In this document: positions 1 through 64,000 of the stretch, in pieces
How positions within the stretch are numbered: the stretch's first letter is position 1
Layout of the letters: each line of letters opens with the position of its first letter
Origin: an uncultured Rhodospirillales bacterium
GTDB lineage: Bacteria > Pseudomonadota > Alphaproteobacteria > Rhodospirillales > UBA2165
Assembly (NCBI GenBank): GCA_905614355.1
Contig: CAJQSN010000015.1
Span: forward strand, 22,325 to 86,324
DNA: 64,000 bases
Direction: 5' to 3'
Notes under the pieces: generated by a model
Database searches by the model: none
What the model was told of the DNA's origin: nothing
What the model saw: the letters and a program-made list of their open reading frames with translations, nothing else
Translations under genes and position numbers: made by a program

Positions 1-2
1 AA

Positions 3-251
3 ATTTTTAATGCGGGCGCTATTCTTTGTAACGAGGACAACATCTCAGGGCTTGGTGAGGGCTGGATAACTGGCGTCACATACTCTCCTGTATTTGGACA
101 TTGGATTGGTATCGGTTTTATTGCCGGAGGCTACAAAAATTGGATTTCCAGAGGAGCGATCGCAGCCGATCCAGTTCGCAAGGGGAATATTGAAGTTGAG
201 ATAGTATCACCCCACATGTACGATCCCAAGGGAAGTCGGCACCATGGATAA
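3..251 (+). CDS. soxA: sarcosine oxidase alpha subunit, C-terminal fragment (5' end lies outside the window)
   Basis: Frame 3 is open from the window edge: ...GWITGVTYSPVFGHWIGIGFIAGGYKNW...PVRKGNIEVEIVSPHMYDPKGSRHHG*. The stop overlaps the ATG of the downstream gamma-subunit gene (ATGGATAA), the usual soxA-soxG arrangement. Confidence 0.7.
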   Translation: MFNAGAILCNEDNISGLGEGWITGVTYSPVFGHWIGIGFIAGGYKNWISRGAIAADPVRKGNIEVEIVSPHMYDPKGSRHHG

Positions 252-816
252 TATCGTAACTCTGAGGGTCTCTGCTCTTGAAAGCAATTACACCCTAGGC
301 CATTTTGGTGATGGCCCAAATTCAGATATAATATTCCGTGAAGTAAAGAACTTAAAATTACATCAAATTGCCTTTTGGCCAGAGACACTAGAGAGCGTGG
401 AGACTGCTTTAGGAAAATCCATTGGGATCCCATTAATACCAGAGCCCAATAAGTCAATTATTAAAAAAAATATAGCTATAATGCGCACAGAACCCCTCAA
501 AATTTGGACCCTTGGCTCAAACACTCCTCTATTTAAAGCTAACGAAGCTACAACCCTTGACTTATCACATTCCCGATCACGTCTACAAATATCAGGGCCT
601 AAGGCTACTAAATTACTAAATAGTTTTTTACCTATTGATTTACGTGAGAGATCATTCCCACCAGGAACCCTTGCCTCCACCGTTTTTCATCACGTGGGTG
701 TAACATTGTGGCATACCAAGGTCGGATATGAGTTATTCTTACCCCGCGGCTTTGCATTATCACTATGGGAACTTCTTTTAGACGGAGCGGCACAATTTGG
801 TTACGATATAACTTGA
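244..816 (+). CDS. soxG: sarcosine oxidase gamma subunit
   Basis: 190 aa. Length and motifs (LDLSHSRSRLQISGPKA..LLN, HHVGVTLW, ELFLPRGFALSLWELLL) fit SoxG. Translationally coupled to the soxA end. Confidence 0.8.
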   Translation: MDNIVTLRVSALESNYTLGHFGDGPNSDIIFREVKNLKLHQIAFWPETLESVETALGKSIGIPLIPEPNKSIIKKNIAIMRTEPLKIWTLGSNTPLFKANEATTLDLSHSRSRLQISGPKATKLLNSFLPIDLRERSFPPGTLASTVFHHVGVTLWHTKVGYELFLPRGFALSLWELLLDGAAQFGYDIT

Positions 817-829
817 AACCGAGGCGTCA

Positions 830-1906
830 TCACAACCCAATAGTTTGTTCTGGGCTTGTAAACATAGATTTTAATTCAGGCCACTCTTTTAAACACTGAC
901 GTGTTTGTTCAAAATTATTGATGCATAACCGCCCGTCTTCCCACAAATTCTTGTTATCAATAGATACTGTTTGATCTATTACCATCCAACAAATTTCGCC
1001 TGGCGAATAGTTACCGCAAGTGTGGAAATGCAAGACTCTAGGGTTAGTAAATACAGTATTCGCCCAACGATCTGGATCGTCGGTTGCATTTGATAAATAA
1101 GAACACCCAGGGTGAATACCCGCATGAAACGAGTGTACGTTGTCACCTTGAATATTAAATTTTTCTGATACCATTTTATAGTGCTCACGAATTTTTTCAA
1201 CGGGCTTTGTTTTTCCCATAAAACCAGAAATGAGACCTCTGCTCACTTCAGCAAAAACAATACCTTCAATTTCTACGGCAGCCGGTTCATACACTTTTGA
1301 TCCGGTTGGCGTTAAATAATTAACTAGGGCAACGCGACCAGACATTTGAGAGGCGCTAAGAGGTTGAGGGACACCGAGCGGGAACCTCCGAACAGAAACG
1401 TCACCAGGCATTTCGCTTTTCTTATTTAACATTTTCCCCGAAATATCAGTGCCATGATCACATGTAATCCGGACTGTATTTGCCTCAAATAAAATATCAT
1501 TGACAGCCTGCTTTAAGTGCAAGAAGGCCCTGTAATCAGCACGCCCATAAGTTGACGCCAACATTCTTGCATCTCTTGCATAACACATTACGGTTTTTTT
1601 ACCAGGTGCCAAAACCTCAAAACGATCCTGATCTCCTATACGTGCAAGAAATATTGTACAGTCATGACTATCCACGGCGTTAAGCACCGTAAGATTTTTT
1701 TGATTACTCGGTTTCCCTACTTCTAATAAAGTGGGAATAATTCCCAGATTCCCTGCTTCTTGGTATAGAGCCTCAGCGACATCAGATTCATACCAACCCA
1801 GCCTTGGATCTTCGCTAATGATTACTAGAGTTTCCTCTTGTTTTAGCTCAGCACAATTTAAAAGTAAATTGCGCGCGCCCGTCGTAAGATCACTCGCAAA
1901 TGTCAT
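830..1906 (-). CDS. M29 aminopeptidase-like / NicX-like (2,5-dihydroxypyridine dioxygenase-like) family protein
   Basis: 358-aa intact ORF. Overall architecture and His-rich C-terminal half (VHSFHAGIHPG, LHFHTCGN) resemble the NicX/aminopeptidase-T fold family. Family assignment is tentative. Confidence 0.55.
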   Translation of the reverse strand: MTFASDLTTGARNLLLNCAELKQEETLVIISEDPRLGWYESDVAEALYQEAGNLGIIPTLLEVGKPSNQKNLTVLNAVDSHDCTIFLARIGDQDRFEVLAPGKKTVMCYARDARMLASTYGRADYRAFLHLKQAVNDILFEANTVRITCDHGTDISGKMLNKKSEMPGDVSVRRFPLGVPQPLSASQMSGRVALVNYLTPTGSKVYEPAAVEIEGIVFAEVSRGLISGFMGKTKPVEKIREHYKMVSEKFNIQGDNVHSFHAGIHPGCSYLSNATDDPDRWANTVFTNPRVLHFHTCGNYSPGEICWMVIDQTVSIDNKNLWEDGRLCINNFEQTRQCLKEWPELKSMFTSPEQTIGL

Positions 1907-1960
1907 AATAAGCTCCTCACTTCAACGATAGAATTTTTATTGTAAATATTAGATTAAATT

Positions 1961-2914
1961 TTAGGAGAATGCTTTGTTAAAGCGCCACGTCAAGTATTCG
2001 CCGCAGCTAATAGGCTTTTCTTTAGGTCTATGATTACTACCAAAAATTGTTCGCGAATCTATCAGAGTTTCGGAGTTAGGATCAAATGCCAGAACCAAAG
2101 AGAGCCGCTCCTGCCCAGATTCATTTATAACGCGATGTGGGGTAGATCTGTAACTACCGTCCGTCCAACGCGAAAGTAAATCTCCAACATTCACAATCAG
2201 AGTTCCATCTATAGGCGGGGCATAAACCCAGTTACCGCTAAGATCCTTAACCTGAAGTCCACCAACTGAATCCTGGCATAGAACGGTTAGGACGCCAAAA
2301 TCGGTATGTGGGCCCGCGCCAAATTGTTTTTCTCCCATACTTTCTAATTGCTGAGGGTAATAAACATATGAAGCACGACTGAGGGGTTGTGAGATATTTT
2401 GAAGAAAGAATTCTTCGTCCAAACCCATACCAATAGCAAACCCACGCAGCAAATGTCGAGCCACCTCACTAGCTTCATTAAAGTAAGAAAGTGCCGGTTT
2501 TTGCATCTCCGGTAGGAATACGGGCCATTTATTAACACCACGAACATAATGCTCGCCTAATGCTTCTTGACCTATATCTTTTGATCCCCAGATAAAGCTC
2601 TCCTTTAAGTCCGCTTTTGCGTTGTCCCTCATTTTTGATCGATTTGGCCCGAGCCAACCGCGGTGGTTTCCTGAAACAGAGACTAAAAATTTATCAGATT
2701 CTGGTGCCCGAAAGAATTTCAATGCGGTTGCCCGCGCTGATGCTATCGTTTCATAAGAGACCCCATGGCCTTTAATATAGATAAAGCCAATATCTTTACT
2801 TGCCTTGTGTAAAGACTTGGCGACGCCAACCGCATCAGTACCATCTCGAAGACGCGTAATGTCTATTACCGGTATTAAATTAGAATCAAAGTAACTTGCC
2901 TTAGCATAACCCAA
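1961..2914 (-). CDS. 2-oxoglutarate/Fe(II)-dependent oxygenase (isopenicillin-N-synthase-like)
   Basis: 317 aa. Has the HxD...H facial triad context (GAGPHTDFGVLTVLCQD..GGLQV ... STPHRV) typical of 2OG-Fe(II) oxygenases. Confidence 0.8.
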   Translation of the reverse strand: MGYAKASYFDSNLIPVIDITRLRDGTDAVGVAKSLHKASKDIGFIYIKGHGVSYETIASARATALKFFRAPESDKFLVSVSGNHRGWLGPNRSKMRDNAKADLKESFIWGSKDIGQEALGEHYVRGVNKWPVFLPEMQKPALSYFNEASEVARHLLRGFAIGMGLDEEFFLQNISQPLSRASYVYYPQQLESMGEKQFGAGPHTDFGVLTVLCQDSVGGLQVKDLSGNWVYAPPIDGTLIVNVGDLLSRWTDGSYRSTPHRVINESGQERLSLVLAFDPNSETLIDSRTIFGSNHRPKEKPISCGEYLTWRFNKAFS

Positions 2915-2976
2915 CTAGAGGAACTCCCTTACTATATAACCGTAAAATCTAAATTATTAGGTTTCTAAAAAACTTA

Positions 2977-3555
2977 TCAATCATCTGTATAATAACCGAT
3001 TGTATCTCCATCGGTTGAAACTCCTAGACCATTTAAACTACGATTAACATAATTGAAATAAGAAATAATCTGATTAGCTTCAAGAATTTGACCATCGTCA
3101 ACCCCCTCCGCTTTTAGATTATCTACGTCTGATTTAATGATCTCAGATGGCATCAAGGTTAACTTCTCAGCATAATTTAGCAGAGCAAGTTCTGCACCAC
3201 TAAAAGCATCTTGCGGCCTGCGTCCTTTGAGAGCCCTTTCGATCTCAATTGCTCTCGGCTCATTCGCAATTAAATGACGTGCATTTGACCAATGATTATC
3301 TAGTGAATAATTGCAATTATTCAGAATAGACACATATGAACTAATTGTTTCTTGCAACCAAGTAGGTAGAGTATTTGCCCCATCGTGTAACGCTGCCTGA
3401 TATAAGACCATATGCCCACGCATTGTGTTCGGTCTAAGAGAATGCACCCGCATCACGTTATCGACAGTCCCGTGAGGTGTACGAGATAATTCGAGAATAT
3501 TAAGCAAATCTTCGTTAGCATCCTCATCTGAAATCATTTTTATCCAAGCTGACAT
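2977..3555 (-). CDS. carboxymuconolactone-decarboxylase (CMD)/AhpD-like peroxidase-related protein
   Basis: 192 aa. The N-terminus MSAWIKMIS..DA...L.....R.PHG.VDNVMRVHSLRP matches the CMD-domain 'peroxidase-related enzyme' family pattern. Confidence 0.6.
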   Translation of the reverse strand: MSAWIKMISDEDANEDLLNILELSRTPHGTVDNVMRVHSLRPNTMRGHMVLYQAALHDGANTLPTWLQETISSYVSILNNCNYSLDNHWSNARHLIANEPRAIEIERALKGRRPQDAFSGAELALLNYAEKLTLMPSEIIKSDVDNLKAEGVDDGQILEANQIISYFNYVNRSLNGLGVSTDGDTIGYYTDD

Positions 3556-3573
3556 ATTTTCCTCTCTTCAACT

Positions 3574-4314
3574 TTATTTATCTGTACCCAGTCGGTTCTC
3601 CAACCAACGAACCCCTGCAGAAACAATTAAAATCAATACTAAATATTCAAGTACTAGTATTGTATAGACCTCTAGGGGACGATACTCGGTGACCACGAGT
3701 TCATTCGCCTTTCGCGTCAACTCTTGCATACCAATAACAGAGACTAATGACGACATCTTCAACATATAAACTAATTGATTCCCCAGTGCGGGCAAAACCC
3801 TGCGGATAGCCTGAGGTAAGATTACAAATCTCATTGTATCAATATAATTTAAAGAAATAGTATGCGAAGCCTCATATTGACCTTTATCAACACTCTGTAT
3901 GCCAGCTCGAAAAATTTCAGCTTCAAACGCGCTATCTGACAGAGCTAAGGCTATGACACCAGCCCAAAAAACGTCAATAGTAATTCCCGCCACCTGCGGC
4001 AACCCATAATAAACCCAAAGTATAAGTACTAATATTGGAACAGCCCGAACGATTTCCACATAAAACCGATTAATGCCCCTTAAAAAACGATTTTTAGAAA
4101 GTGCGGGCAGGGCTATGATTAACCCCACCACGATAGATATCACGATTGCTACTACTGATGTTAAAATTGTGTAATATAATCCGCTTAATAAAAAAATTAG
4201 ATTTGTAATTCCACCATCAGTTGTCGGATTAACGACATACCAACCCCAATTTCCAGAGCATCCAGACAGTAGTATTGTGAAAATAATAGCTATAAATAGT
4301 TTTTGCATAGTCAC
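3574..4314 (-). CDS. amino acid ABC transporter permease (His/Glu/Gln/Arg/opine type)
   Basis: 246 aa, multi-TM, with the EAA-like loop (DSAFEAEIFRAGIQSVDKGQYEAS) of polar amino acid permeases. Confidence 0.85.
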   Translation of the reverse strand: MTMQKLFIAIIFTILLSGCSGNWGWYVVNPTTDGGITNLIFLLSGLYYTILTSVVAIVISIVVGLIIALPALSKNRFLRGINRFYVEIVRAVPILVLILWVYYGLPQVAGITIDVFWAGVIALALSDSAFEAEIFRAGIQSVDKGQYEASHTISLNYIDTMRFVILPQAIRRVLPALGNQLVYMLKMSSLVSVIGMQELTRKANELVVTEYRPLEVYTILVLEYLVLILIVSAGVRWLENRLGTDK

Positions 4315-4317
4315 CGC

Positions 4318-5070
4318 CTAGTGATGTAAAATTTTATCAAGGAATTCTTGGCAGCGCTGACTATCTGGGTTAGTAAAAAATTTGTCAGGCTTAGCGGTTT
4401 CAACAATTTCGCCGCAATCCATGAAAACCATTTTATCAGCAACGTTTCGTGCAAAGCCTGTTTCATGTGTGACACAAATCATGGTCATGCCGCTGGTAGC
4501 CAGCTCAGTCATAACTTCAAGAACCTCTTTAATCATCTCTGGATCCAGCGCAGATGTTGGTTCGTCAAATAGTATAATAGTTGGTTCCATGCACAGTGAT
4601 CTAGCTATTGCTACTCGCTGTTGCTGTCCTCCAGAAAGTTGAACTGGATACTTGTTAGCCTGCTCCGGTATACGTACCCGCTCTAAATATTCCATTGCCA
4701 AATCAACGGCATCCGATTTTCTCATTTTACGGGCTCGTATTGGGCCTAAAGTTAAATTTTCCATTACGGTTAAGTGCGGAAACAAATTAAATTGCTGAAA
4801 GACCATTCCAATTTTAGATTTAATCATTGAAAGACTGTTTGCGCTCTGATCCAAAAGCACACCATCAACTTCTATTGTACCCGTCTGGTGCTCCTCTAGC
4901 CCATTAATACAGCGAATTAAAGTTGATTTACCGGAACCTGATGGCCCACAAATAACCACTCTCTCTCCAACAGACACATCTAATGAAACACCCTTCAACG
5001 CTTGAAAATCGCCGAAATTTTTAGAAATATTTTCAACATTAATAATACGACCCACTTTTGGTAACTCCAT
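4318..5070 (-). CDS. amino acid ABC transporter ATP-binding protein
   Basis: Walker A GPSGSGKST, signature LSGGQQQRVAIAR, Walker B ILFDEPTSALD. Confidence 0.9.
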   Translation of the reverse strand: MELPKVGRIINVENISKNFGDFQALKGVSLDVSVGERVVICGPSGSGKSTLIRCINGLEEHQTGTIEVDGVLLDQSANSLSMIKSKIGMVFQQFNLFPHLTVMENLTLGPIRARKMRKSDAVDLAMEYLERVRIPEQANKYPVQLSGGQQQRVAIARSLCMEPTIILFDEPTSALDPEMIKEVLEVMTELATSGMTMICVTHETGFARNVADKMVFMDCGEIVETAKPDKFFTNPDSQRCQEFLDKILHH

Positions 5071-5178
5071 TTACGGTACCCAATTAAAATATTCCCCGGT
5101 ATTGACAGCGACACCAAGTACACCACAATGTGTTGCAATTTAATGATTTGCAAGCGATGATCAAATTCAGAATAAACC

Positions 5179-5979
5179 ATGGAGAAAGAAATGAAAATTA
5201 CTAAATTAATTTCGAGTTTTGCCGCAATAGCGGGATTAATGTTAACAATGGCAACTAGTTCTTCCGCTGGTTCAGTATTGCAGGATGTTCTTAATGGAGG
5301 GGTTCTAAAGGTTGGTACAACCGGCGACTGGAACCCAATGACAATGAAAAACCCAGCAACAAACTCCTATAACGGTTACGATATAGACGTAATGACTGAA
5401 TTAGCTAAAGATCTAGGCGTGAAGGTTGAATTCGTGCCGACAGATTGGAAAACGCTAGTAAGTGGCGTCACATCTGGAAAATATCATATGACTGGTTCCG
5501 CATCTGTCTCACCAGCACGTGCTAAGGCAACAGGCTATTCCATAAGTTATTTCTCATTGGCTACGGTTCCTCTAACGCTAGTCAAAAATGCTAATAAATT
5601 TAAAGATTGGGGTGATCTTAATAAGCCTAGTGTAACAGTTGCAGCGACTCTAGGGACAACACAAGAAAAACAGGTAAAACTTTTCTTTCCTAAAGCAAAA
5701 CACAAGATTGTAGAAGCTCCTGCTCGTGACTTTCAGGAGGTATTAGCTGGAAGAGCAGACGCCCATATTACATCCAACGTTGAAGCTTATAAATTAGTAG
5801 AAAAATATACTCAAATGATGGTTGTTCCCGTTAAAGCAGCAAAAGCTCGAACTCCAATCGCCATGTTATTACCACAGGGCGATCAGGTCTGGATTAATTA
5901 TGTGAATACGTGGATTGGTTTGAAAACTGAGCGTGGATTTTTTAATAAGCTTGGGCGTAAATGGAAATTAAATAACTAG
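5179..5979 (+). CDS. ABC transporter substrate-binding protein, family 3 (polar amino acid type)
   Basis: 266 aa with an N-terminal signal peptide and a GYDIDV....L motif. Divergent from the permease/ATPase operon. The start could instead be the MKITKL Met at 5191. Confidence 0.8.
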   Translation: MEKEMKITKLISSFAAIAGLMLTMATSSSAGSVLQDVLNGGVLKVGTTGDWNPMTMKNPATNSYNGYDIDVMTELAKDLGVKVEFVPTDWKTLVSGVTSGKYHMTGSASVSPARAKATGYSISYFSLATVPLTLVKNANKFKDWGDLNKPSVTVAATLGTTQEKQVKLFFPKAKHKIVEAPARDFQEVLAGRADAHITSNVEAYKLVEKYTQMMVVPVKAAKARTPIAMLLPQGDQVWINYVNTWIGLKTERGFFNKLGRKWKLNN

Positions 5980-5987
5980 AAAAGGCG

Positions 5988-6010
5988 GGGCACCTCGGTG
6001 CCCTTCTTTT
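5988..6010 (+). terminator. rho-independent terminator-like hairpin after the binding-protein gene
   Basis: GGGCACC-tc-GGTGCCC followed by TTCTTTT. Ends 1 nt before the GST start codon. Confidence 0.5.
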
Positions 6011-6011
6011 C

Positions 6012-6641
6012 ATGCTGACTATCTATACAGTCCCAATCAGCCTTTATTGCGCAAAATTGCGCATTGTATTACGCCACAAAGAACTGGATTGGGAAGAGCA
6101 ACCACCGCCCGGTGGTTATGGCTCTGATGAGTATAAATCACTGGTAGCTTCGGGAAATCTTCCGGCACTGATTGATGGGAGTATACTGATAGCTGATTCT
6201 GAAGCTATAGCTGAATACCTAGATGAAAAGTATCCGGTCCCTGCTATGTTACCCAGTAATCTTGGTCGCAAAGCTAAAGTACGTGAATTAAGCCGGTTCC
6301 ATGACACCCGGTTTGAACCAGAGTTAAGAAAACTTTTTGGAAATATCACTTTAGATAAACGGGATGTTAGATTAAATAAAATTCAAGCTACTAAAATAAA
6401 TATGCGTCTAACACAACTTTCTAATATAGTTGATAGTACGCCGATTAGACTAACATTGGCCCATTGCGGTTACCCAATTACCTTTGCATGGCTTGACATC
6501 TTAGCTCCGTTATTATCCCTAGGCATTAAATGGCCAGAGAATATAATTAAGTGGCGTAAAGAAATCGAAAAATTTCCAGCAATTTCTATAGAACTTTCTG
6601 AGTATCGTCCAAAAATTAAAGAATGGCTAGATTCTCTATGA
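6012..6641 (+). CDS. glutathione S-transferase family protein
   Basis: 209 aa. The N-terminal thioredoxin-like GST domain (PISLYCAKLRIVL....W, GNLPALIDG...ADSEAIAEYLDE) is typical. Confidence 0.8.
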   Translation: MLTIYTVPISLYCAKLRIVLRHKELDWEEQPPPGGYGSDEYKSLVASGNLPALIDGSILIADSEAIAEYLDEKYPVPAMLPSNLGRKAKVRELSRFHDTRFEPELRKLFGNITLDKRDVRLNKIQATKINMRLTQLSNIVDSTPIRLTLAHCGYPITFAWLDILAPLLSLGIKWPENIIKWRKEIEKFPAISIELSEYRPKIKEWLDSL

Positions 6642-7387
6642 GACTTGACCTGGCAACTTGGCAAGAAGTTGATGCCTACCTTAAAAATTCGAGAGGCATT
6701 ATCATTCCAACTGGATCAACTGAGCAGCACGGCCCCATGGGCTTAATTGGGACGGATGCACTTTGCTCTGAGCAAATCGCAAATGAAGCTGGTAAAAAAA
6801 TTGGAGCCTATGTAGCTCCAACTTTGGCCTATACACCGGCACCTTTTAATATGTCATTCCCGGGCACAATCTCAATTTCTGTAGGCTTATTTGAGGCGTT
6901 AGTCACTGAAATAATTGTAAGCCTTATACACCATGGATTTAATAAAATTTATTTTATAAATGGTCATGGTGCTAATTTAGAACCTTTGAGACAAGTTGCC
7001 GATGCATTCCCAAGAATAAATATACGTATTAAAAGTTGGTGGGATTTTGATTCTGTAGACTCATTACGGCAGAATAATTTTGGTGACTGGGAAGGTATGC
7101 ATGCAACACCTTCTGAAATTGCAATTACACAGGCAACACATAGGACGCTTCCTCCGGGCGATGCATCTAAACCACCAAAGAAACTCTCGGCTTCATTCAT
7201 GAAAGCACATGCGGGAGATCGACATGGTCCCCCAGATCAACACCGTAAAGAATTTCCAGATGGTAGGGTTGGGTCTCATTCAGCTTTAGCAAACAGTAAA
7301 GTTGGCCGAAAACTTATTGATGCTGCTGTTATTGCCCTTACCCATGATTATCTGGCTATGAAGGAAACTAAACAACCAGTTGAGTAG
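6638..7387 (+). CDS. creatininase (creatinine amidohydrolase) family protein
   Basis: Motif PTGSTEQHGPMGLIGTD and INGHGAN. I chose the ATG at 6638 because it gives an ATGA overlap with the GST stop; the ORF-track start at 6623 is also possible. Confidence 0.8.
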   Translation: MRLDLATWQEVDAYLKNSRGIIIPTGSTEQHGPMGLIGTDALCSEQIANEAGKKIGAYVAPTLAYTPAPFNMSFPGTISISVGLFEALVTEIIVSLIHHGFNKIYFINGHGANLEPLRQVADAFPRINIRIKSWWDFDSVDSLRQNNFGDWEGMHATPSEIAITQATHRTLPPGDASKPPKKLSASFMKAHAGDRHGPPDQHRKEFPDGRVGSHSALANSKVGRKLIDAAVIALTHDYLAMKETKQPVE

Positions 7388-7458
7388 CCGCATATATCTA
7401 AAATACGCATTAAACAGATTTCTGTTATACCTGTAGCATGAGACTAAAAGGCTAATTA

Positions 7459-8169
7459 CTACACACCTAAATAACGATGCTGTAACTTTTCATCTTTCTG
7501 AAGCTCTTCGGAATTACCTGACCATACAACAACACCTTTTTCTATGATGTAATGCTGATCGGCTATTTTACATAAAGCACCAACATTTTTATCTATGACC
7601 AGGATAGATTGACCAGCCAATTTTAATTGCTCCAATACATCCCATATGTCATCGCGAACCAGGGGCGCCAATCCTTCAGTAGCCTCGTCTAATATCAGCA
7701 AATCAGGATTTGTCATCAACGCACGAGAAATTGCTAGCATTTGTTGCTCCCCGCCTGACAACTGATTGCCCGAATTAGATTGACGGACAGCCAGTGCGGG
7801 AAAAAGAGAATAAATTTTATCTACTGTCCATGGATCCTTTTTACTACCACGATTTGCTGCTGTTGCCACTAAATTCTCATGAACACTAAGATTAGGAAAT
7901 ATCTGACGCCCCTCTGGCACAAGACCTATCCCAGCTTGAGCCACCTTATATGATGGCTCACCAACTATTAGCTGCTCTTTGAAGAGAATTTTACCTGCAT
8001 GTGGCTTCATCAAACCCATAATTGAACGGATAGTCGTAGTCTTACCCATACCGTTGCGTCCAAGCAGCGTCACGACTTCACCAACACCAACCCTTATAGA
8101 AATTCCAAACAACACCTGAGAGGCTCCATAAGAGCTTTCTATATCATCAACCCGTAATAATTCAGTCAT
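7459..8169 (-). CDS. livF: branched-chain/hydrophobic amino acid-type ABC transporter ATP-binding protein LivF
   Basis: 236 aa. GRNGMGKTT, LSGGEQQMLAISRAL, LILDEATEGLAP. Confidence 0.85.
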   Translation of the reverse strand: MTELLRVDDIESSYGASQVLFGISIRVGVGEVVTLLGRNGMGKTTTIRSIMGLMKPHAGKILFKEQLIVGEPSYKVAQAGIGLVPEGRQIFPNLSVHENLVATAANRGSKKDPWTVDKIYSLFPALAVRQSNSGNQLSGGEQQMLAISRALMTNPDLLILDEATEGLAPLVRDDIWDVLEQLKLAGQSILVIDKNVGALCKIADQHYIIEKGVVVWSGNSEELQKDEKLQHRYLGV

Positions 8170-8915
8170 TAGCCATCCCCTAGGTAGGCAGCCCGAACTT
8201 CTTTATTACTTCGGATTTCCTCTGGAGTACCACACGCTATAGCTTTTCCATAGACCAATACTGTTATCCGGTCTGCTAATGCAAAGACTGCGTCCATATC
8301 ATGCTCAATCAAGAGCATGGTATAGTTAACCTTCATTGAATTGAGAAATTTCGTTACCGTTGAGGATTCTTCCGGGCCCATTCCGGCCATGGGCTCATCC
8401 AACAGCAACATCTTGGGTGATGTAGCTAATGCCATAGCAACCTCAAGTTGCCGCTGTTCTCCATGAGCTAAATTATCCGCCAAAATACCAGCTTTATCCT
8501 GAAGGCTGGTTTCATTAAGAATTTTCATAGCCTTTTCAGAGAGATCAGCATCCTTACCTGCGTCATCCCAAAACCGAAAACTGTGCCCTTCACGAGCTTG
8601 TATAGACATTGCTACATTATCTAAAACCGAAAAGTCTTTAAAAATCGATGTAATTTGATACGATCGAACCATTCCGGCATGGCATCTTTTTGGTGCTGAA
8701 AGATGGCTTATTTCTTTTCCATCAAATTGAATGGTTCCGCTATCTGAATTCAACAAGCCAGAAAGCTGATGAATGAGGGTTGTTTTTCCAGCTCCATTCG
8801 GACCAATAATCGCGTGAATTTCCCCTTGTATAACATCCATGCTAAACGAGTCTGTTGCAACCAAACCACCAAATCTCTTTACTAAATTTTCAACTTTTAA
8901 CATGATATCAGCCAT
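8169..8915 (-). CDS. livG: ABC transporter ATP-binding protein LivG
   Basis: GPNGAGKTT, LAHGEQRQLEVAMAL, LLLDEPMAGMGPEE. Start taken at MADIMLKV, where AATGGCTGA overlaps the livM stop. Confidence 0.85.
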   Translation of the reverse strand: MADIMLKVENLVKRFGGLVATDSFSMDVIQGEIHAIIGPNGAGKTTLIHQLSGLLNSDSGTIQFDGKEISHLSAPKRCHAGMVRSYQITSIFKDFSVLDNVAMSIQAREGHSFRFWDDAGKDADLSEKAMKILNETSLQDKAGILADNLAHGEQRQLEVAMALATSPKMLLLDEPMAGMGPEESSTVTKFLNSMKVNYTMLLIEHDMDAVFALADRITVLVYGKAIACGTPEEIRSNKEVRAAYLGDG

Positions 8916-9870
8916 TGGGATCCTCATATTTCTTAAGAAATCCCTCAACGCCACCTCTGGCGAACAAAACCACCAGAATTAGAAACGGGCCAAATATTAA
9001 ATGCCATGCTTCGGTTATATTGGATAAAATTTCTGTTAAAAATAAAAAAATCATAGCACCTCCTAGAGGTCCCATAATCGTTCCCATTCCACCAAGCACT
9101 ACCATAAATATAAGTTCGCCAGAGAAGGTCCAAAATAGCAAATCTGGGCTCACAAAATCTTCGAAATTAGCACTCAATAAACCTGACAATCCGCACATCA
9201 TACCGGCAATAACAAAAGCAACTAATTTATAACGAAATGTGGGGTAACCAATTGTGGCCATTCGCTCATTATTCGATTTTCCAGCTCTAAGAACTCTACC
9301 AAATCTAGAATTAACAATACGAAAATTTAAATACAAACACCCTACCATTAGCATAAAAGCGGTATAATACATTGTCATTGCATCATTTAAATCAAAGAAT
9401 GACAGACCAAAATCACTTCTTGCATCAATAGTAAGCCCATCATCGCTACCGTACTTTTCAACACTGACGCTTAAGAAATACATCATCTGTGCAAATGCAA
9501 GTGTTATCATTATAAAATAAACGCCCCGCGTCCTTAAACTTATCGCCCCAATAATAAGAGCAAAAAGACCACTCATTAATATTCCGACCGGCCATTGGAT
9601 GTAGGCACTTTCAATCCCATGCGAAGCTAGAATGCCGACAGAGTAACCACCTATCCCTACAAAAATAGCATGTCCAAAACTAATCATACCGCCGTAGCCC
9701 ATGATAAAATTCAAACTAATTGCAGCTATCGTCACAATCATAACACGCGCAACAACATCGGTGTAAAACTCTTGACCAATAAGCGGTGCAATAATTGGCA
9801 TAAATACACAGAGTAGAATCAATAAAGAATTATAAATGCCTCTTGGTGTTTTGAGAAACTGGATACTCAT
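8908..9870 (-). CDS. livM: ABC transporter permease LivM
   Basis: Multi-TM LivM-type permease. Start taken at MSIQFLKTPRG, 10 nt after the livH stop. Confidence 0.8.
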   Translation of the reverse strand: MSIQFLKTPRGIYNSLLILLCVFMPIIAPLIGQEFYTDVVARVMIVTIAAISLNFIMGYGGMISFGHAIFVGIGGYSVGILASHGIESAYIQWPVGILMSGLFALIIGAISLRTRGVYFIMITLAFAQMMYFLSVSVEKYGSDDGLTIDARSDFGLSFFDLNDAMTMYYTAFMLMVGCLYLNFRIVNSRFGRVLRAGKSNNERMATIGYPTFRYKLVAFVIAGMMCGLSGLLSANFEDFVSPDLLFWTFSGELIFMVVLGGMGTIMGPLGGAMIFLFLTEILSNITEAWHLIFGPFLILVVLFARGGVEGFLKKYEDPNG

Positions 9871-9880
9871 AGTGCCATCC

Positions 9881-10804
9881 TCACGCCCCTTTAGGCGGGA
9901 AAAGACCGCTTGGCTTAATAGCAAGTATAACGGCCATTAAAATATAAATAAGCATAGATGAAATTGCTGGACCTGCTGTTTCGGCCGCAACCGAATCCAT
10001 AAAAGACATTAAAGCAACATCAATAAAAGAGCGGCCCATTGTATCAATAAGCCCTGTCAGAATGGCAGCTATAAAGGCTCCTTTTATCGATCCAATTCCA
10101 CCAATAACAATTACAACAAAGGCAAGAATTAACATCCCTTCACCCATCCCACTCTCTGCCTGAGTAATTGGAGTGATGATCATGCCTGCAAAACCAGCCA
10201 ACACAGCCCCAAGTCCAAACACGAGTGTAAAAAGCAACTTTATATTTATACCAAGGGCTCCAACCATCTCACGATTAGAGGCACCAGCTCTAATCAGCAT
10301 TCCAATTCTCGTTTTAGATACAAGTAAATACAATAATACCGCAACCAAAAGCCCGCTAATGATAATTACCACACGATAATCTGGCACTGTGATTCCACCG
10401 GGCAAGGTTATTAAACCAGAGAGGTATGGCGGCAAATTAATACCAGTACCTTCGGCGCCCCAAACAATCAAAAATAATTCATTAAAGAAAATAATTAACC
10501 CAAATGTAGCCAAAACTTGATCCAAATGATCTCGTTCATAGAGGGTTCGTAAAACACTTAATTCGAGGATAAGTCCGGCAATCAACATAGCAGGCAACGT
10601 TAAAATCATACCCAGAACTAGTGAATCTGTTAATTGAACAAAGGTCGCCGCAAAAAAAGCACCAAACATGTATAGTGTACCATGCGCTAGATTTACCAGA
10701 TCCATAATACCAAAAATCAAGGTCAAGCCCGCAGCCACTAGGAATAATATAATTCCCAATTGGAACCCATTGAAAAATTGTTCGGCTAAAAGAATATAAT
10801 CCAT
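9881..10804 (-). CDS. livH: ABC transporter permease LivH
   Basis: 307 aa, multi-TM. N-terminus MDYILLAEQFFNGFQLGIILFLVAAGLTLIFGIMDLVNLAHG is canonical LivH. Confidence 0.85.
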   Translation of the reverse strand: MDYILLAEQFFNGFQLGIILFLVAAGLTLIFGIMDLVNLAHGTLYMFGAFFAATFVQLTDSLVLGMILTLPAMLIAGLILELSVLRTLYERDHLDQVLATFGLIIFFNELFLIVWGAEGTGINLPPYLSGLITLPGGITVPDYRVVIIISGLLVAVLLYLLVSKTRIGMLIRAGASNREMVGALGINIKLLFTLVFGLGAVLAGFAGMIITPITQAESGMGEGMLILAFVVIVIGGIGSIKGAFIAAILTGLIDTMGRSFIDVALMSFMDSVAAETAGPAISSMLIYILMAVILAIKPSGLFPPKGA

Positions 10805-10832
10805 ATTTTTATACTATGCTTAGCTAAAAGAA

Positions 10833-10860
10833 GTATGGGAACGCCGAAACGTTCCCATAC
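10833..10860 (-). terminator. intercistronic hairpin (partial terminator/attenuator) between the binding-protein gene and livH
   Basis: Perfect 11-bp stem GTATGGGAACG / CGTTCCCATAC with a 6-nt loop. On the minus strand it is followed by TTCTTTT. Confidence 0.45.
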
Positions 10861-10883
10861 TTATATTTTTAACAGCTAAAGAA

Positions 10884-12068
10884 TTAGAGCTTGCATTCAC
10901 CAGAATTTGTTGGCGCATGATTTTTAAGAACAGCATTGCCAACTCGAGACAATTGCCACTGACCATCCTTATTAACTACTTTACGAGCATAAAAATCCTG
11001 AATAGGAAAATGGTTTTTACCAAATTTAATTTTACCACGAACAGAGTCAAAATCTGCCTTCTCCATGCCTCTACGGACGGCATCCATATTGGACATATCC
11101 CCTTTTGCAGCCCTTACACCAGCAGCAATTAACATTAGAGCATCGTACGCTTGCGCAGCATAATGTGCCGGAATTTGTCCTTTATAGTGCTTCTTAAAAG
11201 CTGGAACGAATTTTCGGGTAGCTGGATTATCCAGATCCGGCGCCCAAAAATTAGCATTCATAGTTCCAAGTAAATGCGTCATTTTTCGTTTTTGAAAAAT
11301 TGGTAGATTTGCACCATCAATCGAAAAGGCATTGTACAACGGAATTGTTTTGTGCAATCCGGCTTGCGCATATTGAGTAAAGAATGCAGGACCCCAAGCC
11401 CCTGGGTAAAATACAAAAACCCCATCAGGCTTTGCAGCTTTAATTTTGGATAAATCAGCAGACCAATCTCTTTGGCTCATAGGGGTTAGCGCTTTAGCAA
11501 CAACCTTACCTTTAAACGTACGCGTCAGACCAGTGATCATTTGTTTTCCCGCTGCATAATTAGGAGCAAGAATATAGAGTTTTTTCACACCTTCATTATT
11601 TAACATTTGCCCAACGGCCATTGGCGTTTGCGTGTTCTCCCATGCCGAATTAAAGAAATTCTTATGGCACTTCTTTCCGGAATACATAGAATGTCCGGCA
11701 TTGGAACTAATGACAAATTTGCCTGCTTTAAGGCCAACTGGTGCGGAAGCGGCTAAAATATGAGAAAATATAAAACCAGTCAAAAAATGAACTTTATCTT
11801 TTTTAATAAGTTTTTCAGTTTTTTGTTTACCAATAGCTGGCTTAAATTTATTATCTTCAAAAATTAATTCTATTTTTTTACCAGCTACTTTTCCACCTAA
11901 ATGTTTAAGAGCAACTTCAAATCCCGCTTTACTGTTTAAACCAATAATTGAAGCTGGTGTTGTTAGAACCAAATTGATCCCTACTCTAATAGTATCATCG
12001 GCTGCCTGCGCACTTGGCGCTACCAACATCGCTGCTAATGGTGCAGCCAAAATAAGTTTTCTAATCAT
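10884..12068 (-). CDS. LivK-family periplasmic substrate-binding protein (ligand unknown)
   Basis: 394 aa, signal peptide ending AQAADD, type-1 periplasmic binding fold pattern. First gene of the liv-type operon. Confidence 0.8.
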   Translation of the reverse strand: MIRKLILAAPLAAMLVAPSAQAADDTIRVGINLVLTTPASIIGLNSKAGFEVALKHLGGKVAGKKIELIFEDNKFKPAIGKQKTEKLIKKDKVHFLTGFIFSHILAASAPVGLKAGKFVISSNAGHSMYSGKKCHKNFFNSAWENTQTPMAVGQMLNNEGVKKLYILAPNYAAGKQMITGLTRTFKGKVVAKALTPMSQRDWSADLSKIKAAKPDGVFVFYPGAWGPAFFTQYAQAGLHKTIPLYNAFSIDGANLPIFQKRKMTHLLGTMNANFWAPDLDNPATRKFVPAFKKHYKGQIPAHYAAQAYDALMLIAAGVRAAKGDMSNMDAVRRGMEKADFDSVRGKIKFGKNHFPIQDFYARKVVNKDGQWQLSRVGNAVLKNHAPTNSGECKL

Positions 12069-12299
12069 TTACTATAGTCTCCCTTATGTTTTAAGTCCTG
12101 AATCTAACTACATTAATTGCGGGGAATTATTAATTATTATGTGATTCCCACATCGAGGTAATAATTCTTTTAATAGCCAATTCATTTAAAATACAAAATA
12201 TTAGGCCTAAAATAATTAACCACTATACACTATAAAACTAAAAGTTTTTTTTTGCAATGATTACAGGATTATAAAGTCAATTAATTGTATGATAAAATT

Positions 12300-12797
12300 T
12301 TAAATATCACGCATTACTTTTGCCGCATCAAATGCTGCGTTTATAATTTCATGATAACCAGTGCAACGACAAATATTTCCGCTAAGTGCGATTTTAATTT
12401 CTTCGATTGAAGGATCTGGGTTACTTTTAAGGTACTCACTTAGCGTCATAAGAAATCCAGGAGTACAGTACCCGCACTGTAGTGCGAAATTCTCATGGAA
12501 AGCTTGTTGCAAGGCATTAAAATTTCCATCCTTATCAGCTAAACCTTCGATTGTATCAATTTCTGAGCCATCGGCTTGTATGGCTAGCATCAAACACGAT
12601 CGCACTGCTTTACCATTAACAAGAATAGTGCAAGCGCCACAAATACCATGTTCGCAACCAACGTGCGTGCCAGTTGCCCCTATTTCATGCCGAAGAAAAT
12701 CAGTTAGTAACAAACGCGGCTCAGCTATACCCTTAACAGCTTCACCATTAAGAGTAATTTTGACTTGATGTCTTTCTTCATGACTAAATTTTTTCAT
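12300..12797 (-). CDS. (2Fe-2S)-binding small subunit of a xanthine dehydrogenase-family molybdenum hydroxylase (CoxS-like)
   Basis: GCEHGICGACTILVNG and CGYCTPGF...CRCTGY cysteine motifs. Confidence 0.85.
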   Translation of the reverse strand: MKKFSHEERHQVKITLNGEAVKGIAEPRLLLTDFLRHEIGATGTHVGCEHGICGACTILVNGKAVRSCLMLAIQADGSEIDTIEGLADKDGNFNALQQAFHENFALQCGYCTPGFLMTLSEYLKSNPDPSIEEIKIALSGNICRCTGYHEIINAAFDAAKVMRDI

Positions 12798-13636
12798 TGG
12801 GACAACTCGTGATTTTTTTGAACGTGGAGGTTGTCAATTACCTGCCGGCCAAGATGGCGGACCAATTCACGGCGATGTTGCGCGGTCGCATGGATATCAT
12901 CACTACCCCGTAATTCCCAGGCAAAATCATTAAGTGCGTCATCAATGGCACTACCCTCAAGAGATTGCCATTCACGCACTTCAGGGCGGTCGGCCACGCC
13001 ACCCACGGCAATTCTAATTTTATTATCCACAACCATACCTGCAATGCCTACAACTGCAAAATCTCCATGGCGATGATGAAATTCCGTAAAAGCATATTTT
13101 GCACCATCCTGAGCTACAGGATAAATCGCCTTTATTGCTAGCTCTTCATCCTGTTTTGCAGTCGTCAACACGCCAATTAAAAAATCATCAGCTTTCACCC
13201 TTCGGGTTCCTTTTTTATTTTTCAATTCGACTTCTCCATCCAGCAACATTAGACAAGCTGGCAATTCAGAACTGGGGTCCGCGTGACACAACGAACCACA
13301 AACTGTTCCACGGTTGCGTGTTTGGAAGTGGCCAATACTTGGGATCGCCGATGCCAATAACGGTAAGGTTGATGAGAGATCACTCCAGCTTCCCAAATCA
13401 GCCTGAGTTGTTGTGGCGCCAATTTCAATGGCTTTACCCTTTTTTATTATACCTCGTAAATCCGAAGTTTGTGCAATATCAATTAACACCTGCGGTCGCA
13501 CTAAACGCATATTCAGCATCGGCATCAGCGATTGCCCACCAGCTATTATTTTAGCTTCATCACCATACTCCGCCAGCAAATCCACGGCTTCATCACTAGT
13601 CTCAACTCGAATATAGTCAAATGGTGGTGGCTTCAT
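12794..13636 (-). CDS. FAD-binding medium subunit of a molybdenum hydroxylase (CoxM-like)
   Basis: 280 aa. IIAGGQSLMPMLNMRL and RGTVCGSL motifs. 4-nt overlaps with both neighbouring subunit genes. Confidence 0.85.
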   Translation of the reverse strand: MKPPPFDYIRVETSDEAVDLLAEYGDEAKIIAGGQSLMPMLNMRLVRPQVLIDIAQTSDLRGIIKKGKAIEIGATTTQADLGSWSDLSSTLPLLASAIPSIGHFQTRNRGTVCGSLCHADPSSELPACLMLLDGEVELKNKKGTRRVKADDFLIGVLTTAKQDEELAIKAIYPVAQDGAKYAFTEFHHRHGDFAVVGIAGMVVDNKIRIAVGGVADRPEVREWQSLEGSAIDDALNDFAWELRGSDDIHATAQHRRELVRHLGRQVIDNLHVQKNHELSQ

Positions 13637-16629
13637 CGACTAAACCCAAACATCCGTTTTAACCTAATCCAGAAAATTTTATGCATAGGATCCCCATCTC
13701 CAACGTCTCCAGCCTGCCTTGCTAAAGCCCTCAAGAAAATATCTATTAATTGGCGTGATGCCCCTCGTACCAGTCTTCCTCCGACTGAAGCTATCGTCCC
13801 GGAGAGCTCCACCTCATATTTATACTTCAAAGAAGTCCCCAAAGAGGTCTCGATCAATTCAAAGGACCCCAAACCTCTTGATGAACCGAGTGGCCCATCA
13901 GCAGAACCGACAATCGTTGCTTTACTGGGTTTTTCAAGATTTTTCAATTCGATCTTAGCGACAAATCGCCCTTTAACCGGACCAACACCAAGCATCGCAA
14001 TACCAGAAAAATTATTGTCACCAAGTGTCTCCAAAGACTCGCACCCGGGTACAATACTAGCAAGCTCGGTTGGATCTAATAATAAATCCCAGACTTTCGT
14101 TGGGCTTGCTGCAATCTCAAATTCACCAGAACCGTATATAGCAGGCTTCTTATTTGGATCGGTCGGTACAAATTCTTCTATCTGTTTAGAAGGCTTGGTT
14201 TCACTGCCCTTTATCCAGCTCAAAACCTTAGCAGGGTTCAACGGAAGCTCAACATTCTCATAGCCGAGAGCATCGGCAACCGCATTACCTACGCAAGCGG
14301 GAGTTGAATACTGATTGCCTTCTGCTATCCCTTTTGCGCCTAAACGAGTATAAGGTGATGGATTTGGTGTCGGATGTACAATTTGAAAATCAGGTAACTC
14401 AGCTGCTGTGGGCACTGTATACTCAGCAAACGTACCTGAGCGGAATGTGCCATCATCGTCGTACACAAATTCCTCTAGAAATGTTGCGCCATACGCGGCT
14501 GCCCAAGACCCTCTAATTTGTCCTTCAGCAAGCCCTGGATTTAAGATTGTGCCACAATCGTGCGCTGAAACATACTTATCAATTTTTACGACACCCGTAT
14601 TTGCATCAACCTCAACGCCACAGAAATCAAAGCCAAAACCATATGCGAGCGAGGTATTAATCTCATCATTTGCTGTTGTAGCAGTTAACTCAGGAGCACT
14701 CCACATTGCAGTCTCACGTATAGCTGGCTCCATCCCTTCAGGTAAACTGCCAGGAGACCAGTGCGCAATTCCGCCAACTCGATAGAATGGGACGGAATTT
14801 TCAGGATTATTCTTTGCGAAAATTTTATTATCTTCAAACTCAATTTCCTCAGCGCCAACATTAAGCATTGTTGCGGCAATCCGGGCCATTTTAAGCCTCA
14901 CCTTCTCAGCCGCTTGGTCGGCGGCGCTAGCCGAGGCTGGAGAAAACCGACAAGAATAATTCCCTGCTGCAATCGACCATCCATCTTTTGCTGTATCGAT
15001 ATCAAGAGCGACAACTACGTTTTCCGGATCAATTCCCAGTTGATCGGCTACAATCTGAGCTAGGGCTGTCCGATGTCCCTGTCCTTGTGGAACGGAATCA
15101 CCAACAACATTAACCGACCCGAGTGCATCCACTGCCACTGTAACAGAAGCCACGGCGCCGTCTTTTGGTCCAGCGCGCTCCCTTTCTTCGCCTGTTTTCA
15201 AAGTTGAAATATAGCCCATATTAGACTGACTGGGTTCGACGCACGAGGCGTAACCAATACCGTATAGGCGACCCGCTTTTCGAGCTTTTTCCCTACGTTT
15301 TAAAAGTTCACTAAGGCCGCCCTCCTCAACAGTCTCATCAATTGTCCTGTGATAATCACCTGAGTCCAACAATGCCCCCGCGATTGCTTTATATGGAAAC
15401 TTATCAGTTGTGATCAAATTACGCCGCATTAATTCAAGTGGATCAATACCAAGCTCCGTAGCAATTTTCTGCATCATACGCTCGACCCCAAAATACAGTT
15501 GTGGTCCTCCAAAACCCCTAACCGCACCGGTCGGGCATTTATTTGTAATCATAATATGATTTGTGACTTCTAAGTTCCGAATGGTGTAGCCATTGGTCGA
15601 CACACCATGCATCCGATAGATCGGTGCAGGCATTGGCGCCCTAAGGTAGGCACCATGATCATCCCAGTTGGTTAAGCGAAGTCCAGTTACAATACCCTCA
15701 TTTGAATAAGCCGCTTCTACTTCGGTCACACGATTTGGTGCTACGCTAGATGCAGACAAATGTTCTAAACGATCTTCAATCCATTTGATAGGGCGCCTAG
15801 CTTTACGAGCTAAAACACATAGTACGACAATATGCGGAAATATTACGAGCTTAGAGCCAAAACTACCCCCCGAATTTTCGGGACTTCTATGCCGTAACGC
15901 GGCAGTTCTAATCCTAAGCGCCAGTGCCATAACTGTGTGTACTGAAAATGGTCCTTGAAAGTTAGACAAGACATCAAAGCCTTTAGTAGATTCCACATAC
16001 TCAGCAACAATAGCATAGGTCTCCATTGGGGTGATTGAATTCCGCGGATAACGTACTTTAATTTTTGTAGTATTATCTGCTTCATCAAAAGCTTGTTTAG
16101 GGTTTCCATGAACAAAGTGTCGCTTTGAAACGCAATTCGAATCAGCACGCGGATGAATTAAAGGCGCCTCAGGAGAAGCAGATTTTACAGGATCAATGGT
16201 AGCTCGCAGAATATTATATTTGACCTTGATGAGATCAAGGGCATCCTCAGCTACATAACGATCAACAGCAGCTATAACGGCTATAGGGTCGCCAACATGG
16301 CGCACCTTACCAACTGCCAAACCATAATAATCAATTGGATTTTCAAAACCCACAATAAGCGGGTCTGTCTCCCTAGCCATATCTTCACCTGTTATGACAG
16401 CGAAGACCCCCGGCAGTTTTAGGGCTTCTATATAATCTATTGATTCGATCTCCGCATGGGCATGCGGAGATCGAAGAAATGCAGCCTGCAGGGTACTCTT
16501 CTTGACTGGAGTGTCATCAACAAATTGGCCTTGGCCTTTAAGCAATGCGTAATCTTCAACACGCAACATTCTGCGTCCAACATGTTTTTTTTTATCCTCC
16601 TGCTCAACCGGGATAGCAAAATCCGTCAT
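13633..16629 (-). CDS. molybdopterin-binding large subunit of a xanthine dehydrogenase-family hydroxylase, fused C-terminally to a CoxG/SRPBCC domain
   Basis: 998 aa. Residues 1 to about 800 are an aldehyde oxidase/XDH a/b-hammerhead plus MoCo domain (GAVRGFGGPQ, AEGQIRGS). The last ~170 aa (FEIAASPTKVWDLLLDPTELASIVPGCESLE...GPVKGRFVAKIEL...GGRLV) match the CoxG family. Confidence 0.85.
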   Translation of the reverse strand: MTDFAIPVEQEDKKKHVGRRMLRVEDYALLKGQGQFVDDTPVKKSTLQAAFLRSPHAHAEIESIDYIEALKLPGVFAVITGEDMARETDPLIVGFENPIDYYGLAVGKVRHVGDPIAVIAAVDRYVAEDALDLIKVKYNILRATIDPVKSASPEAPLIHPRADSNCVSKRHFVHGNPKQAFDEADNTTKIKVRYPRNSITPMETYAIVAEYVESTKGFDVLSNFQGPFSVHTVMALALRIRTAALRHRSPENSGGSFGSKLVIFPHIVVLCVLARKARRPIKWIEDRLEHLSASSVAPNRVTEVEAAYSNEGIVTGLRLTNWDDHGAYLRAPMPAPIYRMHGVSTNGYTIRNLEVTNHIMITNKCPTGAVRGFGGPQLYFGVERMMQKIATELGIDPLELMRRNLITTDKFPYKAIAGALLDSGDYHRTIDETVEEGGLSELLKRREKARKAGRLYGIGYASCVEPSQSNMGYISTLKTGEERERAGPKDGAVASVTVAVDALGSVNVVGDSVPQGQGHRTALAQIVADQLGIDPENVVVALDIDTAKDGWSIAAGNYSCRFSPASASAADQAAEKVRLKMARIAATMLNVGAEEIEFEDNKIFAKNNPENSVPFYRVGGIAHWSPGSLPEGMEPAIRETAMWSAPELTATTANDEINTSLAYGFGFDFCGVEVDANTGVVKIDKYVSAHDCGTILNPGLAEGQIRGSWAAAYGATFLEEFVYDDDGTFRSGTFAEYTVPTAAELPDFQIVHPTPNPSPYTRLGAKGIAEGNQYSTPACVGNAVADALGYENVELPLNPAKVLSWIKGSETKPSKQIEEFVPTDPNKKPAIYGSGEFEIAASPTKVWDLLLDPTELASIVPGCESLETLGDNNFSGIAMLGVGPVKGRFVAKIELKNLEKPSKATIVGSADGPLGSSRGLGSFELIETSLGTSLKYKYEVELSGTIASVGGRLVRGASRQLIDIFLRALARQAGDVGDGDPMHKIFWIRLKRMFGFSR

Positions 16630-16852
16630 AAACTCTCAGGCTCCATAGATATCATCTCACTAGGATTTTTATACTATTTTTACGACACGTAATTTCGACC
16701 AGATCATAAACAAAAAATCAATTATCTAAACTCATATCTCGATAGCACTGTAAATAAAAATATCTAGTTATCAAATCTAACCATTGCGTATAGTTTAAGG
16801 AATATTTATATACAAGAAGTATTTTAATTTGAAATTCTGAGGAGTTTTTTTT

Positions 16853-18916
16853 GTGGAATGGTTTGTTGGTGTTGATGTTGGTGGGACTTTTACTGACTTC
16901 TTTGCGACCGAATCTCGGTCGGGAACAATTAAATATTTTAAGAGGCCATCAACACCTGAAAACCCGGGGCAAGCCATTGTAGATGGCCTGAAAGAAATGT
17001 GTGATGAACTCTCAATTAATCCGACGGATATTGAACGATTTTGTCATGGTACTACGGTAGCAACAAATTCACTAATTCAAAGACGCGGCGGGAAAGTTGC
17101 CTTAATAACTACCGAAGGTTTTCGCGATTTATTAGAGATAGGAAGGCAAACTAGACCTCATATGTACTCGCTCCAAGAGGACCAACCCGAGCCCCTAGTT
17201 CCCCGAGCACGACGTTTTGAAGTTAGCGAGCGCGTAAACTCAAATGGAGAAATAATCAAACATCTAGATGAAGCTAAATTGGAAATCGTCTTTGATGCGA
17301 TAGAAAGATGTAAAGCTGATTCTATTGCAGTTTGCTGCTTGTTTTCCTTCTTAAACAAAAAAACTGAATTTCGTATTGGAGAGTTATTAAAAAAACGTTT
17401 TCCAGATCTAGCACTTTCGCTTTCTTCGCGTGTACGTCCAGAATTCAGAGAATATGAGCGATGCTCAACAACAGTATTAAATGCCTATTTACAACCTGTA
17501 ATGGGAAATTACTTAACCCACTTAGAAAAAGAACTGAGTGATTATATGCCGGATTCTCCTATAAAAATATATCAGTCAAGTGGTGGATTAATGTCCATCG
17601 AAACCTCAAAAGAGTTTCCCATCAGGACTGCACTTTCAGGACCGGCTGCAGGCGTGGTAGGGGCGGTATATAGTGCTAAAGCAAGCAGCCATCCAAATGT
17701 TGCAACCTTGGATATGGGGGGCACCAGTGCTGATGTTGCTCTAATTCGAAATTATGATGCTGGTGTAAGGTCAGACCGCGATGTTGCCGGTTTCCCAGTA
17801 AGGCTGCCAATGGTTGACATACACACGGTAGGCGCCGGGGGGGGCTCTATCGCATGGTTAGATCGCGACGGACTGATGAAGGTTGGGCCTTCTAGTGCCG
17901 GAGCAAATCCGGGACCCGCGTGCTATGGCTTAGGAGGAGTAAAACCCACTGTAACAGATGCAAATTTAGTTTTAGGCCGATTATCAAGCGGAGGACTAAT
18001 AGGTGGCGCAATGGAGTTAGACATTGATGTAGCTCGCATGGCTATTAAGGAACTTGCGGATGAAATTGGCTTTACTATCGAGAAAACTGCTCAAGGCATC
18101 TTAGGCATCGTTGTTGCTAATATGGTCAGGGCAGTTCGTACAATTTCGGTGGAACGTGGTCATGATCCTCGCGATTATGCTCTTATGCCATTTGGAGGCG
18201 CAGGTCCTCTGCATGGATCGGAAGTTGCTCGGGCAATGGATATGAAAGAAATTATTGTACCTGTAGCGCCCGGCATTTTATGTGCCCAAGGTTTAATAAC
18301 ATCAGACCTCAAAGAAGACTTTGTGCGTAGCGGCCGATTTGAAGTCAATAACAATTGGCCCGCCGAAATACAAAAGATCATGGGACTATTAGATCAAGAG
18401 GCTCAAGATTGGTTCAATGTTGAAAAAATTTCAGCAGCCAATCAGCAGTTTAGCGTAACCCTTGACGCTCGTTATGTTGGACAAAATTTTGAGTTACAAG
18501 TTGAATTTAGAGAGAATGACCAATCAACTATACCCATTCCATCAAAAATTGAACAAGTCATCCTACAATTCAATACAGTGCATGAGCAATTTTATGGCTT
18601 TAGCAATCAAGACGAGCAGATTGAGGTGGTTAATATTAGGCTCACAGCAAAAGGTCAGCTGGATGTTATAGCCCCCTCTCCAAATAAAAAAAACGCACGT
18701 AAAAATTCAGGTCCAATTGGATCGCGTATGGTATGGTTTGATCAGGCCAGACCCATTAAAACACCAGTCTATAATAGAGCAATTTTAGAGATCGGTACAA
18801 AAATTTTAGGTCCGGCAATAATTGAACAGTTTGACTCAACAACGGTAGTGTTTCCTGACGATAAATTGCACATAGATAATGCTTTAAACCTTATTATTGA
18901 TATAAACCCAAAGTAA
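16853..18916 (+). CDS. hyuA: hydantoinase/oxoprolinase family protein, A subunit (ATP-dependent)
   Basis: 687 aa. VGVDVGGTFTDF N-terminus, DMGGTSADV, VGAGGGSIAW. GTG start with GAGGAG 8 nt upstream. Confidence 0.85.
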   Translation: MEWFVGVDVGGTFTDFFATESRSGTIKYFKRPSTPENPGQAIVDGLKEMCDELSINPTDIERFCHGTTVATNSLIQRRGGKVALITTEGFRDLLEIGRQTRPHMYSLQEDQPEPLVPRARRFEVSERVNSNGEIIKHLDEAKLEIVFDAIERCKADSIAVCCLFSFLNKKTEFRIGELLKKRFPDLALSLSSRVRPEFREYERCSTTVLNAYLQPVMGNYLTHLEKELSDYMPDSPIKIYQSSGGLMSIETSKEFPIRTALSGPAAGVVGAVYSAKASSHPNVATLDMGGTSADVALIRNYDAGVRSDRDVAGFPVRLPMVDIHTVGAGGGSIAWLDRDGLMKVGPSSAGANPGPACYGLGGVKPTVTDANLVLGRLSSGGLIGGAMELDIDVARMAIKELADEIGFTIEKTAQGILGIVVANMVRAVRTISVERGHDPRDYALMPFGGAGPLHGSEVARAMDMKEIIVPVAPGILCAQGLITSDLKEDFVRSGRFEVNNNWPAEIQKIMGLLDQEAQDWFNVEKISAANQQFSVTLDARYVGQNFELQVEFRENDQSTIPIPSKIEQVILQFNTVHEQFYGFSNQDEQIEVVNIRLTAKGQLDVIAPSPNKKNARKNSGPIGSRMVWFDQARPIKTPVYNRAILEIGTKILGPAIIEQFDSTTVVFPDDKLHIDNALNLIIDINPK

Positions 18917-18927
18917 CAGTTGGTGTC

Positions 18928-20631
18928 ATGAGTAAAAATAACAAAATAAAATCCATAAAACTCGATCCCATTACGTTAGAAATTATGTTTAATGCACTTC
19001 GTTCGGTTGCAGATGAAACCTTTATCGTATTGATGAAAAGTGCTTATTCAACAAATATCAAAGAACGGCGCGATCACTCCACGGCCATCATGGACCCAAA
19101 TGGTCGCCTCATCGTCCAGGCCGATGCATCTTTGCCAGTGCATCTGGCCTCGATGGGAGGTCTAATGGAAGCACTCTTAAAGAAATTTGAAAATAGAATT
19201 GAGCCGGGCGATATTTTCATTGCTAACGATCCACATGTAGCAGGTGGAACTCACTTACCCGATATTAATATGGCTATGCCCATTTTTGTCGATGATATTT
19301 TAGTAGCTTTTATGTGCAACATTGCCCACCACGCTGACGTGGGTGGCTCTGTGCCTGGCAGTATGGCGGGTGGCATGACTGAGATTTATCAAGAAGGACT
19401 GCGTATTCCAGTAGTGCGCCTATTCCACAAGGGTGAACTTCAAACTGATTTATTAGATTTAGTCCTACTGAATGTTCGGGTGCCCGATGAACGGCGCGGG
19501 GATTATTTTGCTCAAATAGCTTCCTGTAGGCTTGGGGCGTCACGTATAACTGAGGTAATAAAAAAATACAGTATTCCAGCAATTTTATCATGTTTTGACG
19601 AAATAATCATTCGGACAACACGCCGAATGAAAGAAGTAGTTAAAGACCTACCAGATGGCACCTATCGGTTTGAAGATATTATGGATGACGACGGTATGGG
19701 AACATTTGAAATTCCGGTTAAAGTAAAAATAACAGTAAAAGGTAGTGATATTCATTTTGATTTTACTGGAACTTCAAATCAGGTAACAGGGAATATCAAC
19801 GTAACCCGAAATGCCACACAGGCATCGGTGTGCTATGCCTTAAAAGCGTTACTTGATCCGGACGTTCCAAATAACCAAGGTGTCCTCGATTTACCTAAAA
19901 TTACGATCAACAAAGGCTCCTTGCTAGATGCACGCTTCCCGGCCCCTGTTGCAGCTCGGGCTAATACCTGCCAGCGCATAATAGATGTAATTCTTGGAGC
20001 ATTATCAAAAGCAAAACCGGAAGTAGCAGTCGCAGCTGCAAATGGAGCCAATACAACAGCAGTTTTCTCGGGGATAGATCCAAGAACAGGGGAGAATTAT
20101 ATCTACCTTGAAACCTTAGGAGGCGGTTTTGGCGGACGATCGACAAAAGATGGCAAAGATGGCGTCCAGGTTCACATTACAAATACCTCCAATTTACCCG
20201 TTGAATCCATAGAAATGGAATATCCACTCATGGTGAACTCTTATCGTTTAATCGAAGGCTCTGGCGGAGTGGGGCGCCATAGGGGTGGCCTCGGCCTGGA
20301 GCGGGTTATAGAGCCTATTAATCATGAATGTACTTTCAATGGGGCTGGCGAACGTTTTACGCAGAGACCATGGGGTATCTTTGGCGGTGCCGAAGGAATG
20401 TCGGGGGAATTTCTAAAACTTGAAAGTAACGGCAATCAAAAGCGCCTTCCAAACAAACCCATCGGGATTAGTATAGCAGAAAAAGAAGCTGTAATCATCC
20501 GAACGCCAGGCGCGGGGGGGTACGGGCCTGCAGAAGAACGTACGAAGGAAGACTTGACTGAAGACGCTATTAGCGAGAAATTCACTCAAGAATTTTTAAA
20601 GCAACATTACCCGCAATGGCCTTCAAAATGA
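18928..20631 (+). CDS. hyuB: hydantoinase B/oxoprolinase family protein
   Basis: 567 aa. DPITLEIMFNALRSVADE, SAYSTNIKERRDHS, NDPHVAGGTHLPD motifs of HyuB. Confidence 0.85.
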   Translation: MSKNNKIKSIKLDPITLEIMFNALRSVADETFIVLMKSAYSTNIKERRDHSTAIMDPNGRLIVQADASLPVHLASMGGLMEALLKKFENRIEPGDIFIANDPHVAGGTHLPDINMAMPIFVDDILVAFMCNIAHHADVGGSVPGSMAGGMTEIYQEGLRIPVVRLFHKGELQTDLLDLVLLNVRVPDERRGDYFAQIASCRLGASRITEVIKKYSIPAILSCFDEIIIRTTRRMKEVVKDLPDGTYRFEDIMDDDGMGTFEIPVKVKITVKGSDIHFDFTGTSNQVTGNINVTRNATQASVCYALKALLDPDVPNNQGVLDLPKITINKGSLLDARFPAPVAARANTCQRIIDVILGALSKAKPEVAVAAANGANTTAVFSGIDPRTGENYIYLETLGGGFGGRSTKDGKDGVQVHITNTSNLPVESIEMEYPLMVNSYRLIEGSGGVGRHRGGLGLERVIEPINHECTFNGAGERFTQRPWGIFGGAEGMSGEFLKLESNGNQKRLPNKPIGISIAEKEAVIIRTPGAGGYGPAEERTKEDLTEDAISEKFTQEFLKQHYPQWPSK

Positions 20632-21539
20632 TAACTCAAATACGTGTCCCAGAACCTGATGAAGTATTGTCGATTACTTTAAAGGACAGTGCTGAGGTTA
20701 AGATCCGACGATACATAAATAATGGCAAACCCTGTTTAATGCTCAGTCATGGTAATGGTTTTGCCATCGACGCATATGCCCCTTTTTGGGAACCATTACG
20801 TGAAAAATTTGAACTTTGTATTTATGATCAACGGCACCACGGCTGGAATAATCCCGCTCCAACACAAAAGGCCGGATTTGAATTATTTGCAAATGACCTT
20901 GATGAGATCATTACTCGATTGCGGCAAATATACCAGGATAGGCCCCTCTTCGGCGTTTATCACTCGCTTTCAGCAGTAGCGGCATTGCTACATGCAACCA
21001 GCTACAGAAATCCACTTGACGCTTTAATTTTGTTTGACCCGCCATTGCAACCCCCAAAGGGCCACATACTTTATGATGTTGCACATAACTTTGAGATGAT
21101 GCTCTCAGGATGGTCGAGCAAGCGGCAAAATGAGTTTCACTCGCCTGACGAATTGGCGGATCAATTTTCAAAATCGAGATCTTTATCCGGATGGGTTTCT
21201 GGAGCTCATCATTTGATGGCAAAATCGACTTTAAAACAAAAAGATGATAAGTGGTATTTAATCTGCCCACCAGATGTTGAAGCACAAATTTATCTCGACA
21301 ATGCAAATTTAATTATTTGGGATTTTTATTCGAAGTTAAATGTTCCTGCAGCAATAATCAGCGCAGATCCAGAACACCCAGCAAGGCAGGCTCCAGCCCA
21401 AGTCTGTACTACATTGATTAATGAAACTAACATGCCATTCCGAATGATTGAAGGTACAACACATCTACTACAAATTGAGAAACCTCAAGAATGTCGTGAT
21501 GCCTTATTTGATTTACTACAACAAATAACTGCATCATAA
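20628..21539 (+). CDS. alpha/beta-fold hydrolase
   Basis: HGNGF oxyanion-hole region and a nucleophile-elbow-like GVYHSLSA. Start chosen at the ATGA overlap with the hyuB stop; the ORF-track start is 20616. Confidence 0.65.
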   Translation: MITQIRVPEPDEVLSITLKDSAEVKIRRYINNGKPCLMLSHGNGFAIDAYAPFWEPLREKFELCIYDQRHHGWNNPAPTQKAGFELFANDLDEIITRLRQIYQDRPLFGVYHSLSAVAALLHATSYRNPLDALILFDPPLQPPKGHILYDVAHNFEMMLSGWSSKRQNEFHSPDELADQFSKSRSLSGWVSGAHHLMAKSTLKQKDDKWYLICPPDVEAQIYLDNANLIIWDFYSKLNVPAAIISADPEHPARQAPAQVCTTLINETNMPFRMIEGTTHLLQIEKPQECRDALFDLLQQITAS

Positions 21540-22269
21540 GAAAAGGGGTCAAGCTTCAAATTAAAAGGCTACGGTTAGCATAATTATAGAGTAATTATTC
21601 TGTAATAAAATAATGCCCAAAAAATTCATGATACCGCGTGCATTGAATTTAACAAAAAAACTAAGAGTTAAAATGGACCATTTTGTCACAACTTAAATAG
21701 TTTTATTGAATGTACCGGTCAAATAATTGAGGCTCCAGTACGAAGACAAGAAAGAAGGCCATCCAAACTATTGATGGAATTGCCAGCAGCATAATTTTTA
21801 CTCTACGCTTATTTACACGCCGTTGTCTCGGTGTCATTGATTATTCCCTATAAATTCTCAGAGAAACGGCTTCTATTTCACGCTCTATAAAACGCCTCGG
21901 TCATTTTCTCAATTAGCTGTAATAACGTTACAAACATCAATTTTTTCTTCATAAAATGTATTCTATCTTGTATCATTTTTTACGTTATCTTATCCGGATT
22001 GGATCAAATCGGTTCAAAGTAAACTTGTAGTAATACCATTAATGAAAATAGAAACATGGATAGTATTAAGAACTATCAAGCTTCGATTGTAGCCAGAGCA
22101 TGCCCAATATCAACCACCCAATGATACCTGCTGAAAATACATATTTTAGAAGATGGAGGTGAGAGAAGGTTAACGCCATACCTATGACTGGTGCCACGGA
22201 GCTATCCCTCTTCATACACCAAGCTAGATTTTTATTCATACGAGCCATATAAATTACTAATACTGAGGA

Positions 22270-22995
22270 TTATCTGGATAAAATTAAGCCTCCACCCAGT
22301 CCAGACTCAATAGTATTTATAATACGCTTTCTAAACAAATTTGTATGCTGACGACCAATTTCTTCAGCTAAATCAGCATTGCGCGATGAGATGGCATCTA
22401 TCATCTCATTATGTTGTCCAATTACATCTTTATAATAACCTTTATCAATCGAAACGTTAGATAAACCCGTTCCAAAAGCAGAGAGTGAAAGACGTAATCC
22501 GACTGTTAAAAGCTCGGCATAAATGGTGCTGATATACTTGTTACCGCACGCATCAAGCATCACTGCGTGAAAATCGCGATTAGTTTCGCTCATTTTGGCT
22601 ATGTCGCGTGCCATTGTGGCTTTGATAAAATGGTCGTTAATCTTTCTTAGATCAGCCAACTGTTGATCCGATGCTCTTACTGCACATAATCTTAAAACTA
22701 GTCTTTGACAGACGTCTAAGGCTTCAAAAAATTGAGGCACATCCGATATATCAATTTCAGCTACTCGAGCGCCTCTATTGGGAAGCAAGGTAACTAATCC
22801 CTCTGAGGCTAGACGAATAAGTGCTTCTCTAACAGGCGTGCGCGAGACGTTAAAGCGTTTTTCTAAAACGGGTTCTTCGATGTTGTCTCCTGGTGGTAAC
22901 CTTAGCTGGAGTATGTCCTCCTTTAACCCTTTAAACACGGTCTGAGCTCCAGTCCCTTTCGGCCGTCCGCGCACTTTAAGGCCCTTTTTTTTCAT
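22270..22995 (-). CDS. GntR-family transcriptional regulator (FadR/FCD subfamily)
   Basis: Winged-helix motif (EKRFNVSRTPVREALIRLASEGLV) plus a helical FCD-like C-terminal domain. Start taken at MKKKGLKV; the ORF is open up to 23052. Confidence 0.8.
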   Translation of the reverse strand: MKKKGLKVRGRPKGTGAQTVFKGLKEDILQLRLPPGDNIEEPVLEKRFNVSRTPVREALIRLASEGLVTLLPNRGARVAEIDISDVPQFFEALDVCQRLVLRLCAVRASDQQLADLRKINDHFIKATMARDIAKMSETNRDFHAVMLDACGNKYISTIYAELLTVGLRLSLSAFGTGLSNVSIDKGYYKDVIGQHNEMIDAISSRNADLAEEIGRQHTNLFRKRIINTIESGLGGGLILSR

Positions 22996-23105
22996 CTTTT
23001 TAATTTTCGGCACAGTCGTAATAATATTTCTCCTTAAGCCTAAACAATACATTTAGTTTCAAAATTCTTCATTGCACCCTACAATTAATCACTTTAGATA
23101 CAGGG

Positions 23106-23118
23106 TGTATTAAATACA
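23106..23118. promoter_or_regulatory. candidate GntR-type operator in the divergent promoter region
   Basis: TGTATT-a-AATACA, a perfect 6-1-6 palindrome of the GT-N-AC type, lying between the GntR gene and the CoA-ligase gene. Confidence 0.25.
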
Positions 23119-23210
23119 ATGAGAAGGTATGTGCTGAGGTTGAAATTAGGAAGTAAAAAATTAAAAAACATAATTTATTAAAATAGTTCTAAAAGGGGGG
23201 TACTAAGTAA

Positions 23211-24821
23211 ATGGCAACGACACTAGATTTTCCAAGACATTCAGAAAAGCAAATAGAACAATTTCGTTCTTCTGGCTATTGGAATGATGACACCTTGTCG
23301 ACCTATATTGAAAAATGGTCTAACAAAACTCCTAAAAAAACTGCAATTGTAGCGCCAGATCGCGAGTTAACATATTCAGAGTGGCACTCCTCATCTTTAA
23401 AATTTGCAAATGCCTTAATTAGCCTTGGTCTCAAGCGCGGCGATGTAATTGCTATTCAATCTCCTAACACACCTGAGTTTCTCATTGCATATATCGGCAT
23501 TGCTCTAATGGGCGGAGTGATGTGCACTCTGCACATGCCATATCGAGCGGGTGAAATGGCACCACTAATGAACCATGGAAACACTAAAGCTATTATCTGT
23601 TCACAAGGCGATAACAAATATGACGCCCCACAAACTATGGAAGGATTAAAAGAAAGAGTTCCTACACTTGAGCATATTATAGTAATCGGAGAGCCCCAGA
23701 ATGGGCAGAAAAACTTCAAAAAGTTAATCGAGAATGCAACCTCCTCGCCCATTAAAGACCCGCCAATTGCAAGCGATCCATGTATTCTTTGCTTTACCTC
23801 AGGCACCTCAGCCTCACCCAAAGGTGTGGTTCGAACCTACGAGACATTAACGGCCAACGCTCGGATATATTCACCGACTATTCAACTGACCGCTGATGAT
23901 CGAGTAATGGTAGCGCCACCATTTACGCATGTTTTTGGCCTTACCTGTGCAACGCTAGCTCTTTGCTGGGGGTCTACAAATGTATTGATGCCATTGTTTA
24001 CGCCAGAACTTTATACAGACCGCTTAATCAATGCTAAGCCGAATATACTTTTTTCAGCACCCGCTCACGTTGCAGCATCAATCAAGGCAGGACTGCTAGA
24101 TGACGTCGACTTATCATCCCTTAAAGAAGTAGTAATAGCTGGCTCGGTTTGCCCTCCCGAAGTCGCTGCCGATTTAGAACGGAGAATGCCTAATGGACGT
24201 TCTGGCCAATTATTCGGTATGACTGAAACAATATTAATAATGCAAACGCCGTTAAATGAGCGTCCAGAAATACGCCATTCTAGTACAGGGCGTAAAACAA
24301 AAGGCATCGATATTCGAATCACTAATCCTCTCGACGATACAGAAGTAGCCACTGGCGAAGAAGGAGAATTACTTCTTCGTGGCTACACGATTATGGCAGG
24401 ATATTTAAATAATGAGGCTGCAAATAAAGCTGCCTTTACGTCAGATGGATATTTTAGATCAGGGGATTTGGCAACATGTGACGTAGATGGAAATGTAATT
24501 ATAACCGGCCGCGTAAAAGATGTAATAAATAGAGGTGGTATTAAAATTAATCCAACAGATATTGAAAATATCCTTCAGGCTCATCCCGGTATTATTTTAG
24601 CAGCACTAGTGCCAATGCACGATGACATTCTTGGCGAGCGAATCTGTGTATTCATTACACTTTCTCCAAAAGCCTCAATCACATTTGAAGAAATTACAAG
24701 TTATCTTGGACAAAATGGAATCGCCAAAATGCGCTGGCCTGAACGGCTTGAGATTATTGATGAAATGCCGATGACCCCAACACGAAAAATACAAAAAGGT
24801 GAATTAATAAAATTGTTATAA
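23211..24821 (+). CDS. AMP-dependent aryl/alicyclic-carboxylate--CoA ligase
   Basis: 536 aa. AMP-binding motif FTSGTSASPKGV, GEEGELLLRG, GDLA...DG...ITGRVKD. The N-terminus resembles EntE/AliA-type ligases. Confidence 0.8.
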   Translation: MATTLDFPRHSEKQIEQFRSSGYWNDDTLSTYIEKWSNKTPKKTAIVAPDRELTYSEWHSSSLKFANALISLGLKRGDVIAIQSPNTPEFLIAYIGIALMGGVMCTLHMPYRAGEMAPLMNHGNTKAIICSQGDNKYDAPQTMEGLKERVPTLEHIIVIGEPQNGQKNFKKLIENATSSPIKDPPIASDPCILCFTSGTSASPKGVVRTYETLTANARIYSPTIQLTADDRVMVAPPFTHVFGLTCATLALCWGSTNVLMPLFTPELYTDRLINAKPNILFSAPAHVAASIKAGLLDDVDLSSLKEVVIAGSVCPPEVAADLERRMPNGRSGQLFGMTETILIMQTPLNERPEIRHSSTGRKTKGIDIRITNPLDDTEVATGEEGELLLRGYTIMAGYLNNEAANKAAFTSDGYFRSGDLATCDVDGNVIITGRVKDVINRGGIKINPTDIENILQAHPGIILAALVPMHDDILGERICVFITLSPKASITFEEITSYLGQNGIAKMRWPERLEIIDEMPMTPTRKIQKGELIKLL

Positions 24822-24892
24822 GTAAAATATAGATATATGGCTCAACAATAATAGGCAAAATACAACTTAATATATATTCTAAGGAGTAACCC

Positions 24893-25906
24893 GTGAGAGG
24901 ACTTATTATTCATGAATTTGGACCAATTAGTAGCCATCAGGTTGAAGATTTCGATGATCCAATAGCAAGTAAAGGTGAGGTGATCGTTGATGTTCATGCT
25001 ATAGGCCTAAATTTCCCAGATACACTAATGATTCAAGGTAAATATCAAATGTGGCCGGAGCGACCCTTCGTCCCTGGCCGCGATGCAGCGGGTATTATTT
25101 CAGCTGTTGGAGAGGGTGTTAAAAATTTAAAAATAGGGGATCGTGTCGCCTGTCAGGTACTATGGGGGGCATTTGGCAATAAGGTATGTGCTCCGGAGCC
25201 TAAAGTATTCAAACTCCCAGACGAAATAGATTTTGTGAGCGCAGCCGGCATGATTACAACATACAATACCGCCCATGTTGCGGTTTATGAACGTGGTAAT
25301 GTGCAGTCTGGTGAAACTGTTTTTATAACTGGTGCATCAGGCGGCGTTGGACTTGCTATGGTTGAAATGGCAAAGGCGCGTGGTGCAACCGTGCTTGCTG
25401 GCGCTACCTCTAAAGAGAAAGGGGATCTCGCAATTGCACACGGGGCAGATCACTGGATAGATCTAAGCGTAGAGGATCTACATCAAGGCGTAAAAAATCA
25501 GGTATTAGCTGCAATCGGTGAAAATTTATGTCAGGCGGTTTTCGATGTAGTTGGCGGTAAAGTTTTTGATGCTGCAATGCGATGTCTCTCATATCGAGGG
25601 AGAATGGTCATCGTTGGTTTTGCAACCATGGATATTTCAATGCCAAAAGGTCATCATATACTCCTAAAAAATATTTCAATTATAGGCGCGCCACTCGACA
25701 TCAACTTTAAAAAATCCATTGACGTTATTCATCGAGGGATAAAAATTATATTTGAACTTTGGAAAACAGGTAAAATAAAGCCTGAAGTTGGCCAGATTTT
25801 GCCATTAGACAAAATTACTACGGCAATACAATCTATTGAAGACCGTACTGCGCTTGGTAAGATTGTTATAACAACTGATAACTTTATCTTACCGACTAAT
25901 AAATGA
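24893..25906 (+). CDS. NADPH:quinone oxidoreductase-like medium-chain dehydrogenase/reductase
   Basis: 337 aa. GLNFPD, GETVFITGASGGVGLAMVEMAK. GTG start preceded by AAGGAG. Confidence 0.8.
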   Translation: MRGLIIHEFGPISSHQVEDFDDPIASKGEVIVDVHAIGLNFPDTLMIQGKYQMWPERPFVPGRDAAGIISAVGEGVKNLKIGDRVACQVLWGAFGNKVCAPEPKVFKLPDEIDFVSAAGMITTYNTAHVAVYERGNVQSGETVFITGASGGVGLAMVEMAKARGATVLAGATSKEKGDLAIAHGADHWIDLSVEDLHQGVKNQVLAAIGENLCQAVFDVVGGKVFDAAMRCLSYRGRMVIVGFATMDISMPKGHHILLKNISIIGAPLDINFKKSIDVIHRGIKIIFELWKTGKIKPEVGQILPLDKITTAIQSIEDRTALGKIVITTDNFILPTNK

Positions 25907-25946
25907 CCACAACTCTAGCCAACTTACATGCAAGAGTTCAAGAGAC

Positions 25947-26405
25947 CTATTGGCGTGTAAATTCAATTTCCCCGTCTGGCAGTAGATAGAGTACAAGTGC
26001 CGTACCGTTTTTTACCGTTGGATTGTGTGCAGAATTCGGCTCGTAAACAATCCACCCTGCACCATGGTTGTCAAATTCTGCATTACCATTAATTGGCATA
26101 ATTAAATCTATTTCGCCCTTTGGATGGCGATGGTGTGGACCGACGACATCTGTCATGTGAACGACGTCAACGCTATATCCATTGACTTCTTTAATGACCC
26201 TCCCAAATTTAATACCACCAAATTCTTGCCCACACATCCACCCTTCCTGCATACCCGCTTCACAGGTTTGTTGAATCTCGGTAAATACCTCGCTACCTGG
26301 AGGGTACAAATTATTTAAATCTGAAGCTAAATCCATATTTAACGGTTTTTCTGCAATTGCTATGGTAACTTTATGAATAGCTGCCGTAAAAGTCTCTTTA
26401 TCCAT
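25947..26405 (-). CDS. small cupin-like protein (DUF4863 / hydroxylaminobenzoate-lyase-like), tentative
   Basis: 152 aa. HHRHPKGEIDL...G.W.VY.P.S.H.P pattern. TAATG overlap with the upstream thioesterase gene. Confidence 0.45.
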   Translation of the reverse strand: MDKETFTAAIHKVTIAIAEKPLNMDLASDLNNLYPPGSEVFTEIQQTCEAGMQEGWMCGQEFGGIKFGRVIKEVNGYSVDVVHMTDVVGPHHRHPKGEIDLIMPINGNAEFDNHGAGWIVYEPNSAHNPTVKNGTALVLYLLPDGEIEFTRQ

Positions 26406-26857
26406 TAATTTATTCCTGTTTTTTCATGAAATTTATTGCAAGAAAGTTGATAGGCTTCAATTTTTTTCCGAAATTCTATCGAAATCGGAATCGCTTTAAA
26501 ACTATCCACATCTACAAAACAAACTACTTGGTCAACATGAAAGCAATGGTTCTTTTTAGAATCAAAACCATCAAAAACATAGTTTAAAGAAGCCTTTCCA
26601 AGTTTTTTTATTTCGAGTGAAATGTCTATATACTCACTTGTCTTCATGGGATACATGAATTCACAACTCATTTTAACTGTAGGGGTGTCTATTTTAAGAT
26701 CATCTCGAAGCGTCATAGAGGTATAGCCAAACATTTCAATTAGCCACTCCTCAACAGTTTCCAGCGCGTAGTGAAAGACACGGGGTGTATAAAGAATTCC
26801 TGCTGGATCACTGTCTCCCCAAAGTATGCGCCGACGTGTGGTAAATGGAATAGTCAT
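26405..26857 (-). CDS. hotdog-fold acyl-CoA thioesterase (4HBT type)
   Basis: RRILWGDSDPAGILYTPRVFHYALETVEEW is a typical 4HBT motif. Start taken at MTIPF; the upstream in-frame extension to 27013 looks non-coding. Confidence 0.7.
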   Translation of the reverse strand: MTIPFTTRRRILWGDSDPAGILYTPRVFHYALETVEEWLIEMFGYTSMTLRDDLKIDTPTVKMSCEFMYPMKTSEYIDISLEIKKLGKASLNYVFDGFDSKKNHCFHVDQVVCFVDVDSFKAIPISIEFRKKIEAYQLSCNKFHEKTGIN

Positions 26858-27032
26858 GGGATATGATTGAATAACCTTATGTTGTAATATGGAAACATCT
26901 AAAATTACGGCTAAATATTTATGGCGAAATATGTTGTGTCCAACATGCTCCTCAAATATAATTTTCAGTACTATATAAACACTAAATAATATGCATTTTA
27001 TCAAATAAAGCAATGGTTAGGAAACGCAAATA

Positions 27033-29204
27033 ATGGATGGTGGTACAGCACTAGCGCGAGTTACAAATACGGGAGAGCGGTCCTTTGGCTCTGAAATTAA
27101 AAAACTTACCCTAGGTGCCGGTGAAGAATTCCATGGAGAGGGCATCCTTGCAGTAACCAAAGCTTTATTGCAATCAGGCATAACATATGTTGGCGGGTAC
27201 CCTGGCGCTCCTATGTCTCATTTAATTGATGTGCTCGCTGATGCGAGTGAAGAAATTCTTGAACCGATGGGAATAACTTACGAACAGGCTGCCTCTGAAG
27301 CCGGAGCAGCCGCACTTCTCTCGGCATCTATTCATTATCCTATTCGAGGCGCTGTTACCTGGAAATCAGTTGTAGGGACCAACGTTGCCTCGGATGCACT
27401 CTCCAATTTAGCATCAACCGGGGTGACTGGTGGCTCACTTATTATTTTGGGTGACGATTATGGTGAAGGCTCAAGTATTATGCAGGAACGAACCTACACC
27501 TTTGCCATGAAATCTTCCATACCGTTAGTCGACCCGCGTTATGACATGGAGCGCATGGTTGAACTAACAGAACAGTGCTTTGGTATTTCAGAAGCATCCA
27601 ATATGCCAGTATTTCTAAACATGAGAATCAGAGCTTGTCACTTAACTGGCACATTTATAGCCAAAGATAATAAGATAGCCAAATTTAACTTCAACAATCC
27701 CATTCCTGAGCAGAAATACGATGTAACTAAAATTGTTTTACCACCAGCTTCTTATCAGCACGAAATAGCAAAGTTTGAAACTCGTTTACCGGCAGCAGCG
27801 AATTTTGCTATAGAAAATAAAATCAACGAACTTTTCGAAGGTTCGCAGGAAAATAAAAAAATTGGCATTATTACTCAAGGTGGAACATATACGGTTGTCA
27901 TGCGTGCTCTCCGTCGATTGGGAGTTGCAGATGCATACGGGAACAGTGATGTAGAAATCTACTGTATGAATTTAGTCTATCCATTGATCCAGAGTGAGCT
28001 AATTGATTTCATGGTAAATAAGGAGAGTGTTTTAGTAGTAGAGGAGGGTAATCCTAACTACATAGAAACCCAAATCGCCGAAATTGCACATACCAATGTA
28101 ATTAAATGCCGTGTTCATGGTAAAGACATGTTACCTATGGCAGGGGAATACGTCTCCAACGTTGTTCGTGAAGGAATTGCACAATATCTGGCTGAAGAAG
28201 GCTCAACAGAAATTAGTAAACTAGCTTTAGATAAAAATACCGAAATCATTGCGAAAACAAAAAAGGCTCAGTCGCATTTGCCAAGCCCTATGCCACCCCG
28301 ACCACCGTCATTCTGCACGGGTTGTCCGGAGAGGCCTATCATGGCTGCCTTAAAACTGCTAATGAAAGAACGCGGTAAATTTCACATATCAATGGATATC
28401 GGTTGTAATCTTTTTGGCTCCTTACCCCCCTTCAATGTCGGCAATACAGTCCTCGGGTATGGCCTCAGCTTGGCGAGCAGTGGGGCCATTGGACCCGCAC
28501 TTGGTCAACCTAACGTCGCCATTATGGGGGATGGTGGTTTTTGGCATAACGGGTTCACATCCGGCGTCGTAAATGCTCAGTGGAATAAATACGATTCTGT
28601 TTTAGTCATACTCGACAATGGCTATGCGGCAGCCACAGGCCAACATAAGTTACCATCAACAGGATCAACACCACGCGGCCTTGAATCATTATTATCAATT
28701 GAAAATGCCCTCAAAGGAGTCGGTATCACTTGGGTCAAACATGTTGATTCGTACAGTCTAGAAAATACCATTGACGTACTTAGGGAAGCTATGGAGGCTC
28801 GTAGCGAGGGCCTTAGGGTCGTGATATCAAACAACGAATGCATGCTAGCTAAACAACGGCGTATCAAACCAGAAAAAGCGGCTAACCTTAAAGCCGGAAA
28901 TACTGTAATCCATGAAAAATTTGGCGTGGATGAAGAAGTCTGTACTGGCGACCATTCTTGTATGCGGTTGAGCGGATGTCCATCACTTACCTTAAAACAA
29001 AGTAAGGATCCTCTAAAAGAGACGCCTGTTGCTCACGTTGATGAGAGTTGCGTCGCCTGCGGTAATTGTGGTGAAGTAGCACACGCAGCCCAACTATGCC
29101 CATCATTTTATAAAGCAACAGCCATCCAGAATGCAGGAATAATTCGCAAATATGCATCATCAATAAATCGTTCTTTTCTCAATCTAATGGGAAGTGTTAA
29201 ATGA
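27033..29204 (+). CDS. iorA: indolepyruvate/aryl-2-oxoacid:ferredoxin oxidoreductase alpha subunit (ThDP and Fe-S binding)
   Basis: 723 aa. GYPGAP N-terminal motif, ThDP motif GDGGFWHNG...LDNG, and a C-terminal ferredoxin-like Cys cluster (CTGDHSC...GCPS, CVACGNCGE...CPS). Confidence 0.8.
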   Translation: MDGGTALARVTNTGERSFGSEIKKLTLGAGEEFHGEGILAVTKALLQSGITYVGGYPGAPMSHLIDVLADASEEILEPMGITYEQAASEAGAAALLSASIHYPIRGAVTWKSVVGTNVASDALSNLASTGVTGGSLIILGDDYGEGSSIMQERTYTFAMKSSIPLVDPRYDMERMVELTEQCFGISEASNMPVFLNMRIRACHLTGTFIAKDNKIAKFNFNNPIPEQKYDVTKIVLPPASYQHEIAKFETRLPAAANFAIENKINELFEGSQENKKIGIITQGGTYTVVMRALRRLGVADAYGNSDVEIYCMNLVYPLIQSELIDFMVNKESVLVVEEGNPNYIETQIAEIAHTNVIKCRVHGKDMLPMAGEYVSNVVREGIAQYLAEEGSTEISKLALDKNTEIIAKTKKAQSHLPSPMPPRPPSFCTGCPERPIMAALKLLMKERGKFHISMDIGCNLFGSLPPFNVGNTVLGYGLSLASSGAIGPALGQPNVAIMGDGGFWHNGFTSGVVNAQWNKYDSVLVILDNGYAAATGQHKLPSTGSTPRGLESLLSIENALKGVGITWVKHVDSYSLENTIDVLREAMEARSEGLRVVISNNECMLAKQRRIKPEKAANLKAGNTVIHEKFGVDEEVCTGDHSCMRLSGCPSLTLKQSKDPLKETPVAHVDESCVACGNCGEVAHAAQLCPSFYKATAIQNAGIIRKYASSINRSFLNLMGSVK

Positions 29205-30634
29205 ACGAAATCACAACAACTACACCTGATCGCCCAATTTGTGTTTTACTAGGCGCACTTGGTGGCCAGGGTGGGGGCGTTTTGATCGACTGGTTGGTTA
29301 ATTCCGCCAAAAGAGCCGGCTATCCAGCGCAAGCGACATCAACGCCTGGGGTAGCACAAAGAACCGGAGCTACAACCTACTACTTTGAATTATTTCCAGA
29401 GAAGAACCCTATTGAAAGCCCTATTTTTACATTTTTTCCTGCGTCAGATGATTTAGATATAATGATTGCGATGGAACCTACAGAGGCTGGTCGTGCAATA
29501 GAGCGAGGGTTCGTAACAGATTTTACCACCGTCATAACAACAACTGAGCGAGTTTATTCTACAGCAGAAAAAGTATCGGCAGGGGATGGGCGCATTGACG
29601 TTATTCCTGTTATTGACGCTATCAAAAAAGCAGCGAAAAAATTAATACAGCTTGATGTGTCTGCCCTATCCGCCGAAACATCTGCCAGAGGAAACGCCAT
29701 TGCATTTGGAGCTGTTATTGGAAGCGGCATTCTACCTTTAACTCCAGAAGACTGCAGAGCGGCTATTACCGCAAAAGGTGTTGCGGTTGGGAGTAATTTA
29801 GCTGGTTTTGATATAGGACTTAAAGCGGCAAAAGAGGGTATCCAACCAAGCAGGCAAGATGATGACCTCACGTTTGACAAGGCACCGAACGAATTTGATG
29901 GAGAAATCTCAATATTCCCCGAGACTACTCGCGAAATTATTTCCCATGGAATTGTTAGATTGATTGACTACCAAGGCCCTAATTATGCTCGGGAATATCT
30001 TAAACGTTTAAAACGAATTTTAGATATTGATACGGATCAAACCAAAAAGCTTACCTCCGAAATGGCTCGCCATCTGGCCCGCTGGATGAGCTTTGAAGAC
30101 GTTATTCGTGTTGCCCAATTAAAAACGCGACCAGGGCGACTTTCTCGGATCCGAAACGAACTAAAAGTAGGCCCAAATACGCCATTAAAACTAACAGACT
30201 ATTTCAAACCGGGACGCGATGAAGTTTTAGGAGTTATCCCCAAAAGTTTGAGTTGGTTGGTACCATCGCTGAGCAAAGGAATAGCTCTCCATATACCGAC
30301 AGGATCAGCTTTTGGATTTGCCATGTTAAAATTTTTATCTATTCTAAAGCCATTGCGAACTAAAACTAGCCAGTATATTGAAGAACAAAAGGCGATTGAT
30401 CAATGGCTAAATGCAGTGATCAAAGCTAAATCTCAGGACTATTATTTGGCATGCCAAACGGCTAACCTTGCAATTCTAGCTAGGGGTTATGGCGACGTGC
30501 GCAAAACAGGATTGAAAAAACTCGATTTGTTATTTATCGATTGGAATAAAAAATTAGAAAATGACCATTCTGGTATGACAGCCCAAGTAGACCAAATGAT
30601 TTTACTTGCACATTCCAATCCCGATGTAATTTAA
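29201..30634 (+). CDS. iorB: indolepyruvate oxidoreductase beta-subunit family protein (long proteobacterial form)
   Basis: 477 aa. N-terminal GALGGQGGGVL pyruvate-ferredoxin-oxidoreductase gamma-like domain. ATGA overlap with iorA. Confidence 0.75.
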   Translation: MNEITTTTPDRPICVLLGALGGQGGGVLIDWLVNSAKRAGYPAQATSTPGVAQRTGATTYYFELFPEKNPIESPIFTFFPASDDLDIMIAMEPTEAGRAIERGFVTDFTTVITTTERVYSTAEKVSAGDGRIDVIPVIDAIKKAAKKLIQLDVSALSAETSARGNAIAFGAVIGSGILPLTPEDCRAAITAKGVAVGSNLAGFDIGLKAAKEGIQPSRQDDDLTFDKAPNEFDGEISIFPETTREIISHGIVRLIDYQGPNYAREYLKRLKRILDIDTDQTKKLTSEMARHLARWMSFEDVIRVAQLKTRPGRLSRIRNELKVGPNTPLKLTDYFKPGRDEVLGVIPKSLSWLVPSLSKGIALHIPTGSAFGFAMLKFLSILKPLRTKTSQYIEEQKAIDQWLNAVIKAKSQDYYLACQTANLAILARGYGDVRKTGLKKLDLLFIDWNKKLENDHSGMTAQVDQMILLAHSNPDVI

Positions 30635-30654
30635 GATTTCTCTAGGAAAGTATT

Positions 30655-31155
30655 ATGGGTGAAAAACGAAATAAAACGCATCTTCATTGCACGGTGAATG
30701 GTAAAGAACGTGATAACTTTGTACCAGACAACATGCTTCTAGTTGATTATCTCCGCGAAGATCTGGACCTCACGGGCACTAAAATTGGTTGCGATGGTGG
30801 TGAATGCGGTTGCTGCACTGTTCTTATAGGAGGCGCACCTCAACATGCCTGCTTGCGCCTGGCAGCAACTTGTCAAGAGCTAGACATCGAGACTATTGAG
30901 TCTCTGTCAGATGCCAGCCGCCTCTCCGCCCTACAACGCGGCTTCCACGAAAAACTTGGTGCGCAATGCGGTTTTTGTACTCCGGGCATGATTATGGCGG
31001 CTGAAGGTTTGCTTAGACAAAATCCTAATCCAAGCGAAGAACAAATCCGTCAAGGGCTAGCCTCTAATATCTGTCGCTGTACAGGCTACATAAAAATTAT
31101 TGAATCGGTTCAATTTGCAATTGGTGAATTAAAATTGGCGGGGAACGCGACATGA
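30655..31155 (+). CDS. hcrC: (2Fe-2S)-binding subunit, 4-hydroxybenzoyl-CoA reductase gamma-like
   Basis: 166 aa. GCDGGECGCCTV and CGFCTPGM...CRCTGY motifs. Symbol assigned from operon context with the HcrB-type beta subunit. Confidence 0.7.
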   Translation: MGEKRNKTHLHCTVNGKERDNFVPDNMLLVDYLREDLDLTGTKIGCDGGECGCCTVLIGGAPQHACLRLAATCQELDIETIESLSDASRLSALQRGFHEKLGAQCGFCTPGMIMAAEGLLRQNPNPSEEQIRQGLASNICRCTGYIKIIESVQFAIGELKLAGNAT

Positions 31156-33467
31156 ACCAAATAAAGCCGACCAAATCTATTGGAATTCGAAAACCATTGG
31201 TAGATGGTCCCGAAAAAGTTTCTGGCAAAGCACTTTATTCAGCCGATTTTATCCCAGCCGACTGTTTAGTAGGACGCATATTTAGAAGTCCTATTTCTCA
31301 CGGTGAGATAATTGAGGTCGATGTTTCAAAAGCTGAAGCATTGCCCGGTGTGAAAGCCGTTATCACTGGTGATGTGACAGATGAGACGTTTGGTGTTTTG
31401 CCAATCGCCAGGTTTGAATACCCACTAGCCCGCGATAAAGTGCGCTATAAAGGTGAGCCAGTAGCTTGTGTGGCAGCAATTGACGCCGAAACGGCTCAAA
31501 AGGCAATCGAACTCATTAAATTCAATTATAAAGAGCTGCCTGCATACTTTACCTCAAAAGATGCAATGGCCAAGGGATCCGTCAATATACACGACCACCG
31601 TGAAGGTAATATCGAACGCGATGTGGATTTTGATCTTGGAGAAACTGATGGTGGGCTTAAAGCTGCCGACTTAATTATGGAAGAAACCTACAATTGCGCG
31701 GAAGTAGCCCAAGTACAAAGTGAACCCCATGCGGCAATAGCTGAATACGACGCAATACGCGACTTTATGACTGTGCGTGCAAGCACGCAAGTTCCATATT
31801 ATGGACATAAAATGCTGGCAAAAACTCTCAAAATGCAAGAGAGCAAAGTTCGCATGATTAAGCCATTTGTAGGTGGAGGATTTGGGTGTCGTACGGAGTG
31901 TTTAAATGTTGAACTCATTTGTGCTCTCGCGGCACGCGCTGCGCAAGGTACAGTCCGTATTGTAACAAGCCGCGAGGAGACATTTATTACCCATCGCGGT
32001 AGGCCAGAGACTGATGTGGAAATTAAAATTGGTGTTAAAAAAAATGGCTTAATCACTGCTGTTGATTTTAAAGCTATCCAGCGTGGCGGAGCATATAGTG
32101 GCTATGGAGTTGTAACTATTCTCTATGCTGGTGGCCTGATGTTTGGTGTCTACAATTTGCCTGCTGTACGATATCGTGGACTTCGCGTTCTTACCAACAC
32201 CCCGCCGCCTGGTGCAATGCGTGGGCATGGAACGACGGACGTACGCTATGCATTTGAAAGCCTACTCGATAAAATTGCGAATGAATTGGGCATTGATGCA
32301 ATTGAAATACGGCGAAGAAATCTTTTAAAAGCTCCTAAGTATGAAACTCTAAACGAGATGTTTATTAATTCCTACGGACTGCCTGAATGCCTGGATTGGG
32401 TCGAAGAGAAAAGCGGTTGGAAAGAACGTAAAGGAAAATTAGGCCCAAACAGAGGTCTAGGGGTAGCTTGCGCACACTATCCAAGCGGTGCATCGAAACC
32501 CGTAAACTGGACTGGGGAACCCCACGCCACCGTCCATCTAAAACTTGACTGGGATGGATCAATAACACTTTTGACGGGCGCTCCGGAAATTGGGCAAGGC
32601 TCCACAACAATGGCAACCCAATGTGCTGCTGAAATACTTGGTCTGGATATGTCACGCTTTCAAAGCCTTACTAGCGATAGTAAGTTAACACCAAAAGATA
32701 ACGGTTCTTATTCCTCTCGCGTCACTTATATGGTAGGCAACGCATCTATTGATGCCGCCACTAATTTAAAGAATATTTTAATTGAAGCCGCTGCGCGTAA
32801 ATTAGAGGTAAAGCCGGAAGATATTGAATGCCTCGGAGAAATATACCGCGCTGGCACACAGGATGATGGGCTTAACTTCAATGAAGTTGTGCAGGCAGCC
32901 CTTGAAGGCACTGGAACAATTACTGTTAAAGGTAACTATGATACTCTGCCGGAATCTTGGGGTACAAAAAAATACCGAGGTGGTGCTATCAGTGGCAGTA
33001 TGGCATACGCCTATGCCGCTCAAGTGGTTGAAGTCAGTATTGATCCAGATACAGCGGAGATTACAGTGGAAAAGGTTTGGGCCGCTCAGGATGTTGGTAA
33101 AGCTTTGAACCCTCTAGCTGTAGAGGGACAAATCGAGGGTTCAGTCTGGATGGGAATGGGACAAGCTATTTCTGAAGGTACACAATATGTTAACGGCTTG
33201 GGCATCACCAACAGCATGCTGGATTATAGGGTCCCTACAATTATCGAATCGCCGCCAATCGAAGTTGGAATTATCGAAAGCATTGATCCACATGGGCCAT
33301 TTGGAGCCAAAGAGGCGGGAGAAACTTCCTTAGTTGCATTCATTCCAGCGTTGACCAACGCTATTGCAGATGCAATTGGGGTTCGCCCAATTGACCTACC
33401 GGTTACCCCTGACAGGCTCCTACAATTGATGGAAGACTACCAAAAAACAGAAAAGGCTGCAGAATAA
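31152..33467 (+). CDS. hcrA: molybdopterin-binding subunit, 4-hydroxybenzoyl-CoA reductase alpha-like (XDH family)
   Basis: 771 aa. GGGFGCR, GAMRGHG, VEGQIEGS and GAKEAGE motifs of the XDH family. ATGA overlap with the gamma subunit. Confidence 0.7.
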   Translation: MNQIKPTKSIGIRKPLVDGPEKVSGKALYSADFIPADCLVGRIFRSPISHGEIIEVDVSKAEALPGVKAVITGDVTDETFGVLPIARFEYPLARDKVRYKGEPVACVAAIDAETAQKAIELIKFNYKELPAYFTSKDAMAKGSVNIHDHREGNIERDVDFDLGETDGGLKAADLIMEETYNCAEVAQVQSEPHAAIAEYDAIRDFMTVRASTQVPYYGHKMLAKTLKMQESKVRMIKPFVGGGFGCRTECLNVELICALAARAAQGTVRIVTSREETFITHRGRPETDVEIKIGVKKNGLITAVDFKAIQRGGAYSGYGVVTILYAGGLMFGVYNLPAVRYRGLRVLTNTPPPGAMRGHGTTDVRYAFESLLDKIANELGIDAIEIRRRNLLKAPKYETLNEMFINSYGLPECLDWVEEKSGWKERKGKLGPNRGLGVACAHYPSGASKPVNWTGEPHATVHLKLDWDGSITLLTGAPEIGQGSTTMATQCAAEILGLDMSRFQSLTSDSKLTPKDNGSYSSRVTYMVGNASIDAATNLKNILIEAAARKLEVKPEDIECLGEIYRAGTQDDGLNFNEVVQAALEGTGTITVKGNYDTLPESWGTKKYRGGAISGSMAYAYAAQVVEVSIDPDTAEITVEKVWAAQDVGKALNPLAVEGQIEGSVWMGMGQAISEGTQYVNGLGITNSMLDYRVPTIIESPPIEVGIIESIDPHGPFGAKEAGETSLVAFIPALTNAIADAIGVRPIDLPVTPDRLLQLMEDYQKTEKAAE

Positions 33468-34441
33468 TGGAATATATGCCAAACTTCCAACTTCATCGCC
33501 CTGAAACTCCCGAGGAGGCTATAAAGCTACTCAACGAACAACCTGAAGCAAAATTAGTTGCTGGCGGAACAGACATGATAGTCAATGTCCGGCGCGGTAT
33601 TGAACAGCCCAAAAACCTGATTGATCTAAGTTCCATAAATCAGCTAAAAGAAATTACCGAATCTAACGATGGCCTTCGGATTGGGGCTGGAGTAACGCTT
33701 AACAAGGTGGCAACTACGGCCTTAATAAAAAAAGGCTACCCGGCAGTAGCCGAAGCTGCATCATCTGTAGCAGGCGGCACACACCAACAGTATGGGACAC
33801 TTGGGGGTAACCTATGCTTAGATACGCGCTGTTTGTTTTATAATCAAAGTGAATGGTGGCGCCAAAGCAATGACTATTGCATGAAAGAACGAGGAGATGT
33901 GTGTCACGTGGCGCCGGGTGGGAAACGTTGCTTTGCAGCATTCTCTGGGGATGTTGCGCCAGCAATGTTAGTATATACGGCAGAAGTCGAGTTGCTAAGC
34001 TCCAGGGGAATACGACGTATCCCACTAGCTGAAATGTATCAAAATGATGGAATGAACCATTTAACGTTAGCTCCTGATGAATTGGTTAGTGCAGTTCATT
34101 TGCCAAGAACTCTAAATGGAACCCCATCCCGTTATGAAAAAGTGCGTATTCGGGGTTCGATAGACTTTCCATTGGCTGGTGCAGCCGTTCGACTAAAAAT
34201 GAACTGTGGAAAAGTTGAAGACATTTCAATCGCATTGACTGGCGTAAACCCATTTCCCCAAATCATTAAAGGTACGGATGAATATATTGGTAAAGCTCTC
34301 AATGATGAGGGCCTCGACATTTTACGAGACAGTGTTCGTAAACAAGCAAAACCAATGAAAACAACCACGGTGGCCCCATGGTACCGTCGTCGTGTAATTG
34401 GAGCTCTAGCCAGAAAATTAATAAAAGAACTTGCTGCTTAA
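33467..34441 (+). CDS. hcrB: FAD-binding subunit with inserted Cys-rich [4Fe-4S]-type loop, 4-hydroxybenzoyl-CoA reductase beta-like
   Basis: 324 aa. VAGGTDMIVNVR FAD motif. Insertion GNLCLDTRCLFYNQSEWWRQSNDYCMKERGDVCHVAPGGKRCFAAFSGD, with Cys at residues 122/138/146/155. Confidence 0.75.
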   Translation: MEYMPNFQLHRPETPEEAIKLLNEQPEAKLVAGGTDMIVNVRRGIEQPKNLIDLSSINQLKEITESNDGLRIGAGVTLNKVATTALIKKGYPAVAEAASSVAGGTHQQYGTLGGNLCLDTRCLFYNQSEWWRQSNDYCMKERGDVCHVAPGGKRCFAAFSGDVAPAMLVYTAEVELLSSRGIRRIPLAEMYQNDGMNHLTLAPDELVSAVHLPRTLNGTPSRYEKVRIRGSIDFPLAGAAVRLKMNCGKVEDISIALTGVNPFPQIIKGTDEYIGKALNDEGLDILRDSVRKQAKPMKTTTVAPWYRRRVIGALARKLIKELAA

Positions 34442-34513
34442 AAGTTAGGTAGGCTCACTTTAACTAAAAAATGGCATTCATTATAATGGTAATATTCCAA
34501 TAGTTTTCATAAG

Positions 34514-34561
34514 TGTTTGATCACAATTTAGTTTAGACCTAAACTAAATTGTGATCAAACA
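34514..34561. repeat. 48-bp perfect palindrome (23-nt arms, 2-nt centre) between hcrB-like and gcdH
   Basis: TGTTTGATCACAATTTAGTTTAG-ac-CTAAACTAAATTGTGATCAAACA read directly from the sequence. No flanking U-tract. Confidence 0.9.
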
Positions 34562-34588
34562 AAGTTGGAACTTAATTGAAAGACCAAT

Positions 34589-35773
34589 ATGGCAAAAAAA
34601 ATAGAATTTCAATGGGATGACCCTTTTTTCTTCGATGACCAACTAGAAGAAGAGGAACGCCTTGTCCGAGATACGGCGCGCAACTACGCCCAGGAAAAAT
34701 TGATGCCCCGAGTTTTAGAGGCCAATAGACATGAAATCTTCGATCGGGAAATATTTAACGAAATGGGTGAGCTAGGGTTTTTTGGCATTACCCAGCCAGA
34801 GGAATATGGAGGTGCTAACCTCAATTATGTATGTTATGGCCTAGTAAATCGGGAAGTGGAAAAAATAGACTCTGGCTACCGTTCTATGATGTCTGTTCAA
34901 TCATCCCTAGTAATGCACCCAATTTACAGCTACGGCAGCGAAGAACAAAAGAAAAAATATCTGCCCAAACTTTCGACGGGTGAGTGGATTGGTTGCTTTG
35001 GTTTAACGGAACCTGATCATGGTTCAGATCCTGGTGGAATGACAACACGAGCTCAGAAAAAAGATGGTGGGTATATTATAACCGGTAATAAAATGTGGAT
35101 TTCAAATTCACCGGTAGCAGATGTCTTTATCGTTTGGGCTAAGTTAGAAGGCGTTATCAGGGGGTTTATCCTTGAAAAAGGAATGAAGGGTTTAAGTGCA
35201 CCAAAAATAGAAGGCAAATTTTCACTCCGTACGTCCATTACTGGCGAAATTGTAATGGATAATGTACCTGTGCCAGGCGAAAATATACTACCAAACGTTT
35301 CCGGTCTGGGGGGGCCATTTGGTTGTCTCAACAAAGCCCGTTTTGGTATTTCATGGGGAACAATGGGTGCCGCAGAGTTTTGCTGGCATGCAGCAAGACA
35401 ATACACGCTAGACAGAAAACAATTTGGCCGGCCATTAGCTGCTAATCAGCTTATTCAAAAAAAACTTGCTGACATGCAAACTGAAATTACATTGGGCCTA
35501 CAAGGTGTACTGCGAATTGCAAGACTTATGGACCAAGACCGTTGCCCTCCAGAGGATATCTCTATGATGAAGAGGAACAATGCGGGTAAAGCGCTAGATA
35601 TAGCCAGAATGTCTAGAGATATGCATGGTGGCAATGGGATTGTCGATGAATTTCACGTTATCAGGCACCTGATGAACCTTGAAACTGTTAATACATATGA
35701 AGGTACTCATGATGTTCACGCTCTTATATTGGGAAGAGCCCAAACAGGTTTACAAGCCTTCTTTCCAGAATAA
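34589..35773 (+). CDS. gcdH: glutaryl-CoA dehydrogenase
   Basis: 394 aa. An acyl-CoA dehydrogenase with the GcdH-typical N-terminus ([29 protein letters not shown]) and [14 protein letters not shown]. Confidence 0.8.
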
Positions 35774-35908
35774 TATTCTGCTAAATTGAGTCCTCTATTG
35801 TTAATTTTTATGTTGGCTAAGATCCTTGATTTTAGATTTGAGTAGCAAATGATTTGGCGTTTTTCTAAATAGGCAATCTTGACTTCCTACTAAATTAGTA
35901 AAGAGAAT

Positions 35909-36092
35909 ATGAATATTCCACAAATAAAATTTAAAAGCGTAACTAAAATCTTTCCCCCAAATCGCTGAACGTATTACAATGCTGTATGATGGGAAAATCA
36001 TTTGGTGTGGGCAGACAACAGAAGCCAATAATTCCAATAAAACTTATTTGGATCAGTTTACACATAGCCGAGCCAAAGGTCTTATTGAATAG
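35909..36092 (+). pseudogene. internally deleted relic of an MlaF-like ABC transporter ATPase gene
   Basis: ATG at 35909 gives MNIPQIKFKSVTKIFPPNR* (ABC ATPase N-terminus). From 35943, in another frame, LKSFPQIAERITMLYDGKIIWCGQTTEANNSNKTYLDQFTHSRAKGLIE* is an ABC ATPase C-terminal end. Walker A through the D-loop is missing. Confidence 0.5.
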
Positions 36093-36125
36093 CAATTACC
36101 GCTATACAAAATAAGAAGGATTAGC

Positions 36126-36905
36126 ATGACACAATCAACTAACCTTCCACTTATCGGTGTACCCACATCAATCATGAAAATACCCGGTACAAATTTTACG
36201 TCTCATGTCAGCGGTCAGCGTTATATAACATCGGTTAATAATTTTTCCAAATGTATTGCTGTCCAGATACCCTCTATGGGTAAAAAATATGACTACACCA
36301 ATTTCCTTGAACGCTTTGATGGCATTTTATTAACGGGCGGAAGAGCTAATATTGAACCTCATCATTATGGAGGTCTACCATTCCCTCCAGAGGAACCAAT
36401 TGATCCAGACCGAGATGGCACCGTCCTCCAAATTATTCCAACCTGTATTACTGCAGGAATCCCTTTACTTGGCATTTGCCGGGGCTTACAAGAAATTAAT
36501 GTCGCGATGGGTGGCTCGTTACATTACCGTATCAACCAAATACCTGGAAAAAATGACCATCGCATGCCAAGAGGAGATGACGTCACTGAAGAAGATATTT
36601 TTAAATTGCGTCACTCAGTTACTCTTACTCCTAGCAACTTATTTCAAAAAATGGTGGCTAAGGATAAAATTCTAGTTAATACTTTGCATGGTCAAGGTGT
36701 AGACCGATTAGGAGACGGCCTTATTGTCCAGGCAGTTTCGGACGATAATGTGATAGAAGGTATTAGTATCAAGGACCACCCAAACTTTGCGGCAGCAGTA
36801 CAATGGCACACTGAATTTCACCCAGAGCGAGAAGAACACACCCTATCTCGAAAACTCTACCAAGCCTTTGGAAGAGCTGCTAAAAATAGGATGCAAAGTA
36901 GGTAA
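36126..36905 (+). CDS. class I glutamine amidotransferase-like, gamma-glutamyl-GABA hydrolase (PuuD/peptidase C26) family
   Basis: 259 aa. GGRANIEPHHYG, nucleophile elbow GICRGLQEINVAMGGSL, and WHTEFHPE near the C-terminus. Confidence 0.75.
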   Translation: MTQSTNLPLIGVPTSIMKIPGTNFTSHVSGQRYITSVNNFSKCIAVQIPSMGKKYDYTNFLERFDGILLTGGRANIEPHHYGGLPFPPEEPIDPDRDGTVLQIIPTCITAGIPLLGICRGLQEINVAMGGSLHYRINQIPGKNDHRMPRGDDVTEEDIFKLRHSVTLTPSNLFQKMVAKDKILVNTLHGQGVDRLGDGLIVQAVSDDNVIEGISIKDHPNFAAAVQWHTEFHPEREEHTLSRKLYQAFGRAAKNRMQSR

Positions 36906-36970
36906 GGTATTCTCTCAAATTAAGAAATGACCAAAATTATTATCAAGCCAAATCCAAATAGAGCTAAGCT

Positions 36971-37477
36971 GTGCATAAAATAGTTATTACCTTGCTCGTA
37001 TTTTTAATATCGTACGATGCAGAGAGTTCAGAACCTTTGCTTCAGCCTTATGGAGTAATATTTGGTCAAAAATTTGATCGAAATCAACATAAAACTATTG
37101 CCCGACGCGGTAATGTGAGGTCAGTTGAACTAAAAACGACAAACCGCCCGGACGATACAGAAAAATTATTAGCTGAAATTTGTGATGATTATGGTCTACA
37201 AGTCATAACATGGCGAAGCCACATTCGCTCAGCATCCTCTGCTTTAACTAGTCATAACGAAATTCTAGAAAAAATAAAACTTAATTTTGGTGCACCAAAA
37301 ATAAAACATAAAACAGCTTTTTGGATTTCCAACGAGATTAATATTGTTGTTAAGATACGTCGCAAAAATAATATTTACCAAAATCAGATTCGTTACTTGG
37401 GACCGGAAAATAAACCCTGCTTTGAAAAATTTATTACACAGCTCGAGAAAAACCACCCGTCCCTTGAGTTAAAATAA
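36971..37477 (+). CDS. hypothetical secreted protein
   Basis: 168-aa ORF with a GTG start and a hydrophobic N-terminal signal-like segment (HKIVITLLVFLISYDAESS). No recognisable family. Confidence 0.45.
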   Translation: MHKIVITLLVFLISYDAESSEPLLQPYGVIFGQKFDRNQHKTIARRGNVRSVELKTTNRPDDTEKLLAEICDDYGLQVITWRSHIRSASSALTSHNEILEKIKLNFGAPKIKHKTAFWISNEINIVVKIRRKNNIYQNQIRYLGPENKPCFEKFITQLEKNHPSLELK

Positions 37478-37600
37478 AAGAATAAATAATTATTGAAAAT
37501 TCCGACATTATTCAAAATATAAAATAAATATAAAATAAATATAGATTTCTATCTTAATTTTGCTAAAAGCACTTATTAAGTCGCCCGTCTCTAACTTAAT

Positions 37601-37999
37601 TTATTTACTAACCATCGGACGAACCCGTTTGGTAAGAATGCCAATTAAAGCGCGTAGAAATGGATCAGCACTCTCTAATTTCTCCTCGAAAACTCTGCGT
37701 GAAATTACTAATGCTTCTGTTGATACTCCAACCGCCTGCGCTGATGCCATCCGCTCGCCATCGTCGATTAAAGCCATTTCACCAAAAATTCCGCCGACAT
37801 TGACTATTCCTATTGGAATCGTTTTACCATCATCGTGCCTAGATATTTGGACCATTCCATCTAACAAGACGAAAGCTGTATCACCTGATTCACCTTCACG
37901 AAAAATAAATTCCCCATCCTTATAAGTCCCTTTTCTTGAGCCGGCTGCAATCCTTGCTCTCAGCTTAGTAGGACCCTCATCTTTTTCATCGTCGCTCAT
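37601..37999 (-). CDS. stand-alone cyclic-nucleotide-binding domain protein
   Basis: 132 aa. cNMP-binding beta-roll motif GEFIFREGESGDTAFVLLDGMV...GGIFGEMALIDDGERMASA, with no DNA-binding or effector domain. Confidence 0.75.
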   Translation of the reverse strand: MSDDEKDEGPTKLRARIAAGSRKGTYKDGEFIFREGESGDTAFVLLDGMVQISRHDDGKTIPIGIVNVGGIFGEMALIDDGERMASAQAVGVSTEALVISRRVFEEKLESADPFLRALIGILTKRVRPMVSK

Positions 38000-38087
38000 A
38001 GCTGCCCAAATTCTTTCTTAGACTTAATAAATTTTTTTAAATTAACAACTTAACATTGACCGATTTCTATAATAATTACTTTTTTTA

Positions 38088-39191
38088 TTAAGGCAAACGG
38101 TCACGAATTTGAGGCGAGTTAGAGGCATAGCGATAACAACGAAAGATAATATTATTATCGGCATACGCAGGATGATCATACTCAACAAAGAATGGGGAAA
38201 CATACTCCCAAACTATTTCCTTGTCTGGCGTGACTTCGAATAGTCGGCCCCACAGCCCCTCACAAATCAGAGTGTTTCCTGAGGGCAATCGCTGGCAACC
38301 ACTAACAAACCAACTAACAAAAGAACGTGGAGGCGACCCGCTATAATTCCATACCTCTTCATTCGTTACAGGATCAATTTCAACCACCCGAGATCCAGTT
38401 TCCGGTCCATGGGTGTGAACGTCGGCACCATTGGCAAAAAATAAAATATTTCCGTTTTTCAGCATTTGTACATCGTGATGCTGTCCATACGAAATATCAT
38501 TGAGAAACCATTTTATTTTTTTAGTTTTGTAATCAATCATCGCCATTGTGTTGTTATTACGCCAATTAACGATGACGTCACCATTCGGACACGGTGAGAC
38601 GGTATTGGCATGAGCATATTCATGACGCTGAATAGTAGGGTCAATTGGAAACTGCTTCATATTCATATCTGTTAGAACATCCCATTCCCAGACCAAGTTT
38701 CCAGTAGGATTAATCTCGCGGATGACGTCAGTATAAATCGCCCCATCATGTTCTGTTCCCTCAATACCACCGGGAACAAGTTTCATGATGTCCGGGTCAG
38801 TAATTTTTTTCCATGCGGCATAGACAGTATTACCATTTGGTTTGCGTCGAAAATCATGGTGCTGCAAATGATCAATATACTCCCAAACAATATTACCGTC
38901 CCAGTCAAATTCAATCAAATGTCCTCCATTAGCTGGAAGCTGCGGATTTTCATCTGGTGTTCGAATAGCGGCGAGTAAATTACCATTTTCTAGCAAATAA
39001 GCATAGTTACCCACATCGTTTGGTAAATCCCATTTATGAACAACGGTACCCTCCATATCTATTAGATAGGTGTTATAAAGTCCAAGTGGTGTGAAAAGCG
39101 TGTAACCTTGTGTTGATTTATGAGGATTATGTTGTAACACGCCGCTTCGGGGATCAATTGCTGGCATTAGTTTTTTCCCTATTTTATTCAA
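38088..39191 (-). CDS. arylsulfotransferase (ASST)-like beta-propeller protein, apparently cytoplasmic
   Basis: 367 aa. Repeated ..NGN.L.. / HHD blades (LQHHDFRRKPNGNTV; GQHHDVQMLKNGNILFFANG). No signal peptide. Confidence 0.5.
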   Translation of the reverse strand: MNKIGKKLMPAIDPRSGVLQHNPHKSTQGYTLFTPLGLYNTYLIDMEGTVVHKWDLPNDVGNYAYLLENGNLLAAIRTPDENPQLPANGGHLIEFDWDGNIVWEYIDHLQHHDFRRKPNGNTVYAAWKKITDPDIMKLVPGGIEGTEHDGAIYTDVIREINPTGNLVWEWDVLTDMNMKQFPIDPTIQRHEYAHANTVSPCPNGDVIVNWRNNNTMAMIDYKTKKIKWFLNDISYGQHHDVQMLKNGNILFFANGADVHTHGPETGSRVVEIDPVTNEEVWNYSGSPPRSFVSWFVSGCQRLPSGNTLICEGLWGRLFEVTPDKEIVWEYVSPFFVEYDHPAYADNNIIFRCYRYASNSPQIRDRLP

Positions 39192-39230
39192 TAATAATAA
39201 TCAGAAAGCAATCTTTCACTATATTTAAAA

Positions 39231-39695
39231 TCACTTTTGCGCTTTTTCTAAAATTTCTCGAAGGTCATCATCAATTAACTCCGCCCTTTGAGTTTCTTTA
39301 TTAAAACAAACAGTAACAACCTCCGCAGAAGCCATACATTCATTATCACAGAAAAGCCCTTGCTTAAGTAAATAGGATGTCCTCCCGATATTTAATACTA
39401 ACGTGCCAACTTCCACAGAACCTGGATATTTTAACGCTCTCAAGTATTCAACTGAAAACTTTACTAAAACAAAACCAGCTAATATGTCTTCACTATAACC
39501 TGATAAATGATCCGCCCTAAACTGCACACGCCCATCTTCAAAAAAAGCATTGATTGCGCCATTATTAACATGACCATTTGGATCAAGGTCAGAATAACGA
39601 ATATTATTGGTAACCCAATCCGTATAAACCCCGCGTATTTTAAAATTAACTTCGGCTTTGGTTCTATCTTTTATCAAATTACAAATTCTCCACAT
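39231..39695 (-). CDS. hotdog-fold thioesterase (4HBT type)
   Basis: 154 aa. IRYSDLDPNGHVNNGAINAFFEDGRV pattern. Confidence 0.65.
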   Translation of the reverse strand: MWRICNLIKDRTKAEVNFKIRGVYTDWVTNNIRYSDLDPNGHVNNGAINAFFEDGRVQFRADHLSGYSEDILAGFVLVKFSVEYLRALKYPGSVEVGTLVLNIGRTSYLLKQGLFCDNECMASAEVVTVCFNKETQRAELIDDDLREILEKAQK

Positions 39696-40570
39696 GTAGC
39701 ATTCAAAACTTCAGTCATCAGTAGATCCATTGGCAACTCAGATTTTAACTTTTGATAATTTTTTTCTGCAACTTCTGGCAAATTAACTTGAGTAATACAT
39801 TCTCTGGCTTTCTTCGCGATCTCGCCAACTCCCGCGGTGAGGCATAGATCTGTATATACGTTTGACGGCCCTGAATACTCTAGAAGAACTGGCACTTTAT
39901 TAATTATCGAATGACAAATACGTGTAACCGATACTATGTTATGGCGTTCTGTTTTTTGGAGAGATAAATTTATTTTACTGCGCTCCATGAGAGAATCTCG
40001 AAGATAGACTGGAACCGACATTTCAGGATAGTAGACCTCGTACCCCGCATCTGAAATTTCTCCAACTAATCTTTTTCGGCGGTCGCATGGGAAACCGCAC
40101 ATCAAAAAATCAATGTCTTTTTCATTAGTCGGAATGGCTCTTAGGGCCTCCATTTTCTTAAGATAACCAAATGGTAGAACTGCGGTATTTGGATTAATCG
40201 AGTGGCAGAATTCAAATGATTCATCAAACAAACACCACACAAATTCGGCATTCTTTATCGCCAATATAAAAGCAGATAATGTTCCAGGGTCATCGCGCTC
40301 TGCTCCATAATTCCATACACCCTCAGGTGAAATCACCTCGGTGCAGACCATCCCATATTTCACATGACCAATTTTCATCTGATTCGGAAAGGTTGGCTCA
40401 ATATAAAAACGGTCAAAAAAAAGATTGAGGGCACCTGCATCAAGCTGGCTAGTACCTATTTTTACAGCCACTCCGCATTCTTCTAATGCGCCAGCTACGA
40501 ATCTTACCATATCTGCCATCATCTCCCAAAGATGTGGCTTTAAATTACTCAGCATAATATTTACGTTCAT
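39674..40570 (-). CDS. hypothetical protein, CgeB/GT1-like glycosyltransferase C-terminal region (tentative)
   Basis: DIDFLMCGFPCDRRKRLV...SKINLSLQK...VTRICHSIINKVPVLLE resembles the Glyco_trans_1_2-type region. Start taken at MNVNIML. Confidence 0.4.
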   Translation of the reverse strand: MNVNIMLSNLKPHLWEMMADMVRFVAGALEECGVAVKIGTSQLDAGALNLFFDRFYIEPTFPNQMKIGHVKYGMVCTEVISPEGVWNYGAERDDPGTLSAFILAIKNAEFVWCLFDESFEFCHSINPNTAVLPFGYLKKMEALRAIPTNEKDIDFLMCGFPCDRRKRLVGEISDAGYEVYYPEMSVPVYLRDSLMERSKINLSLQKTERHNIVSVTRICHSIINKVPVLLEYSGPSNVYTDLCLTAGVGEIAKKARECITQVNLPEVAEKNYQKLKSELPMDLLMTEVLNATCGEFVI

Positions 40571-40737
40571 AAAAAATCTATACCTAAAATTTCTCTGGTG
40601 GTCAGCCCCACCTTGTCTACAGTCGAAGTCAATAACACTAATCACGCTATAATTTTAAATTCAATAGATAAAATGGAATTATTCTTGTATAAATTAAAGG
40701 TTTGTTTGGTCGAAAAAAATCGGCTTAACAAACAGTG

Positions 40738-41652
40738 TTAAATTCGAGAATATTCTGATCTGATAGACATTTCATCTTGGGATTTAATTACACCTCGATT
40801 TGATAAATCTATAATATGAGCAAAAATTGACTGCTGAGCCGCTCCTAAAAGGCGATCATCCAAACCCTTATACATGTGTTCAACCATTAATAAAACTGTC
40901 GAGATTTCTTTATCTAAACAATCTAGAATTTGAGATTCACGCATCTTACGGTGGACGGTAATTGCCCGGACAAATCTCTGTGGGCTGTCAATCGGTGCTC
41001 CATGAGTAGGATAGTAAATACGATCATTTCTCTCAGCTAACTTTCGTAAACTATCCATATAGTCAGACATATTTCCATCTGGGGGTGATACCACTGTCGT
41101 AGACCAGCCCATAACATGGTCCCCCGTAAACAATACGTTTTCTTCATCTAAATGAAAACAGAGATGATTTGAAGTGTGGCCAGGAGTATGAATACAATTA
41201 ACAGTCCAATTCTCACCCCTCACTACATCCCCATCCTTAAGAACAATATCGGGGACAAATTCCATGTCTCCACCTGCTTCCACAGTGACCTCTTTACTAT
41301 ATGTTCCCGATCCATGAGAACCAAACCCATATGTCTTAGTACCCGTGCGAGCTTTAATTAGTTTAGCCGCTGGAGAATGATCACTATGAGTATGCGTTAT
41401 CAATTGATGTGTGATTTCCTCACCATCAAGTGCTGCCATCAAAGCATCAACATGATTTTTATCATTGGGTCCAGGATCAATCACCGCTACTTTCTCCGAG
41501 CCTATTATATAAGTCCCAGTACCTTTAAACGTATATGGCCCGGGGTTATTAGCAACTATTCTGCGCACCATAGGGCTAACCTGAACCATAACACCGTATT
41601 CACACTCAAACTCTCGATTAAATCCAATTTTGATCTTTTTCTCTTTTACCAT
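40738..41652 (-). CDS. MBL-fold metallo-hydrolase
   Basis: HTHSDHS motif, HTPGHT, TGDHV. Start taken at MVKEKK. Confidence 0.8.
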   Translation of the reverse strand: MVKEKKIKIGFNREFECEYGVMVQVSPMVRRIVANNPGPYTFKGTGTYIIGSEKVAVIDPGPNDKNHVDALMAALDGEEITHQLITHTHSDHSPAAKLIKARTGTKTYGFGSHGSGTYSKEVTVEAGGDMEFVPDIVLKDGDVVRGENWTVNCIHTPGHTSNHLCFHLDEENVLFTGDHVMGWSTTVVSPPDGNMSDYMDSLRKLAERNDRIYYPTHGAPIDSPQRFVRAITVHRKMRESQILDCLDKEISTVLLMVEHMYKGLDDRLLGAAQQSIFAHIIDLSNRGVIKSQDEMSIRSEYSRI

Positions 41653-41773
41653 AAATACTCTCAAACAGTCTATTTGGACTATATTGCACAAATCTATACG
41701 CAATAAACAGACCTAGCGTACTATCTTTAATAATCAAATTATTCTACCACATGAAGGACTTGACTTATAGGTC

Positions 41774-41801
41774 ATTTGATACAAATTACTAGGTATCAAA
41801 T
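41774..41801. promoter_or_regulatory. inverted repeat upstream of nadA (candidate operator)
   Basis: ATTTGATAC-N10-GTATCAAAT with perfect 9-bp arms, about 50 nt upstream of the nadA start. Confidence 0.3.
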
Positions 41802-41847
41802 AATATTTTGAGTTTTTTTAATACAGCGATGAGGCATCGTTGATCTG

Positions 41848-42852
41848 ATGATTAATACTATCGTTGAAGCTGGGGCTGACGCCGCCACGGAGAACTCCCT
41901 CGATCCTTTTTTTGACGTAGAAAACGGCATTAACCGGTTACGCCAGGAAAAAAATGCCATAATTTTGGCTCACTACTATCAGGCGCCAGAAATACAAGAT
42001 ATTGCTGACTTTATTGGTGATTCACTGGACTTATCTCGTAAAGCAGCAGAAACTGATGCAGATATGATTGTTTTTTGTGGCGTAAAGTTTATGGCAGAGT
42101 GTGCCAAGATCTTAAGTCCAGAAAAAATTGTTGTATTACCAGACAGTCAAGCAGGCTGTTCGCTAGAAGATTCATGCAAACCTGACGACTTTCAAAGATT
42201 TAAGGATAAATTTCCCGACCATATGGTATTGAGTTATGTTAATTGCTCTGCTGAAGTAAAAGCACTTTCAGATATTATTGTAACTTCATCCAATGCCAAG
42301 GCAATTATTGACCAACTTCCAATAGATCAAAAGATTATTTTTGGACCGGACCGTCATCTAGGTGCTTATCTAGCTAAAGAAACCGGAAGACATATGGAGA
42401 TTTGGCCTGGAACGTGTATCGTGCATGAACAGTTCAATGAGCGTGAATTGGTTAAGCTAATGATAAACCATCCAAACGCTTCTATCGCCGCACATCCCGA
42501 ATGCCCCGAAAATATCCTAAAACATGCTGATCACATCGGATCAACGCGATCTATATTAGAGTACGTGACAAAGGCTGGCGGCGATGAATTCATTATTGCA
42601 ACAGAACAACACATCATACACCAAATGCAATTAATAAGTCCGGGTAAAACCTTTATCGCAGCCCCTGGTGCCGATGGAACGTGTAATTGCGCAAATTGCC
42701 CTTATATGGCCCTTAATGATTTAGATAAACTATACCTTGCCATGAAAAACGAAGCACCTCGCATTGAAATGCCAGAAGAACTTAGAATTGCAGCCTTAGC
42801 CCCACTGCAAAAAATGTTAAATTTTTCTTCTTCACCTGGCGCAACAAAATAG
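41848..42852 (+). CDS. nadA: quinolinate synthase
   Basis: 334 aa. ILAHYYQ, DFIGDSL, VKFMAE, GCSLE.SC, YVNCSAEVKA, HPECP, CPYM motifs. Confidence 0.9.
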   Translation: MINTIVEAGADAATENSLDPFFDVENGINRLRQEKNAIILAHYYQAPEIQDIADFIGDSLDLSRKAAETDADMIVFCGVKFMAECAKILSPEKIVVLPDSQAGCSLEDSCKPDDFQRFKDKFPDHMVLSYVNCSAEVKALSDIIVTSSNAKAIIDQLPIDQKIIFGPDRHLGAYLAKETGRHMEIWPGTCIVHEQFNERELVKLMINHPNASIAAHPECPENILKHADHIGSTRSILEYVTKAGGDEFIIATEQHIIHQMQLISPGKTFIAAPGADGTCNCANCPYMALNDLDKLYLAMKNEAPRIEMPEELRIAALAPLQKMLNFSSSPGATK

Positions 42853-42871
42853 CAACTTTATAGGACATAAT

Positions 42872-43729
42872 ATGCCGATAATATGGCCAGATAATCTTAA
42901 TAAGAAAATCGTAGATGACATTATAAATGCCGCCTTCGAAGAAGATATCGGTAAAGGAGACCTAACATCTGTTGCAGTGATACCCAAACAAACCTATTTC
43001 ATGGGTATAATGTCTGCGCGAGATGAAATGGTATGTGCAGGGCTTCCTATTGCAGGCCGTGTATTTGAACTCTATTCAAAAAAAATTAAGTGGACCCCGA
43101 GAGCTTCTGATGGTGATAAAGTAGCCGCTGGAAGCGTATTAGCTAATATTCAAGGCCCTGCGATCGACTTGTTAACAGCGGAACGTACAGCAATCAATAT
43201 TCTCCAACACCTCTCTGGAATAGCAACATTAACCAGACTTTATGCCGATAAAATTTCAGATTTAGACACTGTCTTATTAGATACACGAAAAACAATTCCC
43301 GTCTATCGCCATCTGGCTAAATATGCAACTCGCATGGGTGGGGCAACTAACCATCGCATGTCACTAGATGATGGTGTCTTGATAAAAGATAATCATATTG
43401 CCGTATCCGGTGGGATTAAAGAAGCCATCAGCCGAGCCCGAGAGCATGGACTTACGAATATAGAAGTAGAGTGTGATACGCTAACACAAGTTATCGAAGC
43501 TCTCGAAGCGGGTGCTGATAATATTCTTTTTGATAATATGGACACTAAAACAATGAGTAAAGGTGTTGCTATCGTAGATGGTCAGGTGCCGACGGAAGCT
43601 TCCGGAGATATAGATCTCAAAACTATTCGTGCAAAGGCTAAAACAGGCGTAACGCATCTTTCTGTTGGACGCCTAACCCATTCGGCACCAGCTATAAATA
43701 TAGGCTTAGATTGGATTTCTAAATTTTAG
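42872..43729 (+). CDS. nadC: nicotinate-nucleotide pyrophosphorylase (carboxylating)
   Basis: 285 aa. GDLTS, ERTAINILQHLSGIAT, LDTRKT.P, GGATNHR..L.D..LIKDNH, LDNM. Confidence 0.9.
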   Translation: MPIIWPDNLNKKIVDDIINAAFEEDIGKGDLTSVAVIPKQTYFMGIMSARDEMVCAGLPIAGRVFELYSKKIKWTPRASDGDKVAAGSVLANIQGPAIDLLTAERTAINILQHLSGIATLTRLYADKISDLDTVLLDTRKTIPVYRHLAKYATRMGGATNHRMSLDDGVLIKDNHIAVSGGIKEAISRAREHGLTNIEVECDTLTQVIEALEAGADNILFDNMDTKTMSKGVAIVDGQVPTEASGDIDLKTIRAKAKTGVTHLSVGRLTHSAPAINIGLDWISKF

Positions 43730-43760
43730 AAATTAACTGGCTAAAATCTTGAATTTCTAA

Positions 43761-45416
43761 CTATTTACGCTGATATTTATTCAATATTATTATAGGTCCT
43801 AGGCCAACAAAAATAATAATAATAGCGGCTAAAGCAGACTCCTCAAGTAACTCATCTTTTGCTAACTGATAAACGAAAGTTGCCAACGTTTCATAGTTAA
43901 ATGGCCTCAATAGCAAAGTCATAGGTAACTCTTTCATTGCGTCAACAAATACAAGTATACCTCCAGCCAGCATAGATCTAGATAGAAGAGGCGGTGACAA
44001 TTTAAACACGGTCCGAGAAAAACTATACCCAAGCAGCGCACTAGCTGCGAACATATTGGGAGATAATCGGCTTACACCTGCTACGATAGCCCCATAACCA
44101 ACAGCTTGAAATCTGACAACGCAAGCCAAGATCAACAATCCAGCCCCCCCAATCAAAAAACCATTATTTGCAGCCACCGAAAAATATACGTAGATCTTCT
44201 CAATTATCCCGTCTACTCCGCCCGCAAATGTAACAACCCCAATTGCCAGAATTGCTCCGGGGAAAGCGTAGCCCAATGACGATATCGTTGAAAGCCAGAG
44301 AAGAAATGGCTGTTTTTTATACGTAGTTGTAACAACCATTATGGTCGCAAGACAAATCACGATAAGTGACACAATAAACGACAGAGTAACACTATTGAAG
44401 GCCGCTGTGATCAGTATTTCTGAATTAGAAGTAGATAATCCTCTAAAAATAAAATTTAATAAAATACTTACTGGTATAATGAAGCCCAAAATAATGGGTA
44501 GCACACAAATAACTATGTAAAGAACTGATCTACCAGTAGATGCGACCTGAAGTCGAACTGAGACATTTTTCTTGGTATTATCATAAAAACGCTGCCGCTT
44601 TCTAGCTCCACGCTCAATCATTAAAAGTGACAGAATAAATATAAAAGCGATGCCTGCAATTTGCGCTGCAGCAGCAATATTATTCATTCCAAGCCAAATA
44701 TTGAATATCCCTAAAGTTAACGTTTCCACAGCAAAAAATTCTACAGTACCAAAATCTGAGAGAACTTCCATTAATACAAGCGCCAAACCAGCTATAATAG
44801 CTGGCCGTGCTAATGACAAATCAATAAGAATGGCGCTTGATGGCTTCCGTATTTTAGCAATCTCAAGGTAAGATCGTGAGGTTTGCCGAAATGCTGTGCG
44901 AGCTAACAAATAAATATAAGGATATAGAACTGAAGACATCACAAGGATCGCTCCGCCCATAGATCTTATCTCAGGAAACCAATAGTCACGCGCAGAAGTC
45001 CAACCAAAAATATCTCGCAACACTCCTTGGACGGGGCCAGCATATTCCAAGAAATCGGTATAGGTATAAGCAATTATATATGCTGGAACAGTACAAGGTA
45101 GTAACAATCCCCATTCGAGTATTTTGGAAAACCAAAAATCAAACCGGGCAATAATCCAACCAGTTGAAATCCCAAATGTTAAACTAAGAATACCAACACC
45201 AAACATCAAAATTAGCGTATTCAACGCATAGCGGGGAGCTACCGTTTGCATCAAGTGGCTCCAAATTCCCTCAGTATCTCCAGTCGCCACTACAAATAAC
45301 GCGACAAATGGACCCACAAAAACTAATGCAACCGCTAACGTCGTAATGGACCATCCATTAAAATAACCGTAAAATGATCTTTTAGCATGCCAGAACGTAT
45401 TATTACCAACCAACAC
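43761..45416 (-). CDS. fbpB: Fe(3+) ABC transporter permease (two fused permease domains)
   Basis: 551 aa with about 12 TM segments in a duplicated permease architecture. Overlaps the fbpA-like gene end. Confidence 0.75.
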   Translation of the reverse strand: MLVGNNTFWHAKRSFYGYFNGWSITTLAVALVFVGPFVALFVVATGDTEGIWSHLMQTVAPRYALNTLILMFGVGILSLTFGISTGWIIARFDFWFSKILEWGLLLPCTVPAYIIAYTYTDFLEYAGPVQGVLRDIFGWTSARDYWFPEIRSMGGAILVMSSVLYPYIYLLARTAFRQTSRSYLEIAKIRKPSSAILIDLSLARPAIIAGLALVLMEVLSDFGTVEFFAVETLTLGIFNIWLGMNNIAAAAQIAGIAFIFILSLLMIERGARKRQRFYDNTKKNVSVRLQVASTGRSVLYIVICVLPIILGFIIPVSILLNFIFRGLSTSNSEILITAAFNSVTLSFIVSLIVICLATIMVVTTTYKKQPFLLWLSTISSLGYAFPGAILAIGVVTFAGGVDGIIEKIYVYFSVAANNGFLIGGAGLLILACVVRFQAVGYGAIVAGVSRLSPNMFAASALLGYSFSRTVFKLSPPLLSRSMLAGGILVFVDAMKELPMTLLLRPFNYETLATFVYQLAKDELLEESALAAIIIIFVGLGPIIILNKYQRK

Positions 45417-46449
45417 GGTCTATGATTCTTTGCGCCATAGGAGCTAGTTCAGCAATTTTATTTATCGGTAATTTATCCTCAGAGAAAGCACCCCAAGATA
45501 ATAACTCTTTACTATAAGGGATACTAGGGTTTGCGGGGAACTCAAAATTTATCTTAGTAAATAGCCTTTGCGCCTTATCTTCACTGAGAAATTCTAAAAA
45601 TTTTATCGCTAATTTTTTATTTTTTGAATATTTTGCAACTCCGCCACCTGATATATTGATATGATTACCACGACCTCCTTGATTGGTAAAAACAATACGA
45701 ACGTCTTTTGTCCACTCTCGTTGTTCTGCAATTTTAGAGTTTCGTAGTTTTCCAAAATAATAGCTATTGATGATCGCTATATCACAAACACCCTGAAATA
45801 TAGCCTTAATCTGAGACCTATCATTCCCCTGTGGACGCTGAGCTAAATTATAGACTAAGCCTTGGGCCCATTTTTCCGCAACTGGGGCTCCATTATGTGC
45901 AATTATTGAGGCCAATAGGGCCCTGTTGTAAACATGGCTTCCTGGTCGAGTGCAAATACGGCCTCGCCAAATTGGTCTTGCCAAGTCTTCAATTTTTTTA
46001 ATTTTATCCACACCAACACGTTTAGTATTTATAGCTAAAATTCGAGCACGTTTTGAAAATCCAAACCAATCATTTTTTGGCCCCCTGAGGTGCGCCGGAA
46101 TATTCTTAAATAACTTTTCTGAACTAATTGGTAGTAATAGCTGTTTATCAACGTAAACATTCAAACGTGATATATCAACAGTCAAAACAACATCAGCTGG
46201 GCTTCTTTTACCTTCGGCCAACATTCTTTGAGCGAGACCTTTAGTTGAATAAATTATATTTGCCTTTATACCAGTTTCTTTTTCAAAAGCTTTTACAAAA
46301 GGATTTATAAGAAATGGCTGTCGATGTGAATAAATATTAATAGTTTCAGCTATGGTTGCAGAAGAATAAAATAGAAATCCTGAAATTAATATGCTTGAAA
46401 TTATAAACCAGAACGTGATTTTTGATGGCGAGAATACTTTTGTTACCAA
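45403..46449 (-). CDS. fbpA: Fe(3+) ABC transporter substrate-binding protein
   Basis: 348 aa with a signal peptide. INIYSHRQPFLI..F..FEKETGIK, SPADVVLTVD, and WFGFSKRARI are typical of ferric binding proteins. Confidence 0.8.
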   Translation of the reverse strand: MVTKVFSPSKITFWFIISSILISGFLFYSSATIAETINIYSHRQPFLINPFVKAFEKETGIKANIIYSTKGLAQRMLAEGKRSPADVVLTVDISRLNVYVDKQLLLPISSEKLFKNIPAHLRGPKNDWFGFSKRARILAINTKRVGVDKIKKIEDLARPIWRGRICTRPGSHVYNRALLASIIAHNGAPVAEKWAQGLVYNLAQRPQGNDRSQIKAIFQGVCDIAIINSYYFGKLRNSKIAEQREWTKDVRIVFTNQGGRGNHINISGGGVAKYSKNKKLAIKFLEFLSEDKAQRLFTKINFEFPANPSIPYSKELLSWGAFSEDKLPINKIAELAPMAQRIIDRVGW

Positions 46450-46450
46450 T

Positions 46451-47449
46451 TTATTGAACCTTTTTTGTTCGAGTTACGATTTCTAAAATAGACTTACCCA
46501 TTTCAATAAACGGATAAATATAAATTATACTTATTTTATTCAAATCTAAGTTTTCAATATTTTTTACACCAAACTTAATTTTTTGGTTAGGCCTCGATAA
46601 ACATAAACTTTTCCCGAATAGATCCCAAATCGCAAGTATTGCTCCAAAATTCTTATCTCGATGCTTTTCAGAAACAGAATGGTGAATTTGATGTTGGGCT
46701 GGGGAAATAAAAAATTTTTCGAGAAACGTACCATACGAAATGTTAAAGTGAGAATGCCTCAGATTAGCTCCCGTAACATTAAATAGGAATAATAAAAAAT
46801 TTACTCCATAAATCGAGACTAAATCAATTTTTCCGGCAAACAAAAAAACAAAGAATGAAATTGTAATTGCCTGAACAAAAATTGACCGTAGAGTAAATAT
46901 AATTCCCTCTAATGGATGAGTTCTATAAACCGTAAAAGGGGTTAAATATTCAGCGCTATGATGCACTTTATGGATTGTCCACAAAAAAGGTATTTGATGA
47001 AAAGCTTTATGAACTAAAAAGCGAGTAAAATCATCAAAAAAGAAAAGAAATAGTGTATACCCAAATGGTGCTGCCCAATACGGCAAACTTATTAAAATAC
47101 CATGAGAACTGCCAAAGTAGTCATTTAACAAATAGAAAAGTCCAGTTGTAAGCGCTATCCTTGATAACAGTAATGGCGAAAACGTTAGCATGATTGCCCG
47201 GTTTATCACGACCATTAATAAGTCCGTGCGAACGGATGGAGAAAACCAAATTTTTTTTGAAAATAGTTGTTTTATAACTTGGCGAAGAGCCTGATTTTTA
47301 TTTTTTTTATTTACAAAGAAACTCCAGGCCAACGCTAGAATTATCGCGGATGCTAAATAAACTATCGATACGCGCTTCTTGGGATCAACAAAGGTATCCA
47401 GCAAGCCGGAAAAATAATCTGTTACTAGCCAACTAACTAAATTTTCCAT
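46451..47449 (-). CDS. fatty acid hydroxylase / sterol desaturase superfamily membrane protein
   Basis: 332 aa, multi-TM. Histidine boxes HKAFH, HKVHHS, HQIHHS. Confidence 0.75.
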   Translation of the reverse strand: MENLVSWLVTDYFSGLLDTFVDPKKRVSIVYLASAIILALAWSFFVNKKNKNQALRQVIKQLFSKKIWFSPSVRTDLLMVVINRAIMLTFSPLLLSRIALTTGLFYLLNDYFGSSHGILISLPYWAAPFGYTLFLFFFDDFTRFLVHKAFHQIPFLWTIHKVHHSAEYLTPFTVYRTHPLEGIIFTLRSIFVQAITISFFVFLFAGKIDLVSIYGVNFLLFLFNVTGANLRHSHFNISYGTFLEKFFISPAQHQIHHSVSEKHRDKNFGAILAIWDLFGKSLCLSRPNQKIKFGVKNIENLDLNKISIIYIYPFIEMGKSILEIVTRTKKVQ

Positions 47450-47515
47450 TTATTTTTGCTATAAACCTTAGTTATTAAGGCCGGCCATAAAATAAATGAC
47501 CGACCTTATTTTTAA

Positions 47516-48937
47516 CTAGTCATTTTCAGCGGCAGCGCCACTTCCAAGACTTTTTAGCATAGCACCCATATTGGCTACACTATTATTCGATTGAGCTGTT
47601 ACACCCATTTTATCAATCAATAATTTTTGCACCTTAAGCATGTGTAACATATAGTTATCTATGCCACTGGATTGACTTTTAACATAGTTACCCTTGCTAT
47701 CTATATCCGTGACTTGACTAGAATTCGGCATCACAGGGCCCGCGCCAATTAAACGATTTAGTTTAACAGCTGTCTCTCCTAGGTTCTTCCGACCCGCCTG
47801 TAAGCTAAGGCTAAACCCTTTGAGTTCGCCCCAATGCTTTATATAGTTTTTTAATGACTTAGCATTTGACCCCTTAGCTTTAATTGATTTTAAATCCTTA
47901 TAGACTGAGCCAGCATATTTAAAGACCGCTTCGGCCAGAGATTTTTCCCAATTTGATTCAATAACAGCAGCATATGCCCTTAATTTTTCTCGCTGCCCAT
48001 CGCTCAACGTCTTGCCGCCGGCCGATGCGAGTAAAAGTCTTCCATCGAGGAATGCTTTAGAGATATTCTTCAAATAAGAAGTTTTTCCACCCTTATCAAA
48101 ACTAGCTGCATAATACGCCGGGGAATGGGTCATTTCGCCATATAGGTTAACTTTACCATCCTTGTTAATGTCAGCATAGGCAAGTGCATTAGACTTAGGT
48201 GTAGATTTTGATCCTTTTTTTGCAATTTCATAGACTTGCTTTGCAGAAAGGGACATAACATGAGCTGGAGCTCCAAAATAACCAAATGCTTCGTCCCAAC
48301 TATGTTCTTTACCTGTATAGGCAGCACCTTTTTTGTAAGGCTTATTATTTGGTTTCTTTTTTGCGCTAAGGTTTTCGTCGAGATATCCGTCTACGACCTG
48401 ATTGTAAAAAACAGCTCCCATGATAAATTTAGAGATCAGCTGAGGATAATCATAACCATTAGCTTGGTCCTGGCCTTTTTTTGCACTTGAAGCTTTTCCG
48501 ATCCAAAATTTCACTAGGTCTGGCCCGGTCATCTGGTTTGGCATTCCAGTAATAGTTCCTTTATATGTCTTACCTGCTAAATTCTTCTTTTTACTGATTT
48601 GATCAACACCTGACTGCATTATTGGGAAACTAGCACTTCCGGTTGGAGACAGAATTGTTCTTCCAGCATCTTTACCTGCGTAATAAGACATCATTTTTGC
48701 CTTTAGCACTGGGTTGGACTTCCCGTTACCTTTGCCAGCTAGCTTTTTCAAAGACTCGTGTAAGGTATGCCGTGCAATCTGACCCGTATAAGAAACTGAA
48801 TTTGTTGATTTCCCACTATAATTTTTAACAGTGATTGGAAAACTACCATACATTCCAGTATCCATTGTCGTGCAAGCGGCAACACTTAAAAGAGCCACGG
48901 CACTGCTTAAAAGTCCTAGTTTCTTATATTGTTTCAT
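47516..48937 (-). CDS. lipoprotein of unknown function (DUF4856-like, tentative), first gene of the iron-uptake operon
   Basis: 473 aa. Lipobox LSVAAC, Lys-rich, EHSWDEAFGYFG motif, EF-hand-like DINKDGKVN. Confidence 0.5.
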   Translation of the reverse strand: MKQYKKLGLLSSAVALLSVAACTTMDTGMYGSFPITVKNYSGKSTNSVSYTGQIARHTLHESLKKLAGKGNGKSNPVLKAKMMSYYAGKDAGRTILSPTGSASFPIMQSGVDQISKKKNLAGKTYKGTITGMPNQMTGPDLVKFWIGKASSAKKGQDQANGYDYPQLISKFIMGAVFYNQVVDGYLDENLSAKKKPNNKPYKKGAAYTGKEHSWDEAFGYFGAPAHVMSLSAKQVYEIAKKGSKSTPKSNALAYADINKDGKVNLYGEMTHSPAYYAASFDKGGKTSYLKNISKAFLDGRLLLASAGGKTLSDGQREKLRAYAAVIESNWEKSLAEAVFKYAGSVYKDLKSIKAKGSNAKSLKNYIKHWGELKGFSLSLQAGRKNLGETAVKLNRLIGAGPVMPNSSQVTDIDSKGNYVKSQSSGIDNYMLHMLKVQKLLIDKMGVTAQSNNSVANMGAMLKSLGSGAAAEND

Positions 48938-49121
48938 CTATCGTTCCAAAGTTATTAAAGTTAATTATTTAAATAAAATATAATATAATAATAATTTTTA
49001 TTTAATGCGACTAATTATTAATATCACAGATATTTGCTATAATGAGCTTTTAGTACGATGTCAATTTATATGTGAATGCTTATTATAATTATTCTATTAT
49101 CAAAACCATTAAAACCTAATT

Positions 49122-49140
49122 GAGAATAATTATTATTATC
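49122..49140. promoter_or_regulatory. Fur-box-like site in the divergent promoter region of the iron-uptake genes
   Basis: GAGAATAATTATTATTATC matches 15 of 19 positions of the enterobacterial Fur consensus GATAATGATAATCATTATC. The region is very AT-rich, so chance matches are likely. Confidence 0.35.
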
Positions 49141-49232
49141 AGTTTAATTGTCAAATGACAACCTTTGGGCTAAAAGGTTTGATTCTATTGTAAATAAAAG
49201 GTTTTAATAAAAATATAGGTTGAAGAAATTTT

Positions 49233-50306
49233 ATGATTAGCATCAATAATTTAAGTTTTAAGTACCAGAAGCACAAACGGGCTAAAACAGTAAACAATAT
49301 ATCCTTTAAGATTAATAAGGGTGAGCTAGTTTGTCTTTTAGGACCTTCTGGCTGCGGCAAGACCTCCACTCTGCGGTTAATAGCAGGCTTAGAAATTCCA
49401 AATACAGGAATAATTTCAATAGCAGGCACACGCGTTAATGATAAAAATATATTTGTTGAACCACACAAGCGTGATGTGGGGTTCCTATTCCAAGACTTTG
49501 CCCTTTTTCCACATCTTACTGCAAAAGAAAATATAGCTTGGGGTTTATCCAACAAACTAGAAAAAAACAAAGCAATAAGAATAGAAGAGTTATTAATACA
49601 AACCAGTATGACTGAACATGGAGATAAGTATCCACACGAACTTTCAGGTGGAGAACAACAAAGAGTTTCGCTTGCGCGAGCTTTAGCACCAAAACCGAGC
49701 TTATTATTGTTGGATGAACCTTTTTCCAGTTTAGATACAAATTTACGGCATGAAATCAGAGAGGAAACTAAACAAATTTTAAAGTCTACTAATACAACTT
49801 CTATACTAGTTACTCACGACCCCGAAGAAGCAATGCTTATTGCAGATAAAATCATCCTTATGCATGATGGAGAAATTTTACAAGAAGGGACCACCGAGGA
49901 AATATATAATAATCCTAAAAATCATTTTGTGGCGTCGTTTTTTGGTTATATTAATCAGATTAACGGAATAGTTAAGGAGGAAATTATTGAAACAATAATA
50001 GGTGATATCCCAAATCGAGAATTTCCCCATAATACTAAATTAGAAATTATAGCCAGACCTCACGCACTTTCTGTCTCAAAAGTATCTAAAACTAATAATA
50101 AAACAAAACATGCTGTTATTGAATCGATCAAATTTATGGGTACAGCTAGTCACGTATGGTGTAAGGTAAAATGTACTGAGGAAACTGAAGAACTAATTCT
50201 TGTAATTGAAGAAAATGAAAAAGGTCTCAAAATAGGTGACAAAGTCCAATTTAAGATTAATAAGAAAAATATTTTTATGTTTAAACAAATAAATAAAACT
50301 AAGTAA
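49233..50306 (+). CDS. fbpC: Fe(3+)/polyamine-type ABC transporter ATP-binding protein
   Basis: 357 aa. GPSGCGKTS, LSGGEQQRVSLARAL, LLLDEPFSSLD, plus a C-terminal TOBE-like extension. Confidence 0.8.
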   Translation: MISINNLSFKYQKHKRAKTVNNISFKINKGELVCLLGPSGCGKTSTLRLIAGLEIPNTGIISIAGTRVNDKNIFVEPHKRDVGFLFQDFALFPHLTAKENIAWGLSNKLEKNKAIRIEELLIQTSMTEHGDKYPHELSGGEQQRVSLARALAPKPSLLLLDEPFSSLDTNLRHEIREETKQILKSTNTTSILVTHDPEEAMLIADKIILMHDGEILQEGTTEEIYNNPKNHFVASFFGYINQINGIVKEEIIETIIGDIPNREFPHNTKLEIIARPHALSVSKVSKTNNKTKHAVIESIKFMGTASHVWCKVKCTEETEELILVIEENEKGLKIGDKVQFKINKKNIFMFKQINKTK

Positions 50307-50446
50307 TAAAATTTATTTTTAAATAAGTTTTTTCATAGACATTAATAAATAAATATATATTTACTAATTCCACTTTTAGTTTTTGATTAGCCATTACTAT
50401 CACCTTGGATAATTTTTTCATTATTTAAAATTTAATATTCAGAAAA

Positions 50447-51199
50447 TTGACAAATAAGGCTCTAATCTTGCCAAACTTAATATCCCTACTCTGTCCTTCA
50501 CGCGGCAGGCCAAAAAAACTAGCACGATTAATTAAAAGCATTACAACCACAGCAACAATTCCGTCCCGAATTGAGATTCTCATTTATGTGGATGATGATG
50601 ATCCAGAGAAATTTGAATATATCTTGTCACACAAAAACCTTATACTCGACCCATTGATTTCTAAATTAAAAAATATTGATCTTCTCGTGGACCAACCGTT
50701 CAGAACGCCAATACTAAATAATATTCTATCTGATCGTGCTCAAGGGAATATTCTTATGATTACCAATGATGATCAAATATTTAGGGATAAGAACTGGGAT
50801 ATTAGGATTGATGAAGAGGCCAGAAAATTCCCTGATAATATATACTGTATGTGGTTTAATGACGGGCGGTATCAAGAAAAAATCTGCACATTTCCAATTT
50901 TAAGCAGAGAATGGGTGGATACTATTGGTTATATTGAACCTTTTTTATTTGAGCACTTCAATTGTGATTTATGGACCTGGCAAATTGGAAAAATGATCGA
51001 TCGTCTCCACTATATACCGGATATACTAGTTGAACACCTTCATCCAGATACTGGTAAAGCTGAACAAGATGAAACCACCATGCGTAATTTAAAGGGCAGA
51101 CGCCCTGAAATAGACAAACTAATTTTCGCCAAATCTGAACGATACAGGGTACTTGATGCCTCAATTTTACAAGAAAAAATAAATGCTGATAAAAACTGA
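50447..51199 (+). CDS. hypothetical GT-A-fold glycosyltransferase-like protein
   Basis: 250 aa. ISLLCPSRGRP, VDDDD and NDD (DxD-like) motifs. Only a TTG start is available, and no clear SD. Confidence 0.4.
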   Translation: MTNKALILPNLISLLCPSRGRPKKLARLIKSITTTATIPSRIEILIYVDDDDPEKFEYILSHKNLILDPLISKLKNIDLLVDQPFRTPILNNILSDRAQGNILMITNDDQIFRDKNWDIRIDEEARKFPDNIYCMWFNDGRYQEKICTFPILSREWVDTIGYIEPFLFEHFNCDLWTWQIGKMIDRLHYIPDILVEHLHPDTGKAEQDETTMRNLKGRRPEIDKLIFAKSERYRVLDASILQEKINADKN

Positions 51200-51687
51200 G
51201 GATACAACGGAGTATCCACTGCAGATCAGGGCTATTAGATTAAAAAAATATAACTTAAAATCCTTTTTATTTATGTATATTAAAAAATCGGTGGAAATGG
51301 CGCAACGAAATATTATTGGTTTTTAATATAGAAGAGAAACAATATCAAAAACTCAATAATACTATGGACCATTAGACATATTGTCATTTAAACTATTTTA
51401 AATATAAGAAAATAAGTATAATTTAAAGAGAAGCCTTTGGTTTCGATTAAAAGAGTATTTAATGACTTAACTGAAGTTATTAAATACAATCCGCCAATTT
51501 AAAATGAAAATAATTATTGAAATCTCTTATTTAGATCTTATCAAGTTTTTGATAATAAATACGGCAGATAAACGTCTCAAATAAGCTTCCACATATTAAT
51601 GAATTATCGTAATCTTTACTGTATTAACTAATCGAATTACATTATCATGTTCTCTAAAAATAAATTCGGTAAAGTTGTAAATCTATT

Positions 51688-52680
51688 ATGAAGTCATTAA
51701 AAGATATCGTGACTGGCGGCTGCGGATTCATTGGTAGTCATCTCGTGGATGCTTTGTTGGCCCAGGGCAGGCAAGTTTACGTTATCGATAATTGCCGTGT
51801 GGGGCGACAGTCAAACCTTATTAATCATGCGAATAATCCTAATTTGGAAATCTTTGAAGTCGACGTTTCTGAACGCAAAACTATGACAAAACTCTTTACG
51901 GGTGCGGATCGAGTTTTCCATTTAGCAGCAATGGCTGATATTATTCCCTCTATAAATAACCCAGAACTTTATATTGACGCTAATGTAAACGGTACCTATT
52001 CAGTAGTTGAGGCCGCTCATAAAGCCGGTGTTCGAAGATTCATTTATGCAGCTTCATCATCTTGTTATGGTATCCCAAAATCTTACCCAACTTCTGAGAT
52101 GTCCCAGTTAGAGCCCCAATACCCCTATGCGCTGACTAAGATGTTAGGCGAACAAATTGTACTCCATTGGGCTCAGGTTTTTAGTTTACCCGCGGTTGTT
52201 CTTAGAATGTTCAATGTATACGGAACTCGGGCAAGGACGTCAGGAACCTATGGAGCAGTATTTGGTGTCTTTTTAGCCCAAAAAATAGCAAACAAAGCTT
52301 TCACAGTTGTCGGAGATGGGAAACAAACTCGAGATTTTACGTATGTAAGCGACGTCGTGGAGGCCTTTATAAAAGCCGCAGAGTCTAATCTTGTAAATGA
52401 AGTTATGAATGTTGGGAGTGGCAGCACATATAGTATTAACTATCTTGTGAAGTTATTACAAGGTGATGTGGTCCACATCCCCAAGCGCCCGGGTGAACCT
52501 GACTGTACTTTTGCTGATATATCAAAAATTAGCCACATGATAGATTGGAAACCAAAAATTTCATTGGAGGAAGGCGTTAATAAAATGATAGAAAATATTG
52601 ACTACTGGAAAGATGCACCCGTCTGGAGTCCAGAGTCGATCCAAGAAGAAACTAAGATTTGGTTCGATAAATTATCTTAA
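51688..52680 (+). CDS. NAD-dependent epimerase/dehydratase (extended SDR)
   Basis: 330 aa. TGGCGFIGSHL Rossmann motif and catalytic YxxxK (YALTK). Confidence 0.8.
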   Translation: MKSLKDIVTGGCGFIGSHLVDALLAQGRQVYVIDNCRVGRQSNLINHANNPNLEIFEVDVSERKTMTKLFTGADRVFHLAAMADIIPSINNPELYIDANVNGTYSVVEAAHKAGVRRFIYAASSSCYGIPKSYPTSEMSQLEPQYPYALTKMLGEQIVLHWAQVFSLPAVVLRMFNVYGTRARTSGTYGAVFGVFLAQKIANKAFTVVGDGKQTRDFTYVSDVVEAFIKAAESNLVNEVMNVGSGSTYSINYLVKLLQGDVVHIPKRPGEPDCTFADISKISHMIDWKPKISLEEGVNKMIENIDYWKDAPVWSPESIQEETKIWFDKLS

Positions 52681-52692
52681 AAGGAATGAAAA

Positions 52693-53703
52693 ATTAATAT
52701 TAAAACCTCAAAGCTAGAAACAGTTTTAGTTACCGGCGGCGCTGGATATGTCGGAAGCAAACTGATCCCAGCTCTTCTTAATGCCGGTTATAAAGTAAAA
52801 GTCTTAGATTTATATATTTTTGGCAAGCATATTTTTAAAAATTACGAAACTAATCCCAATTTGATTGAATTCCACGGTGACATACGTGAACCTGAGATGG
52901 TTCGCCACGCGATGCAGAACTGTGACCATGTAATTCACCTAGCATGCATATCAAACGATACTTCCTTCGACCTTGACCCTGGACTGGGTGAATCAATTAA
53001 CTTTAAAGCATTCAGGCCTCTCGTTAAGGCAGCCAAAAAAGCAGGAGTAAAAAGATTTATATACGCCTCTTCGTCTAGTGTCTACGGCGTCAAAAAAGAG
53101 CGTAACGTAAGTGAAGATTTATGCCTAGATCCACTGACCGATTACTCTAAGTTTAAAGCGCTGTGTGAAAATATTTTGGAAGAAGAACGTGAACCTGGCT
53201 TTACGACACTAATATTACGGCCCGCTACTATCTGCGGATATGCTCCTAGATTACGTCTAGACTTAACCGTAAATATTCTAACGAACCTTGCCGTTGTAAA
53301 CGGATTAATTACAGTTTTTGGCGGCACACAATTACGACCAAATATCCATATCAACGACATGGTGGACCTTTATACCAAGTGTCTTTCTTACCCCGAAAAA
53401 TCTATAGATGGTCAAATATTTAACATAGGCTATGAAAATTATTCTGTCATGGAAATAGCCGAAATAGTCCGCAGTGCCGTGGGAAGTACCGTGGAAATTA
53501 AGAGAAGCAGTACCGACGATCTGCGCTCTTATCATATATCTTCAAATAAAATTTCTGATAAACTGGGATTTATACCATCACACTCAATTGAGGATGCCGC
53601 TAATGACTTAATCTCAGCTTTTAACTCTGATTTAATAAAAAATTCTTTAACAGATCCAATCTTTTTCAATGTTAGGAAAATGAAAAAAATAGGCCTCAAA
53701 TAA
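52693..53703 (+). CDS. NAD-dependent epimerase/dehydratase (extended SDR) with no canonical start codon upstream of its Rossmann motif
   Basis: The frame is open from 52690 and encodes KINIKTSKLETVLVTGGAGYVGSKL.... The first ATG/GTG/TTG in frame is at 52861, after GxxGxxG. An ATT at 52693 lies 7 nt after AGGA. YSKFK catalytic motif. Confidence 0.65.
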   Translation: MNIKTSKLETVLVTGGAGYVGSKLIPALLNAGYKVKVLDLYIFGKHIFKNYETNPNLIEFHGDIREPEMVRHAMQNCDHVIHLACISNDTSFDLDPGLGESINFKAFRPLVKAAKKAGVKRFIYASSSSVYGVKKERNVSEDLCLDPLTDYSKFKALCENILEEEREPGFTTLILRPATICGYAPRLRLDLTVNILTNLAVVNGLITVFGGTQLRPNIHINDMVDLYTKCLSYPEKSIDGQIFNIGYENYSVMEIAEIVRSAVGSTVEIKRSSTDDLRSYHISSNKISDKLGFIPSHSIEDAANDLISAFNSDLIKNSLTDPIFFNVRKMKKIGLK

Positions 53704-54194
53704 CTAATAGGATTAACACGCGGGCAAGCTCTCTCTTTATTATTTATCCTTTATTTTAGGTAGGGCTAGTCATATCCGCATGTAACGCAAAATTTTATTT
53801 TAACAAAATATACGCAAAAATAGCAAAATCTATACGAAAGCGCCGGCTATGCTCTCCCACATAAAAGTGAATTCCCGGTGGAGATGCTCACCAACTTATG
53901 GTTTAGGAAGACGATACCCACATGAAAATCTACAATTTTTTCAGAATCTTAACCTCATGATTGGAAGCCAAGAAGAGAAAAATTTAGTTTTCTAAATCTT
54001 GGCCTTATTTCCCCAGAAGTTTTAATTCACTGCTTATTTACTTAAAACTTTTAACCACGGCAAAACATACACATCAATTGCATGAATTAGTCCATGGTAT
54101 GGAGAAAGAATAACAAATCAGACCTGATATTGGATACTATGTGCGCGGACGTGCGCGCTTTACAAACAAGACAAAAAAGAAACAGTAATCTTAC

Positions 54195-55253
54195 TCAAAA
54201 AGGCCCAGTAAAATTAGTGTTTGGTATATCTAGACGAACTCCTTCTTCTAACTTCCACCATTTCTTATCCAAATTACGTCCAAAGGATGACAGTGCTAAT
54301 TCTGCAATATCTACTGCTCGTGGAAAATATGTTTTTGCTAGAGAAGACGAAGTTGGTGAAGGTAAATCAGGCAACGAAATTCTATTTGGCGAGGACTTTA
54401 GTTTACCGTATAGATTCTCTACGCATTTCGCAATGATCTCACCAGAAACACCAAAACTCATAGTCCCAGTATCAGCGACCAGCAAACGCCCTGTTTTAGA
54501 AACAGATTCAAAGATGGTATCCCAATCAAGGGGTGACACGGTTCGAATATCCACAATTTCAGTTGACACTCCACTGTCTTCTAGCATATCCGCTGCCCGG
54601 AGGGATTCAATCGTCATATAAGACAAACTAACGATCGTTATGTCCGTTCCCTCACGGATAACTTTACATCGTCCAAGGGGCTCACTATATTTTTCTTGGG
54701 GGACCAACGAATTTAAGCCATAGAGCCACCGGTGTTCTATAAAAATAACAGGATTATTGTCTTCTATACTCGCGATCAAAAGCCCCTTTGCATCATGAGC
54801 TGTTGCAGGCATTACAACTTTTAGTCCAGGTACATGTGCAAACATTGCCTGCAAACTTTGCGAATGTTGAGGCCCTTGCCCCCAACCCCTGCCAATGATC
54901 ATTCTAATAACTATTGGTACTGAACTCTGACCAGCAAACATAAAATACCACTTAGCTGCTTGATTAACTATTTGCTCCATTGCCGCAATCGCGAAATCTA
55001 TTCGTTGATGAGATAAGACCGGTCTCATTCCCGTTATCGCAGAACCAATCGCCATCCCAGTTACAGCATTCTCAGATATTGGCATATCAAACACTCGGTC
55101 ACTGCCAAACTTTTCCCTAAGTCCAATAGTGGTACCAAATATGCCCTTTGGGTCTGGAGCCCCTAAGCCGATAACATACACATTCTCATCGGCTTCTAAG
55201 CATTGTACTTGCGCTTCGTTCAAAGCCTCAGCATATGTTAAGGTTCTTATCAT
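54195..55253 (-). CDS. ThDP-dependent 2-oxoacid dehydrogenase E1 component, beta subunit-like
   Basis: 352 aa. LTYAEALNEA, VFDMPISENA..GMAIG, transketolase-like Pyr and C-terminal domains. Confidence 0.8.
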   Translation of the reverse strand: MIRTLTYAEALNEAQVQCLEADENVYVIGLGAPDPKGIFGTTIGLREKFGSDRVFDMPISENAVTGMAIGSAITGMRPVLSHQRIDFAIAAMEQIVNQAAKWYFMFAGQSSVPIVIRMIIGRGWGQGPQHSQSLQAMFAHVPGLKVVMPATAHDAKGLLIASIEDNNPVIFIEHRWLYGLNSLVPQEKYSEPLGRCKVIREGTDITIVSLSYMTIESLRAADMLEDSGVSTEIVDIRTVSPLDWDTIFESVSKTGRLLVADTGTMSFGVSGEIIAKCVENLYGKLKSSPNRISLPDLPSPTSSSLAKTYFPRAVDIAELALSSFGRNLDKKWWKLEEGVRLDIPNTNFTGPF

Positions 55254-55276
55254 ATAATATTTAACTCCAATATACG

Positions 55277-56266
55277 TTATTGAGCGCTAAAAATATCAGT
55301 AAATGCATTTTTGATACTTGGAAAAGGCTGGCTTTTGGCATATTGCACTGCGTTATTCATTTCAGTTAAATACTCGGAAAATAGCTTTTGATAAAGTGCA
55401 TCGCTCATAATATTCATAGACATCAAGATAGTTTCATACGCTTTAAGTGGACATTTGGCCTGCCACTGTAAAAATTCAGCTTCAGTACGGTAACCAATAT
55501 CGTTATCATAATTTGGACCACAATGCTCCCTCCAGCGATAAGTCAACAACTTTATAAAACTGGGTCCCCCACCTTCTCGAGCGCGATTGACTGCGGATAA
55601 AGTCAGATTAAACACTTCTTCGACATTATTTCCATCACCTTCAAAGCTATTAACACCGTGCCCCTGAACTAATTTTATTATATCCCTATTGGCTGATTGG
55701 CGTTCCTCAAAAGAAGAATAGACAGAATAAAAATTATCTTCGCAGATGAAAATTACCGGTAAATTTTGAGTAGCTGCAAAATTTATACTTTCATGAAATA
55801 CGCCGGTTTCTGTTGCCCCATCACCAAAATAAGCTACAGAAACCGCATGCTGTTTTTTTATTTTTGCGGTAAATGCGGCCCCAACGGCGACGGGAATTGT
55901 GCTTCCAACTATTGGAGTGGATCCCATAAAATTTACTGACAAATCTATTAAATGCATAGATCCACCATTACCCTGTGAGCAGCCACCTTCCTTTCCATAT
56001 ATTTCGGCCATCATTGCTTTCAGATTGCCACCTTTTGCGAGATAGTGACCATGAGCACGGTGTCCGCTAAACACATAGTCTCTATTTTGAAGAGCTGCGG
56101 ATACGCCTACTGCTATTGCTTCCTGTCCTATACAAAGATGAACTGGACATCGCATTTCTTGCTCAGAATAAAGCTCTGCAATACGTTCTTCTACCGTGCG
56201 AATTCGCAACATTTCATTATAAAGATTTTGTTTGAATTCAAGTCTTACGGATTGATCAATCATCAT
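55277..56266 (-). CDS. ThDP-dependent 2-oxoacid dehydrogenase E1 component, alpha subunit-like
   Basis: 329 aa. VHLCIGQEA, ThDP motif GDGATETGVFHESINFAA..LPVIFICEDN. Confidence 0.8.
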   Translation of the reverse strand: MMIDQSVRLEFKQNLYNEMLRIRTVEERIAELYSEQEMRCPVHLCIGQEAIAVGVSAALQNRDYVFSGHRAHGHYLAKGGNLKAMMAEIYGKEGGCSQGNGGSMHLIDLSVNFMGSTPIVGSTIPVAVGAAFTAKIKKQHAVSVAYFGDGATETGVFHESINFAATQNLPVIFICEDNFYSVYSSFEERQSANRDIIKLVQGHGVNSFEGDGNNVEEVFNLTLSAVNRAREGGGPSFIKLLTYRWREHCGPNYDNDIGYRTEAEFLQWQAKCPLKAYETILMSMNIMSDALYQKLFSEYLTEMNNAVQYAKSQPFPSIKNAFTDIFSAQ

Positions 56267-57789
56267 TATTTTAATAAAGCAGTTACATGCTTGGACATAT
56301 TAATTCGATCCAAATAATTTCGATTTCCAAGATAACCAAGCATTTCAGCTCCGGCTAAATTTCCAACGAAACCAACAATATCCCAAGAAAAATTTTTAAA
56401 CACTAGTGGTGTCGTTAAGGCTAATACAGCATCTCCTGCACCCACCCGATCGAGAACTTTAAACGCTAAGGCAGGAACCTCGTAAAAGCCAGTATTTCTA
56501 TCATAATGAAGACTGCCATCTTTACCTAGCGTTATTGTAAAGCGTGAGCAGTCAATCTGGTCCGACAAGCGGGTCAAAAGATCCGACATGGATTGCTCGC
56601 GCGCACGTATTTCAAGCTCTAATTCATTACCGGAAAGCGAAACATAATCTGCTCGAGAATAACGCGTTAATGTATTAAATCCACGATTTCCAGCATTGGC
56701 TTGGGTGTTGACAGATAAAAATTTAGCTTTATTCACCAACAACTCTATGATGGCGGGAGTTAACATGCCATGACCATAATCGGTCACAACGACCATATCA
56801 TAATCACCAATAATAGACCTTAATTTTTGCAGTATTTTAGCTTCAACCCCCTTGGATAAGGGCTGATCAACCATTTCATATAATTCAAACAATTTTGCAC
56901 CTGAATGACGGTCAATAAAGCGCCTTTTATGAATTGTTGGCACCTTAGGGCCGATTACAAAATTTGCTTGAACATTATCGCGCAACGAATTTGATATAAA
57001 ATTTTCTCGACTTTTTTCCTCTCCTAATACGGTTAAAAGTCCAACATTTTTTATAAATCCTGCCATATGATTTGCTACAGCGAGGCTACCACCAGAATAG
57101 GTTTCAGTCGAACCGTACTTAAAAGCTAAGATTGGATCTTTAGCCGACTTTCCTAAGGCATCACAAAATACGTACTCATCGATAATTGCTTCACCAATAA
57201 CAAGTGCGCTACATTCCGAAATTTTATCAAATCCAGCTAAAATATCTTGTGCCGAGTGAATTTCTCTAAATTTGCCTAGCCACTCTTCGGTAGCTGTTGG
57301 AAAAAGTTGGAACTGACTATTTATTAATGATGAAGAACTATAAGTCTCGGCAGATGTAAAATGAATCCTTCCTCCAATAGATGTAACAGCATTCTTCTCT
57401 TCAACAATTTTCCCTGTTAGATCATTTTTAAGATCTGCATACTCATCCCCTTTCACATAAACATCAGGTTCAAGCTTTAAAATCACATCAATTGCAGTAG
57501 GGAAATTACTTATCGCGACGTAGTCAACCATCTCAACTGCTGCAAGATTTTCAGAACGCAGTCTCTCATTAAAAATTGGACGGCCGGGGCACTTACTAGC
57601 ATATTGATCGGAAGTAACTGTTACAACTAGGCAGTCACCTTCTTTTTTAGCAGCCTCAAAATGTTTTATATGGCCAGGGTGCACAAGATCGAAAACGCCA
57701 TGGCACAAAACAATACGTGCCCCGCCCTCTTTGCGACTTCGAATTGTCTTAGATAGAAAATCTAATTGGAAGATCTTACTTTCGTACAT
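56266..57789 (-). CDS. bifunctional N-terminal cytidylyl/adenylyltransferase (HxGH) plus C-terminal PfkB sugar kinase
   Basis: 507 aa. N-terminus CHGVFDLVHPGHIKHF...LVVTVTSD (RfaE domain II-like). C-terminus PfkB with DRVGAGDA. TAATG overlap with the E1 alpha gene. Confidence 0.75.
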   Translation of the reverse strand: MYESKIFQLDFLSKTIRSRKEGGARIVLCHGVFDLVHPGHIKHFEAAKKEGDCLVVTVTSDQYASKCPGRPIFNERLRSENLAAVEMVDYVAISNFPTAIDVILKLEPDVYVKGDEYADLKNDLTGKIVEEKNAVTSIGGRIHFTSAETYSSSSLINSQFQLFPTATEEWLGKFREIHSAQDILAGFDKISECSALVIGEAIIDEYVFCDALGKSAKDPILAFKYGSTETYSGGSLAVANHMAGFIKNVGLLTVLGEEKSRENFISNSLRDNVQANFVIGPKVPTIHKRRFIDRHSGAKLFELYEMVDQPLSKGVEAKILQKLRSIIGDYDMVVVTDYGHGMLTPAIIELLVNKAKFLSVNTQANAGNRGFNTLTRYSRADYVSLSGNELELEIRAREQSMSDLLTRLSDQIDCSRFTITLGKDGSLHYDRNTGFYEVPALAFKVLDRVGAGDAVLALTTPLVFKNFSWDIVGFVGNLAGAEMLGYLGNRNYLDRINMSKHVTALLK

Positions 57790-57908
57790 CTAGTCTCATA
57801 TTATGGAAAAAAATTCAGGGCCCAAAATTGGAGTATAAAAAACAATTTACTCAAATGTAGTAACTATTACCACCTAAAGATAAATAAATATGGATTAAGT
57901 ATCCACTC

Positions 57909-60047
57909 TCAAACCTCTAAAGTATTAACTAGACTATCACTTGGCGCTATGATGCTCGACTTTCTATCTAATTTGGCTGAACCACAAGAACCAATTCGCA
58001 TAATTCGGTGGATGGGCACCTTCATTAGCAAGCTCCCTAAGCTAGCAAGTGTCGTACTATACCTATGCTTATACCCATTGATAGTTTCTTTCTGTAGATT
58101 ATCATGCTGAAATGACACTACGATTGGACTTGGCAACCTGAGGTTTCTATGGTCCGGAACTGCACCCCCTTCAAACACTTTTAAAAAATCGTAATCAAAG
58201 GCTGCGGTATTAGTTAAATCAGTATTTAAGATGTCAACTTTTCTAAGCAAAGAGTACGTTTTCATTTGCTCAATAAAATCTAATATTTCGGGAGTATCCA
58301 TCTTACTAGCAGCAAGGTTTTCTAAGAAAATATCATAGAAGAAATCATGCAATTCCTCTTGAGCAAAGAAAAAAGACCTCGCCTTAGCATTTGAAATTGC
58401 AAGCTGATTTACTCCATCGCTAGTTTCCAAATAATGTTGAATATTCTCTTTGACGTGTTGTTCTAATTCTTCTCTGCTATCCCATAAACCTGTTCCAGAA
58501 TCATTTTTAAATGTCTCATACAATCCAGCCAATACCGGTGGGAATCCCTCTCTGCGATCATAAAACTCAAAAACTAATTTGGGCCAATCCAAGCCAAGTA
58601 ATGCAGACAAATCAAAAAGCTCCCTGAACACCTTCCCATTATGAATCAGTTCTACAGTCAAATCTAGCATTCGGCATTCCAAATACTCGTCAAAGCTCAT
58701 ACTATTTTGTGACACACAAATTTCATCAAACTCAACTGAAATAAATTTTTTTCCAAAGAGACTATAATTACCGAATGAACGTGCCGCTACTCGATATTTA
58801 GTTTCTATTCCATATTTTTCTCGAGAGGCAGGAACCATCATTTCAGTCTGAGGTAGCATGATAAGCTGGTGCATTCGTACCAAAGCTACACCTGACATTA
58901 TTGAATCAACTAAAGACTGCCGATGAGCTCTGACACTATCACCCGGCAGACCAAGAATAATTTCAACAAATGAACGGGCATTAATTTTGTGACTACGATC
59001 GCCTATATCTGCTAGTTCTCCATAGCTAATGTTTGATCGCTTTATATTAGAAAGAACTTCGGCATCTGTAGATTGCATTGATGCAGATATATCCATACGC
59101 CCCTCAAGAATAGTTGCCACTTCGAGAAGACGGTCCTTTTGATTTTTCCCACCAGCTACTTGAATATGTTTTGGCCAATTATATTTCTTAAATATTCGCG
59201 CAATATCTTTTGCCTTATTAATATCTTCAATAAACATCCCAAAATTCGCATCGGTCATTACTAAATCAGGAACAATAGAAATACGTTTTGCGATATATTC
59301 TAATTCTTCAAATAATTCAAAACGTTTAGTTACCTTGGCATAATATCGATCCCCCTCAGTACAAAATGTACATGTAAATGGACATCCACGCGTAGTGTGC
59401 ATCATAGGTATCAGAACAGAATCAAAAAACTTATCCATTAATCCTTCTAAATATGGTGAAGGAATTTCGTTCAAATTCTTTATTCGGGGTAAAATTTCAC
59501 CCTGAAACAACTTACCATTTTTAAAATAATGTGCATTGGCTGGTGGGTTATCCAGGCGTTTTACGGCCTCCACTTCGAAATTAACTTCACGCAATCTTGA
59601 AATCAATTCTGCAAAAGCAACCTCGCCCTCGCGAACGAGATAAAAGTCAATTGCCGGATACTTTTGCCAAAAATCCGAAACTTCTCCCACCGTTAGCCCA
59701 TAATTCGGACCACCAAATACAATAACAACTTCAGGGTGTTTAAGCTTTATTCTTTGAGCAAAATCATAAGCAATATTTAAGTTCCATGAATAATTAGCAA
59801 ACCCCATAATATCTGGTGGCTTACTTTCAAGGGCTTGCGCCAAATCTTCAGGATATTTAAAGAGTTCAATTTCAACGGAAGTTGAATGCTCCTTGAGAGC
59901 ATAAGCTGCTATAACCCCAATACCTAATGGATGCACATTTGCCGAAACAGTCTGCCCAGTATGGCTCAAATCCGCCATATAAATTAATGTTTTTCTATCT
60001 TTTTTTTTTCTAGTTAGGCCCATTCCACCCTTCCTTATAACATCCAT
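57909..60047 (-). CDS. B12-binding-domain radical SAM protein (class B)
   Basis: 712 aa. N-terminal Rossmann-like cobalamin-binding region (VVIVFGGPN...DFYLVREGEVAF) and radical SAM motif RGCPFTCTFC. Alternative start at 60023. Confidence 0.8.
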   Translation of the reverse strand: MDVIRKGGMGLTRKKKDRKTLIYMADLSHTGQTVSANVHPLGIGVIAAYALKEHSTSVEIELFKYPEDLAQALESKPPDIMGFANYSWNLNIAYDFAQRIKLKHPEVVIVFGGPNYGLTVGEVSDFWQKYPAIDFYLVREGEVAFAELISRLREVNFEVEAVKRLDNPPANAHYFKNGKLFQGEILPRIKNLNEIPSPYLEGLMDKFFDSVLIPMMHTTRGCPFTCTFCTEGDRYYAKVTKRFELFEELEYIAKRISIVPDLVMTDANFGMFIEDINKAKDIARIFKKYNWPKHIQVAGGKNQKDRLLEVATILEGRMDISASMQSTDAEVLSNIKRSNISYGELADIGDRSHKINARSFVEIILGLPGDSVRAHRQSLVDSIMSGVALVRMHQLIMLPQTEMMVPASREKYGIETKYRVAARSFGNYSLFGKKFISVEFDEICVSQNSMSFDEYLECRMLDLTVELIHNGKVFRELFDLSALLGLDWPKLVFEFYDRREGFPPVLAGLYETFKNDSGTGLWDSREELEQHVKENIQHYLETSDGVNQLAISNAKARSFFFAQEELHDFFYDIFLENLAASKMDTPEILDFIEQMKTYSLLRKVDILNTDLTNTAAFDYDFLKVFEGGAVPDHRNLRLPSPIVVSFQHDNLQKETINGYKHRYSTTLASLGSLLMKVPIHRIMRIGSCGSAKLDRKSSIIAPSDSLVNTLEV

Positions 60048-60071
60048 AAGCTACATACCTAGGATCAAACG

Positions 60072-61256
60072 CTAGATATAATTAATGTGTTGCGGCGGTA
60101 AACCCTTTTGACCAGCAGTTAAATTAATTCGGCCTTTAACATGTGCATCTAAAGCTTCATTTACTTTATGTTGTAGACACAAAGTTCCACACATCTTTTG
60201 AGCATTAAATTCGGGAGACGCTAAATAGTTCATCACATCCCAGTATGCGTCACTCTGCCATATATCCTTAAATCGAGTTTCACAAATATTACCTATATGG
60301 AATCGTTTATAACGCTCGTTGAATAGCATGCCACATGGCGCAACGAGCCCGGAACCAGAAAGTTGAATTAAAAAAGGAGCCCCAAAACAACGCTGATAAC
60401 TTCTCTTGTCGCCGGCTTCGATTTTCGACCATTTTACTATAACTTTATATTCTTCATCGGATAAAGATTCTGCTTTTCGCAATTTTTCGTACATACCCTC
60501 ATAACCCGAATAATCAACACCCAAATCACCATTCTCATTATCACTACAGTGTTTGATTACTAAATAATCTGGACGGAGTTCTTTTCCCAGCTTGGCAAGA
60601 GGTAGTATCTGATCTTCGTATTCAGGCATTAAAACCATTTGCATACCAATGGTAACACTTAAATTTCGCCGCTTCTTTATCTCAACCATATCTCGGATAT
60701 TTTGTTTAACTCTCTCAAACCACTCGGCTTTAACTCCCATAATTTCACCATACCTCGCAGCTTCTCCAGCAGAGATATTAACGCGCAGATAGGTCATATG
60801 AGGCAAAATTTCCTCTAAAATTGGCTTTTTCAGAACAAATGCATTTGAGGCGGCCGACATAGAAAGACCAAGTTCATTACCGCGAATGATAGTATCAACA
60901 AACACCGGAGAAATAGAACTTTCGCCATCTGAAACAAGACTAATACCTTTAACACCAATTTCAGCACAATCCTCTAAAAAATCATAAATAATTGGCTTAG
61001 TGATAGTATGGCGTTCATTTTCTTGCAGCATAGCATAGCAAAAGTGGCATCCGAAATTGCAAGCCCGTGTCAATGCCATATCAATAGTAATAGGTGCAAT
61101 CCGTTCTCCCCGCTCCCAAGCTTTTATACGCTCTGTATGCCAAGCTATTTTCGTATCATCCAAATTAAGCGGAGCTAGTTCAGGTGAGTCTAGCAAGTTA
61201 GCCTCCTTATATGGAATATCTTGCAGAGCTCTATCCCCACAAATTACTTTTTGCAT
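60072..61256 (-). CDS. radical SAM protein with C-terminal Cys-rich twitch/SPASM-like region
   Basis: 394 aa. CNFGCHFC (CxxxCxxC). C-terminal C-x14-G-x4-C (CFGAPFLIQLSGSGLVAPC) and CGTLC. Confidence 0.75.
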   Translation of the reverse strand: MQKVICGDRALQDIPYKEANLLDSPELAPLNLDDTKIAWHTERIKAWERGERIAPITIDMALTRACNFGCHFCYAMLQENERHTITKPIIYDFLEDCAEIGVKGISLVSDGESSISPVFVDTIIRGNELGLSMSAASNAFVLKKPILEEILPHMTYLRVNISAGEAARYGEIMGVKAEWFERVKQNIRDMVEIKKRRNLSVTIGMQMVLMPEYEDQILPLAKLGKELRPDYLVIKHCSDNENGDLGVDYSGYEGMYEKLRKAESLSDEEYKVIVKWSKIEAGDKRSYQRCFGAPFLIQLSGSGLVAPCGMLFNERYKRFHIGNICETRFKDIWQSDAYWDVMNYLASPEFNAQKMCGTLCLQHKVNEALDAHVKGRINLTAGQKGLPPQHINYI

Positions 61257-61349
61257 TCAAAATCCTAGAATACCAGTTATTTTATTGAAAAAACTACACA
61301 TTTGAAAGTTCTAATAACATAAAACCTTCTAAGTATTAACTTATCAAGA

Positions 61350-62504
61350 CTACCTTAATCTCCGAATTTTATTTTTATCTTTAACTTCAGTGGTATAAAT
61401 CTGTAATTTTGGTTCTAGATTAATTTTTAAATACCTTTCAAGTTCCCGTGCGATGTTTGACTTATCAATTGAATTGACATTCGAAAAACCAACAAAAACA
61501 CGAACAGGATAACCATCGAGATCAGATTCTATACGTTCAAAAGACAAAGTGACTTTATCATCTGTCTCTGATGACGTAAATTTTTCCATGGATTGCTGTA
61601 CCACTTTAGTCCTTTCATCGTAAGAAAGTGCTGTCCACCCGATTCTTGGTGGCGGGTCAAATTCGTTGAGACTCGATTTAAATTTATTCTCTGAGCAATA
61701 GTTAGAATATAACTTTAAAACTACATTTTGCATGCTCACAAATAGTTTGCCAGCATTCGATGGCAAAAAAATACCAGGACCTCGCTGTATAGCACCCAAT
61801 TCAGCAAGTTTATGAACCATTTTAAGGACCCCGTGCTCAACACCTTCAATTAGAGGAGATCCCTGTAAGTTTTCACATAGAAAATCCCAATAAGCTTTAT
61901 CTTGATCTTCTTTCGCTCCAGCATGGCGGGCTTTTTCAATAGATGGGATATTACCAGTTATTTTAAAGAATAGCTTCACACCGTCTAAGGAAACAACAAA
62001 AATAGATCCTGGATCGAGCTGCAACTCACCTTCAAAGTTAATACTTCTCTCAAACAATTTTACTTTGAAATAACTTTCCGTGCTCACCTGCGTAGAGACT
62101 TGATTAGTGCCGGACTGTTCTAGTGGTGCTGCCTTTCGTAATTTTTTTGAATCAACTATATGATTTAACACATCCCAATGCGGAGCGGCAATTCCGTTTA
62201 TTCTCAATATAATTCCATCAGAATTTTTTTCAAACTCAGCAGACATACAATCACCAAGTGACTCAAGAAGTATTATCTTATCATTAGGTGTCAACTGACC
62301 ATCACCAAATTGAATACTAATGGTGGTCCTACCTGCCAAATGAACGACGTCTATGAGGTTAATTACACTGCGTAATGTATTACTATCCGGAACCCAGTTC
62401 GCCAGAAAATCTTGCCCCAATTCCAAACCACGCAACTGTTCAACTAAAGCTAGGTCATATTCTTCTAAAAGTTGCCTATAGTTCAATATTATTTCAGATA
62501 CCAA
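61350..62504 (-). CDS. hypothetical protein, no recognisable family
   Basis: 384-aa intact ORF on the same strand as, and upstream of, the radical SAM genes. No motif I can place. Confidence 0.5.
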   Translation of the reverse strand: MVSEIILNYRQLLEEYDLALVEQLRGLELGQDFLANWVPDSNTLRSVINLIDVVHLAGRTTISIQFGDGQLTPNDKIILLESLGDCMSAEFEKNSDGIILRINGIAAPHWDVLNHIVDSKKLRKAAPLEQSGTNQVSTQVSTESYFKVKLFERSINFEGELQLDPGSIFVVSLDGVKLFFKITGNIPSIEKARHAGAKEDQDKAYWDFLCENLQGSPLIEGVEHGVLKMVHKLAELGAIQRGPGIFLPSNAGKLFVSMQNVVLKLYSNYCSENKFKSSLNEFDPPPRIGWTALSYDERTKVVQQSMEKFTSSETDDKVTLSFERIESDLDGYPVRVFVGFSNVNSIDKSNIARELERYLKINLEPKLQIYTTEVKDKNKIRRLR

Positions 62505-62607
62505 TATTTTGCTTTCTGACAGTAAATAAAATTGGTTCAGAGTATTTCAAACGAACAGGATCTAATACAAAAAAGTTTAGGGAAAGCCATTATTAAAACA
62601 CAGATTA

Positions 62608-64000
62608 CTAGAGGTGGTCCTCAAAAACTTCCGGGTCCAATTTATTTGCTTTTTCCAACATTATTTCTGCCTCCTGGTCATCGCCTCGTTGGCTTAGAAA
62701 TCGTGCGCATAATCTATAGCTTACTGCGTCACCTGGATTAATCAAGATCGCTTGACGAAAGGTAAATAATGCATCTTCTGTCAGACCTATTTTTCCTAAC
62801 ACCAAACCTAATTTAAGGTAACCTGTTATTTTTTCAGGATCCAACATTATTCCATATCTATAAGATGCAATTGCTTGCTCAACTTTAGATTGAACCGCGA
62901 GAAGGTCAGCATAACAAAGTCGCGCATAACCATTTTCCGGTTCAGCTTTTAAAATAATACCAAAATGTTTATCGGCGACCGAAAAATTTTTAATCCACGT
63001 TTCATTAACAGCTACTCTCAATCGCAAAGTCGTATTCTCAGTGTCAAATTGAAGACAATGCCGCAACACCATGGCAGCCGAATTACATGTTTTGAACTTA
63101 TCAAGACGTTCACCAACTTTCAAAGCGGGTTCTCGATTGATAGCAAAAAAACCAATTGCTTCACCACTTTTTGTATGAGCGCCAGGGTTGTCAATAAACG
63201 CAACCATCATATCAAAATACTTTTGAATCACTTCATAATTATCATCTGCCCATACCCATCTCTGAAAAGAATTTTGAAAATGAGGCTGATCACCAATACC
63301 TACTCCAACGGTAGCTTGCAAACCTCTAGCTGTCGCATCATGCCAATTTTTCACCATGGGTTTAAAACTAAGGCACTTCACATTATGGTTAAGTGTGCAC
63401 AAAGCCAATGGTCCACCATTGGTCACTAAATTTAAATAGCATTCTTCGTAAAACGCCATTCTTAGTTCTATATTAAAGGCAATTTCATTAAACATTGTGA
63501 GGCCAACCAATTCCTCCGGAACCATTTCATTCGCTGCATAAGTATCTCTAATAACAACCGGTAGGTATTTCTCTGGATCCAATGAATGAGCGAATCTTGC
63601 CCACTCGGCAATATTACTATTTTTTTCATTGCCATAGCCTGCTTCGCGCAAAGTAATGCTAATTACATGGCGCCCATTTGCGCGGGCTTTTATCCAAGAA
63701 CGAGCCATATCCAAGGCCTGAGGGGTTGCTTTAAGGGATGACCAAGATTCACCGCACACGTGAACGGCCGTAATTTCAGACAATTGGAACCGTGGGATAG
63801 AATTCTTAACAGAACTCCCCTCAGGGAACACATTTAGACCAGCCATCAAAAAAAATTTTTCTGCCTCTGTTCGACTTCCACACACTGAGACGAGACCACC
63901 GCAAGAAGGCATCAAAGAACACCCAGGCACAATTATCTGCCTAATGCGCCAGTTAATATCAATCTCATCAAACCGATCAAGTAGAAAATTTTTTCTAATA
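62608..64000 (-). CDS. GT-B-like (heptosyltransferase-like) domain fused to C-terminal TPR repeats; 5' end outside the window
   Basis: The reading frame stays open to the window edge (..IRKNFLLDRFDEIDINWRIRQIIVPGCSLM..). The C-terminal ~120 aa form TPR-like helices (AIASYRYGIMLDP, ALFTFRQAILINP, EAEIMLEKANKLDP). Confidence 0.5.
   Translation of the reverse strand, partial: IRKNFLLDRFDEIDINWRIRQIIVPGCSLMPSCGGLVSVCGSRTEAEKFFLMAGLNVFPEGSSVKNSIPRFQLSEITAVHVCGESWSSLKATPQALDMARSWIKARANGRHVISITLREAGYGNEKNSNIAEWARFAHSLDPEKYLPVVIRDTYAANEMVPEELVGLTMFNEIAFNIELRMAFYEECYLNLVTNGGPLALCTLNHNVKCLSFKPMVKNWHDATARGLQATVGVGIGDQPHFQNSFQRWVWADDNYEVIQKYFDMMVAFIDNPGAHTKSGEAIGFFAINREPALKVGERLDKFKTCNSAAMVLRHCLQFDTENTTLRLRVAVNETWIKNFSVADKHFGIILKAEPENGYARLCYADLLAVQSKVEQAIASYRYGIMLDPEKITGYLKLGLVLGKIGLTEDALFTFRQAILINPGDAVSYRLCARFLSQRGDDQEAEIMLEKANKLDPEVFEDHL

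Follow-up and report, generated by a model that had tools for sequence, protein, structure and literature searches.

Introduction

4-Hydroxybenzoyl-CoA reductase (Hcr or 4-HBCR) requires a thioester para to the hydroxyl group. In Thauera, its known electron partner is ferredoxin rather than NAD(P)H, and the reduced ferredoxin for aromatic reductases is provided by a 2-oxoglutarate:ferredoxin oxidoreductase (KorAB). The Thauera enzyme has three subunits, encoded in the order C-A-B; in its structure (1RM6) an extra [4Fe-4S] cluster adjoins the FAD, and it has been described as an enzyme with inverted electron flow. An alphaproteobacterial 4-HBCR is encoded by hbaBCD of Rhodopseudomonas palustris, accompanied by hbaA for a 4-hydroxybenzoate-CoA ligase. 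The gut-bacterial Ucdh/Uxd enzymes of the xanthine-oxidase family also dehydroxylate phenols reductively, para to an electron-withdrawing group, and Uxd incorporates an electron-input module dedicated to it (4Fe-4S with a FAD/NAD domain); however, they are about 33% identical to 4-HBCR, are driven by NADH and not by a 2-oxoacid:ferredoxin oxidoreductase (OFOR), and act on urolithins instead of CoA thioesters.

In the 4-hydroxyphenylacetate route, 4-hydroxyphenylglyoxylate is converted to 4-hydroxybenzoyl-CoA and this to benzoyl-CoA. The oxidation of arylglyoxylates is performed in Azoarcus evansii, Thauera and Aromatoleum by PadEFGHI, an enzyme of five subunits with a PadH-type NAD module. The canonical gene order is padBCD-padEFGHI-padJ/paaK, and in Thauera padE-I and paaK form one operon. 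For organisms without padEFGHI, the step from phenylglyoxylate to benzoyl-CoA has been called unclear in the literature. A simpler OFOR, IorAB of Pyrococcus furiosus, has an alpha subunit with TPP, Fe-S and ferredoxin-like domains and a beta subunit with the POR (domain III) fold.

Here we describe an operon that encodes both an OFOR and a 4-HBCR, in a stretch of 64,000 nucleotides (the window) from an uncultured Rhodospirillales bacterium. The preliminary description of this DNA knew of no characterised operon joining the two enzyme systems, and likewise we found no paper describing such an arrangement.

Results

The coordinates and junctions of the five plus-strand genes (Table 1) were all confirmed in the DNA, and the gene labels proposed before agree with the domain content found in profile searches. 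ATGA overlaps join iorA to iorB (GTTAAATGAACG) and hcrC to hcrA (ACATGAAC), both read from the DNA, while between iorB and hcrC lies a spacer of 20 nt that contains an AGGAAAG ribosome-binding site, and hcrA and hcrB overlap by 1 nt (TAATG). Within the iorA-hcrB unit, no terminator-like sites above chance were observed on the plus strand. A plus-strand promoter-like site at 26962-26990 is a consensus match only, of a kind not commoner than in shuffled sequence; 34 bp of the surrounding divergent intergenic region are 88% conserved in the related locus L001.

Table 1. The operon and its surroundings in the window.
Feature	Position	Strand	Size	Remarks
PnbB-family (PF16155) small cupin-like protein	25947..26405	-		Pfam E=2.9e-47; divergent from operon
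4HBT_2-type acyl-CoA thioesterase	26405..26860	-	~151 aa	likely start Met52
Divergent intergenic region	26861..27032			AGGAAAC ribosome-binding site ahead of iorA
iorA (IorA, OFOR alpha)	27033..29204	+	723 aa	
iorB (IorB, OFOR beta)	29201..30634	+	477 aa	
hcrC (HcrC, 4-HBCR gamma subunit)	30655..31155	+	166 aa	
hcrA (HcrA, 4-HBCR alpha subunit)	31152..33467	+	771 aa	Mo cofactor, substrate site
hcrB (HcrB, 4-HBCR beta subunit)	33467..34441	+	324 aa	FAD, extra [4Fe-4S] loop
Perfect hairpin	34514..34561	+	23-nt arms	between hcrB and gcdH
gcdH (glutaryl-CoA dehydrogenase, decarboxylating type)	34589..35773	+		

As judged from its sequence, HcrCAB is a genuine 4-HBCR, including the ferredoxin-accepting [4Fe-4S] loop, which bears out its earlier assignment as a low-potential Mo reductase. 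HcrA matches the Thauera subunit 1rm6_A over residues 9-761 (E=8.5e-291) and passes the 4-HBCR alpha model TIGR03194 with 1098 bits (cut-off 994.55; next family 509; NCBIfam). Its identity to the alpha subunit of the Thauera enzyme is about 58-63% (58% in alignment A1, with 320+ columns invariant), and identity within its own clade is 75-94%. HcrB matches 1rm6_B (E=9e-83) and passes TIGR03195 (428 bits, cut-off 404.55); its FAD_binding_5 match at 6-214 spans 209 residues against a 170-position profile, an insertion of about 40 aa, and Cys122/138/146/155 align with the extra [4Fe-4S] loop of Thauera HcrB, all four cysteines being conserved. The other XDH-type FAD subunit of the window (12794-13636) has no such insertion. 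For HcrC the best PDB match is 1rm6_C (E=1.9e-59), with all eight cysteines of the two [2Fe-2S] clusters aligned, and the TIGR03193 score lies just under the cut-off (230 bits against 257.8). All the Fe-S ligands of the Thauera enzyme are conserved.

IorAB is by sequence a two-subunit, DUF6537-type OFOR with its own Fe-S domain, showing the superfamily features throughout. IorA has a TPP_enzyme_C match (Pfam), the TPP motif GDGG-x26-N at 499 and proximal [4Fe-4S] cysteines at 428/431/458/603. The ferredoxin-like domain attributed to it before is present at the C-terminus (Cys637/643/649/673/676/679/689; Cx5Cx5CP plus CxxCxxCx9CP); its first motif is degenerate or non-canonical (Cx5Cx5CP), so that the second cluster is uncertain. 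The TPP motif, the four proximal and the seven C-terminal cysteines are all invariant among 10 sequences (alignment A2). IorB contains POR (domain III) and DUF6537 (Pfam) and passes PRK08312 (437 bits, cut-off 348; NCBIfam), a loose model named "subunit beta family protein". An indolepyruvate:ferredoxin oxidoreductase sensu stricto was considered and rejected: IorA reached 306.8 bits with IOR_alpha (cut-off 650.9), and IorB 19-37 bits with the IOR_beta models (cut-offs 205-348), failing every equivalog. Hence the name IorAB denotes here an IOR-like OFOR, not the true indolepyruvate enzyme. A PDB sequence search with IorA gave no match, and for the DUF6537-type family we found no solved structure by this search, nor any paper or biochemistry. 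This "indolepyruvate oxidoreductase family" is widespread in aerobic Proteobacteria, model roseobacters included, where it is found among genes for the catabolism of aromatic compounds or 2-hydroxyacids; in Ruegeria, members with 50-54% identity adjoin a StyD-like phenylacetaldehyde dehydrogenase.

Upstream of the operon, the thioesterase ORF extends to 27013 from a TTG (202 aa), with the Pfam 4HBT_2/4HBT match at residues 64-184; in L082, L165-L167 and the P0164 contig, homologues of 144-161 aa are likewise divergent and lie upstream of iorA. The PnbB-family protein has no PDB relative. Its gene lies beside hcr in L001-L007, L165-L167, L085, L170 and L171 and is absent from the hcr-less loci L081-L084; RidA genes also accompany hcr in the clade of the window. 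Downstream, the hairpin (RNA fold -31.9 kcal/mol, z=-7.2) is not conserved in L001, L002 or L005, and a promoter-like site precedes it at 34460-34487. The gcdH gene, whose product matches PDB 3eom (E=5.6e-190) and the human enzyme 1sir (E=2.9e-177), is probably a transcription unit of its own; copies 78-91% identical lie 3' of hcrB in L001, L002, L005, L007 and L166. No stand-alone ferredoxin of the CxxCxxCxxxCP type was found anywhere in the 64 kb, and the window contains no padBCD, paaK or paa genes and no recognisable source of 4-hydroxyphenylglyoxylate.

The order iorA-iorB-hcrC-hcrA-hcrB is present in at least eight marine Rhodospirillales/"MarineAlpha3" lineages. It is the same in six species-level MAGs (L001-L006) and in L166, with IorA/HcrA identities to the window of 91/93, 85/90, 85/84, 74/82, 75/82, 76/81 and 67/76%, so the two proteins diverge in parallel. 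Five further IorA/HcrA protein pairs come from contigs of equal size within each pair. This shared order shows that the linkage is not sporadic and that the arrangement is more than chance. The adjacency iorAB-hcrC is also kept in two separate lineages (L165 and L167) in which the locus reads IorA-IorB-HcrC-HcrB without hcrA, with an hcrC-hcrB gap of 28-35 bp and the HcrB Cys loop intact, which argues for a functional tie between IorAB and the electron module HcrC/HcrB. L007 carries hcrCAB-gcdH without iorAB, and therefore Hcr can have another electron donor. A benzoate-CoA-ligase-family gene is found near hcr in L166, L007 and L086. Unlike the window, with iorAB upstream and gcdH downstream, the soil loci L024-L080 have no OFOR within 10 kb, and in many of them a CoA-ligase gene directly follows hcrB.

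In a neighbour-joining tree of IorA, drawn without support values, the clade of the window is sister to one with 10 known contexts, and all 10 read FlK - Mo-bisPGD enzyme (~910 aa) - FeS/NrfD - IorA - IorB - PaaK. The padBCD-type Mo enzyme and the PaaK-type ligase are present in L082-L087 and L170-L172; PaaK scores 639 (cut-off 646; NCBIfam), and the label PadBCD rests on architecture and neighbourhood, because NCBIfam holds no PadB model. Lying between padBCD-like genes and paaK, IorAB thus fills the slot of the phenylglyoxylate oxidoreductase padEFGHI. In six of these clusters hcrCAB directly follows paaK, which matches the 4-hydroxyphenylacetate route; four have no hcr (L082-L084, L172). 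In L083 and L084, bcr/had/oah-like genes are accompanied by another OFOR, of KorAB type, which argues that IorAB is not simply a general ferredoxin reducer there, and in L085, a self-contained cluster, IorAB is the only OFOR.

Discussion

Our best reading, for which we see close to an even chance as a whole, is that IorAB is a dedicated, arylglyoxylate-fed generator of reductant for HcrCAB. IorAB would convert 4-hydroxyphenylglyoxylate (4-hydroxybenzoylformate) and CoA to 4-hydroxybenzoyl-CoA, CO2 and two low-potential electrons. These would leave by the proximal [4Fe-4S] cluster of IorA and then its C-terminal ferredoxin-like domain, enter at the extra [4Fe-4S] cluster of HcrB, and pass by FAD and the two [2Fe-2S] clusters of HcrC to the Mo cofactor of HcrA, which would dehydroxylate the 4-hydroxybenzoyl-CoA freshly made by IorAB. 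The net reaction, 4-hydroxyphenylglyoxylate + CoA -> benzoyl-CoA + CO2 + H2O, would be redox-neutral and would proceed without a free ferredoxin pool. A self-contained module of this kind had been one of two options in the preliminary description, and the conserved synteny favours it; the electron transfer from IorA to HcrB is a step that we infer, and it is likely. The arylglyoxylate substrate is more tentative, its chances falling somewhat short of even. It is suggested by the pad-type context of the outgroup (4-hydroxyphenylglyoxylate to 4-hydroxybenzoyl-CoA) and by the para-thioester requirement of Hcr, which an aroyl-CoA product fits and arylacetyl-CoA does not.

As in Thauera, low-potential 2-oxoacid oxidation would be the source of electrons. 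However, the OFOR of the window belongs to another subfamily (IOR-like, DUF6537). Its genes share an operon with hcrCAB under translational coupling, it has a ferredoxin-like domain of its own and no separate ferredoxin gene nearby, and it probably would also make the substrate of Hcr; the host, moreover, is a pelagic marine Rhodospirillales-type bacterium. With PadEFGHI, IorAB would share the reaction (arylglyoxylate + CoA -> aroyl-CoA + CO2 + 2e-) and, in the sister clade, the gene position, but it has two subunits rather than five and no PadH-type NAD module. Since neither IorA nor IorB matches the PadI model NF045766 (NCBIfam), this would be a non-orthologous displacement and not membership, the likeness being positional and functional. 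In comparison with the two-subunit IorAB of P. furiosus, DUF6537 lengthens the beta subunit by about 280 aa, and the genomic context points to arylglyoxylates, not arylpyruvates.

The other earlier option was a funnel from arylpyruvates, in which IorAB makes arylacetyl-CoA from 4-hydroxyphenylpyruvate or phenylpyruvate, its electrons still reduce Hcr, and the 4-hydroxybenzoyl-CoA has another origin, such as 4-hydroxybenzoate activated by a CoA ligase. The IOR-family similarity of IorAB speaks for it, as do the benzoate-CoA-ligase-family genes near hcr and the literature, in which an Aromatoleum "IorAB" is assumed to turn phenylpyruvate into phenylacetyl-CoA, with a similar assumption for Desulfococcus/Desulfobacula. 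The StyD-like dehydrogenase and a thioesterase directly 3' of iorB in Ruegeria fit arylpyruvate at least equally, and pad-type clusters could admit phenylpyruvate via IorAB and phenylacetate via PaaK. Nevertheless, this would leave all 10 otherwise complete pad-type clusters without an enzyme from phenylglyoxylate to benzoyl-CoA, with iorAB lying exactly in the padEFGHI position. Furthermore, arylacetyl-CoA, which is not an Hcr substrate, would find no downstream enzyme in the window, the coupling would need two unrelated substrates at a 1:1 ratio, and the IOR equivalog cut-offs were failed. We therefore consider the funnel unlikely.

Less probable still is that IorAB oxidises a central 2-oxoacid (2-oxoglutarate or pyruvate) purely as a source of reductant. 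The Thauera precedent of KorAB plus ferredoxin, the tightly coupled translation of iorAB and hcrCAB and the lack of a nearby ferredoxin gene would agree with it. On the contrary, the sister clade occurs in hcr-less pad clusters, two with a KorAB-type enzyme next door, so this OFOR lineage appears to act as a pathway enzyme and not as a general reductant generator, and the wider family lies in the catabolic contexts of aerobes mentioned above. Finally, the hcrA-less loci with their intact Cys loop, and the PnbB-family and RidA genes near hcr, both linked to N-containing intermediates in named families, could suggest that the real unit is IorAB-HcrC-HcrB, with a PadH-like flavin/Fe-S exit to NAD(P)+ or another acceptor and HcrA an optional add-on, or that the Hcr of this clade has another para-substituted aroyl-CoA as its substrate, but we give this the lowest chance, because hcrA is full-length and highly conserved in the window and at least seven relatives and passes the 4-HBCR alpha cut-off, the genomes of L165 and L167 could encode it outside the locus, and the Thauera enzyme is not known to use NAD(P)H.

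Returning to the arylglyoxylate-fed module, it may go further, in a joint reading that we regard as improbable: IorAB and HcrC/HcrB would be joined in one physical supercomplex and act as a portable low-potential "wire" that needs no free ferredoxin. Complexed with HcrA, it would perform a one-pot redox-neutral decarboxylative dehydroxylation, and without HcrA, as in L165 and L167, it would serve another acceptor; to this part we give the same small chance. As for the benzoyl-CoA formed, the glutaryl-CoA dehydrogenase gene after hcrB, the lower end of that pathway, points to reductive benzoyl-CoA catabolism, and we infer that benzoyl-CoA would probably be degraded reductively to glutaryl-CoA and taken up by the adjacent GcdH. 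The operon had been thought unexpected in a genome full of oxygen-dependent enzymes; the position of gcdH softens this view, and many oxygenases are likewise encoded in facultative anaerobes such as Thauera and Aromatoleum.

The locus thus offers a candidate dedicated electron donor for 4-HBCR outside the ferredoxin/KorAB paradigm of Thauera, a candidate for the "missing" enzyme from phenylglyoxylate to benzoyl-CoA in organisms without padEFGHI, and a first plausible role for the DUF6537-type family. It also places an oxygen-sensitive dehydroxylase class, and the glutaryl-CoA metabolism linked to it, in a marine lineage that is abundant and is represented here solely by metagenome- and single-cell-derived genomes, which bears on the turnover of phenolic dissolved organic matter in the ocean. 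If the supercomplex were real, its abundance in pelagic and deep-ocean Rhodospirillales and the linked glutaryl-CoA genes would mean that reductive "anaerobic-type" aromatic catabolism is at work in bacteria of a water column that is largely oxygenated.

Results

The preliminary description had read five coupled genes in this region, and both the ORF check and direct reading of the DNA agreed with it: iorA, iorB, hcrC, hcrA and hcrB are plus-strand ORFs, joined by ATGA at 29201, a 20-nt spacer, ATGA at 31152 and TAATG at 33467. The spacer, between iorB and hcrC, contains an AGGAAAG ribosome-binding site. The operon and its surroundings are listed in the table.

Features of the operon region and of its flanks
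Feature	Position	Strand	Remarks
Branched-chain-type ABC transporter	7459-12068		adjoins the second Mo enzyme
Second CoxSML-type (xanthine-oxidase/CO-dehydrogenase) Mo enzyme	12300-16629	-	small Fe-S subunit, FAD subunit, large subunit
Hydantoinase/oxoprolinase A and B pair (687, 567 aa), alpha/beta hydrolase, divergent GntR/FCD regulator	16853-23052		upstream of CoA ligase
CoA ligase	23211-24821		upstream of operon; common to closest relative (L001) only
Quinone-oxidoreductase-like (QOR) gene	24893-25906		upstream of operon; common to closest relative (L001) only
PnbB-family protein (4-hydroxylaminobenzoate-lyase family, PF16155)	25947-26405	-	upstream of operon; member of divergent pair
4HBT_2 thioesterase	26405-26860	-	likely start Met52; divergent pair with PnbB-family gene
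iorA-iorB-hcrC-hcrA-hcrB	27033-34441	+	
Promoter-like site	34460-34487		10/12 match; just before inverted repeat
Perfect inverted repeat	34514-34561		23-nt arms, 2-nt gap; between hcrB and gcdH
Classical glutaryl-CoA dehydrogenase (gcdH)	34589-35773		after hcrB, separate gene; E=5.6e-190 to 3EOM, 2.9e-177 to human enzyme
Peptidase C26/GATase, then arylsulfotransferase-like, second 4HBT_2 thioesterase, 323-aa protein without Pfam match, metallo-beta-lactamase-fold gene	36126-41703		

The three hcr products very probably form a bona fide orthologue of 4-HBCR (4-hydroxybenzoyl-CoA reductase), given their model scores, their matches to the Thauera structure (1RM6) and the conserved cysteines. HcrA matched 1RM6_A with E=8.5e-291; on the alpha equivalog for 4-HBCR in NCBIfam it reached 1098 bits, above the cut-off of 994.55, and the next family scored 509. 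HcrB passed the beta cut-off (428 vs 404.55), matched 1RM6_B with E=9e-83 and carries an insertion of about 40 residues in which Cys122/138/146/155 align with the Thauera loop; in Thauera-type HcrB this loop holds an extra [4Fe-4S] beside FAD, a feature associated with the "inverted electron flow" in 4-HBCR. HcrC retains all eight [2Fe-2S] cysteines and has 1RM6_C as its best match (E=1.9e-59), with a gamma equivalog score slightly below the cut-off (230 vs 258).

IorA and IorB belong to the 2-oxoacid:ferredoxin oxidoreductase (OFOR) superfamily: IorA shows a TPP_enzyme_C match, and IorB has POR and, at its C-terminal end, a DUF6537 domain. The identification of the pair as a curated indolepyruvate oxidoreductase did not hold, since every such equivalog failed (e.g. 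IOR_alpha, 307 vs 651). IorAB did not match the PadI model either and shows no subfamily-level homology to PadEFGHI, and PDB sequence search detected no solved-structure relative of IorA. The TPP motif of IorA is GDGG-x26-N, and Cys 428/431/458/603 are spaced like the proximal [4Fe-4S] set. Seven further cysteines in the C-terminal domain fall into two motifs, a canonical CxxCxxC...CP and a degenerate Cx5Cx5CP; in an alignment with ten relatives, at identities down to 65%, all eleven cysteines are invariant. Because these C-terminal motifs are invariant, the earlier proposal that IorA has its own ferredoxin-like domain stands, with an atypical second cluster. No stand-alone canonical ferredoxin motif was present in the six-frame translation of the 64-kb window.

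Synteny was analyzed from both halves of the operon. From the Hcr side, HcrA was searched in one genome per species with a query alignment that included Thauera, and the best 80 of 586 relatives were kept (L001-L080). Among these, L001-L006, whose HcrA is at least 81% identical, are the only loci in which tblastn placed iorA-iorB immediately upstream of hcrCAB. The seventh locus, L007 (HcrA 75%), has the PnbB and thioesterase genes divergent from hcrCAB-gcdH in the same frame, with iorAB missing. In the other 73 loci, mostly from soil Alphaproteobacteria (HcrA 64-69%), hcrCAB stands alone, often with a CoA ligase after it, and no pad genes adjoin hcr in L008-L080, including padEFGHI in the same frame.

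From the IorA side, relatives number in the thousands. Their contexts were taken from the encoding contigs and from metagenome loci matched by an IorA alignment (the best 80 of 578 relatives), and 106 sequences were placed in a neighbour-joining tree. Three layers could be distinguished: a marine clade including the window, a sister clade with pad-type clusters and a large distant family. The survey of five-gene synteny that the preliminary description had suggested found the complete iorAB-hcrCAB in the window, L001-L006 and the marine locus L166. Two separate lineages of the marine clade, L165 (10001-15180) and L167 (2556-7664), carry iorA-iorB-hcrC-hcrB with hcrC/hcrB gaps of 28-35 bp and an intact HcrB [4Fe-4S] Cys loop, and no HcrA match was found in either locus. 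This arrangement would be a Fe-S/flavin electron module placed on an OFOR without its Mo subunit. A further marine member, L081, has iorAB only, without hcr; its aminotransferase, considered as an arylglycine transaminase, is instead an AptA-type omega-aminotransferase.

The sister clade has ten known contexts, on the P0164 contig and in L082-L087 and L170-L172. In each one whose flank is present, the block comprises a FlK-type thioesterase, a molybdopterin protein of the DMSO-reductase family (~910 aa), an Fe-S/NrfD protein, IorA, IorB and a PaaK-type phenylacetate-CoA ligase (639 vs 646 bits on the PaaK model), and in six of the ten hcrCAB lies immediately 3' of paaK. In L085, the best-resolved pad-type cluster, IorAB is the sole OFOR; L083 and L084 adjoin a KorAB-type OFOR and had/oah/dch/bcr-like genes. 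In a Rhodobacterales MAG (L171:1-4800), pad-iorAB-paaK-hcr is directly beside HgmA, FAA hydrolase, GST/isomerase and FAD monooxygenase genes of the aerobic homogentisate pathway; therefore, oxygen-dependent and oxygen-independent hydroxyphenylacetate routes lie side by side there.

The distant layer (at most 55% identity to the window IorA) comes mostly from soil metagenomes and megaplasmids of aerobes, with examples in Ruegeria pomeroyi, Sagittula, Sulfitobacter, Variovorax and Burkholderia. Its contexts are varied, often with aromatic or 2-hydroxyacid genes, and contain no true hcr. On the R. pomeroyi DSS-3 megaplasmid (L168; NC_006569.1 104733-124826), the iorAB-thioesterase-MarR genes have as neighbors a StyD-like aldehyde dehydrogenase gene, a gene for an omega-aminotransferase and one for a gentisate-dioxygenase-like cupin. 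On a Variovorax plasmid (L169), genes for an alpha-hydroxy-acid oxidase and an enolase-superfamily protein come after iorAB; they have a mandelate-pathway look and score in NCBIfam only as generic LldD-like and unassigned enolase-family. These DUF6537-type pairs (~53% identity) are both on megaplasmids of cultured aerobes.

The missing iorAB of L007 was first read as a recent insertion of iorAB elsewhere, a reading disfavoured by the IorA tree, by L165-L167 and by the pad-type contexts; an old iorAB-hcr linkage followed by several losses fits the tree and contexts better.

The neighbors of the operon are partly conserved. The divergent pair of PnbB and thioesterase genes is found beside hcr in L001-L007 and L165-L167. 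The PnbB gene also accompanies hcr in L085, L170 and L171 and is missing from the hcr-less L081-L084; PDB sequence search gave no solved-structure relative of its product. On the 3' side, the first gene looked like a generic acyl-CoA dehydrogenase by Pfam, and its PDB matches identify it as classical glutaryl-CoA dehydrogenase. It is kept 3' of hcrB in L001, L002, L005, L007 and L166. In L167 and L003 its place is taken by a glutaryl-CoA dehydrogenase of the Acd-like, non-decarboxylating type (437 vs 470 bits), and genes for carboxyltransferase, biotin-carrier and OAD_beta subunits, similar to those of glutaconyl-CoA decarboxylase, are present as well. A RidA gene lies between hcrB and gcdH in L166, L007 and L167. 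The peptidase C26/GATase gene is also 3' of the hcr region in L001, L005 and L167, and the four genes after it are syntenic in L005.

The 147-nt spacer after hcrB holds a promoter-like site and a strong hairpin. The latter, the inverted repeat, folds as RNA with -31.9 kcal/mol (z=-7.2), lacks a T-run and has no conserved counterpart in L001, L002 or L005; an operator, an attenuator and a small inserted element are candidate explanations. Promoter and terminator scans of the window gave counts no higher than shuffled expectation.

The G+C content of the operon region (28000-34000) is 44-46%, vs 38-41% in the flanks and most of the window. The other large Mo-enzyme gene, at 14-16 kb, likewise has 46%, so we did not count the difference as a sign of horizontal transfer; constraints on the proteins, and not a recent transfer, may account for it. 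In that second Mo enzyme the FAD subunit lacks the [4Fe-4S] insertion and the large subunit (998 aa) is fused to a CoxG/SRPBCC domain.

The closest HcrA and IorA relatives (75-99% identity) all come from marine metagenomes, MAGs or SAGs, one of them sampled at 3000 m, labelled Rhodospirillales, Rhodospirillaceae or "MarineAlpha3". Otherwise the window looks like DNA of an ordinary aerobic heterotroph: its genes also include those for a 2OG-Fe(II) oxygenase and a fatty-acid hydroxylase, for NadA/NadC and for many ABC transporters.

Discussion

In the pad pathway of Thauera, Azoarcus and Aromatoleum, PadJ/PaaK activates phenylacetate, phenylacetyl-CoA is oxidised by PadBCD to phenylglyoxylate, and PadEFGHI turns the latter into benzoyl-CoA; the genes run padBCD-padEFGHI-padJ, with padE-I and paaK in one operon. 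The sister-clade block reproduces this cluster ("PadBCD" there being a label from architecture), except that in all ten loci iorAB takes the padEFGHI slot. Since iorAB occupies this slot and yet has no PadI-model match, the simplest reading is that the IorAB lineage would be a (4-hydroxy)phenylglyoxylate:acceptor oxidoreductase, a non-orthologous displacement of PadEFGHI. With hcrCAB, such a cluster would encode the complete known pathway by which 4-hydroxyphenylacetate becomes benzoyl-CoA, and the window operon its minimal core, OFOR and dehydroxylase alone.

According to this proposal, IorAB would convert 4-hydroxyphenylglyoxylate and CoA to 4-hydroxybenzoyl-CoA, the Hcr substrate. The oxidative decarboxylation would free two low-potential electrons, and Hcr would consume two through the HcrB [4Fe-4S], so that the net reaction, 4-hydroxyphenylglyoxylate + CoA to benzoyl-CoA + CO2 + H2O, would be redox-neutral. 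Direct wiring, with electrons passing from the IorA Fe-S domain to Hcr, is favoured because the genes are translationally coupled, there is no ferredoxin gene in the window, and iorAB-hcrC-hcrB is kept where hcrA was lost. Judging from the gene arrangement, IorAB is likely the dedicated electron source of HcrCAB, while L007 indicates that Hcr is able to work without a linked IorAB.

The assignment of 4-hydroxyphenylglyoxylate as the IorAB substrate is tentative, and its source is not visible among the genes of the window. An arylpyruvate, the role assumed in the literature for "IorAB" in Aromatoleum and sulfate reducers, suits the Ruegeria context, with its StyD-like dehydrogenase and the thioesterase after iorB, at least as well; for the lineage studied here we regard it as unlikely. 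A central 2-oxoacid is an improbable substrate of the pair. That IorAB-HcrCB forms the primary unit and serves another function seems very improbable.

Regarding the fate of benzoyl-CoA, the reductive benzoyl-CoA pathway ends in glutaryl-CoA, which, to our knowledge, is no intermediate of the aerobic box pathway. Both sets of neighboring genes, gcdH or the Acd-like and decarboxylase-like genes, tie hcr to glutaryl-CoA metabolism. Because these genes adjoin hcr and glutaryl-CoA lies outside the box pathway, a reductive breakdown of benzoyl-CoA in these marine bacteria is hinted at. Within the window there are no box or bcr genes, and no benzoyl-CoA reductase was found.

The superfamily of each half was already known, and the chemistry is that of the anaerobic 4-hydroxyphenylacetate pathway. 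In a full-text literature search, in which absence is not proof, neither an iorAB-hcr operon nor DUF6537 nor a role of IorAB as phenylglyoxylate oxidoreductase was the subject of any paper, in agreement with the earlier remark that no characterised operon was known to join an OFOR and a 4-HBCR. What appears to be new is this operonic fusion, the use of a two-subunit OFOR of the DUF6537 type in the slot of the phenylglyoxylate oxidoreductase, the IorAB-HcrCB variant without hcrA, and the presence of all of them in an abundant pelagic alphaproteobacterial lineage. Ruegeria and Variovorax are tractable hosts for testing the substrate of the DUF6537-type family. The proposal is specific and testable by a simple coupled assay, and it would give a large uncharacterised OFOR family its first function.

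Follow-up and report, generated by a model that had tools for sequence, protein, structure and literature searches.

A modular operon with two radical SAM enzymes and its probable product, an unusual activated sugar for a surface glycan

Among studied genes, the nearest to the locus described here is, by published descriptions, CBU0678 of Coxiella burnetii, a reversed-order HldE homologue needed for full-length O-antigen (PMC5843353, PMC5423948). It lies in the gene block CBU0674-CBU0678, with a phosphoheptose isomerase and two SDRs beside it (PMC5843353, PMC5423948); the gene came from Alphaproteobacteria by horizontal transfer, and what it does biochemically has been called unclear (PMC5843353, PMC5423948, PMC13252051). 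Kinase-nucleotidyltransferase fusions and NTP promiscuity have been described for the HENases (PMC11461863). For the E1 pairs AviB1/AviB2 and Pau11/Pau12, the proposed role is to furnish a ketosugar with a C2 branch that comes from pyruvate (PMC4753412); branching enzymes of the YerE type fall in another ThDP family (PMC9306805). Published excerpts on the TokK, ThnK, CysS and KedN5 enzymes describe methylation of unactivated sp3 carbons, often repeatedly. BtrN and DesII, radical SAM enzymes acting on sugars or cyclitols, are paired with DegT aminotransferases.

The window (the whole 64-kb stretch of DNA that was analysed) has the following features:

50447-51199, plus strand: unannotated 250-aa protein, upstream of the SDR pair; membership uncertain
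51688-52680, plus strand, convergent to the operon: SDR_A, extended SDR (Pfam Epimerase/GDP_Man_Dehyd)
52693-53703, plus strand, convergent: SDR_B, second extended SDR, GalE-like (tblastn with the Azospirillum SDR)
54195-55253, minus strand: E1 beta gene, 352 aa (Pfam Transket_pyr and Transketolase_C)
55277-56266, minus strand: E1 alpha gene, 329 aa (Pfam E1_dh)
56266-57789, minus strand: NT-PfkB fusion gene, 507 aa (Pfam CTP_transf_like and PfkB)
57909-60047, minus strand: B12 radical SAM gene, 712 aa (Pfam B12-binding and Radical_SAM)
60072-61256, minus strand: SPASM radical SAM gene, 394 aa (Pfam Radical_SAM and SPASM)
61350-62504, minus strand: 384-aa partner gene (unannotated family)
62608-63930, minus strand: 440-aa TPR gene (Pfam TPR families in the C-terminal part)

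The five enzyme genes form a real operon, a reading drawn from their shared direction, their short junctions (24 nt, 119 nt, a 1-nt overlap and 23 nt, hence at most 119 nt), the lack of terminator-like sites in these junctions and synteny with metagenome contig L082. The latter carries, in matching gene order, a TPR fragment, a 381-aa unknown protein, the radical SAM enzyme, the B12 radical SAM enzyme, NT-PfkB, E1 alpha and E1 beta, and its proteins are 51-91% identical to those of the window. The five minus-strand genes and junction lengths listed in the first-pass annotation were borne out exactly by the ORF coordinates, and Pfam confirmed its domain calls for all five enzymes. The unit is, however, larger than the five genes to which it had been limited: the 384-aa gene and the two SDRs (51688-53703) are also conserved partners. 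The co-directional run begins with the 440-aa gene, and the window ends just upstream. This gene had been called GT-B/TPR; the TPR part stands, with Pfam matches only at residues ~285-435, but the GT-B part does not, since residues 1-280 match no Pfam family, GT-B or other. The C-terminus of the protein is 41.5% identical over 53 aa to the fragment upstream of the 381-aa gene in L082.

The NT-PfkB fusion carries its cytidylyl/adenylyltransferase-like domain at the N-terminus and its PfkB kinase domain at the C-terminus, reversing the HldE order. Its top NCBIfam models are HldE and the two HldE domains, all below cut-off (152.8 versus 521 for HldE), and in the PDB it comes closest to chain 5x9q, which is cytidylyltransferase-like, and to D-beta-D-heptose 7-phosphate kinase 4e84. 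These matches make the fusion HldE-like, in agreement with the earlier proposal of a kinase and nucleotidyltransferase following HldE logic. The catalytic motifs are intact, with CHGVFDLxHxGH, TFSSSxLIN and VDxVGAGD conserved. The likeness to HldE and HldA+HldC thus extends to both domains, which score best on HldE models, and to the conserved HxGH and GAGD motifs; the fusion departs from HldE and the HENases in its reversed order, in scores far below cut-off and in having TFSSS rather than GxSTT, and it sits in a tailoring cluster, whereas HldE sits among LPS-core genes. With the Coxiella gene, likened here by published descriptions, it shares the nucleotidyltransferase domain first and the kinase second, near SDR genes and a GmhA-type isomerase. 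Unlike the Coxiella block, the window contains no phosphoheptose isomerase, and the published excerpts describing CBU0674-CBU0678 mention no radical SAM enzyme or E1 pair.

The product of 57909-60047 is a predicted cobalamin-type (class B) radical SAM enzyme in the TokK/CysS/KedN5-like methylase neighbourhood. Pfam B12-binding scores 47.7 bits (cut-off 32.1), C222, C226 and C229 are invariant across 15 homologues, and the nearest PDB relatives are the C-methylases TokK (2.9e-41) and CysS (1.1e-35), which upholds the kinship to class-B C-methylases first suggested for it. Against the NCBIfam KedN5 family it reaches 145.8 bits (cut-off 700). The enzyme has 2954 homologues in many phyla, and its database start, 8 codons downstream, gives 704 aa. 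It resembles TokK in its N-terminal B12-binding domain and CxxxCxxC core, with an alignment over residues 76-504; it differs from TokK and CysS in a ~200-aa C-terminal region outside both alignments and in its non-actinomycete context of sugar-nucleotide genes, theirs being carbapenem or cystobactamid pathways.

Judged by homology, the products of 55277-56266 and 54195-55253 are putative ThDP-dependent E1 alpha-like and E1 beta-like subunits. E1 alpha matches Pfam E1_dh with 230 bits, contains the ThDP motif GDG...N and scores 300.9 bits on NCBIfam PDH E1 alpha (cut-off 393.85); E1 beta scores 304.1 bits on the NCBIfam E1 beta subfamily (cut-off 321). E1 alpha genes are co-located with sugar genes in many phyla. 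As in the AviB and Pau systems, the pair stands alone in a sugar pathway, lacking E2 or E3; those systems, likened by description, differ in serving actinomycete antibiotic (avilamycin, paulomycin) pathways on deoxyhexoses or pentoses.

The 394-aa enzyme is a predicted radical SAM protein with a partial SPASM (twitch-like) C-terminal domain. Its Pfam scores exceed the cut-offs (Radical_SAM 40.9 bits, SPASM 28.3 bits), and cysteines 66, 70 and 73 are invariant, as are 97, 237, 290, 308, 356 and 360. Of the motifs first read in the two radical SAM enzymes, CNFGCHFC, GCPFTCTFC and CGTLC are present, but the supposed C-x14-G-x4-C has a real spacing of x12 (C290-x12-G-x4-C308). The enzyme has 6251 homologues, the best 120 of which are all at least 75% identical; among cellular relatives it is 64-78% identical, its neighbours 21-60%. 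No NCBIfam equivalog was found (top score 61 bits, cut-off 380), and weak PDB matches go to SkfB (the best), PqqE, DesII (1e-3) and BtrN (twitch region, 0.06), the last two being among six profile matches. A radical SAM core followed by a C-terminal Cys-rich domain with C-x12-G-x4-C and a later CxxxC is shared with the BtrN-, DesII- and HygY-type enzymes, which have one auxiliary cluster, and enzymes of the window type, like BtrN and DesII, are often paired with DegT aminotransferases (DegT pairs are linked to them at 20-21 of 28 loci of at least 12 kb). They differ in the marginal similarity, the absent equivalog, an obligate-looking partner protein and the unusually high sequence conservation.

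That partner is the 384-aa protein, a conserved companion of the SPASM enzyme. It has no match in Pfam, NCBIfam or PDB, yet it aligns over almost its whole length (~98%), at 21-28% identity, with the gene immediately upstream of the radical SAM gene in Azospirillum and metagenome loci, and its family comprises 671 representative clusters at E<=1e-3. A family HMM found matches at 54 SPASM-anchored and 0 B12-anchored loci; 38 of the 54 lie directly upstream of the SPASM enzyme and co-directional with it, and the two are linked at 35 of 45 loci with enough flank. The gene is therefore no orphan, as it had been described: its 671-cluster family sits directly upstream of the radical SAM gene in most related loci. 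Predicted structures reach a pLDDT of 53 for the SPASM enzyme and 47 for the partner, so fold-level support is absent for both.

SDR_A appears from its sequence to be a GalE/WbpP/LegB-like extended SDR and a conserved core partner of the NT-kinase. Its NCBIfam scores all lie below cut-off (LegB 182, GalE 173, RmlB 152 bits), its active-site region reads AASSSCYG...YxxxK, and it is 54-63% identical to the SDR adjoining NT-PfkB in five related loci (L083, L087, L059, L033, L170). SDR_B, 49-60% identical to its homologue in related loci, gives a continuous tblastn match to the Azospirillum SDR (52708-53700, 58.6%); the homologue is placed between NT-PfkB and E1 alpha in L083, L087 and L170. The true start of SDR_B lies upstream of the listed ORF (52861), and its Rossmann motif VTGGAGYVGS lies upstream of the first ATG, GTG or TTG; translation starts at ATT (52693) or, if an A5 run carries a 1-nt slip, at ATG (52686). 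Possibly, although uncertainly, the 250-aa protein belongs to the unit: it matches no Pfam or NCBIfam family, has one homologue (32%) adjoining a B12 radical SAM relative in L077, and carries a PSRGRP...DDDD pattern that we take to be GT-A-like. The 64-kb window holds no GmhA-like, DegT or NUDIX gene, and the third, dehydratase-like SDR that follows E1 beta in L082 and many loci is missing from it. No HAD phosphatase was found among the subset of window ORFs that was family-scanned, and no flippase, polymerase or O-antigen/capsule exporter gene (Wzx, Wzy, Wzm, Wzt) was seen in the window. A nearby ABC ATPase carries a TOBE domain, presumably more typical of importers.

The survey covered ~180 related loci, with co-occurrence counted on those of at least 12 kb (28 SPASM-anchored, 61 B12-anchored). 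The core across the ~180 loci is the NT-kinase with two SDRs, often accompanied by a GmhA-like isomerase, to which E1 alpha/beta, the DegT pair, the SPASM enzyme with its partner and the B12 enzyme are joined as separate modules. The five genes are thus not the co-conserved set that had been supposed. Among the loci surveyed, the two radical SAM enzymes occur together only in the window and its close relative L082, and outside these in 0 of 28 SPASM-anchored and 0 of 61 B12-anchored loci. NT-PfkB homologues (32-53% identity) adjoin SDR_A/SDR_B homologues (45-63%) in Alphaproteobacteria, Elusimicrobia, Omnitrophota, Fibrobacterota, Saccharibacteria, Bacteriovoracaceae and marine metagenomes. 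The GmhA-like SIS gene is found at 14 of 28 SPASM-anchored and 15 of 61 B12-anchored loci, and E1 beta homologues, always amid sugar genes, at 4 and 20, respectively. On a plasmid of the cultured Azospirillum oryzae, the radical SAM/E1/NT-PfkB/SDR/DegT/SIS set adjoins GT4 glycosyltransferases under only generic PGAP names (the SIS gene scores 91 bits on the GmhA model, cut-off 209), and in uncultured tailed phages a SPASM/E1/NT-kinase module lies between portal and head-protease genes, within the head-gene module. The set is a travelling unit. Sugar genes (SDR epimerase/dehydratase-family enzymes, DegT aminotransferases, GmhA-like isomerases, NUDIX proteins and glycosyltransferases) form the neighbourhood in all related loci that were examined, in line with the sugar-nucleotide pathway, as opposed to a RiPP pathway, that was first proposed. 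No orthologous cluster or module with an assigned product was found, and the literature yielded no described nucleotide-sugar pathway matching the combination, as the first-pass annotation had surmised.

On balance, we favour reading 51.7-63.9 kb as a modular glycan-precursor cluster that makes a heavily tailored nucleotide-activated sugar. The chemistry of the individual enzymes (branching, methylation, oxidation or epimerisation) we infer from homology. The NT-PfkB fusion would, HldE-style, first phosphorylate a sugar phosphate at its anomeric position and next nucleotidylate it. A heptose core is suggested by both halves of the fusion scoring best on HldE domain models and the kinase half on 4e84; the sugar phosphate would most likely be a sedoheptulose-7-phosphate-derived heptose, with a GmhA-type isomerase presumably encoded elsewhere in the genome. 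The two GalE-like SDRs may oxidise or epimerise the NDP-sugar. Following the AviB1/AviB2 and Pau11/Pau12 precedent, E1 alpha/beta would decarboxylate pyruvate and place the C2 unit on a sugar carbonyl, and the cobalamin enzyme would methylate an unactivated carbon, possibly on this C2 unit or a terminal carbon. The twitch-like enzyme, with its 384-aa partner, may use radical chemistry to oxidise or epimerise the sugar or to carry out an elimination on it, a role suggested by DesII and BtrN among its weak profile matches. Active-site inspection found the dehydratase Asp/Glu dyad missing from both window SDRs, so that neither offers an obvious source of the stable keto acceptor that E1 would need, and since the family scores (HldE, PDH E1 alpha, KedN5, GmhA) all fall below curated cut-offs, the substrates may differ from those of the named families.

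Two alternatives, each unlikely, concern the sugar itself. E1 alpha/beta could act upstream, transketolase- or DXS-like, adding C2 to an aldose phosphate; the longer ketose phosphate would then pass through the GmhA-like isomerase and NT-kinase to an NDP-higher sugar such as an octose or nonose. E1 alpha does score weakly on DXS and transketolase models, the window has no dehydratase-looking SDR to give a 4-keto acceptor, the sub-cut-off GmhA and HldE scores are consistent with a non-canonical sugar phosphate, and some related clusters (L078) additionally contain a split transketolase. However, most SPASM-anchored clusters with isomerase and NT-kinase lack E1, and an optional enzyme is an unlikely maker of their obligatory substrate; a pyruvate donor would, on chemical grounds, give a 1-deoxy-ketose not isomerisable to an aldose; and where E1 pairs have a published precedent in sugar pathways, it is for branching alone (PMC4753412). 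With similarly low probability, the fusion activates another sugar or polyol phosphate, giving a non-heptose NDP- or CDP-linked unit. The HldE scores far below cut-off, TFSSS where heptose nucleotidyltransferases have GxSTT (PMC11461863), additional matches to glycerol-3-phosphate, ethanolamine-phosphate and choline-phosphate cytidylyltransferases, and the absence of GmhA and GmhB genes from the window point that way; set against them are the GmhA-like isomerase genes adjoining the fusion in about half of related loci, the best scores of the kinase half on the heptose-7-phosphate kinase model and structure 4e84, and the phosphoheptose isomerase flanking the Coxiella homologue (PMC5843353; likened by published description).

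The product is very unlikely to be a diffusible secondary metabolite (aminoglycoside-, nucleoside- or septacidin-like) rather than a cell-surface glycan: TokK, CysS, KedN5, BtrN, DesII and the AviB/Pau E1 pairs all come from antibiotic pathways, and Wzx, Wzy, Wzm and Wzt are all missing from the window, yet related clusters sit amid sugar genes of the usual O-antigen kind and GT2/GT4 glycosyltransferases, genes for an aglycone or scaffold (PKS, NRPS, cyclase) are absent from the vicinity, and the spread over many phyla (CPR, SAR116-type marine bacteria, phages) fits surface glycans better. There is likewise little probability that the cluster in the window is decaying or incomplete and has lost the ability to make a product. 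The isomerase, DegT pair and third SDR of its relatives are missing, and SDR_B has no canonical start codon and a possible frameshift in the A5 run; nevertheless, none of the seven co-directional ORFs or the two SDRs is truncated, their catalytic motifs are intact, table 11 admits ATT as a start codon, here with a Shine-Dalgarno-like AAGGAA ahead of it, and the L082 order, kept at 51-91% identity, implies purifying selection. A ribosomal peptide as the substrate of the two radical SAM enzymes is extremely improbable. RiPP maturation commonly involves SPASM and B12 radical SAM enzymes, SkfB is the best PDB match, though a weak one, and RiPP families occur among the weak NCBIfam matches; we rejected a RiPP pathway in view of the sugar genes throughout related loci, where neither enzyme has a precursor-peptide, RRE, protease or transporter context. 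The window gaps of at most 119 nt leave no space for a precursor gene, and the A. oryzae plasmid has its lasso-peptide genes 7 kb off, on the far side of the glycosyltransferases.

Gene modules that recur across many bacterial phyla and in some phages make up the operon, whose probable product is an unusual activated, heptose-like sugar destined for a surface glycan.

The operon consists of five minus-strand open reading frames. Their spacing (24 nt, 119 nt, a 1-nt overlap, 23 nt) is exactly what the first-pass annotation had measured, and Pfam bears out the domain content read for all five proteins. The five genes are real, but the unit is wider than first drawn, taking in the 384-aa gene upstream and two convergent SDR genes:

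62608–63930, minus strand: TPR gene
61350–62504, minus strand: 384-aa partner gene
60072–61256, minus strand: SPASM radical SAM enzyme (rSAM), 394 aa; Radical_SAM and SPASM domains
57909–60047, minus strand: B12 radical SAM enzyme, 712 aa; B12-binding and Radical_SAM domains
56266–57789, minus strand: NT-PfkB, nucleotidyltransferase-kinase fusion, 507 aa; CTP_transf_like (residues 29–154) and PfkB (residues 196–488)
55277–56266, minus strand: E1 alpha, 329 aa; E1_dh
54195–55253, minus strand: E1 beta, 352 aa; Transket_pyr and Transketolase_C
~52693–53703, plus strand, convergent to the operon: SDR_B; 49–60% identical to SDRs flanking NT-PfkB in related clusters
51688–52680, plus strand, convergent to the operon: SDR_A; 54–63% identical to SDRs flanking NT-PfkB in related clusters

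A closely related locus, the metagenome contig L082, has the same order (TPR fragment, 381-aa hypothetical protein, rSAM, B12 enzyme, NT-PfkB, E1 alpha, E1 beta), with protein identities to the window of 51% (381-aa), 91% (rSAM), 80% (B12 enzyme), 84% (NT-PfkB), 76% (E1 alpha) and 81% (E1 beta). Because this order recurs at those identities, the operon is real and under selection. No terminator-like site was found within its junctions; promoter and terminator scan counts lie at or below shuffle expectation and serve as absence of evidence only. PLSDB plasmids hold no DNA near-identical to the 7-kb region, no Rfam family is found in the window, and the best species-level relatives are Alphaproteobacteria MAGs at 59% identity. 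Since the window's edge comes a short way upstream of the TPR gene, further genes may follow past position 64000.

Two sets of related loci were compared: 77 species-representative genome loci anchored on the B12 enzyme, and 80 metagenome loci, plus further contexts, anchored on the SPASM enzyme. Partner counts were taken among the loci of at least 12 kb.

Partner genes in related loci of at least 12 kb (28 SPASM-anchored, 61 B12-anchored)
SPASM-anchored, DegT aminotransferase 1 / 2: 20/28 / 21/28
SPASM-anchored, SDR_B: 19/28
SPASM-anchored, SDR_A: 17/28
SPASM-anchored, NT-PfkB: 17/28
SPASM-anchored, 384-aa family (tblastn): 16/28
SPASM-anchored, GmhA-like isomerase (SIS): 14/28
SPASM-anchored, E1 alpha / E1 beta: 5/28 / 4/28
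SPASM-anchored, B12 enzyme: 0/28
B12-anchored, E1 beta: 20/61
B12-anchored, GmhA-like SIS: 15/61
B12-anchored, NT-PfkB (at least 32% identity): 5/61
B12-anchored, SPASM enzyme: 0/61

The pathway type first proposed, the building of an activated sugar, holds, but a single fixed five-enzyme pathway does not: the five-gene set as a whole is not co-conserved, while its sub-modules are, in B12- and SPASM-anchored loci. Both radical SAM enzymes occur together, among the loci compared, only in the window and L082. Co-linear loci complete the picture. Elusimicrobia locus L059 reads GT1, a hypothetical gene, SDR_B, SDR_A, NT-PfkB, a hypothetical gene, SDR, Zn-ADH, B12 enzyme, E1 alpha, E1 beta, methyltransferase, a hypothetical gene, DegT, DegT, and the Omnitrophota locus L078 is another fully co-linear example; the Azospirillum loci L083 and L170 read SDR, SDR_A, NT-PfkB, SIS, SDR_B, E1 alpha, E1 beta, DegT, DegT, a hypothetical gene, rSAM, NUDIX, followed by GT4 genes. 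Partner counts and co-linear loci thus define a core of NT-PfkB and two SDRs, often with a GmhA-like isomerase. Around this core, four accessory modules vary in combination: the E1 pair, the DegT pair, the B12 enzyme, and the SPASM enzyme plus its partner. On the plasmid of Azospirillum oryzae KACC 14407 (L170, NZ_CP054615.1, about 207.5–219.9 kb; regions 1883–4498 and 28331–32567 of L170), another radical SAM gene lies beside the cluster. Its product is 25% identical to the window enzyme, and it adjoins a 448-aa TPR protein in an echo of the window's TPR-then-rSAM layout; lasso-peptide genes lie ~7 kb further on.

The top-scoring NCBIfam models for NT-PfkB, HldE and its two domains, all fall well short of cut-off: 152.8 bits for the whole protein against 521 for the NF008454 equivalog, 118.9 against 345 for rfaE_dom_I and 101.2 against 181.5 for rfaE_dom_II. 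NT-PfkB shares the HldE catalytic motifs HxGH (as HPGH) and GAGD (as VGAGD), but whereas HldE has its kinase at the N-terminus and its nucleotidyltransferase at the C-terminus, the order here is reversed. The motifs CHGVFDLxHxGH, TFSSSxLIN and VDxVGAGD, with the two catalytic elements, are conserved in 28 orthologues, and among solved structures the best matches are to a cytidylyltransferase-like chain (5x9q) and to D-beta-D-heptose 7-phosphate kinase (4e84). The published description of Coxiella CBU0678, the HldE homologue of an O-antigen locus, matches the reversed order; on this lead, a comparison by description alone, the activating enzyme of the cluster appears to be of the same kind. Kinase-nucleotidyltransferase fusions making ADP-, CDP- or UDP-heptose have been reported across kingdoms, viruses included (PMC11461863). 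A 790-aa fusion of nucleotidyltransferase, kinase and GmhA in the Fibrobacterota locus L080 (also in L004), a would-be 'Rosetta stone', was rejected as an artefact: a 10-N run at L080 2445–2454 throws the public gene call out of frame, whereas the kinase in fact has a normal end, 12 nt before the start of an SIS gene of its own.

On sequence likeness, both SDR genes are placed in the unit. They are GalE/WbpP/LegB-like, with the active-site regions AASSSCYG and ASSSSVYG, each followed by YxxxK, and neither has the Asp/Glu pair of 4,6-dehydratases. The true start of SDR_B lies upstream of the listed open reading frame, its Rossmann motif preceding the first ATG, GTG or TTG (window 52686–52861). 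Translation would begin either at an ATT at 52693, which has AAGGAA 7–8 nt upstream, or at an ATG at 52686 with a 1-nt slip in an A5 run; in the latter case the frameshift could be genuine or stem from a sequencing error. In L082 (8623–9108) and in many B12-anchored loci, the gene after E1 beta is a third SDR whose SSPEAYG motif is dehydratase-like; it is also found at L078 7019–8095 and L080 5446–6465. It is absent from the window, where 490 bp of non-coding DNA separate E1 beta from the convergent SDR pair.

The SPASM enzyme matches PF13186 at 28.3 bits (cut-off 21.5). The cysteine motifs quoted in the first-pass annotation are present, but the SPASM-type spacing is x12 rather than x14 (C290-x12-G-x4-C308). 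This element, C356-x3-C360, C97 and C237 are invariant; the full seven-cysteine motif of two auxiliary clusters (CX9-15GX4C ... CX2CX5CX3C ... C) is not present, the CX2CX5CX3C block being absent. As five or six C-terminal cysteines are invariant and no more, one auxiliary cluster, of the twitch type, fits the sequence better than two. No NCBIfam equivalog was found, and PDB matches are weak, the core to SkfB, DesII and PqqE and the C-terminal domain to the twitch region of BtrN. The best 120 homologues are all at least 75% identical to the window protein; identity is 64–78% across cellular relatives (78% to Azospirillum) and 91% in L082.

The 384-aa protein, which had been called an orphan, has no match in Pfam, NCBIfam or PDB, and a profile from a 25-member alignment run against PDB, together with member-by-member Pfam scans, found no remote homologue. 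It is, however, no orphan: homologues (21–28% identity, ~98% coverage, E down to 1e-37) immediately precede the SPASM gene in Azospirillum and numerous metagenome contigs. The family HMM matches in 54 SPASM-anchored loci and no B12-anchored locus; 38 of the 54 matches are adjacent to the rSAM, upstream and co-directional, and 35 of the 45 loci with at least 1.3 kb either side of the rSAM have the family. An exhaustive search at E ≤ 1e-3 gives 671 representative clusters. The two neighbours differ sharply in constraint. Against the 78% of the SPASM enzyme, the other Azospirillum proteins are 59–60% (SDRs), 50% (E1 alpha), 47% (E1 beta), 39% (NT-PfkB) and 26–27% (partner) identical to those of the window. 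The asymmetry recurs in L083, L087 and L090, with the partner at 21–28% and other cluster genes at 39–60%, and in L082, where the partner is at 51% against 76–91% for the other genes. A fast-evolving partner beside a constrained rSAM would fit a protein that sets acceptor or substrate specificity, such as a transferase. AlphaFold models are of low confidence, at pLDDT 47 for the 384-aa protein, from a shallow three-sequence alignment, and 53 for the SPASM enzyme, from 20 sequences of low diversity (all at least 75% identical).

Two other readings were considered. Anti-phage defence was rejected: no full-length match to the pVip models or another PADLOC system was found, the pVip match being confined to the N-terminal radical SAM core (45 bits, model positions 2–137 of 257), and the NCBIfam viperin score is 39 against a cut-off of 180. 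Maturation of a peptide would place precursor genes beside the radical SAM genes, a possibility that the first-pass annotation had raised. Neither the ~180 related loci searched by tblastn with the cluster proteins nor the gene tables consulted showed a conserved adjacent precursor-peptide gene or RRE/PqqD-like partner, and the neighbours are sugar genes; a RiPP pathway is thus effectively excluded.

The E1 pair scores below the NCBIfam cut-offs for pyruvate dehydrogenase E1 (alpha 300.9 against 393.85, beta 304.1 against 321). E1 alpha matches E1_dh at 230 bits with an intact ThDP motif (GDGATETG...EDN), and no E2 (lipoyl acyltransferase) or E3 gene lies beside the pair in the window, L078, L080, L083, L087 or L170. 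In sugar pathways, such pairs have their precedent in AviB1/AviB2 and Pau11/Pau12, proposed to attach a pyruvate-derived C2 branch (PMC4753412); the YerE/ErwE scheme was set aside as belonging to a different ThDP family. The B12 enzyme is of class B, with PF02310 at 47.7 bits (cut-off 32.1) and an invariant CxxxCxxC core at C222, C226 and C229; its Radical_SAM match (27.7) is just below the 29.5 cut-off. Its score against the KedN5 subfamily (NF033712) is 145.8 bits, over model positions 16–398 of 624, against a cut-off of 700. It matches TokK at 2.9e-41 (residues 76–504) and CysS at 1.1e-35, enzymes that methylate unactivated carbons, often sequentially. The family numbers 2954 detected homologues, in Nitrospirota, Fibrobacterota, Leptospira, Chlamydiota, Omnitrophota, Saccharibacteria and others.

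Relatives of the SPASM enzyme (49–63% identity) are also encoded on 16 IMG/VR contigs, of which eight carry both E1 subunits, nine NT-PfkB, eight SIS, several SDR_B and DegT homologues, and none the B12 enzyme. In the uncultured tailed phages L171 (42–16148), L177 and L180, a module of two or three paralogous ~290-aa proteins, E1 alpha, E1 beta, SPASM rSAM, NT-PfkB, SDR, DegT and SIS lies between a portal gene (phrog_2662, 3.6e-100) and a prohead-protease/major-head gene (phrog_617, 2e-20; weak Peptidase_S78 match). The paralogues come first, one with a weak GT-A-type (Anp1) match. These data support the SPASM enzyme, the E1 pair and NT-PfkB travelling together as a unit. They also suggest that the module may act in glycosylation of the virion or the host surface. 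A search of GenBank phages gave no match to the SPASM protein, and no cultured phage there has the enzyme.

Other parts of the window bear on its setting. At 27033–34441 lies an anaerobic aromatic-metabolism block of indolepyruvate:ferredoxin oxidoreductase-like genes (27033–30634) and a 2Fe-2S/molybdopterin/FAD trio, whose large subunit scores 1098 bits as 4-hydroxybenzoyl-CoA reductase alpha (cut-off 994.55). This block points to an anaerobic or facultative host, which would be in keeping with the oxygen sensitivity of radical SAM enzymes. At 46000–52000, G+C falls to 0.315–0.353 against ~0.40 elsewhere, over genes for a DUF4856 protein, a fatty-acid-hydroxylase-family protein, an ABC ATPase with a TOBE domain and an unannotated 250-aa gene; this may be foreign DNA beside the glycan cluster. 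A 367-aa protein with arylsulfotransferase (ASST) domains (38088–39191), without an NCBIfam match at E ≤ 1e-20, stands among unrelated metabolic genes.

The reading with most support is that the cluster encodes a tailored NDP-sugar pathway, starting from a ketose phosphate (probably sedoheptulose-7-phosphate) that a GmhA-type enzyme encoded outside the window would isomerise. By homology with HldE, the PfkB domain would then phosphorylate C1, a phosphatase would remove the distal phosphate and the N-terminal domain would form the NDP-sugar, which the SDRs would oxidise or epimerise. Following the precedents, the E1 pair would place a C2 unit on a carbonyl; the B12 enzyme, as a relative of TokK and CysS, would methylate an sp3 carbon; and, more tentatively, the twitch enzyme with its partner may carry out a radical oxidation, epimerisation or elimination.

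This scheme has rivals at several steps. The E1 pair might instead be a chain extender upstream of activation, and NT-PfkB might act on a substrate other than heptose. The product might be a secondary metabolite, or the window cluster might be decaying. The scheme itself has gaps: no dehydratase-type SDR, isomerase or aminotransferase is found in the window and no phosphatase among its scanned ORFs, and no export or polymerisation genes are obvious. Returning to the tailored NDP-sugar, we offer one joint proposal, as a whole rather more doubtful than secure. The hyper-conserved twitch rSAM and its fast-evolving 350–410-aa partner would form a two-protein radical system of a new kind, with an NDP-heptose-type sugar as its substrate; with a stand-alone E1 pair and, in this lineage, a TokK-like cobalamin methylase, it would make higher or branched sugars unseen in any solved glycan pathway. 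It would be used by bacteria of many phyla and carried in a tailed-phage head-gene module, possibly for virion glycosylation. A cobalamin radical SAM C-methylation would then be assigned for the first time to a precursor of a primary cell-surface glycan.

The earlier statement that no described pathway fits also stands: the searchable literature yielded neither a pathway combining these enzymes nor a product assigned to any such cluster. The NCBI pipeline gives the Azospirillum oryzae cluster genes generic names only, and the bradyrhizose paper, in which the synthesis genes are unknown, mentions no radical SAM, transketolase or E1-type genes. Each enzyme class is known by itself, as is the general logic of activation, redox, ThDP and radical tailoring. 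Not described are the combination, the SPASM family together with that of its partner, E1 pairs standing alone in glycan clusters outside the actinomycetes, and the phage-borne copies.

A gene set without an assigned product recurs across many phyla, marine metagenomes, a plasmid of cultured Azospirillum and phage genomes. Three poorly charted types of enzymology would find a place in the ordinary biosynthesis of surface glycans: C-C bond formation on sugars by E1-type enzymes, methylation by a cobalamin radical SAM enzyme, and a twitch rSAM with a partner family. Viruses, to judge by the phage copies, might encode exotic glycosylation of their own. CBU0678 is essential for the virulence-determining O-antigen of Coxiella, and a pathway solved in a tractable host could explain its biochemistry.
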